From Asterias rubens (Eukaryota): DNA of 64,000 nt. Location of the stretch: positions 17,608,001 to 17,672,000 of the forward strand of contig NC_047062.1 of the NCBI RefSeq assembly GCF_902459465.1, in the 5' to 3' direction. The first letter of the stretch is position 1. Each line of letters begins with the position of its first letter. The translations under genes were made by a program, and so were the position numbers. Below, piece by piece: positions 1-64,000 of this stretch. The notes under the pieces are model-generated. The model ran no database searches, was not told the origin of the DNA, and was given only the letters and a program-made list of their open reading frames with translations.

Positions 1-258
1 AAAATAGTAAAAGTGACAAAACTTGGCAGAAAGTGTGAAAAAAGGGAACCCCCCCCCAAAAAAAAAAAAAAATCCCATAAATTATAGGCAAATGTACACA
101 AAGACACACAAACAAAAAATACAAATACATGTAGAAATAGTTTCATCACAAATCTAACCAATTTAGAGAATAGAGTGTTGTATTTCAAAAGATTTTTGTT
201 TTGTTTTCTTCATGCCAGCAAAATTTTGTGTGTGAAAGCAAATATATGTAGTGTGTAC

Positions 259-3200
259 CTCAGCTGGACACATTTTGGGGGAAGAATTACTAAGGTTTTG
301 CTTAGTGTTTTCTTCCCTGCCTTTTTCCCTGCATGTGGATTGGATTTTCAGTCTCTGCACGTAGGCCTTCTTGATTGGGTCAGTTTTCCCTAATTGGAGG
401 TTTCCTCCAACATCTAAAACGGATATTTCTTTATCATCTACAGACACAGACCTTCATGTCACTGCTCAGGCCTGTATGCTTTGTTTTTGAAAGAGCAAGG
501 GCACCAAGGCATTTTCTCCTTGGTGAAGGGCACCCTATAAGGAAAATTGTAAATTTCTATTGGCCAGAGCATTTCAAGGGCACCAATGGGCATGGTGGCA
601 AACGCCTTCGTTGCCTCTGTGAAGTATCAGGCCTGACTGCTTGTTGCTTTTGAGGGTCCCCTGGTTTCATTACAACTTACAAGCAAAAGAAAACAAAATT
701 GCTGCCATCCATCTTTTGAATTCCGCATAGTATGTATAAATTATGAAAATAAATGAAAATGAGGAAAACTGGACTATAAAGTAGACCCCTTGCATTGGCC
801 CCAATCACTGACATCAACAATGGAAAAGTACACATTGTGTACGCGCTGCGCAAGACTCCCAGCCAATTATAACTCTTCATCGATGCGCATTTCATCAGCA
901 ACGACTGCCAATGCAAATGGTCTAAATACTAATTATCGTAAATAACAATTCCCACAAAGCAATCACAGGAACAGACCCCTCCCCTTGCCATCTGAATCTC
1001 CTTAAAAGTCCATGAAACATCTTTGCAGACAATGGAGCACATAGAACTGAAGACCTAACCACAACACTTTCCCCCCAAGCAGGCATTTATTATTGATGTA
1101 TGTATTATGGCTGTACCATGGCCAACTCAACCTACATCTTTTGTGTGTGACTCATCCTGTCTCCACCTCCCCCCCCCCTTCTCTGAGGTCAACAAACTAT
1201 CAGGGGTGAACAAACTTTCAGCACTCACAGCTTGTAAAGCTGTTTGTAAACAAGAAGACTCCTGGTGAATTGTGACATAATTGTGACCATTGTGTTGTTA
1301 TGTGGTTGTATGTAGCTGTAACCAGTTGGCATTGTCACATCATTTACTAAACTAGCTTGTAATATGCTTGAGTGTACAAACACAAGGGTTATTATACAGT
1401 AATAAATGTACAACTGCTATATGCAGAACTTCTGGGCTGTAGTAACTACTCCTTAGAAAACCGTCAGCTAGGCCACTGAGATCAGGCATGTCTGGGCGAA
1501 TTAACACATGCCCCAACGCCTCTTATTTCATTTTGACTGTGCTGAGAAATCCTTTCACAGGCAGTCTTGTCAACACATTCTGCCTTGAAAACCAATAAAT
1601 AAACACACAATAGTTTGGCAGATTGCACAAAGTTACTAAGGCAACATGACGTACTAGCAAACTAATTATATAGCTACTGGTCTTGCTATTAACTAATACA
1701 ATTTATAACCATTTCATCCAAAATATGCTCTAACAACACAGGTTAAATCTGTAGCAAATTTAATGGTTCAAAAAACCTATCCACTGACACAGTCAAGTGC
1801 ACTGACTGAAATTATCCAACCCTATTAATTTTACATTGGAAGATAATTTAACGAATGCAATTATGGAGCGCCTGCTCCTAAACTATTATTCCATACCGGA
1901 AATAGCACACACAAAAAATCAATTGTAGGTCATTTGTCTAACCTTTCAGCAGTTGAAGGCTGGATGTCTCCTACGCAAAAGTATCTCCTTAGTGGTTAAT
2001 TAATTCAATGCTGAATAAAAAGTATTATACTTTTTGGCTGCAGTCGATGAAAGTTTTAGGCCCTTCACCCTGACCTATCACAAGCCTATTGACCCCCCCC
2101 CCCTTAAGAGGTAATTTCATAAAATGCCCCCCCCCCCCCCAAAGAGGTCATTTTATAAAACGGCCTGAACAGGAGCAAATTATTTATTGTAGTAGTCTCT
2201 TTTTATCACGAGCAGGGTTGACAGTCATAAAAAAAAGTTCTGAAACTAGGAAAGATCGTATTCAGGGGCATCTATTAGAACAATGTCTTTTCCACATTAG
2301 CGTTTAACCCCTGGAGTTATTTCAAGGAGCTTCTGGGAAAAGTATCCTCACTACAAGAGTCAAGACCAAGGAGCATGACTTCTTTGAATCAGAAAAAAAT
2401 AATAGCTAAGTTTGCGCTCAGATGAAAGTCTGCAATTTCTTATCCCTGCAGGACAAAAATTGGCCAACCAGCCTGAATATTTTCAAAACCACTTAAAGAA
2501 TGGTCTGGACCAATAGTTTGCAATTTTATGTTGCTCAAGAGGAAGTGAATCCTTGGTAATGGGATTTCTATATCGGCAGTTGACACAACATTGGTGAAGA
2601 AATTTATTTCAACATGATCAAATCTCCACAAATAAAACAAGCCAGTATAACGGTTCACATTCCAGTGTTTCCAATCACACAAACATACAAGCTAGTGCTC
2701 AGTAGTTCCCTTTAGTTTAAAAAAGAGATCAACAAAATAGGGAAGTATATTTTGGTCTTGGATATTACGTTACTGGATTGAGACTCCAAAACCGGACAGG
2801 CAAGAGGGGAAAACGGTATTAATAAATTGTTGTTATCCTGCTCCAGTACACTTCTGAAATCGAGATAATGTTGTTGTTTTTGTCAGAGCAGCATCCAACA
2901 TTTAAGTGTTGCACATGTTTAAAGATAGGGTCATAGATTGTTTTTTTTTGTCAACTACTGCTGATTCAGATTTACAGGCAAAGTTATCAAAAAACACACA
3001 CTACAAGTCACATAAAAAGTTTCAGCTGAATACAGTGTTTACTTGTTGAGATAATAAAAAATATAAAAAAATGTCACAGCACTTTCATGAAAAAATGTCA
3101 AATCCATCCACATAAAGTTTGGTAACCAAACTAGTTAAGTGTTTTTCAGGGGAAAATTTGTCCAAATCCTAGGCCTATTACTTCAAGGGGGAATCCTTTC

Positions 3201-3654
3201 TCAAAATAGTTTACTTTCAACGGTCGCAGTACGTTGTATAAACCAATCTACGATCAATGTTATAGCTAGACCAGTTGTAGTGGTGGGTTCTAAACCCAAT
3301 TTAATAGTTCGACAAGGGAGAGCGGTTTAACAAAATTATTCATGTTTAGATATGGGGGCATCATTGCTGAAGTGCAATCTAGGGGACACCCGTGCTGGGC
3401 AGCACAGTGTATTTTGCTCAGAATGCTGGGCGAAATTTGTTAGTTCTGGGCAGGTCCGCTACGATACTGTCCATGACCCTTCCTGTAGGTGTTGAACCAG
3501 TCATAAAATTGGCTAATTTTTTGAAAAGCAGACTCACCTCTCCAAAGATCACTGTAGTAAGTAAAACCAGGAGAAACACAAGAGAAAACGCCACCATTAA
3601 CCAGAACACCAAGATGTCCCAATCCCAGATGAGGACGGAACTCAACCAAGCCAT
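259..3654 (-). CDS. Possible exons of an unidentified gene (hydrophobic N-terminus); gene model not resolved
   Basis: Exon-like segments with AG/GT flanks on the minus strand: 3654-3538 (ACCATGG start, MAWLSSVLIWDWDILVFWLMVAFSLVFLLVLLTTVIFGE, donor GAG|GTGAGT), 1413-1229 and 437-259. Phases cannot be joined into one coherent model and I recognise no family. Confidence 0.3.
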
Positions 3655-4469
3655 GGTGTAGCGGTAGCTCTATCCAAGGTGCTGCTTCCCCATGGATGTC
3701 CAACTCACAACTAGACGTCTGTTAGACATAAAAGGAAAGTGTTATAAAAGAGAGTGTCCTTCTCATCCAGGGCTTATTACAGTATTTTTAAGCTCAAAAC
3801 TTCTAGACTTACCCAAGTCACTTAAAAAGCAATTACACCCATTTCCTCTTTGCATTTACACAGGAGAGAAATTATTATCTTGTTCCTTGCTTTATTATTT
3901 CTGGGGGTTTTTTTCTTCCAAGAACCAAGGTGGTTTTGAAGACATGGAACATTGGTAATTTTGTTTTTAAGACAACATTATCAAGAGAGCAAAAAATACC
4001 AACATTAGGATCACAGAACAAAAAAGACTTTCTCTCAATACAAATTTGATCAAGTTTTAATTTGAGATTGCTTTTAAAATGCTACACCTGTGTACTAGTA
4101 CCTACATTTAGTCCAATGCATAAAGAGAACAAAGTTTTGATCTGATAAAAAACGGGCCTAAATGCAGACTTTTAAACTTGTATAAACCACATGGATTGGA
4201 TAAACTGTGTGGCAAGGAAAGAAAGACAATCAAGCTAATCTGATGCTTGTTGTAGAAAGCTTTTAGCTATAGAGTAAGAAGATTAGTTAGACAATTGGAG
4301 GGATTACTGTATAAACATCAATTGCATTATTATGGTAATTTCAACAAAGTTCCCCAGCCCTTGCTCTTTGGGTAAGGTGACTGAAGTGTGTGGGGGTATT
4401 TTGAGGATAACGGGAAAAACAGTGTACTTAAAACACACACACAATGGGAGAACAAAGAGTAAGTCCTCA

Positions 4470-4689
4470 ATAGACCGTATTGAATATGACGTCGACGTTC
4501 AAATATCTGACCTACAAGATGACGTCTGTGCGTGTGTGCATGCGTTTGTGCGTTCATGTGCCATATAAATCAAACCGGGAATGTTGCGTGCTGCGTGCTT
4601 CGATGACGTATGAGTTTGGACGCGCATACGGTCTGCCCTACAAGGTGGCGACTTTTCAAAGCAAAAAGGGGTTATTCAATACGGTCTAT
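4470..4689. mobile_element. MITE with ATAGACCGTATTGAATA terminal inverted repeats (copy 1)
   Basis: 17-bp perfect TIRs at 4470-4486 and 4673-4689; near-identical second copy at 52393-52607. Confidence 0.85.
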
Positions 4690-4859
4690 AATGAGGTTAA
4701 CAAACATGGAAGGTTCCTTGTGGGGTGATTAATGGAACAATGTAGCTCACATAGTTTCTCTTTGTTCAACTTGGACCTGATTGAGGGATTCTTAAGAAAA
4801 GGGAATATAAAACAACAACAGCAGCATCCCACAAACATGATACAAGGCCTTGAGCACCT

Positions 4860-4893
4860 CATTTTGGTGGATTTTGGCGCCCTATAAATATTC

Positions 4894-4941
<48 letters not shown>

Positions 4942-4945
4942 TATT
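4860..4945 (+). repeat. (TAT)n microsatellite preceded by a LINE/SINE-like tail
   Basis: GGCGCCCTATAAATA followed by a long (TAT)n run, resembling the L2-type tail at 18650-18705. Confidence 0.55.
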
Positions 4946-5420
4946 TATAAGGACAGGGGCCTTGATCAATAATTTTACAAGGAGCTTTGTATGGAGTTGG
5001 CTGTAAACAGATGGGGGAGCTTAAAATGTAATTCTTTGTGACTTTTTGTTTTTGCTAGTCGCAGTAGAACCCACAGCGTTTTGATGTGTTAAGTAGAGTA
5101 TGCTCTATTTCTGGTCAGTACTGACCAAATGCAAGGACTAAACAAATGCAAGGCAAATAAAAGACTCAAGAAACTTTTCAAATTATTCTGGAATAAATAT
5201 TGGAAACGGAGGCCAACATTGGACAAAACTTGCATTTTGTTTGATGAGTTTGTGTTTGTGGGCGTTCTTGTGAAAGCAACCATTAAAATGAATTTCACGC
5301 TACATATTAATGTGCAGAGCTCATTAACTTTTGTTTTTAAGTAGGCCTATTGCACTGATAAGCCCATTTTGGCCATATAATTTGTAAAATTATTCAGTCT
5401 CTGTTTAAACCCCCCCCCCC

Positions 5421-5459
<39 letters not shown>

Positions 5460-5762
5460 TTCCCGATGTGTGGTGGACAGTAGAGGGAAATTCAACGGAG
5501 GAAATCTGGATTGGCCCTGAAAATGAGGCTACTTTTCAATTACTACAAACAGTGAGTTGGACAAATTGCAAAGAAATGACAACTTTGAGGTGTCATAAAA
5601 CAAATTTGAAACAAAAGTGACCTGAAACAAATTCTGCTACGGTAAAGTTAAGAAAACACAAATCTCCGTTTTCGTGTACAATTTTTGGGGAAAGATGTCC
5701 GTATCCTGCCAAGCGCCGCCACTTTTTCACAAAAAAATTGCAAAAAGGAATAACTCGGATAA

Positions 5763-5880
5763 CTTCCGTATGGCGCCACCACTTTTTCACAAATATTTAC
5801 AAAAAGGGTTATCTAATTGAGGTAAATAAGATACTATATTATTTCATATCGAATGAAAAAGTGGTGGCGCCATACGGAAA
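5763..5880. mobile_element. Short inverted-repeat element
   Basis: TTCCGTATGGCGCCACCACTTTTTCA ... TGAAAAAGTGGTGGCGCCATACGGAA inverted pair; related fragment near 49735-49790. Confidence 0.65.
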
Positions 5881-7195
5881 CTTTTCCAAGATATACATTG
5901 TAAAGCATTAACAACGGTGAAAACAATGGTTTTCTCACCTACTGCACAGCACTCCTGCCAGCTCAAAACTTTCACCAAGAGCACGTGGGGACGGACAACC
6001 CGCCGTTGTCAGTTTGCAAAGCTCGGTACGTTTGCTCTCCCTCTTCACACCATCAGTGACCATGTGCACAGCGTTGTTTATGTTGACGTTCCTCGACGGC
6101 AGACCGTTAACTTGACGAAGAACATGCAAAGAACAATACCCTGTACTTATTCAGAGTCTCCTCGACAATGTGATAATTACATGAAACAAAGCACATGTGT
6201 CCGCAGTGTTAAGTTGTATTGTTAAGTTACAACATTACAAAGGAACTGTTCTTTTATCTGCCGCAGTTATAAGACGTCCGTTAAGTAACGAAGGAGGAAG
6301 CCGTACTAAAACTGCACGCTTATTTTTTTTAGACTAGTTAATGTCGTTAGAGGGCGCGCTATCAACATAACTTCAGGTCGTTTCTATCTTATTTAAGTCT
6401 TACTCTATGTTTAAGTTAATAAGTAAAATAGACGTGAAAGGGAGTGTAGATAGATCAGCTATTTTTAGTATTACTTGATTTACATCCATGTATTTTATTT
6501 GATTTGCTGTTGTCTGAGCTAACAACTTATTGCGATGGTGCCAGAGTACTGACACTTTTGATGTATCATTGTATTGTGCTGTGATTTACCAAGGAAGTTT
6601 TGTGTGGTCTGTGTGTTGATCTAAAATCGAGTGGTAAGTTTTGGTAAACATGCATACAATTATCAGGTTATTATAAATACACTTTGTTGTGAGTGTGACC
6701 CATTCATGGATCTGATTAAATGTAGTTTCTGTTCAACAGAGACTACATTTATTTAACAGAATCTGTTGAATTGCAGTTTTCCAGAATATGACTATTTCAG
6801 TGCAAACATTCGGTCCTGTGTGTTTACTTACATTCAATACATTGTAGTTGTACATGTAACATTGTATGTATTTCGTAGTTACTTTTATTCAGGCCAGAAT
6901 CATTCAGAAATCATAGACTATCATTATTATAACCTCATGAGTCATCTGGTCATACTCATTCTCATTGAACATACATAGACTAGAGAGGTTCGATCCATGC
7001 TCTATGGTTTATGTGTGGTTGTTTGGTAGTAGGGTGTTTGGACTGCTGCAAATGTGGGCACGGTATATGCAATGGGAGGTGTCGCAAATCATGGTGATTA
7101 GGGGAAGTAGTTTTTCCCAAGTTTAGCTTTTTATTTTTGTATGAACATTTATTTCTTCTCATTTTTCATTTTCAGAGCACTGCATCAAGGTTACC

Positions 7196-10100
7196 ATGGA
7201 TTCAGCTGGTAAACGTGCATGCACGAGGCGCAAACAGCCCACCCCAAGGAGTGGACATGTTGCTGTGACGTACGGTGACCTCATGCTTATTTGGGGAGGC
7301 TATAGTGTAAGACGTTGTGACTATACAATAGGCTTAAGTCGCCTCGTGCTTGGATAATATGGAGGATGGGGTACACCATAACTATGCTTGCCACTGCCAG
7401 TGGAAGGTTTCAGATTGTATTAATGACCTCATTCAGGCATGTATCAGGAGGCTAAAGTCTTGTTTACTTCCTGCAAATACGAATGGGAAGCTAATTTGAC
7501 ATCACAAATTCGCAATGAACAATTCAATGAACAATTCACAGCAATTAAGCACAGCTCAACTCTTGTGAAACAACGAACATTCGCGACGAACATTCGCAAC
7601 AAACATTCGCAACAAACATTCGCCATGAAAAATTCCCAAGAGTCAAAGCACAGCTCAACTCTTGCAAAACATTTGCAGCGAAAACAGAGCTATGACGTCA
7701 AATTCTGCAGGAAGTATGAGCCTTGCTTGAGTCAGTGGAGGCTTCAGCTTACCTGGTGACCTTTTGCCCATTTTAGAAGCAAGTTGATTTTGGATACCTC
7801 TGGCTATGATAATCTCATAGGATTGTTAGTGAACATAAAATAACTTGTACAAATTTTTTGTGGAAGAGTAGGGTTTCAGGTCCCAATTTCATGGCTCTGC
7901 TTACCGTAAGCACAGAATTGGCGCTTACTGGAGCAGGGAATTCTGTGCTTATGGCAAGCGTATTTCACGGGTTAGCAGGGAATTTTTGCTTCTGCGCGTG
8001 CGTACTTCACAATACCCTAGGCATTCTACGTTTACAAGGCTAGCGCATTAATTCGGCACTCGCACGTAAGCGAGGAATCATGATCGTAAGCACAGATTTC
8101 GGCGGTAAGCAGAGCCATGAAATTGGGCCCTATTTCATATAGCAAGCAACTTTGTTTACAGGTTTCCTCTGGCTATTGTGATTATATTCACTTATGAGTC
8201 ATCCTTGGTTTTATCATAACCAAAGTGGTTGATGTCTTTAGTCTATATACGATGTGACCCATGTTTACATTCTAACCGCCCTCTGTTGAAAAAACACTGT
8301 ATACTTCATGTTTCGCCAAGCAAAAAGACGCGTAGTCATAAGGGTTATCGCTATTCAGAACCGCAATGCGTTGTGGGAAGGAATATGTGGCGGTTTCTAT
8401 GCAGTTTCTACGAATGTGCACGCAAGGCCTATACCTTTGTGTGGGTTCAACAGTGCCCTCTCTTGATATTTTGCTATTCACGATAAACCTTATGGTAAGA
8501 TTGCATACACTTTTAAGTGGCTGCCAAAACACAAAGGTTTTCGAGTGACGTCAGAGGTCACATCGTCTATACTGCATTTTATTACAGGATTTTCCAGAAC
8601 TGGATCAAACGAATGGCCACGGTGATCTGTACTTGGATGGCAAGGAAGTTTGGTGTTACAACATAGAAGCACAGCTATGGTGAGTGTTTATCATTGCCAA
8701 GAATAGTCCACAACCTGCCGGTCTTGGAATGCCGTTTAAGACCTCAACACCACTAAGCACTAGGGTCACCATAAATTTACAAGCACTTGTACTATCTGGT
8801 GTAATTTCTTTTTAGGGACGTATGGAACACTAGGAGTAGCCCCCCTGGAATGTCTGGAAGCTGTGCAGCATGTGTCCGCAATCACATGTATGTCTTTGGT
8901 GGATTTAATGAAAACTTCAACTCGAATGAGGTATGAAACCTAGGATTCGTATAAAGAAATGGGGTCGTTGTGACCAAGGGGTCTAGGGCACTGGACTCAA
9001 AATCTGTAATTAAAATATTGTGGGTTTGATTCCTGGCGAGGACCCAATTTCATAGAGCTGCTAAGCACAACAATTTGCTTTATGAAATTGGGCCCTGGAC
9101 AGTTGCGACTTATGTGTCCTTGAGTGAGGTACTTTATCATAATTGCCTCACCCAGGAGTACAAATAGGTACTGGTAGAGCTGAGGAGTAGCCTGCGATTG
9201 ACTGGCATCCTGTCTTGGGAGATACTCTCAGTTGTTTAATGCCAAGGAAACCAGATATAAACCTCGACCTGATGAGCCATATTGATTGGCTTGAGACAGA
9301 CTTTATTGATCATGTTTATAAAGAAACAGAACTCATTCCTATCTTTGCAGGTCCTGGGCGCATCTGCTGTACCTCAGCCCCATACCCATAGTAAAGGCCA
9401 TAGCTTGCCTTGTTAGTGGTAATACCTTATTTTCAAGATGACTAGAAAATAACCGCTGCATAGTTATGAAGAGAGGGAAGACAACTTGTAGTCCACACAA
9501 AGCTTACTTTCTACTTTCTACAATCAGTAATTGCATAATTGAATTTGTAGACGGGTGGTCTTTCATAAATAAGTAAAACAAATTTGTATACTTATTTACA
9601 ATGAAGCTTTACAGATTGAATCTTAAGACCAAGGTTTGGAGCCAACTTAAGCCGGACGGTGAAGCCCCATCTCCAAGGGACAAGCTGACATGCTGGGCGT
9701 ATGAAGACAAGTAAGAAATACTCCAAGGAGCCCAAATTGATTCCCTTTCTTGTTATTATCGGTACAACAGGCCTGAAATACACCCACTACACCAACAGCA
9801 TTTGCTGTGGTGCTCTGTGCTTTTGCTATGGTGCCCTTTGCAAAGTTCAAATAAAAATTTACATTTTCGACATAGAGATGCCCCAAACCAGGGCAACATT
9901 GCTGTGCCCGTTCAAGAGGGATGTTCAAGGTTTGGTGTATTAAAAGCATGGATTATTCATTAAATAGCTTTTCAAGAAACTATTTGTACAAAGTTTTCTG
10001 CTAAAATGCAATGATAAGATCTGTCGGTCCTATTATGTGTGGCACTGCTTTAGTGAGCACGGCCATATGACACTGTAATTTAAGTGATTTGGGATTTAAA

Positions 10101-13100
10101 CTTGAACTGGACTCGAACTTGGACCTGATGATTGAGGACTGAAGTATATTTGAGAATACCCAATCCTGCCACAGACACTTTGATTTCACCCCCACGGAAT
10201 CTAGGACAATGGTCTTTAAAAACGAGAGAAGCTTTAAATCTCCCCCCTCTTATCCCTTGATCAAACCTCACACAATCTAATTTCTCATTCTTCCCATGCC
10301 GCCCTAAACCCTCAAATTAACCCTCTTTTATAGGCTCATATTCTTTGGAGGATTTGGTCAGCCTCCCTTCCGTGAAGATGCAATGAATAACAGCATAGGA
10401 GAGTGGCATCTAGACCCAACCTCAGTTCGTCTCTGGGCAGAGTCGGTGAGTTATCCCCTACTTCGTTTGTTTTCCTTCTCTGGTTCGACCGAGCTATGTA
10501 AAGATTTAGATGAGTGAAAATTGTATACAGGTTAGGAATTTAAACTTATTACAAGGTGTTTTGGTATCATTTAATTGAAACATAGATTTTTTAAAACTCA
10601 ACAGACAATTTAAGCAATATTTTGTGCAGCTCTATGAAAATTAGCCCTTATCTTTAATTGTTAATGTACACACTGATTTGCAGATACGGGGATGGAACAA
10701 TCATCTATACGTGTATAACATCACAGAGAACAGATGGAGCCATGTAGAGGCGCAGGTAAGACTTCTCTTACAAATATTCTTTAAATTGGTCTATTGACTT
10801 TGCTCTCCTTGTTGTGCGACATTAATTGTTTTGGGATAATTGCATCTCTGTTTGAGAAGTTCTTAGCGATGGGCCCTGGTTGGTGGTCCATCACTCTAGC
10901 ACTTATTGATCTTCAAAAAGTCCATTGTCTGGAGAGTGTGGCAAGGATATTTAAAGGCAATAGACACCTTTGGTAATTGTCAAAGACCTGTATTATCACT
11001 TGGTGTATCCCAACAAATGTATAATATAACAAATCTGTGAAAATTTGGTCATCGGATCAAAAGTGCAAGAAAAAAATGAAAGAACAAAACACCCTTGTTA
11101 CACAAATTTGTGTGCTTCAAGCCTGAATGAAGTCTTTCTCAGATTCAAATATTTTAGTGAGAGATTACCTCCATATCTATGTTACTTCAAAGAGATCTCC
11201 TTTCTCACAACAGCTAGTCGTAGCTTGTAAGTGTTTATGCTAATATGTATTTCTAGTAACTACCAAACTTGTCCAGTGCCTTTAAGGATACTTTTTTTTG
11301 TTCTTCTATCAGAGAAACCAGCCTTCTCCAAGGGCTGCCCACGGCTGCGTTGTCCTGGGTAATCGAGGCTATGTTTTGGGCGGTCGCTTTCAAGAAAATC
11401 GTCTCAATGACGTCCATTTCTTGGATCTTGACACTATGAAGTGGAGTGGAAGGCAAGTAACCCAAGGAAGAATACAATTTAGTCTTGTATGAAAAAACTA
11501 TTCATAAATACCTCAGACAGTTTCTCTATTCCTATTGGTGGAGAGCGCGTCACGTGGGTGTGTATAAACCTTTGTTTATGACCGGAAAAAAGTGTTAATT
11601 CATGGGCGTGACACGTGACCTTGCACCTGTTCTTTTAAGACAGTTTCTTCATTCCTGTTGGTCGAGAGCAACGGCTGAAACAGTTGTGCCACATCACGCG
11701 ATACGCGCGACGCGCACAGCCTTCCCTTATAAGCAGTTGTTTACCCGAGGGCGGCGGAGGGCTTTACCATTTCATAGCTGGAGGGGTGTAGTGTTGAAAG
11801 AAATCATTTAACAATTATAATTTTTGCATTTAAAAAGTGATGATGTTTTTGACCGAAAAGGTATTTATGAATGGGAATCAAAGTGTGTTGAATCGGTTTT
11901 CAACTAGTGGTTTAAACCCGCCGAGGCCTGGTTCTTTATAATTTACCTCGACTTCGTCTCGGTAAAATTATCAAGAATCAGGCCTCGTTGGGATTAATCC
12001 ACTAGTTGAAAACCTCTTCACCACACATTGATTCCCTTATTTAAACACCAGTTACATGTTTAAAACCAATACAGTTCAATAAATGTAATGGGCGTCAACT
12101 CTCCATCACTGGCGACCAGTTTAAATCCCATCAGAAAAATAGTTGTGAACTGAAAAATAAAGATCATAGGCCACACAGTTTTCAGAATAGGAAAGAGGAC
12201 TCATGAGGTTACTATTGTGACCTGTTGGGGGTCACCATTTGGATAAAAAACAACATGAATAAACAATGTGTCCCTACCATCAATCTATCACTAAAATAAA
12301 TGGTGCATGAAAGGGTTTGAATACTCACAGGGAAATTTTACCCAAAGCTCGGACATTTTCTAATATCAAACAGGGCAGTTTTGCAGTTTAGAATGATCAG
12401 TCAAAACTTACTTGCAGATGCACCCCCAGTCAAGTTCATTATCATTCAAATATTTTCTGAAGGTAAAACATACTTTATGCAAACTCTCTACACAGTTAGG
12501 CAACAATCTGAGCTTGTGTAGTGTTTTTTTTTGTGTAGTGTTTTTTTTTTACAAATAGTTACTCGGATAATCACAACAGTTTTTTGAATGTTTTTTGTTT
12601 TATTAATTGGACATAATTATATGGTATTTTCTTTGTGCGTAGTTTACCTGTGACCGGTGAGATTCCTGTGGGTCGATCATGGCACTGTATGGCACCAGTC
12701 AGTAACCGACATTTCTTAGTCTACGGTGGCTATAGCACAGATAATGTACCCCTCAGTAAGTACACCACTTTAAGCTTTCAAAGGTCACTCCCTTTGTGAT
12801 TCACGGAAGTAGCATCAATTTAATGTTATTATGTTGTTTTTACCCTCACAAAAGCACTGTATATTCAGTACTTTTCTGCGTTCTTTGGAAAAAATCCACA
12901 GGCAAATCACATGGATTCGAACCCATGATCTTTGCATTGCTAGAGCAGATGTCTGACCACTAGACCTATCACTAAGCCCCACGGCCAAAGGCAGTTCGAG
13001 AGAATTCTTGTTGCAAAAAATTAACATCAGCTGAATGTTTACCCATTAGAGACCATTCATTTCTGTATAATCATCATCTTGTGCTGATTTTGTTCAATTA

Positions 13101-14243
13101 TGGAATAAATATTTATATACAATTTTGCAGATGACGTATGGATATTTGATGTTGACAGTCGAACATGGCATCAGCAGAAAAGTGTACCCTCAGAAACAAG
13201 GTGAGTTAAAGAGTTTGCACATCGGGGCCCCTCAAATAGTTGTTCTGATATTGCCATTCGGTCTTCCAGAGTTTCCAATGATTCTCACCCATGTATTTTT
13301 GTTTACCCTTGGAAGGATGTGGCACACTGCGGTGCAAGGAATAGATGTTGGAGAAACCGTCATCTTCGGCGGATGTAGCAACAATCTCTTAAACCCTGAA
13401 GAGAGAAGCGTCCACTCCAGAAAGGTCATTACTCTCTCATTCAGCCCAATAAGTCTCTCAAGGTAAGTTACTGTAAAAACGGTTATTTTTCCCTCGCTGA
13501 TGCATTGTGTACTTGCTTCTTTTAGCCCGAACTAGTCATAACCCATTTCATTTCATTTTATTTGCCAGCGACAAATTGCAAATCAACAAGAACAAACAAT
13601 ACATTAGTTTAAAGAAGAATACAACAATATAAAAACACCTAGCAAAGTACTGATCAATGCAGGAAACAACCTCCAGCGGGGGTGGTTGACAAAACCAGCA
13701 GAACGGAAAACAAAGAACCCTGGCAGGAAAAGCCAATAGCGACAGAAAGTCACTTTCGAAGTTGCTGACCAATTGGTTCTAGAACCACAAAAAGACCAAA
13801 CAAAACCTGTCAGAAGCAGGGTTCTGCCCTCAGTGGTCGGTGTCGGAAAACCCGCCCGGCACTCAGGATTCTCATAAATCTCCTGTTTCTGACCACTACG
13901 CATTTTCAATTTTTTTTATCTGAAGCCATCAGTTTTGAGCATTTCTTTTGATTTGAGGATCTACCGTGAAACTGATCCATCTTACAATGGTTTCCAGGGA
14001 AACATTTTTCCACCACTACAGAAGTCTATGGCAGAACCCTGCAGAAAGGAATTATTCATTCTCCTTTCCATTTACAGACTCAGCATAGAGGCCATCGTCA
14101 GTGATATAGATGTACTGAAGAGTGAACTCAGCTCTCTGCCGACGTTACTACAACGGAAGGTAGAGCTACGTCTACACAGTTCATCGCCAGAGAGCTCCAA
14201 AAGCCACGATTACAACCTCAGATCAAGACCTCGTAGTTTATGA
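7196..14243 (+). CDS. KLHDC2: Kelch domain-containing protein 2-like (KLHDC1/2 family), 11 coding exons, ~413 aa
   Basis: join(7196-7306,8588-8679,8816-8930,9607-9710,10334-10445,10684-10755,11313-11452,12643-12755,13131-13200,13316-13462,14078-14243) = 1242 nt, phases consistent. Motifs PRSGHVAV..WGGY, PGMSGSCA, PSPRDKL..W, GWNN, PSPRAAH, GRSWH, RMWHTA, FGGCSNNLL match the KLHDC1/2 pattern. Confidence 0.9.
7879..8130. mobile_element. GGGCCCAATTTCAT-type MITE (PIF/Harbinger-like ends)
   Basis: Terminal inverted repeats GG(T/G)CCCAATTTCATGGCTCTGCTTACCG; related copies near 9041-9099, 14320-14510, 22725-22918 and a partial at 49619. Confidence 0.7.
8961..9245 (+). mobile_element. tRNA-derived SINE-like element interrupted by a short MITE
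   Basis: A-box/B-box-like head (GTGACCAAGGGGTCTAGG ... GGTTTGATTCC) then the body motif GTCCTTGAG..ACTTT..CACCCAGGAGTACAAATAGGTAC, also seen near 22985-23070 and 28560-28720. Confidence 0.55.
10951..11285. mobile_element. TTAA-flanked MITE family A (Kolobok/piggyBac-like), diverged copy
   Basis: TTAAAGGCA..GACAC..TGGTAATTGTCAAAGAC ... TACCAAA..TGTCCAGTGCCTTTAA; same family as the other copies listed. Confidence 0.75.
11872..12038. mobile_element. Whole-length palindromic (hairpin) element
   Basis: Arms GGGAATCAAAGTGTG..GGTTTTCAACTAGTGG..GAGGCCTG pair with CAGGCCTC..CCACTAGTTGAAAACC..CACACATTGATTCCC around the core ACCTCGACTTCGTCTCGGT. Confidence 0.75.
12830..12980 (-). mobile_element. tRNA-derived SINE-like element
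   Basis: Minus-strand CTAGTGGTCAGACATCTGCTCTAGCAATGCAAAGATCATGGGTTCGAATCC head plus a body shared with copies at about 57835-58010, 58095-58225, 59785-59835 and 60165-60220. Confidence 0.6.
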
Positions 14244-15319
14244 CGCCAGTTTCTCACTAGTACTTTTTATACCATGATTGAGTATTTATACCATCATTGA
14301 GGCCTGCGTCTCACACAAACCCAATTTCGTAAAGCTTGTAAGCATAAAAACTTGCGAAGCACAGACAAAATCTTGCTTAACAGAAACTGGTTACCAGCCA
14401 AAATTCCATAAAGTTGACATTGTTGCACCCGGTGCCCCACTCATTTTTGGCTAAACAAGGAACTTTTCTAAGCAGTATTTTATGTTGAGCAGCTTTATGA
14501 AATTGGGTCATGGAATGTTCATGACAAGTTTTTTCAAAATTTCCCTGACTGCAGATTTTGTTGGTGCAAGTACATACAAAATCCTGTGCTCTTGCAGCCA
14601 TGTCATTGAATACACCACAAAGTACATCGTCTTTTTCACGTCATTTCATCACTCAATTTTTAGGAAGTAGTCGTGGAATATGCCTGGTTGTATTCTTCCT
14701 TTAAACAATTCTATTCAGTGCCTTTCTATATGAATAGTAGGATTTGAAACTTGGTGGGGAGTATAATACAAGGCGAGGTTTGCAGTAGCGCACTGGTGGT
14801 GTTCCTTTGTAACTAGAGGATTGGAATACATTTCTCCTAAAAATAATTGGTTTGTTATTTTTATTTATTTGAAGAGGACATTGTTTTGAAACATTTTGAA
14901 CCACAAAGTGACAGAAGACTTGTTTGTCATAATCATATATATGGAGTGATAGTTTCCTGGTTGAAACTCAAATCAAAATGCACAAACAAAAATGCTAAAT
15001 TGATTTGTACATAATGTACATATATTGTATACCATTTATTCATATTATCCTTTTTTATACAAACAAATAATCAAAACATACGTGGCTCAAATTTCCTTCT
15101 TTTGCTGCATTAGGATTACACAAATAAAGAAAAGTAATTGTTATGCAGGGTTTGAATCACAAGGAGATGTTTAGTATTATCATGGAAATCATATGTTAAT
15201 CGTAACTTGCCCCGAATGAATGGATTCCACAAAGCCAACTATACCGTCACACTGCAAGGCCAAGGCCCATCTTACTCCACAGCTTTTGGCGTTTGGTTTC
15301 CTTATTAGTCTTCTCCCCC

Positions 15320-15693
15320 TTAAAGGCACTGGACACTATTGGTAATTACTCAAGAAATATTTTAGCATAAAAACTTACTTGGTAACGAGTAATGGAGAGC
15401 TGTAAATAGTATAAACATTATGAGAAACGGCTCCCTCTGAAGTAACGTAGTTTTTGAGAAAGAAGTAATTTTCGACGAATTTGATTTCAAGACCTCAGAA
15501 TTAGATTGTGAGGTCTATCTGAAAGCAGACAACTTGGTAAGACAAGGGTGTTTTTTTATTTCATTCATATCTTGTAACTTCGACGACCAAATGAGCTCAA
15601 ATGTTCACAGGTTTGTTATTTTATGCATATGTTGAAATGCACCAAGTCGGAAGACTGGTCTTGACAATTACCAATAGTGTCCAGTGTCTTTAA
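15320..15693. mobile_element. TTAA-flanked MITE family A
   Basis: TTAAAGGCACTGGACACTATTGGTAATT ... AATTACCAATAGTGTCCAGTGTCTTTAA TIRs. Confidence 0.85.
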
Positions 15694-16885
15694 CCCTTTT
15701 GAGACCATAGCGGCCACTAGCAGTACCAAAATGCCATAATGGCCGCAAAATTTGACCTACTTCCATTCACATAAAGGTAATGTTCGGATATGAAATTTTC
15801 TAATGTTTCCTATGTTAACATAGCATCCCAATTTCTAAAATCAAAACAAATTTTATGTTTCATGATATTTTTGCTGAAAAAGTAGGAGCCAAGACTCCAA
15901 ACACGGAGTCTTGGCTGTGGATGTGGTGCACCATGGGTCAGTTCGTTGTAAGTCTGACGTCATCATGGGCTCAATTCTTGATAGTCGTAAAATAAATACG
16001 AATCAATGACAGCCATTGAAACATAATAGACATGATGCATAGGGGGTCATACTGTCACAAGAACCATTGAGTCTTAGATACAAAGACAGATTAGCGGACA
16101 AGATTGCAGCCAATATTATAAAAACAAATTAATAATTACGAAATTCACGATGACAATAATTTCAAGAGTTGAAATCTCCAAAATTCGATGATGGCTCTCA
16201 GCGAGGGGAAGCAGAGTTGAATGCTTTCAGGAAATGAACAAAATAATCCCCATTATATGCAAAAATTCAAAATTTGCGACAAACTGATTTGTGTCATATG
16301 CGCACAATGCTTGATGTGGTCTTGCATACGATGGGTGCGTTCGTTTAGCTTCCTGGGTCTACCCTGCGGTGCTCACTCGGATGAGGCCCTGACAAGAGCT
16401 AAACGAACGACCACTCACCGCTCATGTAGTGACGTCGTTTACCGTGGGCCAGCCCCCAAGTGACCCACTCCACAAGCCAGGCACTGGGGGCTGACCTGGG
16501 TGAGCCCCTGGAATGACATCAAAAGCTATTTGAACGCCCAGGGGCAGCAGACCGGGGATGACCCAGGGAAGCTAAACAACGCACCCAATATAACAAATAG
16601 GATGGGACAAAACTGCTCAGTGATTGGAACCAAAAGGACCAATTTTGCAAGGAACGCCCGACATAAACAACTGATCTTTTCAGTTATGAAAAAATTCTGC
16701 GAGCCTAAATTATTGTCGTAGGTCAATACTTGCTACAAAATGTCACACTGTTTTGAAATTTTGCAAGGAATGTAGAACATGTAAACAGTTGCTGTCCTCT
16801 CACATGAAGCTAATTTTGTAATATATTACAAACAATGCGAAAATTTCGTCAGGAATGGGTTTTTTTTTCGTCGTGTGAAAAGGGC
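15694..16885. mobile_element. piggyBac-like non-autonomous element
   Basis: TTAA|CCCTTTTGAGAC at left and GTGTGAAAAGGG(C)|TTAA at right; no transposase ORF inside. Confidence 0.55.
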
Positions 16886-16895
16886 TTAATTCTAG

Positions 16896-19800
16896 TTATA
16901 AATGACTCTGTTTCTGCTGGTGTTGTTGCCGGCTAGGTCCAGCCAGAGGTACATCCCTTTCATCCCAGAGAGACACGCCGTCACATTGACAGATCTTTTT
17001 GACATTCTCAAAGAGACCTGCTGACCTAGCTATGATTCCACAGGCAACCCTTTGAAGTAAGCAAAACAATAACATTCTTTAAGTTGCAAGGTAATTGTAA
17101 ACATAAAAACATTGACCCTTCTGTTCATTGACCCCAATTGCTAAAACTGACCAAATGTATTAGTTAAAGACAGTGGACACTATTGGTAATTGTGAAAGAC
17201 TAGCCTTCACAGTTGGTGTATCTCAACATATGCATAAAATAACTGACCTGTGAAAATTTGAGCTCAATCGGTCATCAAAGTTGTGAGATAATAGTGAAAG
17301 AAAAAAACACCCTTGTCACACGAAGTTGTGTGCGTATAGATGGTTGATTTCGAGACCTCAAGTTCTAAATATGAGGTCTCGAAATCAAATTCGTGGAAAA
17401 TTTCTTCTTCCTCGAAAACTATGGCACTTCAGAGGGAGCCGTTTCTCACAATGTTTTATACCATCAACCTCTCCCCATTACTCGTCACCAAGAAAGGTTT
17501 TATGATAATAATTATTTTGAGTAGTTACCAATAGTGTCCACTGCCTTTAAGCCTGGTGACAGAAATACGCATAATGGTAAGAAAAAAAATAAAAGATGAA
17601 GAAATATTAAGCCCTGTAGTGTGTATTATTACCCAAATTCTTATAAAAGGAACTCTTAAACTGATTAGCAATAACTTCCAGAAGCCTACTACTGTGTATT
17701 CCTAATAGGGATTATTCTTCCGGCATGGATATATTTGCTCCGGACTTCCAGGGATATCTCAAATAACCCACCACCTTTTGAAATGAAATTTTCCCATGTT
17801 AGTTTTATTGTATAAATCTACATACTTATAAACGATTATAACAATCGAAATGCTCCAATAAAACAAAGGTATACTTTGCCTTTAAAGTTATTCTTAAGAC
17901 TGGTATCATATTCAGCATTGCAACTTACCCTGGACCACTGTTGCCATCTTGTTTTGAGTTTGGTGTTTCACCTTGGCCTAAATCATCTCCTCTACTGTGC
18001 ATCACCATACACCGACCAATCACATCCCATACCTACATTCCAATGAGTCAATCAGAAACTTTGTGTCAATTTGAATGTGAAACCTTCCGATTGTACATAA
18101 GAGACTGGTATGAAACTCTAATTGAGGGCACACTTTCACTCTTACACAATTCAAATATTCAATCAGGTTTTAAATGAGTAAGGCACTAAGCATTTAAGTC
18201 AGGCACTAAGCATTTTAGTTCCAACAGCACGTGCTGTGTTGGTTTTTTGCTTACATAGCCATCCTCAGGTCAACCTTTGTGATGACAGAGACCAGCCCGC
18301 AGTTAACATGTCCTCGCAAACTCCGGTCTTACAATTCTAGTCTCCTTATTGAGCCCATATCCAATCATTCATGGGGAGACCGATCTTTCTCACATGCTGC
18401 CCCACGCCTATGGAACAAACTGCCTGCACTAGTAAAATCATCTGTTTCTTTAACACAATTTAAGAAAAACCTTAAGACACATCTTTTCAACCAAGTATTT
18501 GAGAAAATGGTTTGATTTCTACCCTTCGATGTTTTCTTTGATATTGCATTTGTATTGTATTTCTCTTCAACATGTTCTGGATTTCTTCTTAGCTTAGACT
18601 TACGTTTAAATTTTGGTTATTGTACATGTAAATATTATTCTTTGTATTTAGGGCCATGAGCACTTTGATGGATTTGTGCGCTTTATAAGTTCTCATTATT
18701 ATTATGTCAGGGGACTGCAGTTAACATGTCAGGGGACTGCAGTTAACATGTCAGAGGACTGCAGTTAACATGTCAGGGGACTGCTGGGCTTGAGCAAGGA
18801 CTGTTGAGAATTATCAGTTGCTGATTGTTTACAACCTAGGAACAACTACAATGATGTTAAGATGTGGCATTAGTCACTCATCAAAAAAGTCAATGGTGGC
18901 ACGCAAGATTAGGAACAAAATAAAACTTATCTAGCCCTAATGTCTGGTGGTCTCCCTTTTTTGTCAATATCCTTTTTTCAGGGGTGACTGTCAGAAGGCA
19001 TTAAACCTGTAACTGCCGTGTAGCCAGGGATCACACCCAAATTTACGATACAACCTTGGAAGCGGCAGCCAAGAGATCACCCATCTTAAGGAGATCCAAC
19101 TTTTTTTCCTTTCTAATATCAAGTATTAACCCAAAAGGGAAACTGACTGAATAAATTTTCAAATTATGTCATTTTGAAAGGGTTCTAATTTGATCCATAA
19201 AATGCAGCCCAACAATACTTCAATCTGTGACCAACCTGCACCCTGTCATTCTCCATACGGAATACAGCACGTCCGTTATCATCAGCCACTACGTTACCAA
19301 GGTCTCCATGATGCTAAAAATAATTCAAAACAAAAAGATTAGCTCCAAAAAGTAAGTGAAACAGTACATAATACATAAATAGATCACAGAACAAAACATT
19401 AGTTCCAGAAAGTAAGTAAAACAGCGCATAATTAAATAGATCACAGAATTATAAAACTGTGCGGATTTATTTAAACTGGCAGTATTAACTTCAGTGAAAT
19501 TGTTGAAAAAGACATTTAATTTTTTTATAATATGAATTTAATTATTTTTACTGGCCTGATGTTTCAACCCTTCTTTCTCAAAAACCTAAATGACAAAACA
19601 ACACACATAAACAGCCACACTGGTGTAACAGAAGCAGTCAAGTGGAAAGAGATGAAAAGAGAGAGTTATGAAGGTGACCAACTAAAAATATAAATGATGA
19701 AGGTGACCAACTAAAAATATAAATGAAAAACTTACCCTTTCATCATCAGAAGGACCTCCATGTCTTGAGTTGGTCGGATTAAAATGCATCCCACAACTGG

Positions 19801-22800
19801 GTTAGAATAAAAATTAGAATAAAAGAATAAAAGAATAAAAGTTGTTCTTAGAAAAAAGGTTGCTGAACTGCTCACAAAAAGTAAGGAAACTTTTTTCAAT
19901 CCAGTATATTTGTTATTATTTAATAATCTCTTTGTATATGGTATATATCAATGCAAAGTTGAACTGTTCCTCTTTAAAATAATACCACATTTGCAATGAT
20001 TACATGTTGCTGAACTTGGCTACACGAATAACAATGAGGCAAAGTCACAAATCAAATGTGCCAAAATTACCGTTGTCTGTGTATGGTCAATAGGTAATGC
20101 TCATTAATCAAACCGATCAAGCTTTTCAGAACCATTAACGGTTTACAGTTTTTTACACAATGATTTGCACCAGTGAGCTCATTGGACACAACTTGCCCTC
20201 ATCTCATGAAAAACCCCTTGTTTGATGGGTATTTGCAAGATGATATACTACAGCCGAATGCAGTCCCATACTTGCAGACTTTGGACCAAATGCCATCTTT
20301 CAAGATGCCAACGCTCGCCCCCATCGAGCCCGACTGGTGACTGACTACCTGAAAAATGTTGGGGTGCACCGGATGGATTGGCCCGCTAACAGTCCAGACC
20401 TGAATCCCATGGAACATATATGGGACCAGCTTGGCCTCGCTGTCCGTGCCAGAACCACCAACACATCAACTTTGACTGACCTATCCAGGTTCCTTAATGA
20501 AGAATGGAACGCCATCCCTCATCATCAGCGCATCACAAGACTTGTGTGCAGCATGAGAAGAAGGTGCCAGGCTGTCATCAACGCCTTCGGATCATCCACT
20601 CGTTACTAAACTTCTTGTATCAATAAAGTGTATTAAGATCAGTAAGTTGTCTTGCTCTACACCAAACTTCTTGTCTCAATAAAGTGGATTAAGATCAGTA
20701 AGTTTGAATTACAGTGTCAATTTGATTGTTCATACAGTAACACAATAATATTGCTAATTTTGGCACATTTGATTTGTGACTTTGTCTCATTCTCATTAAC
20801 GTGGTCAAGTCCAGCAACATGTAATCATTGCAAATGTGGTATCATTTTAAAGAGGAACAGTTCAGCTTCGCAAATATATATACCATGTACAAAAAGAGTA
20901 TTAAATAATAACAAATATACTGGATTGAAAAATGTTTCCTTACTTTTTGTGAGCAGTTTAGAATAGAGAATGATATCATTCCACAAAAGGATCATTGCAG
21001 AAAACAAAGTTGTTATGATTTTATTTCTGGGGTGTTAATGCGTACTTAAATGGTTTCCAAATATCAAGGAATCCTTTGTGGTTAAATATCAAACATAAAA
21101 ACCTAAGGCAATACAAAAACAATGTCTATCTTAAATGACCAGAAAGAATATAGTTTGTGTGCTTACAGATGCTTGATTTCGATACCTCAATTTCTAAACT
21201 TGATGTCTCGAAATCAAATTCGTTGAAAATTACTTCTTTCTCAAAAAGTGCGTCACTTCAGAGGGAGCCGTTTCTCACAATGTTTTATATTACTACACGG
21301 CGTGCAGTACCCAGACGTCCTTTGCGTATATGAGGATTATAAATTAATAGTCTGTAACCATTTCGGATTGCACGACACAACATGCAGCACAGTAAAAGTT
21401 TTTGCAATCTGTATTCGCGTCGTCCGTTGATTGTACCATTCAGGTCTGTAACTTAATAATAATAGTACAGTATTTAGAAATGTTTGGGGTGTTATAAAAC
21501 AAATATTGACTGCTTTTACTAGTGCAATATAGAACTATGACTCCCTCGGTGATCCCCGTGGCGTTCTATTTGCCCTCGGCTTTGCCTCGGGAACATAGTA
21601 CGCTCCGGGTTCACCAAGGGAGTCATAGTTTTAATCATAGCACTCGAAGCAGTCAATATTTGTATACTATCAACCTCTCCTCATTACTCGTTACCAAGTG
21701 AGATTTTATGCTGATAATTATTTTGAGTAATTACCAAAAGTGTCCACTGCCTTTAACATTCCTACTATCTGACCATTCAATATGGTTGGAAACCAATAAC
21801 GATAACAATAATGAGAACCTCTTATAAATCGCTGGTATTCCCCACAGATGGGTGCACATAATAATAATGATAATAACAACAATTATCTAAAAAGTGCTTT
21901 CCTTGTCACATAGAAATCCCAAAGTGCTGCACAAATTAAAAATCCACAAGTTACTCAGAAACACACATAAAAGCAGTCAAAACAAAACACAGATAATTTA
22001 ACATTAACAATTAGTTATTACAAAGTAAACCTTAAAGAGGTGGGTTTCAAAGAAGTTTAAAGGGTATCAGCAGATAGAACATGTCTTCCACAATTTGCTA
22101 ATTTTTCATATTATTTTGACAGGTAAGCAGAGTGATGAACTACTCAGTTATTCAGTTATGTAAATTGCACCTAACCATGACCTACCAGTTACATCCATTA
22201 GAGAGGTCACCATACTCATGAATATTCAATGCATGTGCACCTGGTGTAAGACCTTGTTAATCATTATTCAGTTATGTAAATTGCACCTAACCATGACCTA
22301 CCAGTTACATCCATTAGAGAGGTCACCATACTCATGAATATTCAATGCGTGTGCACCTGGTGTAAGACTTTGTTAATCATTATTCAGTTATGTAAATTGC
22401 ACCTAACCATGACCTACCTGTTACATCCATCAGAGAGGTCACCATACTCATGAATATTCAATGCGTGTGCACCTGGTGTAAGACCATCAACCGTTCCCTC
22501 GATGATGCAACTGTTATTGGCCAATTGAAGCATTCGGATAACTCCTCTGATTGGACCATCGTGGGGAGTGTCTAAAATTGACACCGCTGTACCAAGATGT
22601 TTATCTTTTGAAAAATCACAGAAAGAGAGATTAATCATAAGAAACAAAACTCGAGAGATGGGTCACATACAATATCAACTATATCAACATAAATCCATGA
22701 TTGAAGCAACCTAAAAACCCAGTGCCCAAATTCATAGAGTTGCTTTTAAAAGCACAAAAAAGTTTTAAACCATTTGCTGCTTAGCAGAAATAAAGATACC

Positions 22801-24671
22801 AGTCAAAACTGTACAAGCGACATCATGGTAGTCGACTGAGACCTTATTCTGGCAAGCATAATTTTCCTATGCTTAGCTACTTTTTGTGCTTGAGCCATTC
22901 TATGAAACTTGGCCCAGTGTATGCCTACAATCGTGGCATGTTGCGCTCTACTGCACACCAGACACAAGTTCTGATGGCCCAGTCATCAGTGTGGGTTCGA
23001 ATCTTTGTCATGACACCTTATGTCCTTGACAAGACACTAAACCCATAACTTGCTTCTTTTAACCTAGGTGTATAAAAGCGAGAGCTAGGATGGTTTTAAT
23101 GTTGAATAAGCCCCTTAGCGCTAATATAAACAAAAGTTGTATGCTCCCTATCGAGTTGAGAAGGCTTTAGGATGCCTGATGATGAGAGACAACAGTCTTG
23201 TAAACTGATTTGATCAAGCTGCAAGGATAATCATACCAGTAGACACCCCTTGCCCTTTAATGAGGGCCCTCCTCCCAGTGGACTCAAGTAACTCCAACAG
23301 CTGAGACGACGGTAAGATGCTCTCGACAATTACTTGCTCTTGGGCCAGGTTAATGTCGAGTGACGACACACCTATAAAGAAAAAAAAAACAACCGTTTTT
23401 AATAAAGAGTTGTTAAAGCTTGGGTAAAAAATTGTTTTGAAGTTTGAACTGGAACCACTCATGTTGAAAGCAAAAGTGCCAGGAAATTTATTTTCTTTGC
23501 CTACGTGGTGTTTAAATCGTGGTTTTAAAAGCCTTACCCGGGCAATCTGGAGCAGTCAATATTATGGTCTTATTTGTAGGTTTTTTTGTGATTTTGATCT
23601 GAAGTAGAAAATGTATAACATTTGTTTTGCATCAGTCTCAATTTGTGTGTAATCACCCTTATACGCTAACTTGATGGGAGAAAAACCCTGACTCTTCTTG
23701 TCAACGAGAGACTCTGTGAAGCACATCATTAGTGTTGAAATCTTGTTGAAACCTTACCATTAACTCCTTCAAGTGTATTCTTGATGCTATCAACACATTT
23801 CTGACATGTCATCTGCACCGCAAATTCAACCTTAAAACAGAAATAAAGGTCAGGAATTATTCCACTTGTTTATTTTACTTTATTTTTATAAATTAAAGGG
23901 ACGTTACAGAATTGGTAAGGAACAAAAATCGTGAAGATCACAGATTTACATAAAACTTATATGGTGTGATGATGATAAAAAACATCCCCTGAAATATTTA
24001 TGTCTGAAAATGTCATATTTGATGCGAAATAAATATTCTTATTTGCCGTTTGGAGTTTATCGCTCAGGGAGATTTTTATTCATTTTTGTTTTTGCATCGA
24101 CGTCATGCAAAATGTGTAATAAGTTTTTCACTATTTTTCAGTGTTTGCCACTATCGGATCCACATTGGTCTTGAAAATGCTATTAGCAAACTGCGACATT
24201 CCTTCGGGCTACCGAGGGCTGAGATGGCTGATCAAGGGCCGTCAACTAAAAAGTCTGCTTTAACTTTCTGCTTTTTAAGGTAATATAATTAGCACTTAAC
24301 TTTTTGATTTAAGTTAAATTAAATTAGCAACAATAACAATACAAATTCCTCTCCAAAAGAAGAGGGAAATTAACTATAAAGTCCAACATCAACAAATATT
24401 TAAAAAAACAAAAAAAAACTTAAAAAAAATTAAGAAATTGGAACTGGAAGTTGGATATGATAGAAGTATTTCCCAATTTTTAAAATATAACTTTTCAAAA
24501 ATTCTCACAACTTTAACTACTGAACTGCTGAGTGGAGATGAAATTATAGGCCTGAACAAGTTGTCTAACTTAGTAATTTATACTTGTATTTGCTGCTTGT
24601 TTCGTTATTTAGCACTTTTAATTACTTCTTACCTTCACTGGAGTTGTCATTTTCTCTTTTATCAGAGCCAT
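16896..24671 (-). CDS. CCS: Copper chaperone for superoxide dismutase, 8 coding exons, ~276 aa
   Basis: complement join(24671-24633,23830-23758,23371-23237,22604-22418,19796-19736,19313-19236,18032-17929,17049-16896) = 831 nt. HMA motif VEFAVQMTCQKC, SOD-like domain (HFNP..RHGGP, HGDLGNV, WDVIGR, GNSG, ACGIIARSAG) and C-terminal ICQCDG CxC motif. Confidence 0.95.
17164..17550. mobile_element. TTAA-flanked MITE family A (in CCS intron)
   Basis: TTAAAGACAGTGGACACTATTGGTAA ... TTACCAATAGTGTCCACTGCCTTTAA. Confidence 0.85.
18312..18705 (+). mobile_element. 5'-truncated L2/CR1-group LINE 3' end (in CCS intron)
   Basis: Translates to the C-terminal motif WGDRSFSHAAPRLWNKLP..SLTQFKKNLKTHLF typical of L2-clade ORF2, followed by a GCGCTTTATAAG..(TAT)n tail. 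Confidence 0.75.
18705..18785 (+). repeat. 22-bp tandem repeat (ATGTCAGGGGACTGCAGTTAAC) x ~3.7
   Basis: Directly visible tandem copies immediately after the L2 tail. Confidence 0.9.
19866..20958 (+). mobile_element. Internally deleted Tc1-like transposon with long TIRs (in CCS intron)
   Basis: Imperfect TIRs of more than 150 bp (AACTGCTCACAAAAAGTAAGGAAAC...). Residual transposase C-terminus about 20230-20609 (QDANARPHRAR..DWPANSPDLNPMEHIW) with a frameshift near 20280. Confidence 0.9.
21164..21756. mobile_element. Partial MITE family A copy with a nested palindromic element (about 21498-21668)
   Basis: Family A internal sequence and right TIR (TTACCAAAAGTGTCCACTGCCTTTAA) are split by the hairpin ACAAATATTGACTGCTT...AAGCAGTCAATATTTGT with core CCCTCGGCTTTGCCTCGGG. 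Confidence 0.75.
22148..22487. repeat. 116-bp tandem triplication of the CCS exon 4 3' half plus donor and adjacent intron
   Basis: Unit starts at 22148, 22264 and 22380; the third unit contains the real exon/intron junction at 22418. Confidence 0.95.
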
Positions 24672-25468
24672 GGATGGTAGGGGGCGGAGAGGTTAGTGGA
24701 ATTGTGCAGCACTTTAGCTTGCCTTGCTGTGTGTACTGAATGTATGTGTGTTTTGCACACGTTCTGCTGCCTGCCTGTGGTGGTGTTGTTGTTTGCATTT
24801 TCAGAAGGAGGCCCTCTATTGTCAGAAGAGCACCATTCACTAGTTTTTATGCTGTCTGAATGCGCAGTGATGCAGTTTTTGGAATGATGATGGTGGTAAG
24901 CTCTTTTCTGAATATAATTTCTTCTCTGTTAAAATACTGGATCAACTTCAAGAAAAGATAATTATCCAAGTGCTATATAGTCATAGATTGAGTTGTGAAA
25001 CGCATGCCGTACTGCCGAACGAACCTGCACACAATTCGTTTACGTTAGTTACTTACAATTTACATTATTTTTTTATACATACAAAAAATGTAGTTCACTA
25101 CATTTTTACAATACAAAAAAGCAACATTTGTTACAATACATTGTAAATTACAAGTCAAAATTTGAGAAATACAGTCACCAACCCCCCCCCCCCCCAACCA
25201 GATACTGTGTATTGCACAGCCAGTTTATTATTATTCTAATTCTAATTTCTATTGAACGATTGTGTACTATAGGTTAATGTCACAGTGCTTCTCAACCCTC
25301 ATATAATGATAGACTGTCAGGCCAAGGAGAGAAATACTTTTGTTTGTATTTCTTTATGAACCAAACTTTTGTCTTCATTTCAGTTTAACGTGTGCGGTCA
25401 CAACACAACATTCAAGACAGTTTACTCTTCAAGCAACCTCCTGTGATCGGTATCAACCAAGGCCCATC

Positions 25469-27977
25469 ATGAATTGTGGAACAGCATGCTCAGCTTTGCG
25501 ACTGGTGCTGAGTAACGCACCCACAGTGTGTACTTGCTGCCGGTATGCATCAAGTGTGTCAAGAACAAATTTCAGGGCAATCCTCAGCCCTCTACGGGAG
25601 CAAGTCACATACTCGCAATACAGGCAGATGTCGTTATTATATTTTCTCAAGAAGCTACCTCAAAGATTCAAGGAGTTCAAGAAATTTGAGGCTAATGTGT
25701 GAGTGTATTTTTGTTTTGATTAAATAATTCTTTTTTAGGAACAAACAAGGAATACAAACCATAGCCCTAAGTGATTTTAACACGAGAAAAACTGGAGGAG
25801 CCACCAGCTGTGCTCAATGCCATGGAATTTGGGCCACTGTTGATGAGATAAGCTTCTCCATCATGGTCAGTTTCTGTGGGGGTAGTCTGTGCTCAGGTAT
25901 GTATGAGTTGTTTCTGAAAGGGCAAGGGCATCGAGGCAAACACCTTCACATTGCCTCTTTGAAGTATTAGGCTTGCTTGATTCACCATGTAACAAATCCA
26001 ATAAAAGAACGGTGTGACAAGGGATAGTTGCCCAATTTACTTCACTGCTGTGTGTAAACCATGGGAGGGTTTGTGGAAAGTTCAAGTCTGCACATATAAA
26101 GGGGTTAGTTATCCTACATTGTAGATGCAGGATACAATAAACATGTTTATAGTTTCCCTTTTTGGTTTTGAATTTCATCCTAACGCAGCACCAAGAGCGC
26201 TAAGAACGAAGAGAAGTACCCCCCTGATGTAGCTGCGTTTCTCTGGCTGATCGACCTCAATGGTAAAGTGCGCTTCACCAACGGAAAGTGGTACAGCTCA
26301 GAGTCAAAAGGCCTGCTCAAACCGCCCCCTATTGATGAGATAAAGAGATTGAGCATCGATGCGATCGATGCAAAGGAAACACTTGTTGACTATAGAGGCA
26401 TGTTAAAAATTAGTAAGTAGTGATTTAAGGACCGACACTTACTTCTCAAAGGGCAGGGAAGTTATTTCCCAGTAAAACTTCCTTCTCGACGACAAGGAAG
26501 TTTTTTTTCCCAGTAAAACTTTCATAATGGCAAGGAAGTTTTATTCTCAGTAAAAAACTTCCTTCACAAAGAGCAAGGTAGTTTTTTCAGTAAACCGATT
26601 ACTGATTAGCAAATAATTATGGGGGTCCTACATTCCTCAATCCTCCACAATCAGACAATTTCCCAGAAAGGATATGTTCGGATTTTGAATCTTTTTTAGT
26701 TTAAAATAGTCTTGTACCGGTAATTGTCTCAAAACCTACTCTGCTGACATAGTAAAATATATAGCGAGACAAGTTTTCAAAAGAATATGATCTACCTGGC
26801 AAGTAGATATACACGTGGTGTTACGGCACACCAAATACTTTGATATCTCACCATGCAATACCTCAAAACCCATAGGCTAAAAAAAAATCTCTTATTAAGA
26901 AATCGTTAAAAAAGAGAAGATAAATACTGAGAAATCAGACTAGGATAAAACACTGTTGTTATGCAATATTTCTGTCCCCAGATTTAAACACATGCTGTGG
27001 TGGACATGCTATGTAGTTTTATAAATTGTTGATGTTTTTCCCCTATTTTTCTTACAGCTAGATTAAAACAGCTGAAGTTTCTCAGTCTTGAAGGGTGTCC
27101 CTACATTGATGACAGCTGTCTGGCTCGCCTTGTACATATTCAAGACTCACTCACACATCTGAACATCAGCAAGTGTCCACAAATTACCGAGCATGGATTT
27201 CCTAGTTTGACTCGCCTCAGGTACGTTCTCTTTTCAAACGGACATATTCCTGGCACCAGTTTTATCAAAGGTAGGGTCACACTTTGGTAATGACACTGAA
27301 AACATTGTGTAGATTTGTTTTTAAGGCCCTACGGTTCATGAACTCCTCCAAAAACTCAACGCTATTTCATCATTTTATAGTTTACTTCATTTATTAATTC
27401 TGGTTGTGGAGCCAATGACTCTCAGAAAAGCGAACTTAATCACTTTAAGAGCCAAGAACAAGATGGAGAGAAGATAAGGAAGGAAGTTTCAGTCAAGTAG
27501 GGCCAGAAAATCCAATAGACCTTATGCATTGACGTCATCCAGCATGCCATCTTTGAGGTCAAACGGTGACGAAACAATCGAAACGTACATAGATTGGCCA
27601 ATGAACAACCTCCTTTTGACCTCAATGCGGGGGCGCCGTACTGAAATGACGTCATGTGCATAAGGTCTATCCAGGCAGTGCCCTCAATGGGATTCGAACC
27701 AGGGTCCCAGTGGTGGAAGGCAAGGCCAGATACCACCACACCACGCTGACCTCCTATTCTATTTTACTTTAGGAACTTGAAGAGGATCAACATGAGCAGT
27801 CTTCCGAGGGTACCCCATAGCAAGGTGGTGGCCAGTATGTTGGAGGATGTACTTCCAAATCTTAAAGTTAGTGTAATCACTGAGGAGGTAGAGTACCACA
27901 GGAGACAGAGAGACAAATGGGAGCTGCCACCGGTCTCGGAAGAAACATCGCCAAAACAGGAGGAAAAATCAAATTAA
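25469..27977 (+). CDS. DMAC2: Distal membrane-arm assembly complex protein 2-like (ATP5SL/ATP5S family, LRR-like), ~273 aa
   Basis: join(25469-25698,26189-26412,27058-27220,27773-27977) = 822 nt. Motifs GKVRF..GKW, IDAIDA...VDYRG, LKQLKFLSLEGCPYIDDSCLARL, LNISKCPQITEHG, NLKRINMSSLP, MLEDVLPN. Start codon uncertain. Confidence 0.8.
27515..27670. mobile_element. MITE with ATAGACCTTATGCA TIRs
   Basis: ATAGACCTTATGCATTGACGTCAT ... ATGACGTCATGTGCATAAGGTCTAT. Confidence 0.8.
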
Positions 27978-30900
27978 AGACTCTATATCAAAGATTTTAA
28001 AATGATTTATTTTAGGCTGTGCTGAGAAACAGCTCTTAATTATAAAGTACACTGAAAGAAAGGCAGGCCTGGAATTACATGAAGGTCATGACCTTTAGTG
28101 ACACAGGGTTCCATTTCACAAAGAGCTACGACTGATCTCGAGTCCTTATTAGTCTTAGTTGCTAAGCAAAGTGTGATGTTACAATACAAAGACGAATCAG
28201 CCAAAGACGAAAATGCTGTGCTTCTGTGATTGGTTTCTTTAATATCTCGTCTTCTTCTCATTAGGCATTGTGATTAGCACAGATTAACTACAATGAAAAT
28301 AGAAACAAAAATATATGTCACAAGAAATACTCAGTTACAATACAAATCTTTTAAAAGGAATAAATTTAAGAATTGCTTGAAAGAAGATTCTGCTTAGCTT
28401 ATTGATCAGCTAAGCAAGAGTCTTTGCAATAAACATGCACATGATAAAAAGTGATTTAACTGGTAGTCCTTTGTTTGTTAGCTAGGTTCTTCTTGTAGGC
28501 AGGATGAGAATTGCAGGTCTTTTTTAAATTCAAACATTTCGTTGCTCTGCTTGCAAGGTGTCAGGTCCGAAGAGTCTTTGGCGGTTGACTCGAGTTCTGT
28601 AATTCACAGACTGGGGAATCGAATCCTGGCCTGGTCACACATGACACTTAGTCCTTGAGCAAGACACTTTATCACTATTGCTTCCCTCCACACAGGAGTA
28701 CAAATGGATACCAGCGAGTGTATACTGGATCGATGAAATTTACTACCTTTTTACTTGGTAAAACAAAACTTTAACTTGATTTAGTTGGAAACAAAATCAT
28801 GCTTAATGATCTCTTCTCTGGTGCCAAGGGCACTGTCACCAAAAGGCTCCCTGAAATCTACAACTCCTAGGGTTCCAAAAAGGTTGAAATGCCATAACTT
28901 CAACATTTCAACATACCTCCTTTAATTTGAGAAAATGGAATTAGCTGTTGCAAACTGCTTACGGACCAAAAGGACCTATAATATAAATGCAAACAAAGTT
29001 AATGGCCTGATGTTTCGACCCTAACGGAGTCTTTCTCGAAGGCACACAAAAACAAACAAAATGTTGACCCTTGTTTCAGACCTTGTTGTCTGTGATAATT
29101 CTCACCCCGTGTATACTTTGTTGAACTTTGAGAGTGTCCTTATGAATAAAGAGATATCCAAATCTTTTATGTTAAAGTTTCAGCACATTTTTATTTGTCA
29201 CCACAACAAAGAAGCGTGAAAAATTGAAATCAATAATTATTCCTATGCATTCATATCTCTTATAAAAAATATCAGAATGATTTCACATCAATACAATAAA
29301 AAGGGTTCGACAACAGTTCTTTAAAAAATACCTTTTAGTTTTAGCATCAGGTTGAAAGTCACAGGAGGCTGCAAACCAATTTCAGGATTCGCTTGAGTTT
29401 GTTGAGTAATTGTGAGTAATTCACAGCCAAATCTTGACTTGCTTTCATTTCCGTGATCGTGATGTTTTGTCTACCTGATAGCCATGCAGAAATAGCTCCC
29501 TCTATGGATTTGATCTTAGACTTTGAGCCTATGAAAGCCAATTTGCCGATGGAATTTTGCATGGCTGATGCAGATAAATAACTACGATGTCAGACTTGAA
29601 ATGAAGTCTAGACCGAACAATAGACCTGGTCAGAGCTAGATACCCAATTTGCAACAGATTTTGTTGCTGCTTATTTCTAAACAATCATGATACACTGCAT
29701 GATTTGGGCAATGAAGACCGATTGATACTGATTGAATATGGAACTTTGGCCCTGAAGAGAAAATATTTACTTTTCATTATAAAACAAATATGCATGTAAC
29801 ATTTTAAAAACATCTCCAAAAGGTGACTGAAAATAAACACTTTCATTTAAGTCCATATTTTCCAGCAAATGTACAATGCCCCCTGCACTAATGTCATTGC
29901 CATTGTCTGTCGAACGCTTGTCACCTAAAATGACTACAATGTGGGGGACAATGACCCCAAATTGTTGCATCAAAGGTTCTGGTAACGACGACGTTTGGTG
30001 AACTGGGTCAATACATGGAATAATTATTAGTCTATAGCATCAATTTGAAGTCCTAGAGAAAGAAGGGAAACTTTAGCCAATAAAATTGAACAAAAACATG
30101 TACACTGTTAAAAAGTTGTTTTAAAAAAGTCTCTCACCTTCCCACCTTTGGCTATGCCACTAAATTTGAGGTCATGAACACAGTTAGATGAACGCGCCGT
30201 TAATTTTCTGTTGCAGCCCCAAGGAAATGGAACAGTCTTCCTAACGACATCTGACAATCCCCTACAAAACAGACTTTTAAGACATCACTCAAATCTCACC
30301 TGTTTACAATAGCTTACTGTACGGCGCCAAGAAAAATTTTCATTTGAATATGGCGGCATATAAATGTTACGATTAATTGACTGATGAAGTGAGGAGATGT
30401 GTTCATTTTTCATATTTAAACAAAGCTACTTTGAGCAACCAGTTCTATCGGAGTCAATTCAGTTTGCTGGATAAGCTATGCAGACACGGTCCTTGACGTA
30501 CTGATGGATAAAGGAAGTTGGTGGACTGCCAGAACATTACGCTGGACCACGTTATTGTGCCGAAGTTTTTTGAACATTCCAGTGGAACCTTCCGTAGGAA
30601 CGTTCCGTGTGCACGCACTACTTATCCGATCCAATTAGAAAATTCCTACTGTTCAAACTTTTGAGGCACTCCCTATTTTCCCAAGATAAACATGGACAAT
30701 GGGTGTAAGAAACATTGTTTTTCTTGACTTAATTTTTGACTTCATATGTTGAAATTCATTACAAAGGTCAACATATGAAGTCTAACAAAAAATCATTCTG
30801 ACAAAACCGAATAATATACCTTTCACAAAGGCGGTCCTAACTTAGGACCTCATTCCTTATACCCACCCCCCCCCCCACCCTGACAATCACAATTTTCCCA

Positions 30901-31021
30901 AGGAAGTATCTTAACGCTATTTTCAAAAACCAATACATGTATCTGCACTTTTCGTTTATGTACACATAAATAGATCACTAAGTTTGGGTTCCTTGCTGTC
31001 AAACCAACCCAATAGCCGACA

Positions 31022-34000
31022 TCAAAATAGCCGGGCCCCAAAACCGAATGTGCCCATGATGGCTTGCCAGTAGTAGGTTCTCCAGCCGCTTTTCGTTCTT
31101 TCAAAGTCTGCCGACGGGATACCAACTTGAGTGAGGGCTAACTTTGTGCAGTCTGATTCCTGGGATAACACGATTGTGACTGTTGAGTAGTGGGCTGTTG
31201 TAGAAACAGAAAAAAGAAGTATTAATAAAGTTTCTATAACAGCTGAGCGAAATTCTAACAACTTTTTCTGTACTTTCGGAAACTCAAATATACAAATATT
31301 GAGTGGCGCAGAGTGGAATGGGAGGAATATTATCGCAAGGTAAAATTTGGACTGTTCCATAGTCCAAATTTTTAACGAGCGATAATATTCCTTCCCTTCC
31401 ACGAATTAAAGCCACTCAATATTTGTTTTATATAACTGACATAAAGATCCTTGTCATTTGATGTATTTTAAAAAAGTATAACATTATGAAAAATCACACA
31501 AACAACCAAAAATCATATAGCGCCGCGTAGCAGCAACAATGCACAAATTTAATAGCAATCGGATCACAACCTTACTGCTCAAAAACATTGAGAACAAGGA
31601 TGATCCTAACTGTTGAATGGGAAATGCTATTCCCCATGGGCGAATATTTCTTTTTGATCGCCGGTGCGGATGGGAGTAATAGTGAATGTAACGTGAAGTA
31701 AGTTCCACCAATCAAATGACAAGGATCTGTATGTCAGTTATATAATGCAAACTATTGATGTTTTTTTTAACAAGAATAAAATTGTAGACTATCCTTGATA
31801 AAATAAACTCACCATCGGGCCAGGTCTTGAATCTCCAACGTTGAACAATTTTGCATGGCTCCTGAAAAAAATGTATGTTCCCAAATTCAAATACTTAGAA
31901 TTGAAAATGATGCTCCGTGTTGAAATCTTCATAATTTAACTTTTAAACGAACTCTTTGGGTAATCAATAATAAGTGGTTTTGCACTACAAGGTCGCACAA
32001 GAACACCGGAAGGAATACAAAGCGTGCAAAAAAACAACCAGTAGAAACAACACATACTCAAGATTAAACAAACACATGGCATTGCCGCAAAACTTTACCT
32101 GATAATTAACTATTTTTGGGGTTCAACAAAGACAAATTTATTGAACAGCACAGCACATACCAAGACCTGATGGCACATTATAACCACTTGGATTCATCAA
32201 AGGCAGAGCTACTACATGTAGCTACAAACAGACTTGAATGGGGACGGTTATCCAAGTAGGCCATTGGACACCATGTCCTAAGCATGTCCTGACTCTGGAG
32301 CGCCTGTCTGAAACGGGTGTAAGTCAGGATTCATCTATATAGATAGTTGAGTTTTCTAGTTATGGTGGGAACAGGATCATGATAATACAAACTCACCAAC
32401 GAAACAAACTCTCCAGTGACATTGCCATCAAACAAGCTGAACTTGCCCCCTGCCACTGGCTCCAAAATGGCCTGGCTTCTTGTGAATGCTGAAACTCTCT
32501 GTCCAAAGAAAATCACAGTATTAAGAAAGATTATCAACATATAAAGTCGCTTGTCTGACTGTCTGTTTAGAAAGTGCTTTGATGTTAACATATTGTAGCA
32601 TCGACCAGGGGGTAAAAGTTGCTTTAAATGACACAAGAATACAAATACTGCCATTTCTGTCCCTTGTTCTAGAGCTTTCTTTACACTCAAAAAGCCATGA
32701 ATTTTACACAAAGAAGAAGGCCTCAGCCAGAGGAAGATCGGCCTGCAGGGGCGGCCAGTAGTGCTCCAATGGAAGTCGTGCTGGCGTCCCCTACCGGTCG
32801 ATTAGCAGCCGTTACAATGTACTACATAGTTTTGTGACAAATCAGAGGATACAGGTAAAATACAGCAATTGCCCTGAGGAAATATTTTGAGAATTTTAGG
32901 AATTTGTGTTTATTTACCTGTGGGTCTGTGAACGTCATATAAAGCTCCTCTGCAGAACACTTGAACTCTTCATTCAGCTTGAGAGTTGTTGTGTCAATCT
33001 TAACTCCGATCTGGATGTTCTTCAAGTTCTCTTGGTTTACTTGATTCTGGTGCTGAACTTTGGGAGATGCAACCTGGACAACAAAAGGTGAAACAAAAAC
33101 AAGATACAATAACCCAATAGCAATTACGTGCAACTTCACTGCTTGGGGAAGGAAAAGTTATCAGATTATTGCAGTATCTGGAACTCATATATAACTTTCG
33201 CTGTGATTATATTTTGTGTCCCAAGTATTTTCATGATGTAGATGATAAAATATTTTAAAATGATTTACACATTTTTTTGTTTACTTTAACTGAATTGAAG
33301 CTTTTAGATTCTAAAAACAATGACACATCAAATAAGCAAGAAAAGAATGGTAATCGCAAGTGCAGAAATAGACCAACCCAGTAGGCTCCGCCCACAGCGC
33401 ACGTGTGAGCACGACACGTTGGCTCTCCAATGCCTTTCTGCACAACTCTGCCGCGAGCACCAAGATACACGCACGCATGTCGGACCTTCGTTGCATTGTG
33501 ATTGGTCAATACGCAATGGGGCGGAGCTTAGTGGATCGGTCTATTGACAGTATGCAAAACCATCAAGTCAGGCACAGACAAATTGGGTCAATAAATCCTT
33601 TTTTCTTTAAACCAGTTATTTAAAAAGATTGAGAGGTTAGAATTAGGTACCTTTGGTGACACTGATGGAATTGATGTGCCAGATTTGGACTGAACTTCAG
33701 CTGAAGGAAGAATCATTCCTTTACTACACTCTGAAAAATAAACAAAAAATAATAGTAAACTATTAGACTTGTATGTTTAGGGGTGCCAGTCAGAAGCCTA
33801 ATACAGAGGTCCCAGTCCCAGTCGCTCTAGTCAAATTTTGTCTCTGTGTAACCAAAGTTAGTATACTTCTAAACAAAAACTTTTGGGAGAAAGATACAAT
33901 AAGTTTTTTTATGTTTTAAAAGCCAAGACTTTATACAAGATTTTTAACAATAATTTTTGTATTTTAGATAATTTCTTAATCCTAATACAGTACAGCCTTA

Positions 34001-37000
34001 TAAAAAAATAAATGGTTTGAATTAGCATGCTCTTCAAACCTCATGAAAAGAAAACTTTATAGGAGATTATGTTTTATAGCTTTGAACATCCTTTGTAACA
34101 GTTGCAATGTTGCATCATAAACCTCAAGTCACTTCTGTCTATATACAAATATCCGTTTTTAAAGAGAAACTCACTTAAAATACTAAAGCTACTCTTGATT
34201 TAAAAAATAAAACCAAAAAAATTGAAGGCTAAATGTTCTTACCTTCTTTCAGGAAATTAAGGTATTTGCCAATCTGTTCTTGGATGAGCTTTGTCCCTTT
34301 AAGACGCGTTATCTCCTTCAGTATTCTAGACTCCTCCGTGTTCTTCTTCGTTGTGACGATAACCTTGAACGACAATTGAGACATTTCTTAATGATGTGAT
34401 CACTTTGAGAATTTTCAGACTACTACAATTCCTCTACTTTCTCACCACTTTGGGAACATTCAGCTTTCCTTGTATGATTTGTTACACTTCTTCTTTTAGC
34501 AAATCATACGAAAATAGAGGTAGCTGTAGCAGTAACACCATGTGTGTATCTACTTGCCAGGTAGAGTTTGTTCTTTAGAGGAACTGTCTTGCTATATATT
34601 TTACTACCCACTAAAACTACTGTTGCAAACTGCTTAAACAACAACAAATGACCTAAAGAGCATTCTGTATCTACAAGGGGCCAATCACATGCATGTATTA
34701 AAATTACTCTTCAACTTACATCGATCTCGTCCAAGTCATTTTCGTCGCTTATGTTTGGGATTTCCACATTCCCCGTCAGTTCAGTAGTGCAATCCTTTAG
34801 GTTACCTGGCAGACCAACAAAACAAGCCTGAATTAAACCAAAGCATCAGAAATTCTTCTCCTGTCTTTGTTTGATGTTGATCGACTCTGTAATGTAGTAC
34901 AATCGGCTCTTGTTATCAAAGCAGTTATGAAAAGTATACTCTGAAGTAAAGTAGCAAAAAAAAAAAAAGAAAAAAAAAAAAAATCTACTTTTTGTTCCTC
35001 CGTTTAGTTAAAATGATTTAAGCTGGCCAGTCCCAGCCACTTGGTTATAACGAGAGTCGACTGAACTACAAAGCTAAATGAAACTTGGCTTGTCGTGGAT
35101 CAAATTATATTATCAATCTTATTTCCATGTACGTTTTAATGAATTCGGGTCATCTCGTACCCAAGTCAACTCGTACCCAAGTCAACTCGTACCCAAGTCA
35201 ACTTGTACCCGAGTCAACTCGTACCTGAGTCAACTCGTACCCAAGTCAACTCGCACCCAAATAAATGTTTAAAATTTTTTTTACTCTACTCGTACTGATA
35301 AATATTGTAGTTTAATTTATTTATTTATTTATATTGTTAATCATACATTTAGCTATTCATTGCTGCAATGATTTTGTTTTCTTGGTTTTTTTTCATGTTG
35401 CAGTTTTTTTGTTACTTAGGCCCTACGGTGGGGAAAATTAATCAGAGAACTTTTTTTTTAATATAGGCTTGTTAGAATGAATTTTTTGGTTTTTTTTATT
35501 CGGAAAAAGATAATAAGAACTTACGCAAAGTGTTTTGGTTGGAAAAAGTGGAACAGTATATTTGTTAAAATGTACTTGTTATCGGAAAACGATAATCAGA
35601 ACATAACGCAAATGAATGAATTGAATGAATTCTTACCATGAAATTTTCTTTTGGGAACACTTTAACAGGAAAAACACCAAGGTAAACATGAAGGGTTGCG
35701 TTTTATACATAGTATATTTTTTCATTGAAAATAATTGGTCTCATATGAACATGGAGGTCGAAATATTTATACCTCCTTGATAACGAAGAACTAGTGTGCA
35801 TCTAATCTGCTCAACGCCTTTCACGGCGACCCTTCAACACGGGAATTTAAAAGAAACCACAATGGATATCTGAATGAGTATCCTAGCGGAAAAAAGGCAG
35901 AAATGAGATGAACAAACATTATTAAAAACGAAATTCGTGAGATTATTATTAATAAAAGTGAGCTCCATATGATGGTAGAACATCATTTTTATTTCCTATC
36001 GCTTACAAAATCACGTCGCACGGAAATTCTCCGTTTCGGCATACAACGTACGTTGTACGGTACGAGTTGACTTGGGTACGAGTTGACCTGGGTACGAGTT
36101 GACCTAGGTACGAGTTGACTTTGGTACGAGTTGACTTGGGTACAATATTTTGGGTACGAGTTGACTTGGGTACGAGTTGACTTGGGTACGAGTTGACCTG
36201 TTTCGCGTTTTAATATTATTGTGTAATTAAATCAGTTGAGTGAAGTTTTGGTAGTTTGGCTGGTGTTTTTCTTTCAACCCCATTTACATTGAAAACTGCA
36301 ATGATGTCCACTTAATAATATGCCATGTCTGTCATAAGTTACACTTGAACTGTCAAATTTGCAGTAAAATGTGAAGACTGATTGAAACCAATTAAAAACA
36401 CTAATCCTAAAAACTTCAGTTTGGGAGCAGGTATGTACACTGCGGACACGTTCTTTGATTGACAATTATGATGGTGAGATTTATGTCGACAAGAAGAACA
36501 AACAGGTATACCTTTCCATTCCAATTTGATGCTCCATTCATAGAAGAAAATGAGTTTCCCTTTTCTGTTACTGGCAGAGGCCTCTCCATCTATACTGTTT
36601 AATTCCTTGATCAAGCATTCACCTGCAATCAAAACAACAACAACCAACCTTAAAATACCATTTGTTTTTTACCCTTACAACTGATGTGAAGTAGAAATAT
36701 TCCTCCAAAATTCAAACAGATAAAACTCAGCATAATGGATAACGGACAAACCTTTGTCATCTTTTATCTTCAGTCCAACAAGAAGTTCTTCCAGTTTCTT
36801 CTTAGACCAACTAGACACATCTCTCTCGGTCCTGTTGATCAAAGATATATAAATTAGGAATTGAATGACTATTGTGTACCAGGCCGTGTGTACGCAATCC
36901 CTGTTACCTTAGACACAAAATTGATAGGTTAAATAAAGGCAATGAACACTTTTGGTAATTATTTAAAATAATCGTTAGCAAAAAAAACTTACTTGGTACC

Positions 37001-40000
37001 AAGAAATGGAGGAGAGCAATTTTGGGTTGGGTCTTTGTTTTCGTTTGAACACATTTTTTCCCCAGCCCAACACCATAGAATAAAATACTTATTAAAAAAC
37101 TTACAAAACAATGTAAAAAAATTAAATTAATGGTTGAACTAGAAGACTGTTGTAGCATTGTAAGCGGTAGCGCGATATTGACATTTCCTATTCTGGCCGC
37201 ACAAACAAAAAAAGACTTTTCAAATTGAACATTACTTCAACCTTACATACTGTCTGAGCTTCAAATTACTCCTGTACATGTAGGTCAATAAAACTCTCTT
37301 CTTTTATAATCCTTTTGAAAAATGGCAAAAGTTAAATTTTTTTCACACATTAAAAAGATTTAGAGCATGGTCACCGTTGCGACATTTTGGAACTTTTTTG
37401 ACAAATAAATCGGGTGATCGTTTTCAATTAATACCGCCCTCTCTTGACTTCCAATTGAAAAAATACCGCCATCTGTAGATAGAGAGAGGTTCAGAAAGAT
37501 CGTAGTGCTTTTTTCTCTGTCTGAATCGGTGAAGAAAACAGGTTTTAATAAACAATCAGCAACGGCCGGGTATTCTGTCAAACCTATATCAGTAAAATCC
37601 TTGTCCATTTCTGAGTAAGAAAAGTTCGGTTTCGCTCCCGCATGAAGTTGTGCATGGAATTTGCCGAGGTTTTAATTAATCCTCTCGGTTAAAGTTCTCA
37701 GTAAAATCTCATTTATGAACATTTGAGTGTGCGTTAAGGGATAGGGCAGCAAGCGTAACAGTGCGAGGGGTCTTACTTTTTAACAATTTTTTTTACCTCA
37801 GTCGGCAACCAGAAGAGCCCAAGTGTTTGTTGTCTTTTGGAAGGCATAAGTAACTAACGAAAGCACCTAGACAGTTTGCACCAATGAATTTCTCCTGAGG
37901 AGACCTTTAGTTTGATGTAAAATTTTAATTTATTTTGGGGAAAAAATTGAAAAAATGCTAATTGTTGGTTACTGTAGTGTATGCATCCTTTCTCTAACCC
38001 TACAACTAACCATATTAACCCCAACTGTTCGCTGTATGAAAGACTTCTAATTCTGTATATCATATTAACTATGGTGCCTAGAGAGGCACAACAATATTTT
38101 GTATTTTCTGATACAGCGCAGAGAGAGTAGACAGTCACCGTCCATGACCAACATGCCCACGAATCACGATAAATTACACGTATGACTATCTAAATCTAGA
38201 CCTGTGGCTATATAAGTAGGCCGGTCAACAGAAATTACAAATTCATAATATATAGCTAAAAGTGTTACCATTAGAAAGATCTCTCCGAGGCGATTCCAAT
38301 TTTTTTTACCTTGTATCTCTAGGACATACGGTTTTCGAGTTATGGTGATTTAAAATGTCTGGAAAACGTCGTTTTGTCATACCAAAACTCATCGTTTTGA
38401 CAAAAAGTGTCAAAATACTGTTTTTACAAGGCTATAATTTCATATTAATACAATTTAACAAACTAAAAGCAGCTTTTTCCTGAAGCAAACATCCCATATG
38501 TTACCCAAAAAACAAAAAAGACATACCAAAATACACACACTGTAAAATAGAGGGTCTTGAAAATTACAATTTATGCCATCAAACCTACTTTAGTCGTTCA
38601 AAAACAAGGAATTTACCCAAAAAGTGTGTTTTTGAAGGCAAAATAATTCTGGGTTAACATGGTGCATGCTACTTGTTCTGCAGGCTCTGGGTAGAGATGT
38701 GTCTCTATTTTCATCTTTTCACATTTGGTATGTATTACTTATTCATCACAATCGTTATGAATCACCAAAAAATGAAACAAGTCTCTGAATTCATGCGTTT
38801 TGAGGATTTCGAAGCAACTTAATATGCAAAAACTGTGTAACAACAAAACTACATTATGTAATTCCTTGCAAATTGGTACACAGTGGTGTTTTAAGATGCT
38901 TATTAAGATGACATTAATTAAATTGGGCCTTTACCTTTGCTAATCCTATTGATTGGCAAATTACATTTTTCGTATGCAAATTAGCTAATTAATATGCAAA
39001 AACTGTGTAATGTCAGAACGGCACTACGTATTTTCTTGCAATTTGGTACTCATTTGTGTTTTAAAATGGTTATTATGGTGACATAAATTAAAGTGCTATT
39101 TAATAAATTGATTCTGCTTTTGTTATTATGAGTGTGGAAATATAATAATAATAAATGCCCAGACTTTTGGCAAGTTGTCGGGGGTCTCGAGAGGAAGCAG
39201 CTTAATTTTATTTTCATTAATTCTTATTCTGAAGGTTTTTACAAAAAAAATTACAAAATAAAGTAAATCGTGTTTGCCAGCTTAACTATTGTTCACCATT
39301 TACATTTTATTTCTATACTTCAAAGCACTAATCTAATTTACAAGATAAAAAATAATGAAGTACTTGTTCATAAAAACCCTGAGAATCAGCCAAATTTTAC
39401 GTTTGTAAATAAGGAAATGAATAATGCATCATTTTTGGATATTCCAAAATTTAGGGGTGCTAAAAAATAGAACATACATTTTTTGACAGCTAATTTCTTT
39501 GTTTGGAAAAAGGTATTGTCATCTCAGTTCTCTAAATGGTTATTGTGATTAAAATCATGGTTTTAATTAATTAATTATCCTTAGTTCCCTATACAAAATG
39601 ATATATTTTTATAACATTACAAAGCGCACACCCCTCCCAAAAATGGTATAGCCCCACAAAACATGCCATACTGTTGCACAACAGAATGTGCATGTACACG
39701 TACGTAGGACTACTACACACATGCGGCCAGGTGGCCGTATGCTCAATGCACGTGAAATCCACACACACGTACACACAATAGGCCGATCGTTACTGGACTC
39801 ATGTCACTCACTCAAAAACGTTCACATTTCATTGGAGATACAATTTTCAGATGCTGTTTTCATCGTGAATGAGCACTAAAACTGTACAAAAGGTTAGTTT
39901 TTATGGAAGGAGAAATACTCGACTACCCATTTGCGGTTGCGCTTAGGAAATTACTCACCCTTTTCTTAGAGATCGCAAGTGAACTTTCTTCTGAACGTTA

Positions 40001-40935
40001 TAACTTTTTGGTCGAGCTTAACCCCCCAACAGCGCATGCGCCAAATGAAAGCTGAGGATCTAAGCTTTCGAATGAGACCTCTTGCGGTGAGATTGGACAA
40101 TGGCATCACCGGAATTCTTGCGATCGAAAATTCACTGTAACAATTTTTGTCGGCTACGGTTTCGTGAAGCTGAGCTTCACGCTGCGTATACTCAAGTTCA
40201 GAATGCTATAAAATTTATATTAAATACACAAAAATAACGAAACTTTAACAACATATGCAACCTATAAGTTTATTTTACTTCCAAAAAATTCACAGTCATA
40301 GCTCAAACAACAACAAAATTACAGCAATTCTAAAACGGCTATCTGTGTTGCCGATAGTCCGTATCCAGGTTGTGTTTGTGTGAGTGGTTGACCGGCCTAA
40401 TATAAGTTATCTATAGGCCCCTAAGTATTTTAAAGCTTTGTTACGTTGTTATATTGATTAATTTATTAATGATTATGAGTATTATAATTATATCCTACCT
40501 ACGTCCTAGTCCCAATTACAACTCAGTTTTTGAGGAGGAGAATACAAAAGGAAATGGAGGAAACTACATCAGTAACATCAAACCTTCACCCTCCTCAGCT
40601 TTTATTAAATAAAAAAAAATAGGCCTATCTCCTATATATATATATAAAAAATTCCCCTGAAAAATGTTGGTCAAATAAGGCATTTCTCCTTACTTTTTCT
40701 TGTTACGTTGAGGGCGCATGTCACTAATTTACTAAAATAAGTTTGCTTTACAATTTTTACATCAACAAGAAAAAAGACGACATAACCACTGCACAACATT
40801 AAACGTGACTGAAGACTCCACCAAGAAAAGAAAGGGGCGACAAGTCCATACTTACCAGTGCCAGTTGTTGACATTTGTGGCGTCCGAGCGCTCCTCCACG
40901 ATCCATCTTGGGTCTCCTTCTCCCCACTTAGCCAT
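31022..40935 (-). CDS. AHSA1: Activator of HSP90 ATPase homolog 1, 10 coding exons, ~345 aa
   Basis: complement join(40935-40856,36831-36752,36622-36512,34805-34720,34363-34243,33730-33651,33073-32918,32498-32397,31861-31813,31194-31022) = 1038 nt. MAKWGEGDPRWIVEERSDATNVNNWHWTE, NRKGKLIFFYEW, GNVEIPNISDEN, GGKFSLFDGNVTGEF, WRFKTWP, GTFGFGARLF. Confidence 0.97.
31400..31760. mobile_element. Inverted-repeat element in AHSA1 last intron
   Basis: TATATAACTGACATAAAGATCCTTGTCATTTGAT pairs with ATCAAATGACAAGGATCTGTATGTCAGTTATATA. Confidence 0.65.
35141..36205. mobile_element. Foldback/Mutator-like non-autonomous element with arms of 16-bp tandem repeats
   Basis: Left arm (CTCGTACCCAAGTCAA)n, right arm the reverse complement; flanked by the 9-bp direct repeat CGTTTTAAT (35132-35140 and 36206-36214). 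Confidence 0.85.
38217..40399. mobile_element. ~2.2-kb non-autonomous DNA transposon in AHSA1 intron 1
   Basis: 13-bp perfect TIR TAGGCCGGTCAAC/GTTGACCGGCCTA, flanking 7-bp direct repeat ATATAAG, internal repeated motifs, no long ORF. Confidence 0.65.
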
Positions 40936-41044
40936 TGTGCAGAATGAACCGAAAATGACTCAGTGAGTAATTTGATGGAAGAAACGTTGGAAATTTCTCG
41001 AATTTGACGAAACACACAAACACACGCGAGTCTCTCTCTCAGCA

Positions 41045-41198
41045 ATAGACCTTTTCGCAAATACTGGGGCGCGCGCGTAAAGCTTGGAATTAGGTGCATT
41101 GTGGTCCAGCTGGTATCAAAATTTTATCCATATCTATCCCACAATGCACCTCATTCAATAGTCTGCGCTTGCGCATTGGTATTTGCGATAAGGTCTAT
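41045..41198. mobile_element. MITE with ATAGACCTT(T/A)TCGCAAATAC TIRs, upstream of AHSA1
   Basis: ATAGACCTTTTCGCAAATAC ... GTATTTGCGATAAGGTCTAT. Confidence 0.75.
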
Positions 41199-41199
41199 G

Positions 41200-41580
41200 A
41201 ACTTCTGTAGCGTGCGCCCTCTGGTGTCAATTAATTACCAATTCATTCGTATAGGAACCCGAGAGATACGTAGTGCGACATCCGGTTTGACCTTGCGCGT
41301 TGAAGTCTTTGTGTAAACAACGCGCGATTTATGTAAACTTGGCGAGAAACAGGGCGCCCGCGCGCGGTCAAAATGCGTTCGTGGTGGCCCGAATTTTAAA
41401 AGTTTCCCTGTGAACTCATCAACGAAAACGTTAGAAAAACTGGCGGGAAAATAGTAGACTCATGAATATTTAACATCCAAACCGACCTACGTTAGCCAAT
41501 CATCATTCTAGGCCAAGCGTCACCTTCCATTCACATGTAGATCTGACGCGATCGACTGACTTCCGGACGCACATCAAGGT
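41200..41580. promoter_or_regulatory. CpG-rich putative bidirectional promoter with a candidate plus-strand non-coding first exon
   Basis: CpG-dense; CCAAT at 41496-41500; ETS-like ACTTCCGG at 41559-41566; donor AAG|GTAAAT at 41579; lies head-to-head with the AHSA1 start. Confidence 0.5.
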
Positions 41581-42697
41581 AAATAAACCCTTTTTTTTTT
41601 ACTTTTTGCCAAAGCCCCCCCAAAAATTTCTTCAGAATAATAACAAAAGTATAAACATAGATTGTATAAATTTGCGTGAATCTATGAAATTCCCAGTACA
41701 TGATTTCTATTTGTCATATTATTTTATGAATGTCGTTGGTTTTCAATTTACTGCTTGAATTTTTTTATTTTCGTTTTGTGTAAATCTCGTCAAGGTCAAT
41801 GGGGCAATTTGTAATTTGACACCCGCAACATTTCACGTGAAACGCGCTCACACGGACAACGCCACAAATGGAGTGCCGTTAAACGATGCGTTTGACGGGT
41901 GCTTTGATTGTGGTCGTTGGGGTCGCTTTACTCCTCGTAGTAAAAGTAAATTCTGCCCATTTAGGCAACGATGCTTTTGAACAAAAGGGGCCTGTACACG
42001 TAGCTGCTTTTTATGCTTATTAAAAATAAATAGTTCGGCAATCTTATGCAAATATTTCTGCCATGTATCAGGTCTAGTGTAACCAGTTATTAGTTAGAAA
42101 ATGTGGGGTTTTTATGAATGAAAAAAAAAAAAAAAAAAAAAAAAAAAAACATTCTTTTTCACAGCTCAGTATAAACACTCCTCTTCTAGCAGACTTCAGG
42201 AAAATAATTAACAAACAAACAGGCTTGGCCAAACCAAGTTTGTTTTTTATTAAAAGCATCCGTCTTTTCATAATAACATTAATAATAACCAAGTAACTAT
42301 GTAAACTAGGCGAGAGTTTAATTAATAAATGCAATCCATAGGCCTACAATAAAATTTTGTGACAGTGCAAATTTGGAAAACAGTAGTTCATTTTTAAAAA
42401 AACACATCTTTGTCTATTTGTATTGTGTAATTATTTTTGTGTAATTAATAGGCCTAAACGACTTTTAATGGTCTGTCAGGGAAAACCTCATCTGTATTAT
42501 AATTATTATTTTTTAACATTAAAAATTAAATCACATTGTCAAAGAAACAATTTGTGCAATAAACAAATTGTCAAAGAAACAATTTGTGCAATAAACAAAA
42601 TCTAAGTTTTAACTTTAAATTATTGTTAATATAATTCAAACTTTAACATTAATTTGTTTTTCCTGTTTTTTTTTCTTTTCTGTAATACAGATTCAAA

Positions 42698-45600
42698 ATG
42701 GATGAACATAAGAGTTTTCTGAAAAGGTTATGTAGACTGTGTGGGGGGCGGTGCTTGTCATCATTGGACACGAAGGCTGGGAAATGTGCTAAGAGTTGTG
42801 CCAAATACAGAGACAAAATTCTTAGCACATTTCAGGTTGACGTCTCCCATGATGAAGAAAGCACTCACCCCCCTCACATGTGCCATTCTTGTTATACTTG
42901 TCTGTTTCTTTTGCCTAGGAAAGCTGCCCCCGCCTGGCCACCCCACCCAAGAACAGGTGTCTGCACTGTTTGCACAAATTCTGTCCACCAACATCTCACA
43001 GCTGGTCGAAAAAAGAAGCAGAAACGCACAGGGGTTGGCAGGCCTAGGATTACCCCTGCATATGTAGAGCACTTTAGCAGTCTCCCCCCCTCACCCACAG
43101 TCTCCAGGGATAAGATTTCCAATTTTGAGCCATTGTCAAGTACAGCCTTGATAGAATGTAAAATTTGCACCCAGTTACTTGACAATGCCCTGGAGACACC
43201 TTGCATGCATCTGTTTTGTTCCGGGTGCTTGACAGCACACTATAAATCTTTCAGAGAACCTAGCGCCCCATGTCCAGTCTGTCAAGTACCAGTGCACTTC
43301 GAGAGCATCACTGCCCCCCGAGGATATTTTGCTGATTTGTTTTTTAGTACAGCTATGAAGTGCACAGCATGCAAGGTCCATGTAACTGTGGGTGAAATTT
43401 CAACCCATGTTTGTTCAGTTAACCCACCTACAGTTTCAATTGCAGATAAAATCGTTCAGCCATCCACAACTCAAAGTGAAGTCACCCAGATGTTGCTGCG
43501 TCCCCTGACTGCGCCGTTAACCCCTCAGATGGAGGCTCTCGGAGCACACATCTTGAAGACCAAGCTCGCCCAATCTGCAGACGGGTTAACCACACAGTAC
43601 AGCACCGGTGGTCTGGTGAGTTGAATTATTTCCCAACTTAAGCGTTGCATTAAATTATTTATTAAGTTTAAAACTATTTTCTTTGTGTTTTTTTCCTTTT
43701 ACCTCCATGCAAGGAATTTCTTAAAATGATTTGAGATGCTGATTATTTTGTATCTTTTTTTTTCTCATAATAAGCCTCTCATGACACTTTGTGTCCCCAC
43801 TCCTCGGAAAAGCAGCGAGGTTGCCTCCTCCAAAACCATCCGACGGCGCTCAGAGATTTTAGACAAGACCCGTAACCTTCTCAGCAAGGGTGCAACAAAG
43901 GAGCAGCACAAAGACGAACTCAAGCTATGCCACCTGCGAAAAGATCTGCAGGGCATGTTGCGGGACTTAAAGATCAACACCATCAGGATCCCCAACATGC
44001 AGCTCCTTGCTGCGAAGGCTCACCTGGGAGTCTCTTGGAAGCGCACCAGGAAATTGAAAAGATGGTTGAGGGAGTACAACATTCTCACCGAAGGAGAAAA
44101 CGCCATGCGTCATCAACAACGAGACGTCGTGGCGGACAACATCATTGCTGAAAACCTCCCCTTTTCATTCCCTGACGACGTCAATGGAGGAGTTACCATC
44201 AAGCCAGCCCCCTGCGTAGCTGTGAAGTCCCTTGTCGCTAAAGTTAGACAGCAACTAGATGCCTACCAGAAGTAAGAAAAATAGGAAAGTTGAAACAGTT
44301 CATTATTAATTTTTAAGAACATAATTGAATAGAATGCTTAAAATTTGCTCCTCTCCTCAACAGGAACAACGAGCTAACTTGGCACGAGGGCAATATCCCA
44401 CAGACCGAGGTTTGGGTCAAGATCGGAGGCGACAAGGGAGGCGGGACGTTCAAACAGATGTTCCAGATCGCCAACGTTGGACGTCCCAATGCCCTTAGAC
44501 ACACCGTAGTTGCTTGTGCTTTCGCAGCAGGTGATACCAGCAACAACCTCAAGATTGGTCTCCTGCGCTTCTGTCAACAAGTTGCTGAGCTGCAGTCCTG
44601 CACTTGGAAGAGCCACAACATCAGACTCTTCATGTTCGGGGACTATGAGTATCTCTGCCGAGTGTATGGAATCACCGGGGCTTCAGGTAAATTCAGTTTT
44701 GTTTTTCGAAGTTCAAAAAAGCAAAATGTAGACGTATGTTCATTTTATTTTTTTCTTGTATTGAATAGGGCGACACTGCTGTCTTTATTGTGACATCACA
44801 AAAGAGGACATGCGCCAGCCCCGGGAGGAACGGACACCATCCAGGCAGAGGACTCTACAGACCCTGGACGACGACCTCCGCAGATTCAACGATGATGGCA
44901 GTAATCTCTCCAAGGCCAAACTCTTCAACAACGTGATCAGAGAGCCAATGTTTAGGATCCCGCTGACACAGGTAAACAATTTGCTAACTGTATTTAGCGC
45001 TTATAACAATTTTGTTTTTTAATTCAATGCACGTCAATGCAAATGAAGTTACAAGTTAGTTTGTTTCTTACTTATTACAGGTTTGCCCCCCCGGACTTCA
45101 CATCAGTCTGGGGTTATACCTCAAGCATTTTAATAGCTTTGAAGGGGCATGTCATGACCTTGACATGCAAGTGGCGGCTGTGTTAGCGTTGCAAGATGAA
45201 CATCGCACCGAGGAAGACAATCCAGCACTTGGCTCCTGCTTCAAGAGTGTCGTCTCCGTGTTGAAGAGGGCCCGGCAACTAGATCTGCAGGCAGAGGCCT
45301 TGGATGAGGAATTCCGTCAGAAAGAAGAAGACCTTGCGGACACCATCATGTCATCTGTGGAGGGAAGTGCAGATCTTCAAGCTTACATCACTGAAACAAC
45401 TGCACTGCGAAAGCAACAACAACATCTGGTAAGTTTTCATAACATAAAATGTAAAACTGTCTGAGGGTTTGCTGGTAGAAATCTTTCCTTAAAATATTAC
45501 TTGCAATATTCCTTAAAAAAAAATTTCATCTCCCGATGTCACACAAATTTATTTCTTGGGAGACTTAGGTTATCTTTGCATTTACATCATACATTGCCTA

Positions 45601-46490
45601 AGAAGTAATATTTCAACGGTTTCTACCTTCAAACCGTGTTGTTTAATGTAAACCTGTGGATATTGTTTTGTGTCACTACAAAAAGTACCCAAAACCCAAT
45701 CATTTCTATTCACTATATTGCCCATGTTATTAATTTTGTTCAGTTGGCGGAGGCAAAGGATCTTCGAGAAAAGGCAGCACTTAAGCCAGGTCAAGGTCCT
45801 CTAGCTGGGCAACTTGACATCGTTCTCCAGGATTTCCGGGTGCAGCGACAAGCCTACCATGGGAAGAGTTTTGTTGGCAATCATGTCCACAAATGTTGCA
45901 AGGTATACAAATTTTATAAGACATTGTGACAAATAACAAGTATGACTAATAACAATTATAACTGATAAGTATTTTAGAGCTAAAATATTTTACCTATCTT
46001 ATATATAATGCAGGAAGAAAACATCAAACTCCTAACCGACGCAGTAGTCAACAAAACCCGAGATCTTTGTCCTTCCCTGGTGGGTGAAGCAAGAACAGTC
46101 GCTGCAAAGTATGCCAAACTCTTCCAGCTGTTTGGCACTTGTCACCGGACGTTTAACACTTCATCGGTCCTGGATGGCCCAGCCGTAGATGCATTAAGCC
46201 AGGACATTAAGAACTACCTGGCTTACTTTCGAGCCACTTTTCCATCTGAGAGTGTGCCGCCGAAGATGCATCTACTAGAGGACCATGTCATCTCCTGGCT
46301 GCGGCAGTGGCACTTCGGTCTTGGCTTCCACGGCGAGCAAGGAGGGGAGTCGGTCCACGCCCATCTCAACACCCTCCGGCGTGACGTCCGAGGACTGCAT
46401 GAAGAAGTGGACATTCTGCAGTCTGTCATCCGGACTCACTGGGTCATGACCAGCCCTGCCCATGCACCACCTGCTGCCTTTTCAAAATAA
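42698..46490 (+). CDS. RAG1/Transib-related DDE transposase (Chapaev-type) with Chapa zinc finger and RING finger, 7 coding exons, ~974 aa, apparently intact
   Basis: join(42698-43615,43775-44271,44364-44686,44769-44971,45081-45428,45744-45902,46014-46490) = 2925 nt; all introns GT-AG, no internal stop. H-x7-CRLCG...D-x4-H-x4-CxxC..W..H...CxxC N-terminal finger; C3HC4 RING CKIC..C-H..CSGC..CPVC; core VKIGGDKGGG, FGDYEYLCRVYGITGASGRHCCLYC, PPGLHISLG, FVGNHVHK, PKMHLLEDH, GEQGGESVH. Confidence 0.88.
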
Positions 46491-46548
46491 TTTCATTTTA
46501 TTAATTTCCAAATCCCAAGGTTCAATCCATAAAGAACTGGTCACTTTT

Positions 46549-47225
46549 TCATGATGTGTAAATAATATATTTGTAAATGTACCTTAATCTTTGGTGTACG
46601 AGCCGCAATATTTTTGAGGGTCAAAATCAATTTAATCTGCGACTTATATGCCTAAGATTGTGGTACAAGAAACGGTGTAAGTATGTATCCTTTTGTTAAA
46701 ATGTACATAAAATCATACGAATTCATGATGTGTAAATTATAAATTTGTAAATGCATCTTAATCTTTGGTGTACGAGCCGCAATATTTTTGAGGGTCAAAA
46801 TCAATTTAATCCGCGGCTTATATGCCTAAGATTGTGGTACAAGAAACATGTGTAAGTATGTATCCTTTTGAAGAATTTTACATAAAATCATATGAATTCA
46901 TGATGTGTAAATTACAAATTTGTAAATGGCCCTTAATCTTTAAGCGTATGATCCCAAAGATTTGAGGATCAAATTCAATTTCATCCGTGGCTTACAATGC
47001 CTAAAATTGTGGTACAAGAAACGTGTAAGTAAACAAACGTGTAAGTAAACAAACGTGTAAGTAAACAAACGTAAGTATTTCTCTTATATGCCCAAGAATG
47101 TGGTACAAAAAACAGGTGTAAGTATTTCTCCTATTAACAAAATGTACATAAACTCATAGGAATTCAGGGTGTGTAAATAATAATTTAAAAATGTACAGGT
47201 CTTAATCTTTGGGGTTTAAGCCGCA
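46549..47225 (+). repeat. ~175-bp tandem repeat x3-4 with an embedded short (AACGTGTAAGTAAACA-type) tandem run
   Basis: TCATGATGTGTAAA unit starts at 46549, 46723 and 46898, with a degenerate fourth copy; short tandem run about 47020-47075. Confidence 0.9.
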
Positions 47226-50200
47226 TTGCTCTTTCACTTTTATTGAATTCTTTTAGGCAAGATTAATTTAGAGTGTAAGTGATTAATTTAGTTCTCAATT
47301 TATTATTTATGCACTTACCAGGTGATTAAGTAAACACTACATAGCTGTCCTCAGAGGTATTTTCTTTCACCGCAATCTGTAGAAGCTGACGGCCACTGAA
47401 CTGGGGAGGGTGGGGGAAGGGGGGGGGGGGGGGGGGAGAGGTTAATTTTCAATTGAACGTCACATTATGTCACCGTGGTCCAGTGGTTAGATTGCAGGAC
47501 CTGCAATCTCATGGTTGTTGGTCCATCCTACCAAGCTAACCGCTGATTTCACAATGACTAGAACAAATTGTCTTGTTTCTGAACTCACAATTTCTTAATT
47601 TGTGAAATTCATAAGCATCTATAGACAAACATAAATAATTAAAGCAGGTATTTAAAAATTGGCTCGTCAAACACACTAAAATCCTGGTTCATATACATCA
47701 CACAAATTGCGAATGTGAAGTGATCTTTCCTTGTGTGTCAAAATTTTAAAAACAGCACAGGCCTACTTATTGGCCACCTAGTTCGCTTCAAAATATTGTA
47801 GGAAATAAATAAGTCTAAACAAAAAATTGTTTGAAAAAATACAATTTTAAAACAATATGTATGCATTTCTCTAAACATAGATAAAAATACACGTCAATTG
47901 TTTGTGCAAAAACAATAATCTAGTTTGAGCGTATAATTATCATAGATTGTCGCTAAGTTTCAAAATTAAGTTGTAGGGTTTTCCAGGTCTTTTTTTTTCT
48001 CAACATGAGTTTTTACCTGGTTTTTTACCCCACAAAGATGCAATCAGATGATGAAAATTGGAAGAAATATCAGTATGTACAATTGGGTATATTCTTTCCT
48101 AAATTCACCGAAAACAGTATTTAAAAATGTCAACAAACAGATCCCGTTCGTTTCCACATGGTTTTTATGATCAATCAACATGTTTTTTTCTCCTTCCATG
48201 ATCCTTCAGCTTCTCACACGTGGGTCGTTTATTCTTACATGTAAAAAATACTAAAAATGCAACGAGGTTTAGTATAACAACTATATGATCTTGACGACTG
48301 ATAACATTATTGGTGAATTATAATTTATTGTACGTCAGTATTGTGCATGGTCTTTCATCATTTATTGTCATTAAACTTGTATGGTGTATTCAATAAATTA
48401 AATAGCAGACAAATATTACCTGAAAGTGAAAGAATTGAGCCTCTCTCCACATGTTTTCTTAATAATCTTTTCCAATCCTTTGTGCATACATCGTGAGGTC
48501 GCGGTGTCAGATTACAATGCATTCAAGGAAGCTGTGTTGTGTGGTGGCACCCATGCTGGTTGCTGACCATGCACTGACCCATGGAGCAATCCATGACTGA
48601 CCACACCAAGCACAGACTGCCGGACGAACAGAATCTTGGACAAATGTGCCGAGTTCTGGTTGAAAAATTGACTTTAAGGAAATCTAAACAATCCTATTTA
48701 CGTATAAAATTACTATTTTGGTCAAAAAACTGCCAAAAAATGGCATATTCATGAACAAATTTTAAGTTGAAAAAAAAATTTAAGCTCTGTTCTACGGCGG
48801 ACAGGATCGTTGCAATCATCCTCGTTCACAAAATGATAGATTATATACCCTCTCAAAAAAGCCGTTTTTTAAATATATGAAAAATCCTCCAAATAAGTAT
48901 GAAAATCGTATTTTTACCACCATAATTACACCATTTTTGAAACGACGGTAAAATCTAAACACAGTAACTTGTGAATGAAAATTAAATCACAACGTAAACA
49001 TCGAACAAGCCCCTACTAATGCATATTCATTAAAAAAGCTTAGACTCCACCTCTGCCTTCTTAAACCCGCCTCCAAGTCGATGAGTCATAACTTTGTTTT
49101 TAAGAAGAAAAAAATACATATGCATGAGGAGATAATGACCGCGTCATATGACGTATTTGCTGCGCGTGCGCGCATTCCTTTGCGGTTACAGCGGCTACGT
49201 GGATATCACTGGAAATAATTTGTACGCGCGCCCTCTGTTGTCACGTGAAAGTCATGTGGTCTTCTTGTCCAAAATACAATGAAAAATGGAAGTATGACTT
49301 CGTTCTTTTATTTCGCGTTTCCGTGCCTGGTTGATTTTGCTGAATGGGCAGAAAAAGGCACTGTGGAAAGGCAAAAAAAGGGGAAACTATTCCTTCCCAC
49401 AATGCCTTTCGCCCTTTCAGCAAAATGAACCAGGTGGATGGGCGGATTTTTATTTAGTGTTTTAATCGACGGGGTTTTTTTTGGGACTAAAAAAAGGTAA
49501 GATTTTTGTTATCGATCAAAAGATCAACAACTTTACCTTACTTAAAGTCAATGTAAATAAAAAGTTACAGTCCTTTACACGGCAGGTATATCGACTTCCG
49601 TGGAGGGTCTCACCCAACAGGGCCCAATTTCATAGAGCTGCTAAGCACAACAATTTGATACCTTCCACCACTTGTTCACTAATTTTTACAAAAAAAAAGG
49701 ATATTTCAATCTCTTTGACTTTGACTTTGAGGTAAATTAGATAATTTCATCGTATCAAATGAAAAAGTGTTGGCGCCACACGGAAACTTGTTGTTTTGCT
49801 ATTGAAATATGGTTTGAGGAAATTAACTTGGAAGAAGTTTGTAAGATTTGGTTTGGCCTTGGAGCAAAAAACAAATCTTGTAATTTTTGCGATATTGTTG
49901 GTAATATTATTAGTTTTTATTACTAATAATTATATTATAAGTTCAAGTTGCCCACCCCCCACAAGTTTCAATGCAAGGTTATTTTATGCTTCCTACCAAA
50001 CAGATACAAAGGTTACAATTACATCTTTATATTCTTAGATCATGGAGGTAGATGCTTAGATAAATAAAAACTTGGACGACATTTGGATGAAATTCCAAAT
50101 CAATGTTAATCAGACTTTGTTATTATGGAATAAGTAATTATTGGGGCCTTGTGTACAATTTGTTTTCAGGCTCTTGTTTTCAGGTGACCAGAAGTTCAGA

Positions 50201-50939
50201 ATAAACAGAATAGTTGACGACTGTGGTGTGAAATCTTGCGAGCAAGACTGCTGCTTTCTTGGGAGATTGCTGTCTCCCGATTACTCCCCATTTAAATTGG
50301 ACCTTAGTCCCGTCGTGAGAGCAGTAGTCTCGCGGGGGCCAGCAGTTAGTCATGCAAGAACATTTCCATTCGCCTGTGTCTTGAGTTGGAATGCTATCAC
50401 TGTCGCAAATATGTAACAAACTGTCCACACAAGCCGAGGTGATTATTGGCAGAAGACCAAAAGTGTCACCATTACAAAATGGCTTATGACTTTCTGTTTT
50501 GTACAACAATTAGTTTATAAAAATAGTTGTCCATTAGCCTATTCATGTTAAAACAATTTTTAAGCAAACTAATAAAAACCTTTTTCTTTTTTCAGATTTG
50601 TTTTCTTCCTTTGACATTATGTAGACTTTTAAAAGCCATTCATTGGCAGTGAGCAGACTTTGTGCGTCTGGCGTCGTAATTTTCCTTGTAGTTTCTACAT
50701 GCTATGCAGCTACAGCACACAACAACAGGTGAGTATAACAATGAGCAAGTTCGAGCATGGAGGAATCAATTATTTCTCCATGGTTCGAGTGAGGCACTAT
50801 TAAGTCGACCATTGGTCAATGTTCAATGGTTACCTATGCATTCAATACATCCTGGGTACCAGGCACAATCAACCAATGGTCGACTAGTGCCTCGCTCGAA
50901 CGTGCTCAACATTGTAGTTGACTGGTTGGGAAAATGTGA

Positions 50940-53900
50940 ATGGCGAACAAAGGGCGGTGGAAAAAAAGTCAACAATTTACCATAATAAGCCTGGGCGTTG
51001 TGTTTGTTGTACGATGGTCTAAGGCCACATTTTGTAGTCACACTTATTCAAGGATTAACGAGTTGCAGATCAAGGTAGAAAACACAAACCCCTGCAGGTT
51101 TGTAGCCTTTTGTCAATGCCTTCAAGGCTTGGTTGGAGAGCCGCGATTCCAAGTGACTGTAACGGGAGACCACACACACGCATGGTCGTCCCAGGCGCTC
51201 TGCTGTTTATGCAGTGAAGGCCTTGATAAAAGGCTAGCAGGTTTGAACTTTTACTCAAGAATAGACCAAGTACTGAAGGTCTGGAGACTGAAACATTCGG
51301 CCCATGTCTCCCAAGGCAATATACAGGAAACCACTTCCAGGCAATCTCAAGAAGAAAATGCATAAAACATATAAATGTTCACATTCTTTTATTGGGGATG
51401 ATAAGACACTGTTTGAAAAATTACTCAAGTGCTACCATAGTGATCCTGTAGCATGCACAGCACTGCAGTTGGTTGCCCTCAAGTTACTTGTGAAAGTTGC
51501 CTCGTGTGACAGTGCCTAAAGGTCTGTCAGCAAGAGGGTGGGGGGGAGCTCTTGACTGTGGAACAAACTCTCAACATCTTAAATGTATCGCAACAATAGC
51601 ACTGCATCCAGAATGGCAGTTCAGGGTTAAATGCTTTTAAATATAGTGAATTGAGAGACAGATTGTAGTGTGATGCTGATGATATATCAAAGACATGCTT
51701 TAAAAACAAATTGGGCAGAAAATATTGCTTAACAATTTTCTGCTAAGCAAAATTGAGCAGGTTGTACTTGTGACATGTAGTATGGCTGGAAACCTTTATT
51801 CTAGTAAGCACAATTTTATTGAAGTTGGGCCTTGGAATGTTTCTTGTCCGCTTGAAATATTTCAAACATTGTTTTTGTACACTAGAGATGGAGATCAAAT
51901 TTCTGAAGACCCGCTGGAAAATGTCAAGGTGTCCATCGATGAAAGTCGCCTTATTCATGTCACAGATGAGAGGTACCTGTCCGTTGCGTGGACCATCGGA
52001 GACTTAAGAAAACACTGGCACAATGTTAACCTGAGGTAAGAATTTCCAAGTTGCAGCTCCCTCCTACTTCGTGAAACTGACGAAGAGGCCTTCAAACTTT
52101 TAATTGAGGTAGTTAGCAAATAACACTGATAAGGGAAGACAGAGCATTGAACTTTTGAGAAAACGGTGCAGTTAACACCATGTGCCAGGACTTGGTGTTT
52201 CCAGCCCTTACTTGCGAGTTTATTAAACAATGTTTAAGATGACAGCAGGCAAGTAATCCCTTGGTTTTGATGATGTTGCTGAATGGCAATTGGAAAAACA
52301 CAGTCTCATGTTACATAACATACAACTGTTACCTACTTGGCAACCCCGCACAAAGATATTAAGAAAATAGGGATTCTTAGTGAGACCACACTTATAGACC
52401 GTATTGAATATGATATCACGCGGCTCAAATATCTGACCTACAAGATGGCGTCTGAGCGTGTGCGTGTGTGTGTGCGTGCATGTGCCGTAGAAATCAAATC
52501 GGAAATGTTGCGTGCTTCGATGATGTATGCGTTTGGACGCGCATACGGTTTGCCCTACAAGATGGCGACTTTTCATCGCAAAAAGGGGTTATTCAATACG
52601 GTCTATAGGGCTAGAAAGCACAGTTGGTAGAGCACTGGCACGTTAATCCTGAGGTTGGTGGTTCAAGTTCAACCCCAAACCATACTTGAATAAACATTGA
52701 TGAAGCCAAAGAGGGAGAATGAAACTCGGACTTTGTCATCTTTGAAAAGGAAAAGCCAACAAATAACCTGTCCTGAAAGAGTTTTTTAAATTGTTTGTAG
52801 AACTACACCTTAAGAGAGATTGGTTGAAGTTTTCACCATGAGACAGAATTTTTGTTTTGATTGTTTAATTCCTACAGCTCTGTGTTACTCCAAACTCTGG
52901 CCAAGGGACTCTCCCCTTCATATTTACGCTTTGGTGGAACCAGAGCTAACTTCGCCACCTTCAAAGAGAAATCATTGTCATCGAATGCGAGAATGAAAAA
53001 GTTTTTTTTCACAGGTAACAACCATATTTTAACTTCCCAAATCCGCAGGCCTGGAACTATGAGGAGACCACAGAGGCTATGGGTGTATGTTGCCCACGGT
53101 CTTTGCCTTGGTGCCCCTTCAAAAGTTTCCCATAGACTTTAAGGTTTTCCAATCGAAGTGCCTTTTGCATAATGAAAATGGCCTTGCCCTTTCAAAGATG
53201 AAATTCCAGGCTTGAATCCCTCTCAGATTCTGAAAGAAAATGAAAACTACACACAAAACTACTCACAAAACTACTTTCAAAATGAAAACTATTCTTAAAC
53301 CCAACATTCTAATGACTCGACCAAACCAGCAGTCCCCTATTATGTTAGAACAATGAGAGCTCTAAGGTTACGCTTTTCAATTGTTTCAACAGGGAAAAGA
53401 ATGACAATAGAGTCTTTTGTTTGCCATTTTACAGGTACTGACTGGGACCGGATCAATGATTTCAGCCGTTCTGTGGGTTGGTCATTTATTTTTGACGTGA
53501 ATGCATTTTGGCGAAGAGACAACACCTGGAATCCAACCAACTTTGAGGCTCTGTTGAAGTATAACGATGGTAGAGGTTACAACGTCACAGCTTGGCAGCT
53601 CGGAAATGGTAAACAATATTGTAAATAAGTTTGTACAACAGGAAAGATTGGTTTTTGTCAGTGTAGTGTCTGTTTATAGGCAGCATTATACATAAAGAAA
53701 TTGTGTGTAAACACTTACACGTCTTGAGGTATAGCTTACTAAACAAACTCTGTACATGATGAAAACTTAAGTTCCAATTTCTAATCCTGTTGATGAAAGT
53801 TCTGGTTGATTACACCAGCCTTTTTTGTATTATTCTTGCTTTGTTCGAATTCTGTTCACTATTTTGCCCAAACATGCCCCCTTGGATTGTTCGCGCATGT

Positions 53901-56900
53901 TTCTGCAGCACTTCTATCTTCATTCAAGTAAGTATCTGGATCAAATGAACTCACAGAAAAAACACACTTAAAGGCAGTGGACACTATTGGTAATTACTCA
54001 AAATATCTATTAAGCATAAAACCTTCTTTGTGACGAGTAATGGGGAGAGGTTGATGGTATAAAACATTGTGAGAAACGGCTCCCTCTGAAGTGCCATAGT
54101 TTTCGAGAAAGAAGTAATTTTCCACGAATTTAATTTCGAGACCTCAGGTTTAGAACTTGAGGTCTCGAAATCAATCATCTAAACGCACACAACTTCGCGT
54201 GACAAGGGTGGTTTTTTCTTTCATTATTATCTCGCAAGTTCGAAGACCGATTGAGCTCAAATTTTCACAGGTTTGTTATTTTATGCATATGTTGAGATAC
54301 ACCAACTGTGAAGGCTAGTCTTTGACAATTACCAATTGTGTCCACTGCCTTTAACTAAATAAATCTAACTGATTAAATTTTTTTTGTGTTCTACATAGAG
54401 CCGGATGCCTATAAGCGTTCTATGAATGTTAGTATCAGCCCAAAACAAGTTGCTGCAGACTACATTAGGCTGCAAGAGGTCTTGACAGTGAGAGAGAAAA
54501 CGGCCAAGTCTTTCATCATCGGCCCAGATGTAACTAAGCCTCACCAGAAACTTGAGGGACAAAAACTTGAGGGACATCCGATATCATTCTTAGAAGGGTA
54601 ACTGAATTTGACTCTTAAAATGCCTCTTGCTCTTGATCGTGCTGTAGCCCCATGGTACAAACAAAAAATTATATCATAATAGAGGATTAAAACAGGTTTT
54701 AAGTTACCTGCGGTAAACCAGTTGTGCTGAGTTGAAGGCATGGTCCTTTGTCGCACAGGTACAACCCTGCAAGGGTTTAAACGGCAGGTTAAGACCAATT
54801 CACTAATCTTTTAAGTCTAATAAAAAATGCCCTTTTTGTTAAAAACAGTAAACATTTTGGAAAATCTGTAAAACTTTTCTGTACATTTTCATTTCCTGTC
54901 ATAACCTCGGGCTCCGTTCTGTGAAGAGACAAATTGCTCAACGGTTATGTGCAACGCGGGTGCTAACAGATTTTAGATTGAGTACCAGGAAGATTGATTG
55001 CGTTACACGTAAATTGGTCATGTGAACTTCTCTCGACCAATCAGACTGTTCCAGAAGACAAATCAGAGCGTACTGATCCCAAAACGTTGCGTTGTCAGCC
55101 ACCAGCTCTTTTCAGAAACAACACCACTCAAAAGAGATTTTCCCATGGTGTGCTACTGCAACCCACACCTTATCAAACAGACTGTCCCAGGTATTTATGA
55201 ATTATGATACTATAAACCTACAGATTCCTTTCCGAGTGTGGCAACTGCACAAATGTGACGACCTTTCACAGTTACTACCTCCAAGTAAAAACAGCCAGTC
55301 TTGATGACTTTTATGATCCTGCCGTCCTTAACACTCTTGCTTTTGAGATCCATGAAGTGAGGAAGCAGGTCAGAAAGTATCGACCACATCGTCCAAAGAT
55401 CTGGCTGACAGAAACCGGAGATTCTGTACCTGGAGGAGTGTCAGGAATTTCTGATAGATATGTTGGTGGTTTTCCGTAAGTTTCACTAAATCATTTTCTC
55501 AAAATATTTTTAAGTGAGGTTCAAACTTTATGCAATATGCAAACACAAAGCTTATTTGACGCTACAAGTCTTTATTCGCAGGGATCGCTGTGAATATTGT
55601 GCAAGACTTGAGCTAATTCCAACCTGAGTGAATGACTTGTTGCAAGTTTGTGACTTCAAATTGGCTTCGCAATTGCCTTCGCAATTGCCTTCACATGAAG
55701 TATGAAAAAAAAAGTGCTTTTATCGAGTCATCTTGGCACTTTCTTATGCTGGATGGTGTGCTGGGAGTCAAGCATGCTTAAGGCTGCTGTAATGATCTGG
55801 AAGAATCCACCCCGACAACAAAGCAGTTCTTTCTGATGCTCCGAATATGTGAAAAATGTTAACCGCTATTTTCTCTTTCACTCTTCATCAGCTTTTTAGA
55901 CAAACTTGGAACAGGGGCAAAGAATGGCTTGGATGTAGTCATGAAACAGCAGTTCATTGGAAGATTTTGTGGACTTGTGGATGGTACCAACACTGAGGCG
56001 AGACCTGTGAGTGAAACTTCCATTTGACATTAAAATTTCAATTTCTGTTAAATAGCCTTTCATTCGGGACTTCAGCTCTGTAGATTTAAAGAAAGGGCTG
56101 GAATCCTTGTTATTCTAGCCTCATTGTTTGTTTCCTCCAGTACACCACTTGACCAATTTGCTTCTTTTTGAGTAGGTGTATCTGGGTGCACCCCACTGTG
56201 ACGAACCTCACTAATAATTCAGAGGCCCTCAAAAATGTCTGTAAATTACAGAGTTTTTATGGTCTTCAGTTTATTGAGTATTTACAAAAAAACACTTCTA
56301 ATTAAAGCATTTCAAATTAAGTTTTGTAATTTTGACTTCCTTAGGTTTACTGGGTGGCGTACATTCACAAACGGCTCGTTGGTGAGAGAGTTCTGAATGT
56401 ATCAACAAACATACAGACTGAGACTCTACGTATCTACGCCCACTGCACCCAAACAAGGTATGAACAGTATGCCAAAACCTATGCCAACTATACTCAAACA
56501 AGGTATAATTATAACACGGTCTCAAATCCTTCTATACCCACTGCACCCAAAGAAGGTATGTACAGTACATACCCAAAACCTATCCCCTTTTCACCCAAAC
56601 AAGGTATATTTATAATGCGGCCTCGGAACCTTTTATGCCCACCGCACCCAAACAAGGTATGAACAGTACATTGTACATCTAAAACCTATGCAAACTGTAC
56701 CCAAATCTGCCAGCAGAGGGCGCCAGCCTGCCTCCTTGATGGAGCCACTGGTGGGCCTGTGTTGCATAAAAGCCTCTAGATGTCCGGAGAGTAGAGAAAC
56801 TTTGTCCAGTTTTCTTCATTGTTGTTTGAAACCAGCAGAGGAGTTACAGTATTATTACAGTATTGACCCATTTCACTTGACGTCATCATCAGAAAAATCT

Positions 56901-58685
56901 TGAATGCGCCATACTGGTGGGAAATTTCACTGTGCGTTTTCATATATATCTCTATGCATAGAGTATGCTGTGTGTTATGCAGTGAAGTGCGCATTTTAGG
57001 CGACGCTGCGTTAATACACGTAAACCTAACTGCCCACCAACATGGTGAGCATGGCATCAGTCGCGCGTGTGATGCGCGTGCAAGGGGTCAATACTAACTG
57101 TATCTGCATAAAGTGGTAATGAGGCTCTTGGTGCTGTGGTATGATTAGGCTATACACTAACAATAATATACACAACACTCTAACTCCTTGTTGCGGGATC
57201 ACAACAATAACACTGATATAAACTCCTAAAACCAAAGGATTCAACCTGCTCATAAAAAAAGATGTGACAATCTAATAAAAATGTGTTAGTATTCAAAACG
57301 AAACCCCAAAAGGCAAATAGACCTTGTAAGACACAATAGTCAAAGTAATATTTCACAGTTGAATATCACTGGGGTCAGTGTGACAAACAAACATGAGCAC
57401 GTCTACCCATTGAGGATTTTAACGAAAGGGATTTGGGTGTTTTGACAGAGCGAGGAGTCTCATGCTTTGCTTTCCAAAACCAATGGAGACATGCCTAAAA
57501 AATGTGTCAAAACAACGGGAGAAGTCCTTAATGTACGGATTTGACAAACAACTTATCTGGCAATGCGATATTTGTGTCATTGATGAATTTGAAAATGCTT
57601 CGTTCCTCTTTCAGATATGGTAAGTACAGTCCTGGAGCTGTGACTTTGATTGTGATCAATCTACACAAATCAAACAGCTATCAACTCGATTTGCAAGGTA
57701 CCATTGGAAATAACACTAAAGAGGAGCACCTGATGACCCCTAGTGGAACGGATGGCATACAGGCTAGGTAAGTAGGCTCGGCTGTAATATGGGGGATATC
57801 CGAGGCAACTTAAAAGTTGTTAAGAGTATGTTAATTGTGGTTTTACCCATATACAGCGATGTGTGTTAGCACTGTATATTCAGTACTTTCCTGAGCTCTG
57901 TGAAAAAAATCACAGGCATATTAGTCGGGTGGGATTAGAACCCAGGACCTTTGCAATTCTAGAGCAGTGTCTTACCAACTAGACACTGTCCACCGAGATT
58001 GCCTGGTAGCTAGAGGCAGTTCAAATCCTATATTTTGGCACCGTGTACTGCACTAGATGTTAAATTTGCATCAGGGATAAAGAATAATCATTTTAGTTTT
58101 ACCCAGACACACCGATGTGGGCTAGTAGCACTCAGTGCTTACTCATATCACTCGGTTGGGATTAAAATCCACGACCTTTGTAGTTCTAGAGAAGTGTCAT
58201 ACCAACTAGACCACCGAGATTGCCCAGTAGCTTGTTACCTGGCATGGGTCTGTCTTCATCTTCATTGCATTTTTTTGGGGAAAAAAGAAGAAGCACAATG
58301 CAGAGCAGATCTGTGCAAAGAGCGAATAATAGCGTGTGGAGATCACAAGGGGTTTTGCAACAAAGAGTTGTAGAATGCACAATGCAGAGCAGATCTGTGC
58401 AAAGAGCGAATAATAGCGTGTAGAGATCACAAGGGGTTTCGCAACAAAGGGTTGTAGAATGTTGAGCAGTCACCGAATGAAATACCATAACTCAAGCCTA
58501 TATTGCTTTACCCCCTCTGCATTAGATATGTGAGCCTTAACAATATCAAGCTGGAGATGTTAAATGACAGACAGTTCCCTGAGCTGAGTTCGAGACTCCT
58601 AACACCCAAACAGAAGATCAAACTTCTCCCTTTGACCTATGGGTTCTATGTGATTCCAAAGGCAAACCTTAAAATATGTAAGTAA
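50940..58685 (+). CDS. HPSE: Heparanase-like glycoside hydrolase family 79 protein, 10 coding exons, ~536 aa
   Basis: join(50940-51097,51886-52035,52878-53014,53435-53608,54399-54597,55224-55475,55892-56006,56345-56457,57615-57767,58526-58685) = 1611 nt. LAKGLSPSYLRFGGT, WQLGNEP (acid/base Glu), IWLTET (nucleophile Glu), FLDKLG, YW..HKRLVG..VL, LRIYAHCT. First exon less certain. Confidence 0.88.
52393..52607. mobile_element. ATAGACCGTATTGAATA MITE (copy 2)
   Basis: Near-identical to 4470-4689; TATAGACC...GGTCTATA ends. Confidence 0.85.
52611..52680 (+). mobile_element. tRNA-like SINE head / tRNA pseudogene fragment
   Basis: AGCACAGTTGGTAGAGCAC (A-box-like) ... GGTTCAAGTTC (B-box-like); does not close into a clean cloverleaf. 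Confidence 0.45.
53968..54354. mobile_element. TTAA-flanked MITE family A (in heparanase intron)
   Basis: TTAAAGGCAGTGGACACTATTGGTAATT ... AATTACCAATTGTGTCCACTGCCTTTAA; reverse-oriented relative to the 17164 copy and highly similar to it. Confidence 0.88.
56441..56670 (+). repeat. Degenerate ~50/99-bp repeats reiterating a heparanase exon end and donor
   Basis: CACTGCACCCAAACAAG|GTATGAACAGTA-like motif recurs five times (about 56441, 56490, 56539, 56590, 56640). Confidence 0.8.
58293..58462 (+). repeat. 84-bp tandem duplication
   Basis: GCACAATGCAGAGCAGATCTGTGCAAAGAGCG unit starts at 58293 and 58377. Confidence 0.9.
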
Positions 58686-59479
58686 ACTCCATCCACTTTA
58701 AGGTCGTTGGCAATACGGAAAAATTGCAATTTTAAAGCTAACCAAAGAAACCTAGATGTTTTTCCTTTGTTTTATTGTAACACAGTTAATGATTGAATTG
58801 TACTATAACTTGTTGACAACAGTACCATTGTTTATGATTTATATACAAATTTTGTATACACTGATTTTTTTTATAGTACAGTAATTTATATGTATTTATT
58901 AAAGTAATTTTAATTTTATCAAAGTTGAATTTATTATACATATCTCGATTGAAATGTTTTAATTAAACATGCATCTGGTAATCATTGATGCATAGAGCAT
59001 ATTAAATGAAGGCAATATCTCTAACAATTAATTACCATCAAAAATATTTTTGTAAAAGAGTCACTAAAGCTGTTGATAATACATAACATTTTAAGAAACG
59101 ATTCCTTCCAAAGAGTGTGCTTTTATAGAAAGGGATTAAAAAAAAAAAAGCATTTCAATCTGAGAAACTTTTCTTCATGGAATGTTTCTCAGATTGTATA
59201 TTCCAATTACAGATTCCTGCTTGGACATAATTTTTCGCATTTTGGTTTTTTGGGCTCGTTCAATGATGAATTACGTCACACACTGTAACTATAGTGTAGT
59301 AATGGGCGGGTGGGTCTTTTTTCTCTGTAATATTTTCAACTGAAATAATATATTACTTTTTTTGTAATAGAGTACACCTTTGTAATAAAATAAACAAACA
59401 AAATAATTACAGGAGGATAAATCTGTAAGAGTCAAACAAACTGTACACAAATTTTAATTTTGGTTATACCCAATTTTCT

Positions 59480-59730
59480 TTATCCCGGATGCAAATTTCC
59501 ATCTATTAAAACTGTTGAATATTGTATTCTGGCATCCACTGTGAGGGCATTTTACACTGCTGTTTATGATGTGGTCTTGAGTGTTATTATAGTCAAGAAA
59601 GATGTAACGGAAATGCACTTTGTTTGTTTTGTAACAAATGCACTGTGAGTGGTTTGCGCTGGTGACAAATAATCCTTCAATCAAAATAACAAGGATCTAT
59701 TTAAAAGATGGAAATTTGCATCGGGATAAA
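59480..59730. mobile_element. Inverted-repeat element
   Basis: TTATCCCGGATGCAAATTTCCATCT pairs with AGATGGAAATTTGCATCGGGATAA. Confidence 0.6.
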
Positions 59731-60650
59731 GAGTTTTAACTTTGGTTTTTATAAATAATTCCCTCCGTGGAAATAAAACCCACTTTGGTTTTACCCATAT
59801 ACACCTATGCAGATAAGCACTATATACTCAGTACAAGGATTTACTTTGAACGGAGGGTTATATAAAAGCTTGTCACAATGGGCCATCCACTAAAATGATA
59901 AAAAGGAGGGAAAAAAAATAATACCTGGGTACCAGCTAGTCAGAATACCATTACCTTACAGGGCTTGAACCTAACACTGGACTACAGGAGTGAGACCAGT
60001 GTTTTTAGCGTCGGGCCAGTAAACCTAATACAACCGGACACATGCCTGACATCATCTTAAATTTTTAAAATTAGGTGCAAATGTTTAATTTTAGTCTTAT
60101 GAATATTTTTCAACTCTTTAACAGATGTTATTTTTACATCGGGGATGAAGAATATTCTTCTGCTTTTTTTACCCATATACACCGATGTGTGCAATAGCAC
60201 TGTATACTCAGTACTTTCTCAAGTTCTTTCAATTCTGTTGATTATGTAGTTTTACAAGTTAGACAAAAGTGAGTTATAAATCTTCAGTAATTCCTTATCC
60301 CAGCAGGCCTGTATCCCAGGTACCTGAATATGAGGGACTCCGCCCAAACAAGCTTGCTTTTAGGGTACACCCGCCACTTCTCTCTTCCCCACAAGTGTAT
60401 CTAAAGTACCTTTATGTGTATTATTGTGTAAGCAAATCAATTGGATGGAAATATCAACTGAACTATAACCAGGATTTGCCCTTAACCTTTTCAGTGGCTA
60501 GCCAGCAGGACCAGTTTTATATTGTCACTTCACTGTTCCACCAACTTTTTTACCAATCCATATCAAATTAAAAAGAGATGTTTTTCAAAACTGATCTAAC
60601 CAGTAACCAGCCGGACCACTTTGAGAGGATTTGACCGGTCTCCTGGTGTT

Positions 60651-61045
60651 TTAAAGGAACACGTTGCCTTGGATCGGTCGAGTTGGTCTTTGAAAAGCGT
60701 TCTGTAACCGTTTGTTATGAAATGCATATGGTTAGAAAGATGTTTTAAAAGTAGAATACAATGATCTATACACAAATATGCCTCGAAATTGCGTGGTTTT
60801 CTTGTTACCCTGTCGACTAACACGGTCGGCCATTTTTGGGAGTCAAAATTGTGACTCCCATAAATGGCCGACCGTGTTAGTTCGCGACGTAAAAGGAAAA
60901 CCGTGCAATTTCGAGTGATACTTGTGTTGGTCATTATACATTCTACTTTTAAAACATCTTTCTAACCATATGCATTTCATAACAAATGGTTTCAAACGCT
61001 TTTAATAGACCAACTCGTCCGATCCAAGGCAACGTGTTCCTTTAA
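60651..61045. mobile_element. TTAA-flanked MITE family B with ~37-bp TIRs
   Basis: TTAAAGGAACACGTTGCCTTGGATCGGTCGAGTTGGTCT ... AGACCAACTCGTCCGATCCAAGGCAACGTGTTCCTTTAA; central hairpin CATTTTTGGGAGTCA..TGACTCCCATAAATG. Confidence 0.88.
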
Positions 61046-61381
61046 CTTACTACGTTTGGCTAAAACACGGTTTGTATCCCATGTTGTTTTATGGCATAAC
61101 CAAAAAAAACTTGTCTCTGTGTGTGCTTATCAAAAAGCTGCACTTCGTGTCGTTCAATGAACTTTGCTGTTGGGACAGGGACACGATGGGACACGCAAAA
61201 CCAGCAAGATACACAGCCTTGACAGAAATTTATCTCAATTTGAAATGATTCAAATTGATAAGGACACGTTTTAGCCGGCACACAGTGGTTGAACCCAAAC
61301 CTGATCTTGTTTGATATGTGCTTCGCTGCAACTACCCGTGGATGTTGTCATGGTGTTTAACAAATTCTGACTTGCCTGAAA

Positions 61382-61737
61382 AAAAGACACTGGACACTAA
61401 TTGGTACTACTCAAAACAATTGTTAGAATAAGAACATACTTGGTAATGAGCAACGGAGAGCTGTTGATAGTATAAAACATTGTGAGAAACGGCTCCCTCG
61501 TAATGTAGTTTTTGAGATAATTGCTCACTCAAATATTTGAATCTGATAAAATACTTCAGGCCTGAAGACCTTAGGCATCTGAAAGACCACAAATTTGTGC
61601 AACAATGATGTTTTTCTGTCATTATTCTCTTGCAACTTCAATGACCAATTTGATTCCGAATTTTCACTGATTTGTTGTGTTATGCTTGTGATACACCCTG
61701 GTCTTTGACAATTACCAAAGGTATCCAGTGCCTTTAA
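61382..61737. mobile_element. TTAA-flanked MITE family A
   Basis: AAAGACACTGGACACT..TTGGTA ... TTACCAAAGGTATCCAGTGCCTTTAA. Confidence 0.8.
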
Positions 61738-64000
61738 CACTTAATCTCAGTATTATAGGTGTTTGTGAGTTGTCTTTCCAGGATAATATTTTTGTCTTTA
61801 GTGTAGAACCTCCATGGTTTATGTAATCCTTGGAAGAAGCGCTGTCAAATGCTTGTTTAATAACAAAACTACATAATACTAATTTTCTGCGTCCTTGTGC
61901 CTAAAATCTGATGGTGTCATAGTGCACTTTGTCCCCGGGTGTGTGTGGGTGTGTGACCCCGGTAGATGAACACGTGCTGAAGGAAGTTTATTCAAAAAAA
62001 GGCGCTATCAGACGAAACGCCTGCACGCTTCGTCATACGGAATCTCCCGCCACACCTGAACTAAAAACAACTCATGAATGGAGTATCACGAGGGATAAAT
62101 TGGAAAAAACCTTCACTAATCATCATGAGCAGCCGCAACTATATCCTTGGAAAAATTGTCCTTTCATTTGGTTGAAATGGTTGAATGACATCAATGTTGT
62201 TGTTGTTGTTGTTTTTTTTTTTTTTTGGGGGGGGGGCTGATTGACAAAATTTTAATTAGCTATTCGTTATAGACTCAAGAAAGATTTAATGTTAAGATGT
62301 TACACGAACAAATCGCAAATTAACGTGGTTAATTAAAAAACGACCTAAAAATGAGTTATTGGTGGGATCCAAATTATATCTCATCCATCATCCATGTAGG
62401 CCAAACTACTTTAAAAACGGACAAATTTGCATGGCTCGTGCATTGTCCGTGTTCGTATAGTTTAAAAAGCATCACCTGTCACAATTCGCCAAAAAGAGAA
62501 GAACAAAACTTATTTCGTCGAAAATCGGGCCATATCTGGGTTTGCAGACGGTATGCAGTCCTTTTGGCCAAACATCTCCCCCAATGGTGATACCCTGGGA
62601 AAGAAAGATGTTCAAAAGAGTTGGCATATATGCCTAGTTTCTTCGTATACTATAAAAGTGACTATACAAGCCTACTGAAACAATTCACAATGCTGATTCG
62701 TGATGAGATCCAGGATTGTCTATCTGTTTAGCCAGGCTGAACCTTGAACAGCTGATATCATAATATTACAGCTGTAAAGTGCTTATCAAGTTCACAGAGA
62801 CCAGCGGCGACATTGGAGTTGATCATGGGTTGTGGTCGTGCACATTGTATGGTGCTGTCAGGGACAGTAGCATAAATAGGACTCAGTCCTCGCGTGAACA
62901 TGATATGCTCATGAAGACTATACAAGCCATTGGACAAGTTGTCACTGATAAAATAATAAATTGCATTTATAATCATGAAAACTAGATCAACAGTTTATAC
63001 AATGAATAAATAAACAGGCGCAGCATACACTTTGGAGATGAAACATAATATTCTTTCTCCATGATTATAAGTGACCGTGGAACAAAAATTCAGACTTTTA
63101 ACGTAACAAAAACTTTACAAAAATAGTTTCGCATCCAAAGCATTCATACGCCAATATATTTTCTTTTAGGAAAAGTAATCAACTCATTTCAATAAATGTT
63201 TGGAATGTGATAGTTTAAGTAGGCCTGTTTGCACGAGCACATCAAGTTACGTTTTTGGGTAGGGCGTGATAGGATGATGGATTAACAGGTTCACTCTATA
63301 GTAGTAGGCCTACACACAGGTCTGATCCTAATAGTGGTTGTCTTGTAAAGCTGCCATTTTTTAATTTAGAATTCTTTTGCAGTTGCAGGTCTATTTTCAT
63401 ACATGCTGGCACCATCTTCCTCAAGTCCCGAGTAGGCTATGCAATATTTGGATTCATGTACCAATGGTCCAAAATGCAACTGACAAAGTTGCTCTCCCAA
63501 TCTCTAATTGGTTACAAAGATTTAAAAAGGAGACATTTTACAGATGGACGCCCCCTTGGAGATCGCCTATTTATGCATTTTCTGGATCATCCAAGTAGGC
63601 CTTCCGCCTTTACTGCCGGGTTTCCGGTTTGTTGAGTTGCTGGTACATGTTTAGTTGCTTCTTCCGATGGCTGATCGAAACAGACTGGTAGTACGGGTGG
63701 GTAATTGTACATTTATTTTTATAACTTATACTTAGTAGATTTAGACAAAACTTGAACTTGCCATCAACTCGTAATGACCACCAGACTTGAATGAACACAA
63801 AGTACAACAACTAAATGATAATAATAAATGCATCGTTTAACAAATCTCAGATAGGTCTACCTAATTTATTCCTCCATGGGTCTACATATATGCATTAGCA
63901 CCGGAAGTATTAAAATGAGGAATTCCATTTCTAGGCATCTTCGGTTGTGTGTGGGTTTGTAAATTTACACATTTTGTTTTCCTAAAAAATAAAAACACGC

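What the first reader, a model, noticed from the sequence alone, without database searches (positions are those of the whole stretch)
42698..46490. Intact, intron-containing RAG1-related (Chapaev-type) recombinase/transposase gene
Seen: six short ORF-track fragments join through six canonical GT-AG introns into one 2925-nt frame (~974 aa) with no stop or frameshift. The order of motifs follows RAG1/Transib: first Asp in IGGDKGG (44431-44433), second Asp in FGDYE (44641-44643), GASGRHCCLYC (cf. RAG1 EASGSVYICTLC, CxxC zinc ligands), LHISLG (cf. LHCDIG), FVGNH (cf. MNGNF), HLLEDH (H-x4-H, cf. RAG1 H937/H942) and GGES Glu (46347-46349, cf. GNES E962). Known: Chapaev and Transib transposases are relatives of RAG1. 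Inference: the GGDKGG first motif argues for the Chapaev branch rather than a true RAG1L/ProtoRAG. A complete copy with all catalytic and zinc ligands is either a potentially active element or a retained host gene.
Basis: partly seen in the sequence, partly recalled or inferred. Interest (0 to 1): 0.88.

Follow-up and report, generated by a model that had tools for sequence, protein, structure and literature searches.

The report
Intact RAG1-like Chapaev transposase gene
This sea-star DNA holds a complete, spliced gene for a transposon-type DNA-cutting enzyme built like RAG1, the enzyme that assembles vertebrate antibody genes; the enzyme family (Chapaev) is already known, but this copy shows no transposon ends and may have been kept by the animal.

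Summary
Seven exons (42698-46490, + strand) join through six GT-AG introns into a 2925-nt frame of 974 codons with no stop. All six intron positions recur in annotated genes of two other sea stars.

The protein belongs to the Chapaev family (Pfam DUF1280). Residues 1-260 are homologous to the RAG1 non-core region (NZD/Chapa finger, RING, zinc finger; profile E 3e-35). The catalytic core shows no significant sequence match to RAG1. A confident AlphaFold model of a 61%-identical sea-star paralogue does superpose on RAG1 from the nonamer-binding domain to the C-terminal domain (Foldseek 1e-14, Z 29). Only RAG1, amphioxus RAGL and Transib match it. All family-invariant Asp, Glu, Cys and His residues are present.

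The copy's status is the open point. No inverted ends stand out above chance. It lies between host genes AHSA1 and a heparanase-like gene. Purifying selection shows on its branch. Its nearest relative, in Acanthaster, is a pseudogene with one small collinear flank match. A second paralogue sits in the same host intron in Patiria and Acanthaster. I favour an immobilised, retained gene (about 0.5) over a mobile copy.

The scan has noted other Chapaev-like copies elsewhere in this genome; I could not check them.

The parts
42698..43615 (+). Exon 1, residues 1-306. It holds the Chapa/NZD zinc finger (about residues 1-115; ligands include C12, C15, C62, C65, C89, C92), a C3HC4 RING (C154-C195), a C2HC-type zinc finger (about 221-239), and a linker ending in TGG-L/P.
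   Evidence: PF12560 at 1.8e-8 and RING families. phmmer match to mouse RAG1 141-375 at 1.6e-9. Family profile match to RAG1 97-382 at 3.1e-35, 21wb NZD at 2e-17 and 1rmd at 2e-16. AlphaFold model pLDDT 86.9, with 1rmd at TM 0.68 and rmsd 2.6 A.
43775..44271 (+). Exon 2, residues 307-472. By fold it corresponds to an NBD-like helical region followed by the DDBD and pre-RNase-H region.
   Evidence: Splice model. Residues 1-66 of the paralogue model align with the RAG1 region from ~386 (NBD) onwards, and residues 67 onwards align with RAG1 from 460.
44364..44686 (+). Exon 3, residues 472-580. This is the RNase-H-like catalytic domain, with D495 (44431-44433, GGDKGG) and D565 (44641-44643, FGDYE).
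   Evidence: PF06918 DUF1280 at 4.1e-11. Both Asp residues are invariant or nearly invariant in the family. In the HMM alignment to zebrafish RAG1, D565 is in register with the Asp of the GTGYDEK motif.
44769..44971 (+). Exon 4, residues 580-647. It holds the CxxC pair C584/C587 (44780-44791), which corresponds to the RAG1 ZnC2 ligands.
   Evidence: The cysteines are invariant. They align with RAG1 CTLC and BbRAGL CTLC. The D565-to-C584 spacing is 19, the same as D708-to-C727 in mouse RAG1 by my recall of its numbering.
45081..45428 (+). Exon 5, residues 648-763. It holds the LHISLG motif (45096-45113) and the first half of a long helical (coiled-coil) insertion that has no aligned counterpart in RAG1.
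   Evidence: L, H and G are invariant in A5. The motif aligns with RAG1 LHCDIG. The paralogue model has long helices at 343-462, and about 130 residues do not superpose on RAG1.
45744..45902 (+). Exon 6, residues 764-816. It holds the end of the helical insertion and the FVGNH motif (45870-45884).
   Evidence: G and N are invariant in A1 and nearly invariant in A2.
46014..46490 (+). Exon 7, residues 817-974 plus the stop codon. It holds H902/H907 (46269-46286, equivalent to ZnH2 ligands) and GEQGGESVH with E924, E928 (46347-46349) and H931.
   Evidence: H, H, E, E and H are invariant in 51 sequences. phmmer found 1171 relatives at E<=1e-3. The C-terminal offset of the structural alignment (model 659 to RAG1 1005) places these residues on the positions recalled for RAG1 H937, H942 and E962 (inference).
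41496..41578 (+). Putative non-coding first exon and core promoter. It has a CCAAT box at 41496-41500, an ETS-type ACTTCCGG at 41559-41566 and a GT donor at 41579. It faces the AHSA1 gene head to head.
Evidence: Read directly from the sequence. This is inference only; there is no RNA evidence.
42654..42690 (+). Polypyrimidine tract and AG acceptor 7 nt upstream of the ATG, implying an intron in the 5' UTR.
   Evidence: The Acanthaster relative has the same layout just upstream of its ATG.
48855..49147 (+). Short conserved non-coding block 2.4-2.6 kb downstream of the stop codon. It contains the AP-1-like GATGAGTCAT and the near-palindrome ATAATGACCGCGTCAT. It is collinear with the Acanthaster locus L009 14675-14960.
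   Evidence: blastn match of 38 nt at 84%, E 5e-5. It is the best hit of the L009 downstream flank anywhere in the 64-kb window, and the second-best hit is collinear with it. The 16-mer has no inverted partner in the window.

Best explanation
The region 42698-46490 is an intact seven-exon gene for a 974-residue DDE transposase of the Chapaev family (Pfam DUF1280). This family shares its whole domain order with RAG1. The order is NZD/Chapa zinc finger, RING, zinc finger, NBD-like helices, dimerisation/DNA-binding domain, pre-RNase-H, RNase H with two Asp, a ZnC2 CxxC module, and a ZnH2/C-terminal module with HxxxxH and the catalytic Glu. A long helical insertion has no aligned counterpart in RAG1.

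By analogy with RAG1 and Transib, the inferred mechanism is as follows. The protein would act as a dimer. D495, D565 and E928 (or E924) would hold two metal ions. C584, C587, H902 and H907 would hold a structural zinc. The enzyme would nick and then transesterify DNA at specific end sequences. The RING finger could add E3 ubiquitin-ligase activity.

The status of this copy is inferred and less certain. It is most likely an old, immobilised copy without usable transposon ends. It appears to be transcribed from a host-type promoter shared head to head with AHSA1, and to have been kept open by purifying selection in the Asterias lineage. That would make it a candidate domesticated recombinase rather than a currently mobile element.
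For: Gene model: with six of six intron positions shared with annotated sea-star genes.

Family: DUF1280 in exon 3 and in 23 of 23 relatives. DUF1280 is the Chapaev family and clusters with RAG1 (PMC3985635). Chapa plus RING architecture is described for Chapaevs (PMC4411706).

RAG1 N-terminal homology: E 3.1e-35.

RAG1 fold of the core: AlphaFold model with pLDDT 91.6. All 49 significant PDB hits are RAG1, RAGL or Transib. Z is 29.1, against 11.4 for the next fold. The Swiss-Prot AlphaFold DB hits are eight RAG1 proteins, aligned from ~386 to ~1000.

Residue register. All family invariants are present in the window protein.

Status: inverted matches across the gene do not exceed shuffles (best 12, shuffles 10-16). 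There is no second copy in the window. Host genes lie 1.8 kb upstream and about 6 kb downstream. dS to the Acanthaster relative L009 is 0.84, close to the 0.75 between the syntenic Patiria and Acanthaster paralogues, so a split at speciation is plausible. Third positions group the window with L009, and the ratio of position 1+2 to position 3 branch length for the window is 0.35, well under neutral. A flank block is collinear between the two loci. The paralogue lineage sits in the same adenosine-deaminase intron in two species, is intact in both, and has dN/dS 0.18. This shows that immobile, conserved members of the family exist in sea stars.
Against: There is no transcript evidence. Chapaev ends can be short: the Antedon element has a 13-bp inverted repeat. 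A repeat of that size in this window would not stand out from chance, so 'no ends' is weak evidence. The nearest relative (Acanthaster L009) is a pseudogene with frameshifts and three in-frame stops, so the lineage is dispensable in that species. AHSA1 is not within 8.6 kb upstream of L009, so positional orthology rests on one 38-nt block plus one weaker collinear match. Codon positions 1+2 prefer a different topology from position 3. Relatives are recently mobile in a crinoid (99.97% identical copies at two loci). Earlier unchecked notes report other Chapaev-like copies with ends in this same genome. The genome-wide copy number of this gene could not be measured.
Confidence: 0.55

Rival explanations
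1. This is a full-length copy of an autonomous Chapaev transposon that is still mobile or was mobile recently. Its terminal repeats are short or bipartite, so I missed them. Selection at the level of the transposon lineage, not the host, explains the intact frame.
For: All catalytic and zinc ligands are intact. The family is mobile in Antedon: a 6.56-kb unit is 99.97% identical at two loci and has only a 13-bp inverted repeat. Many paralogues occur per echinoderm genome. Earlier unchecked notes report Chapaev-like elements with asymmetric ends elsewhere in this genome. Inverted matches of 11-13 nt cannot be told from chance here.
Against: No inverted pair brackets the gene above chance in the window or in the Acanthaster relative. 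There is only 1.76 kb between the ATG and the first coding exon of AHSA1, and that stretch looks like a CpG-rich host promoter with a 5'-UTR intron. No close relative (over 75% identity) was found in the protein libraries. dS to the nearest relative fits a split at speciation, and a flank block is collinear.
Confidence: 0.25
2. This is an immobilised relic that is no longer under any selection. It is open only because it lost mobility recently, and it is heading for the decay seen in Acanthaster.
For: The Acanthaster counterpart and a related fragment from a Tara metagenome are decayed: stops, frameshifts and an 11-codon deletion. The window's ratio of position 1+2 to position 3 branch length (0.35) is only a little lower than that of the pseudogene branch (0.42). 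None of the protein libraries searched returned this gene's own product.
Against: The window's branch carries about 0.39 substitutions per third position. By a rough estimate, neutral change of that size would be expected to put tens of stops into 974 codons, and none is present. Every family-invariant residue is kept. All six splice sites are canonical.
Confidence: 0.15
3. This is a true RAG1-like (RAG1L/ProtoRAG, TransibSU-type) gene rather than a Chapaev.
For: The domain order is collinear with RAG1 over its full length, and RAG1 is the best structural match.
Against: No RAG1-core Pfam family was hit at E<=1. A core profile found no RAG1 or Transib sequence in the PDB at E<=10. Structural identity is only 12-16%. 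DUF1280 is matched throughout the family. No RAG2-like gene lies next to it.
Confidence: 0.03

Closest known systems
Chapaev transposases with a Chapa domain plus RING finger (Kapitonov & Jurka 2007; Kapitonov & Koonin 2015, PMC4411706; Pfam PF06918 DUF1280; placed in the CMC superfamily by other authors)
   Same: The core matches DUF1280. The N-terminus has a Chapa/NZD zinc finger followed by a RING. The gene contains introns. The family occurs in animals, and here its members come from echinoderms, hemichordates, cnidarians, sponges, molluscs and nemerteans.
   Different: No terminal inverted repeats or target-site duplication could be shown for this copy. It lies between host genes next to what looks like a host-type promoter. 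It belongs to an echinoderm-specific clade. Sea-star members of that clade include a paralogue fixed in one host intron in two species.
Vertebrate RAG1 (V(D)J recombinase subunit), e.g. mouse RAG1 in PDB 6oem, 4wwx, 1rmd and 21wb
   Same: The whole domain order is shared. The N-terminal region is homologous by sequence (E 3e-35). The core has the same fold from NBD to CTD (Z 29). The D, D, E, CxxC and HxxxxH positions correspond, and the D-to-C spacing of 19 is identical.
   Different: Core identity is only 12-16% and is undetectable by HMM at significant E-values. The first motif is GGDKGG. D1 to D2 is 70 residues here, against 108 in RAG1 (D600 to D708, by recall). The protein has an extra helical insertion of about 100-130 residues. 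There is no RAG2 partner gene, and no known RSS-like substrates.
Transib transposase (HzTransib, PDB 6pqn/6pqx) and amphioxus ProtoRAG RAGL (PDB 6b40)
   Same: The catalytic core has the same fold (Z 24.1 for each; Foldseek 3.5e-7 and 3.6e-11).
   Different: Canonical Transib lacks the Chapa/NZD and RING domains. ProtoRAG carries a RAG2L gene and 5-bp target-site duplications with RSS-like inverted repeats. Neither feature is seen here.
N-RAG-TP of Aplysia californica (Panchin & Moroz 2008, as cited in PMC8355894)
   Same: It is an invertebrate mobile-element protein with an N-terminal region like that of RAG1.
   Different: I could not read the original paper or its sequence, so the relationship was not tested. 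The 2015 tree includes Aplysia among its species.

Membership tests
Chapaev transposase family (PF06918 DUF1280) | Match to the DUF1280 profile above Pfam's gathering score | tested here: met
   Exon 3 alone scores 43.3 bits against a cut-off of 25 (E 4.1e-11). All 23 of 23 full-length relatives match, with a best E of 2.2e-24.
Chapaev transposase family (PF06918 DUF1280) | N-terminal Chapa zinc-finger domain, followed by a RING finger in some subgroups | tested here: met
   PF12560 and RING hits. The cysteine and histidine pattern is conserved across 22 N-termini. The profile matches the RAG1 NZD structure 21wb at 2.2e-17.
Chapaev transposase family (PF06918 DUF1280) | Conserved DDE triad with the family motifs GGD[KH]GG, FGDY and GEQGGE | tested here: met
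   All are present in the window protein and sit in invariant or nearly invariant columns.
Chapaev transposon (mobile element) | Terminal inverted repeats and a target-site duplication flanking the gene | tested here: inconclusive
   No inverted pair exceeds chance (best score 12, shuffles 10-16). However, a 13-bp repeat like that of the Antedon relative would not be distinguishable from chance.
Chapaev transposon (mobile element) | Multiple near-identical copies in the genome | not testable with these tools
   Only this 64-kb window of the genome is readable, and it holds no second copy. Earlier notes mention other Chapaev-like loci, but I could not check them.
RAG1 / RAG1L / Transib fold group | RAG1-core fold: NBD, DDBD, pre-RNH, RNH, ZnC2, ZnH2 and CTD in that order | tested here: met
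   Tested on a 61%-identical paralogue. Foldseek gives 1e-14, VIA-align gives Z 29.1 over RAG1 460-1005, and the AlphaFold DB match runs from ~386 to ~1000.
RAG1 / RAG1L proper | Significant sequence match to RAG1-core profiles | tested here: not met
   No RAG1-core Pfam hit at E<=1. The core profile found nothing in the PDB at E<=10. A sub-profile ranks RAGL and RAG1 first, but only at E 0.3-0.7.
RAG1 / RAG1L proper | Adjacent RAG2-like (Kelch/PHD) partner gene | tested here: not met
   The neighbours are AHSA1 and a heparanase-like gene. No such open reading frame was seen in the flanks.
Domesticated transposase gene | Same genomic position in distant species, plus purifying selection | tested here: inconclusive
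   For the window's lineage there is one collinear 38-nt block plus one weaker match with Acanthaster. There is no upstream synteny, and the Acanthaster copy is a pseudogene. For the paralogue lineage the criterion is met between Patiria and Acanthaster: the same adenosine-deaminase intron and dN/dS 0.18.

The most novel reading that the evidence does not exclude
Sea stars may carry an old, domesticated family of Chapaev-derived, RAG1-architecture recombinases that kept every catalytic and zinc ligand. At least two paralogous lineages would predate the split of forcipulatid and valvatid sea stars. One is fixed inside an adenosine-deaminase gene intron in Patiria and Acanthaster. The other is the gene in this window, next to AHSA1, and has been lost in Acanthaster. 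If so, this would be a second, independent host capture of a RAG1-type cut-and-paste enzyme in deuterostomes, possibly still cutting DNA at host sites.
Probability: 0.35. Interest if true: 0.8.

Novelty: new member of a known kind. Interest (0 to 1): 0.5.

Why it matters
Chapaev transposases are the only proteins besides RAG1 and RAG1L that carry the NZD/Chapa finger and RING in front of a RAG1-fold core. They therefore bear on how the V(D)J recombinase was assembled.

The structural result here fits the view that the whole architecture predates the split between Chapaev and the Transib/RAG group (PMC4411706). A Chapaev-family core superposes on RAG1 from the nonamer-binding domain to the C-terminal domain, and the zinc and catalytic positions correspond.

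If this copy and its sea-star paralogues are host genes that still cut DNA, they would give an experimentally tractable case of a RAG1-like recombinase recruited outside vertebrates. If it is simply a transposon copy, it is an ordinary member of a described family. It would then be useful mainly as an intact sequence for transposition assays.

Tried and rejected
1. The spliced protein could not be submitted as one sequence, so exons were searched separately. I used full-length relatives returned by the searches for alignments and for folding.

2. A search for the window's own protein among annotated proteins found none. I could therefore not learn whether Asterias rubens annotation includes this gene.

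3. The third word-index search, with full-length alignment A4, was meant to retrieve RAG1 or RAG1L sequences for a profile-profile alignment. It returned only two sea-star isoforms, so no hhalign against RAG1 was possible.

4. The C-terminal sub-profile A6 did not find RAG1 in the PDB. The correspondence of HxxxxH and the Glu rests on the offset of the structural alignment only.

5. Synteny with the crinoid and sea-cucumber loci: there is none within 10 kb. The apparent flank matches to the Patiria locus were interspersed repeats.

6. I considered GCGCCCTC motifs, seen near the Antedon element ends and twice around this gene, as possible transposon-end motifs. I rejected this. The motif is common in all echinoderm loci examined and looks like a CTCF site, and the two copies around the gene are in direct orientation.

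7. The Foldseek search with the exon-1 model did not return the NZD structure 21wb. Only the RING and zinc-finger part matched solved structures.

Full report
**Observation**

I rebuilt the gene from the window. Seven exons on the + strand join through six introns that all begin with GT and end with AG. The exons are 42698-43615, 43775-44271, 44364-44686, 44769-44971, 45081-45428, 45744-45902 and 46014-46490. The result is one frame of 2925 nt, with 974 codons, one terminal TAA and no internal stop.

A polypyrimidine tract and an AG lie 7 nt before the ATG, which suggests an intron in the 5' UTR. The window holds no second copy.

**Organism and neighbours**

According to an earlier follow-up note on a nearby stretch, the genome is that of the sea star Asterias rubens. 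I did not verify this independently.

AHSA1 lies upstream on the minus strand. Its first coding exon is at about 40.9 kb, 1.76 kb from the ATG. A heparanase-like gene lies downstream on the plus strand, from about 52.8 kb. Both were recognised from the translated reading frames, not by a search.

**What the protein is**

Pfam finds RAG1_imp_bd (PF12560, 1.8e-8) and a C3HC4 RING in exon 1. It finds DUF1280 (PF06918, 4.1e-11) in exon 3. It finds no RAG1-core family.

An exhaustive phmmer search with exon 7 found 1171 relatives at E<=1e-3. The full-length ones come from a crinoid, sea cucumbers, sea urchins, sea stars, a hemichordate, Hydra, a sponge, an abalone and nemerteans. All 23 that I scanned carry DUF1280.

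The literature equates DUF1280 with the Chapaev transposases and groups it with RAG1 among RNase-H-like enzymes (PMC3985635). It also describes Chapaev proteins as a Chapa zinc finger, followed in two subgroups by a RING, in front of a core distantly related to Transib (PMC4411706). A 2026 preprint links the Chapa domain to the RAG1 NZD (10.64898/2026.01.24.700457). The family assignment is therefore secure, and the architecture is already described.

**Relation to RAG1**

The N-terminal 260 residues are homologous to RAG1 by sequence:
- Exon 1 alone aligns with mouse RAG1 141-375 at E 1.6e-9.
- A profile of 22 N-termini matches RAG1 97-382 at 3.1e-35.
- The same profile matches the NZD structure 21wb at 2.2e-17 and the RING/zinc-finger dimerisation domain 1rmd at 2.4e-16.
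- An AlphaFold model of the window's own exon 1 (pLDDT 86.9) superposes on 1rmd at TM 0.68.

The core is different. A profile of 23 cores finds no RAG1 or Transib sequence in the PDB even at E<=10.

I therefore folded the core of the closest full-length relative that I could submit. This was Acanthaster planci LOC110988954, which is 61% identical to the window protein end to end. I used a 58-sequence alignment. The model is confident, with pLDDT 91.6 and pTM 0.83.

The structural matches are specific:
- Foldseek against the PDB returns 49 hits at E<=1e-3. All are RAG1 (best 1.1e-14), amphioxus RAGL (3.6e-11) or HzTransib (3.5e-7). The next hit is at E 0.087.
- VIA-align gives Z 29.1 to mouse RAG1 over residues 460-1005, with about 460 aligned residues at 3.6-4.6 A.
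- It gives Z 24.1 to RAGL and Z 24.1 to HzTransib. The next fold, P element transposase, is at 11.4.
- Against AlphaFold DB Swiss-Prot the top eight hits are vertebrate RAG1 proteins. They align from about residue 386, the start of the nonamer-binding domain, to about 1000.

About 130 residues of long helices do not superpose on RAG1. These correspond to window residues of roughly 690-790.

A sub-profile of the RNase H-ZnC2 region ranks RAGL and zebrafish RAG1 first among 177,635 PDB sequences, but only at E 0.3-0.7. The alignment pairs the FGDYE Asp with the Asp of RAG1's GTGYDEK motif, the CxxC with CTLC, and LHISLG with LHCDIG.

The spacing from that Asp to the first Cys is 19 residues here. 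That equals D708-to-C727 in mouse RAG1, by my recall of its numbering. The C-terminal offset of the superposition places H902 and H907 on the positions recalled for RAG1 H937 and H942, and E928 on E962. This last step is inference.

The window protein keeps every family-invariant residue. One caveat is that the fold test was done on a paralogue. Another is that I could not measure distances within the catalytic triad.

**Mobile element or retained gene?**

Evidence for mobility of the family:
- In Antedon mediterranea a 6.56-kb unit containing a 975-residue relative is 99.97% identical at two loci.
- That unit carries a 13-bp inverted repeat.
- Earlier unchecked notes report other Chapaev-like copies, some with ends, elsewhere in this genome.

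Evidence on this copy is mixed.

- No inverted repeat brackets it above chance. The best score is 12, and shuffles reach 10-16. A 13-bp repeat would not stand out, so this is weak evidence.
- The 1.76 kb between its ATG and AHSA1 is CpG-rich. It contains a CCAAT box, an ETS-type motif and a plausible donor for a non-coding first exon.

Two sea-star lineages exist.

- Lineage A is Patiria LOC119723080 and Acanthaster LOC110988954. It lies in an intron of the same adenosine-deaminase gene in both species. It is intact in both and has dN/dS 0.18 at dS 0.75.
- Lineage B is the window gene and Acanthaster locus L009:8626-12205. These share 68-70% protein identity and the same compact intron layout.
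- L009 is a pseudogene. It has frameshifts in exon 1, two stops in exon 2, one stop in exon 6 and a GEQ-to-GKQ change.
- A Tara metagenome fragment close to L009 has an 11-codon deletion next to the catalytic Glu.

The divergence figures fit a split at speciation:
- dS between the window gene and L009 is 0.84, close to the 0.75 of the lineage-A orthologues.
- dS to lineage A exceeds 2.
- Third codon positions group the window with L009.
- The window's ratio of position 1+2 to position 3 branch length is 0.35. The pseudogene branch is 0.42 and lineage A is 0.26-0.30.
- With about 0.39 substitutions per third position on its branch, by a rough estimate an unselected 974-codon frame would have acquired many stops.

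Evidence on shared position is thin. The best match of L009's downstream flank anywhere in the 64-kb window is a 38-nt block (84% identity, E 5e-5). It lies at the same distance and order downstream of the stop, and the second-best match is collinear with it. On the other hand, AHSA1 is not within 8.6 kb upstream of L009. Codon positions 1+2 also prefer another topology.

My estimates are about 0.5-0.55 for an immobilised gene kept by selection in the Asterias lineage, 0.25 for a mobile or recently mobile copy with ends I could not recognise, and 0.15 for an unselected relic.

**Mechanism**

The mechanism is inferred from the RAG1 and Transib structures and is not shown here.

- The protein would form a dimer that binds DNA through the NBD-like and DDBD regions.
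- D495, D565 and E928 (or E924) would coordinate the catalytic metals.
- C584, C587, H902 and H907 would hold a structural zinc.
- The N-terminal RING could act as an E3 ligase, as it does in RAG1.
- What DNA this protein would cut, if it is a host gene, is unknown.

**Novelty and score**

The family and its RAG1-like architecture are published, so this is a new member of a known kind.

Two points go beyond the papers I read. The first is the strength and extent of the structural match of a Chapaev core to RAG1, which includes the NBD region. The second is the indication that sea stars hold old, position-fixed, intact members of the family.

The scan has noted other Chapaev-like loci in this genome, including another seven-exon copy without visible ends (s1-178637). 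I could not read those loci. My interest score is 0.5.

Noticed in passing
window 32800-40940, minus strand: A multi-exon AHSA1 (Aha1-type Hsp90 co-chaperone) gene. Its first coding exon (MAKWGEGDPRW...) is at about 40905-40937, head to head with the Chapaev-like gene. It was recognised from translated reading frames only.
   Followed up: partly
window 52800-57800, plus strand: Exons of a heparanase-like (GH79-type) gene. It was recognised by eye from open-reading-frame translations and not searched.
   Followed up: no
window 41214-41229 (+), 49228-49243 (+), 56708-56723 (-): Three copies of GCGCCCTCTGNTGTCA, against 0.01 expected by chance. The motif resembles the CTCF consensus by my recall of it. 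Two copies in the same orientation flank the gene. The 8-mer GCGCCCTC is also over-represented in most of the other echinoderm loci fetched.
   Followed up: partly
window 41045-41104 / 41139-41198: A 60-nt inverted repeat (77% complementary, 34-nt loop) in the CpG-rich region between AHSA1 and the putative first exon.
   Followed up: no
window 46548-47230: Tandem repeats of about 174-175 bp start 58 nt after the stop codon, followed by 16-bp repeats at 47016-47072. They probably lie in or just after the 3' UTR.
   Followed up: no
window 42529-42592: Overlapping repeats of 16 and 32 nt (AAACAATTTGTGCAATAAACAAATTGTCAAAG) inside the putative 5'-UTR intron.
   Followed up: no
L002:9349-15940 and L003:9349-15909 (Antedon mediterranea): A 6.56-kb Chapaev element is 99.97% identical at two loci on different assembly records. 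It has a 13-bp inverted repeat GCACGTATCCGCG and subterminal GCGCCCTC motifs at unequal distances from the two ends. In L003 it is flanked on both sides by an identical 8.27-kb segment that carries an Nsp1_C gene.
   Followed up: partly
L007 and L008 (Patiria miniata, Acanthaster planci): The intact 995- and 996-residue paralogues lie within the span of an adenosine-deaminase (A_deaminase_N + A_deaminase) gene on the same strand in both species.
   Followed up: partly
L009:8626-12205 (Acanthaster planci): A pseudogene copy of the window's lineage. NCBI annotates only a 363-residue product from it (LOC110990640). A perfect 31-nt palindrome sits at 10604-10665, in its third intron.
   Followed up: partly
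L005 (Logan SRR29838373 contig, 1655 bp): An intron-less relative that is also missing the region matching residues ~649-769. It looks like a cDNA or a processed or deleted copy from an unidentified species.
   Followed up: no
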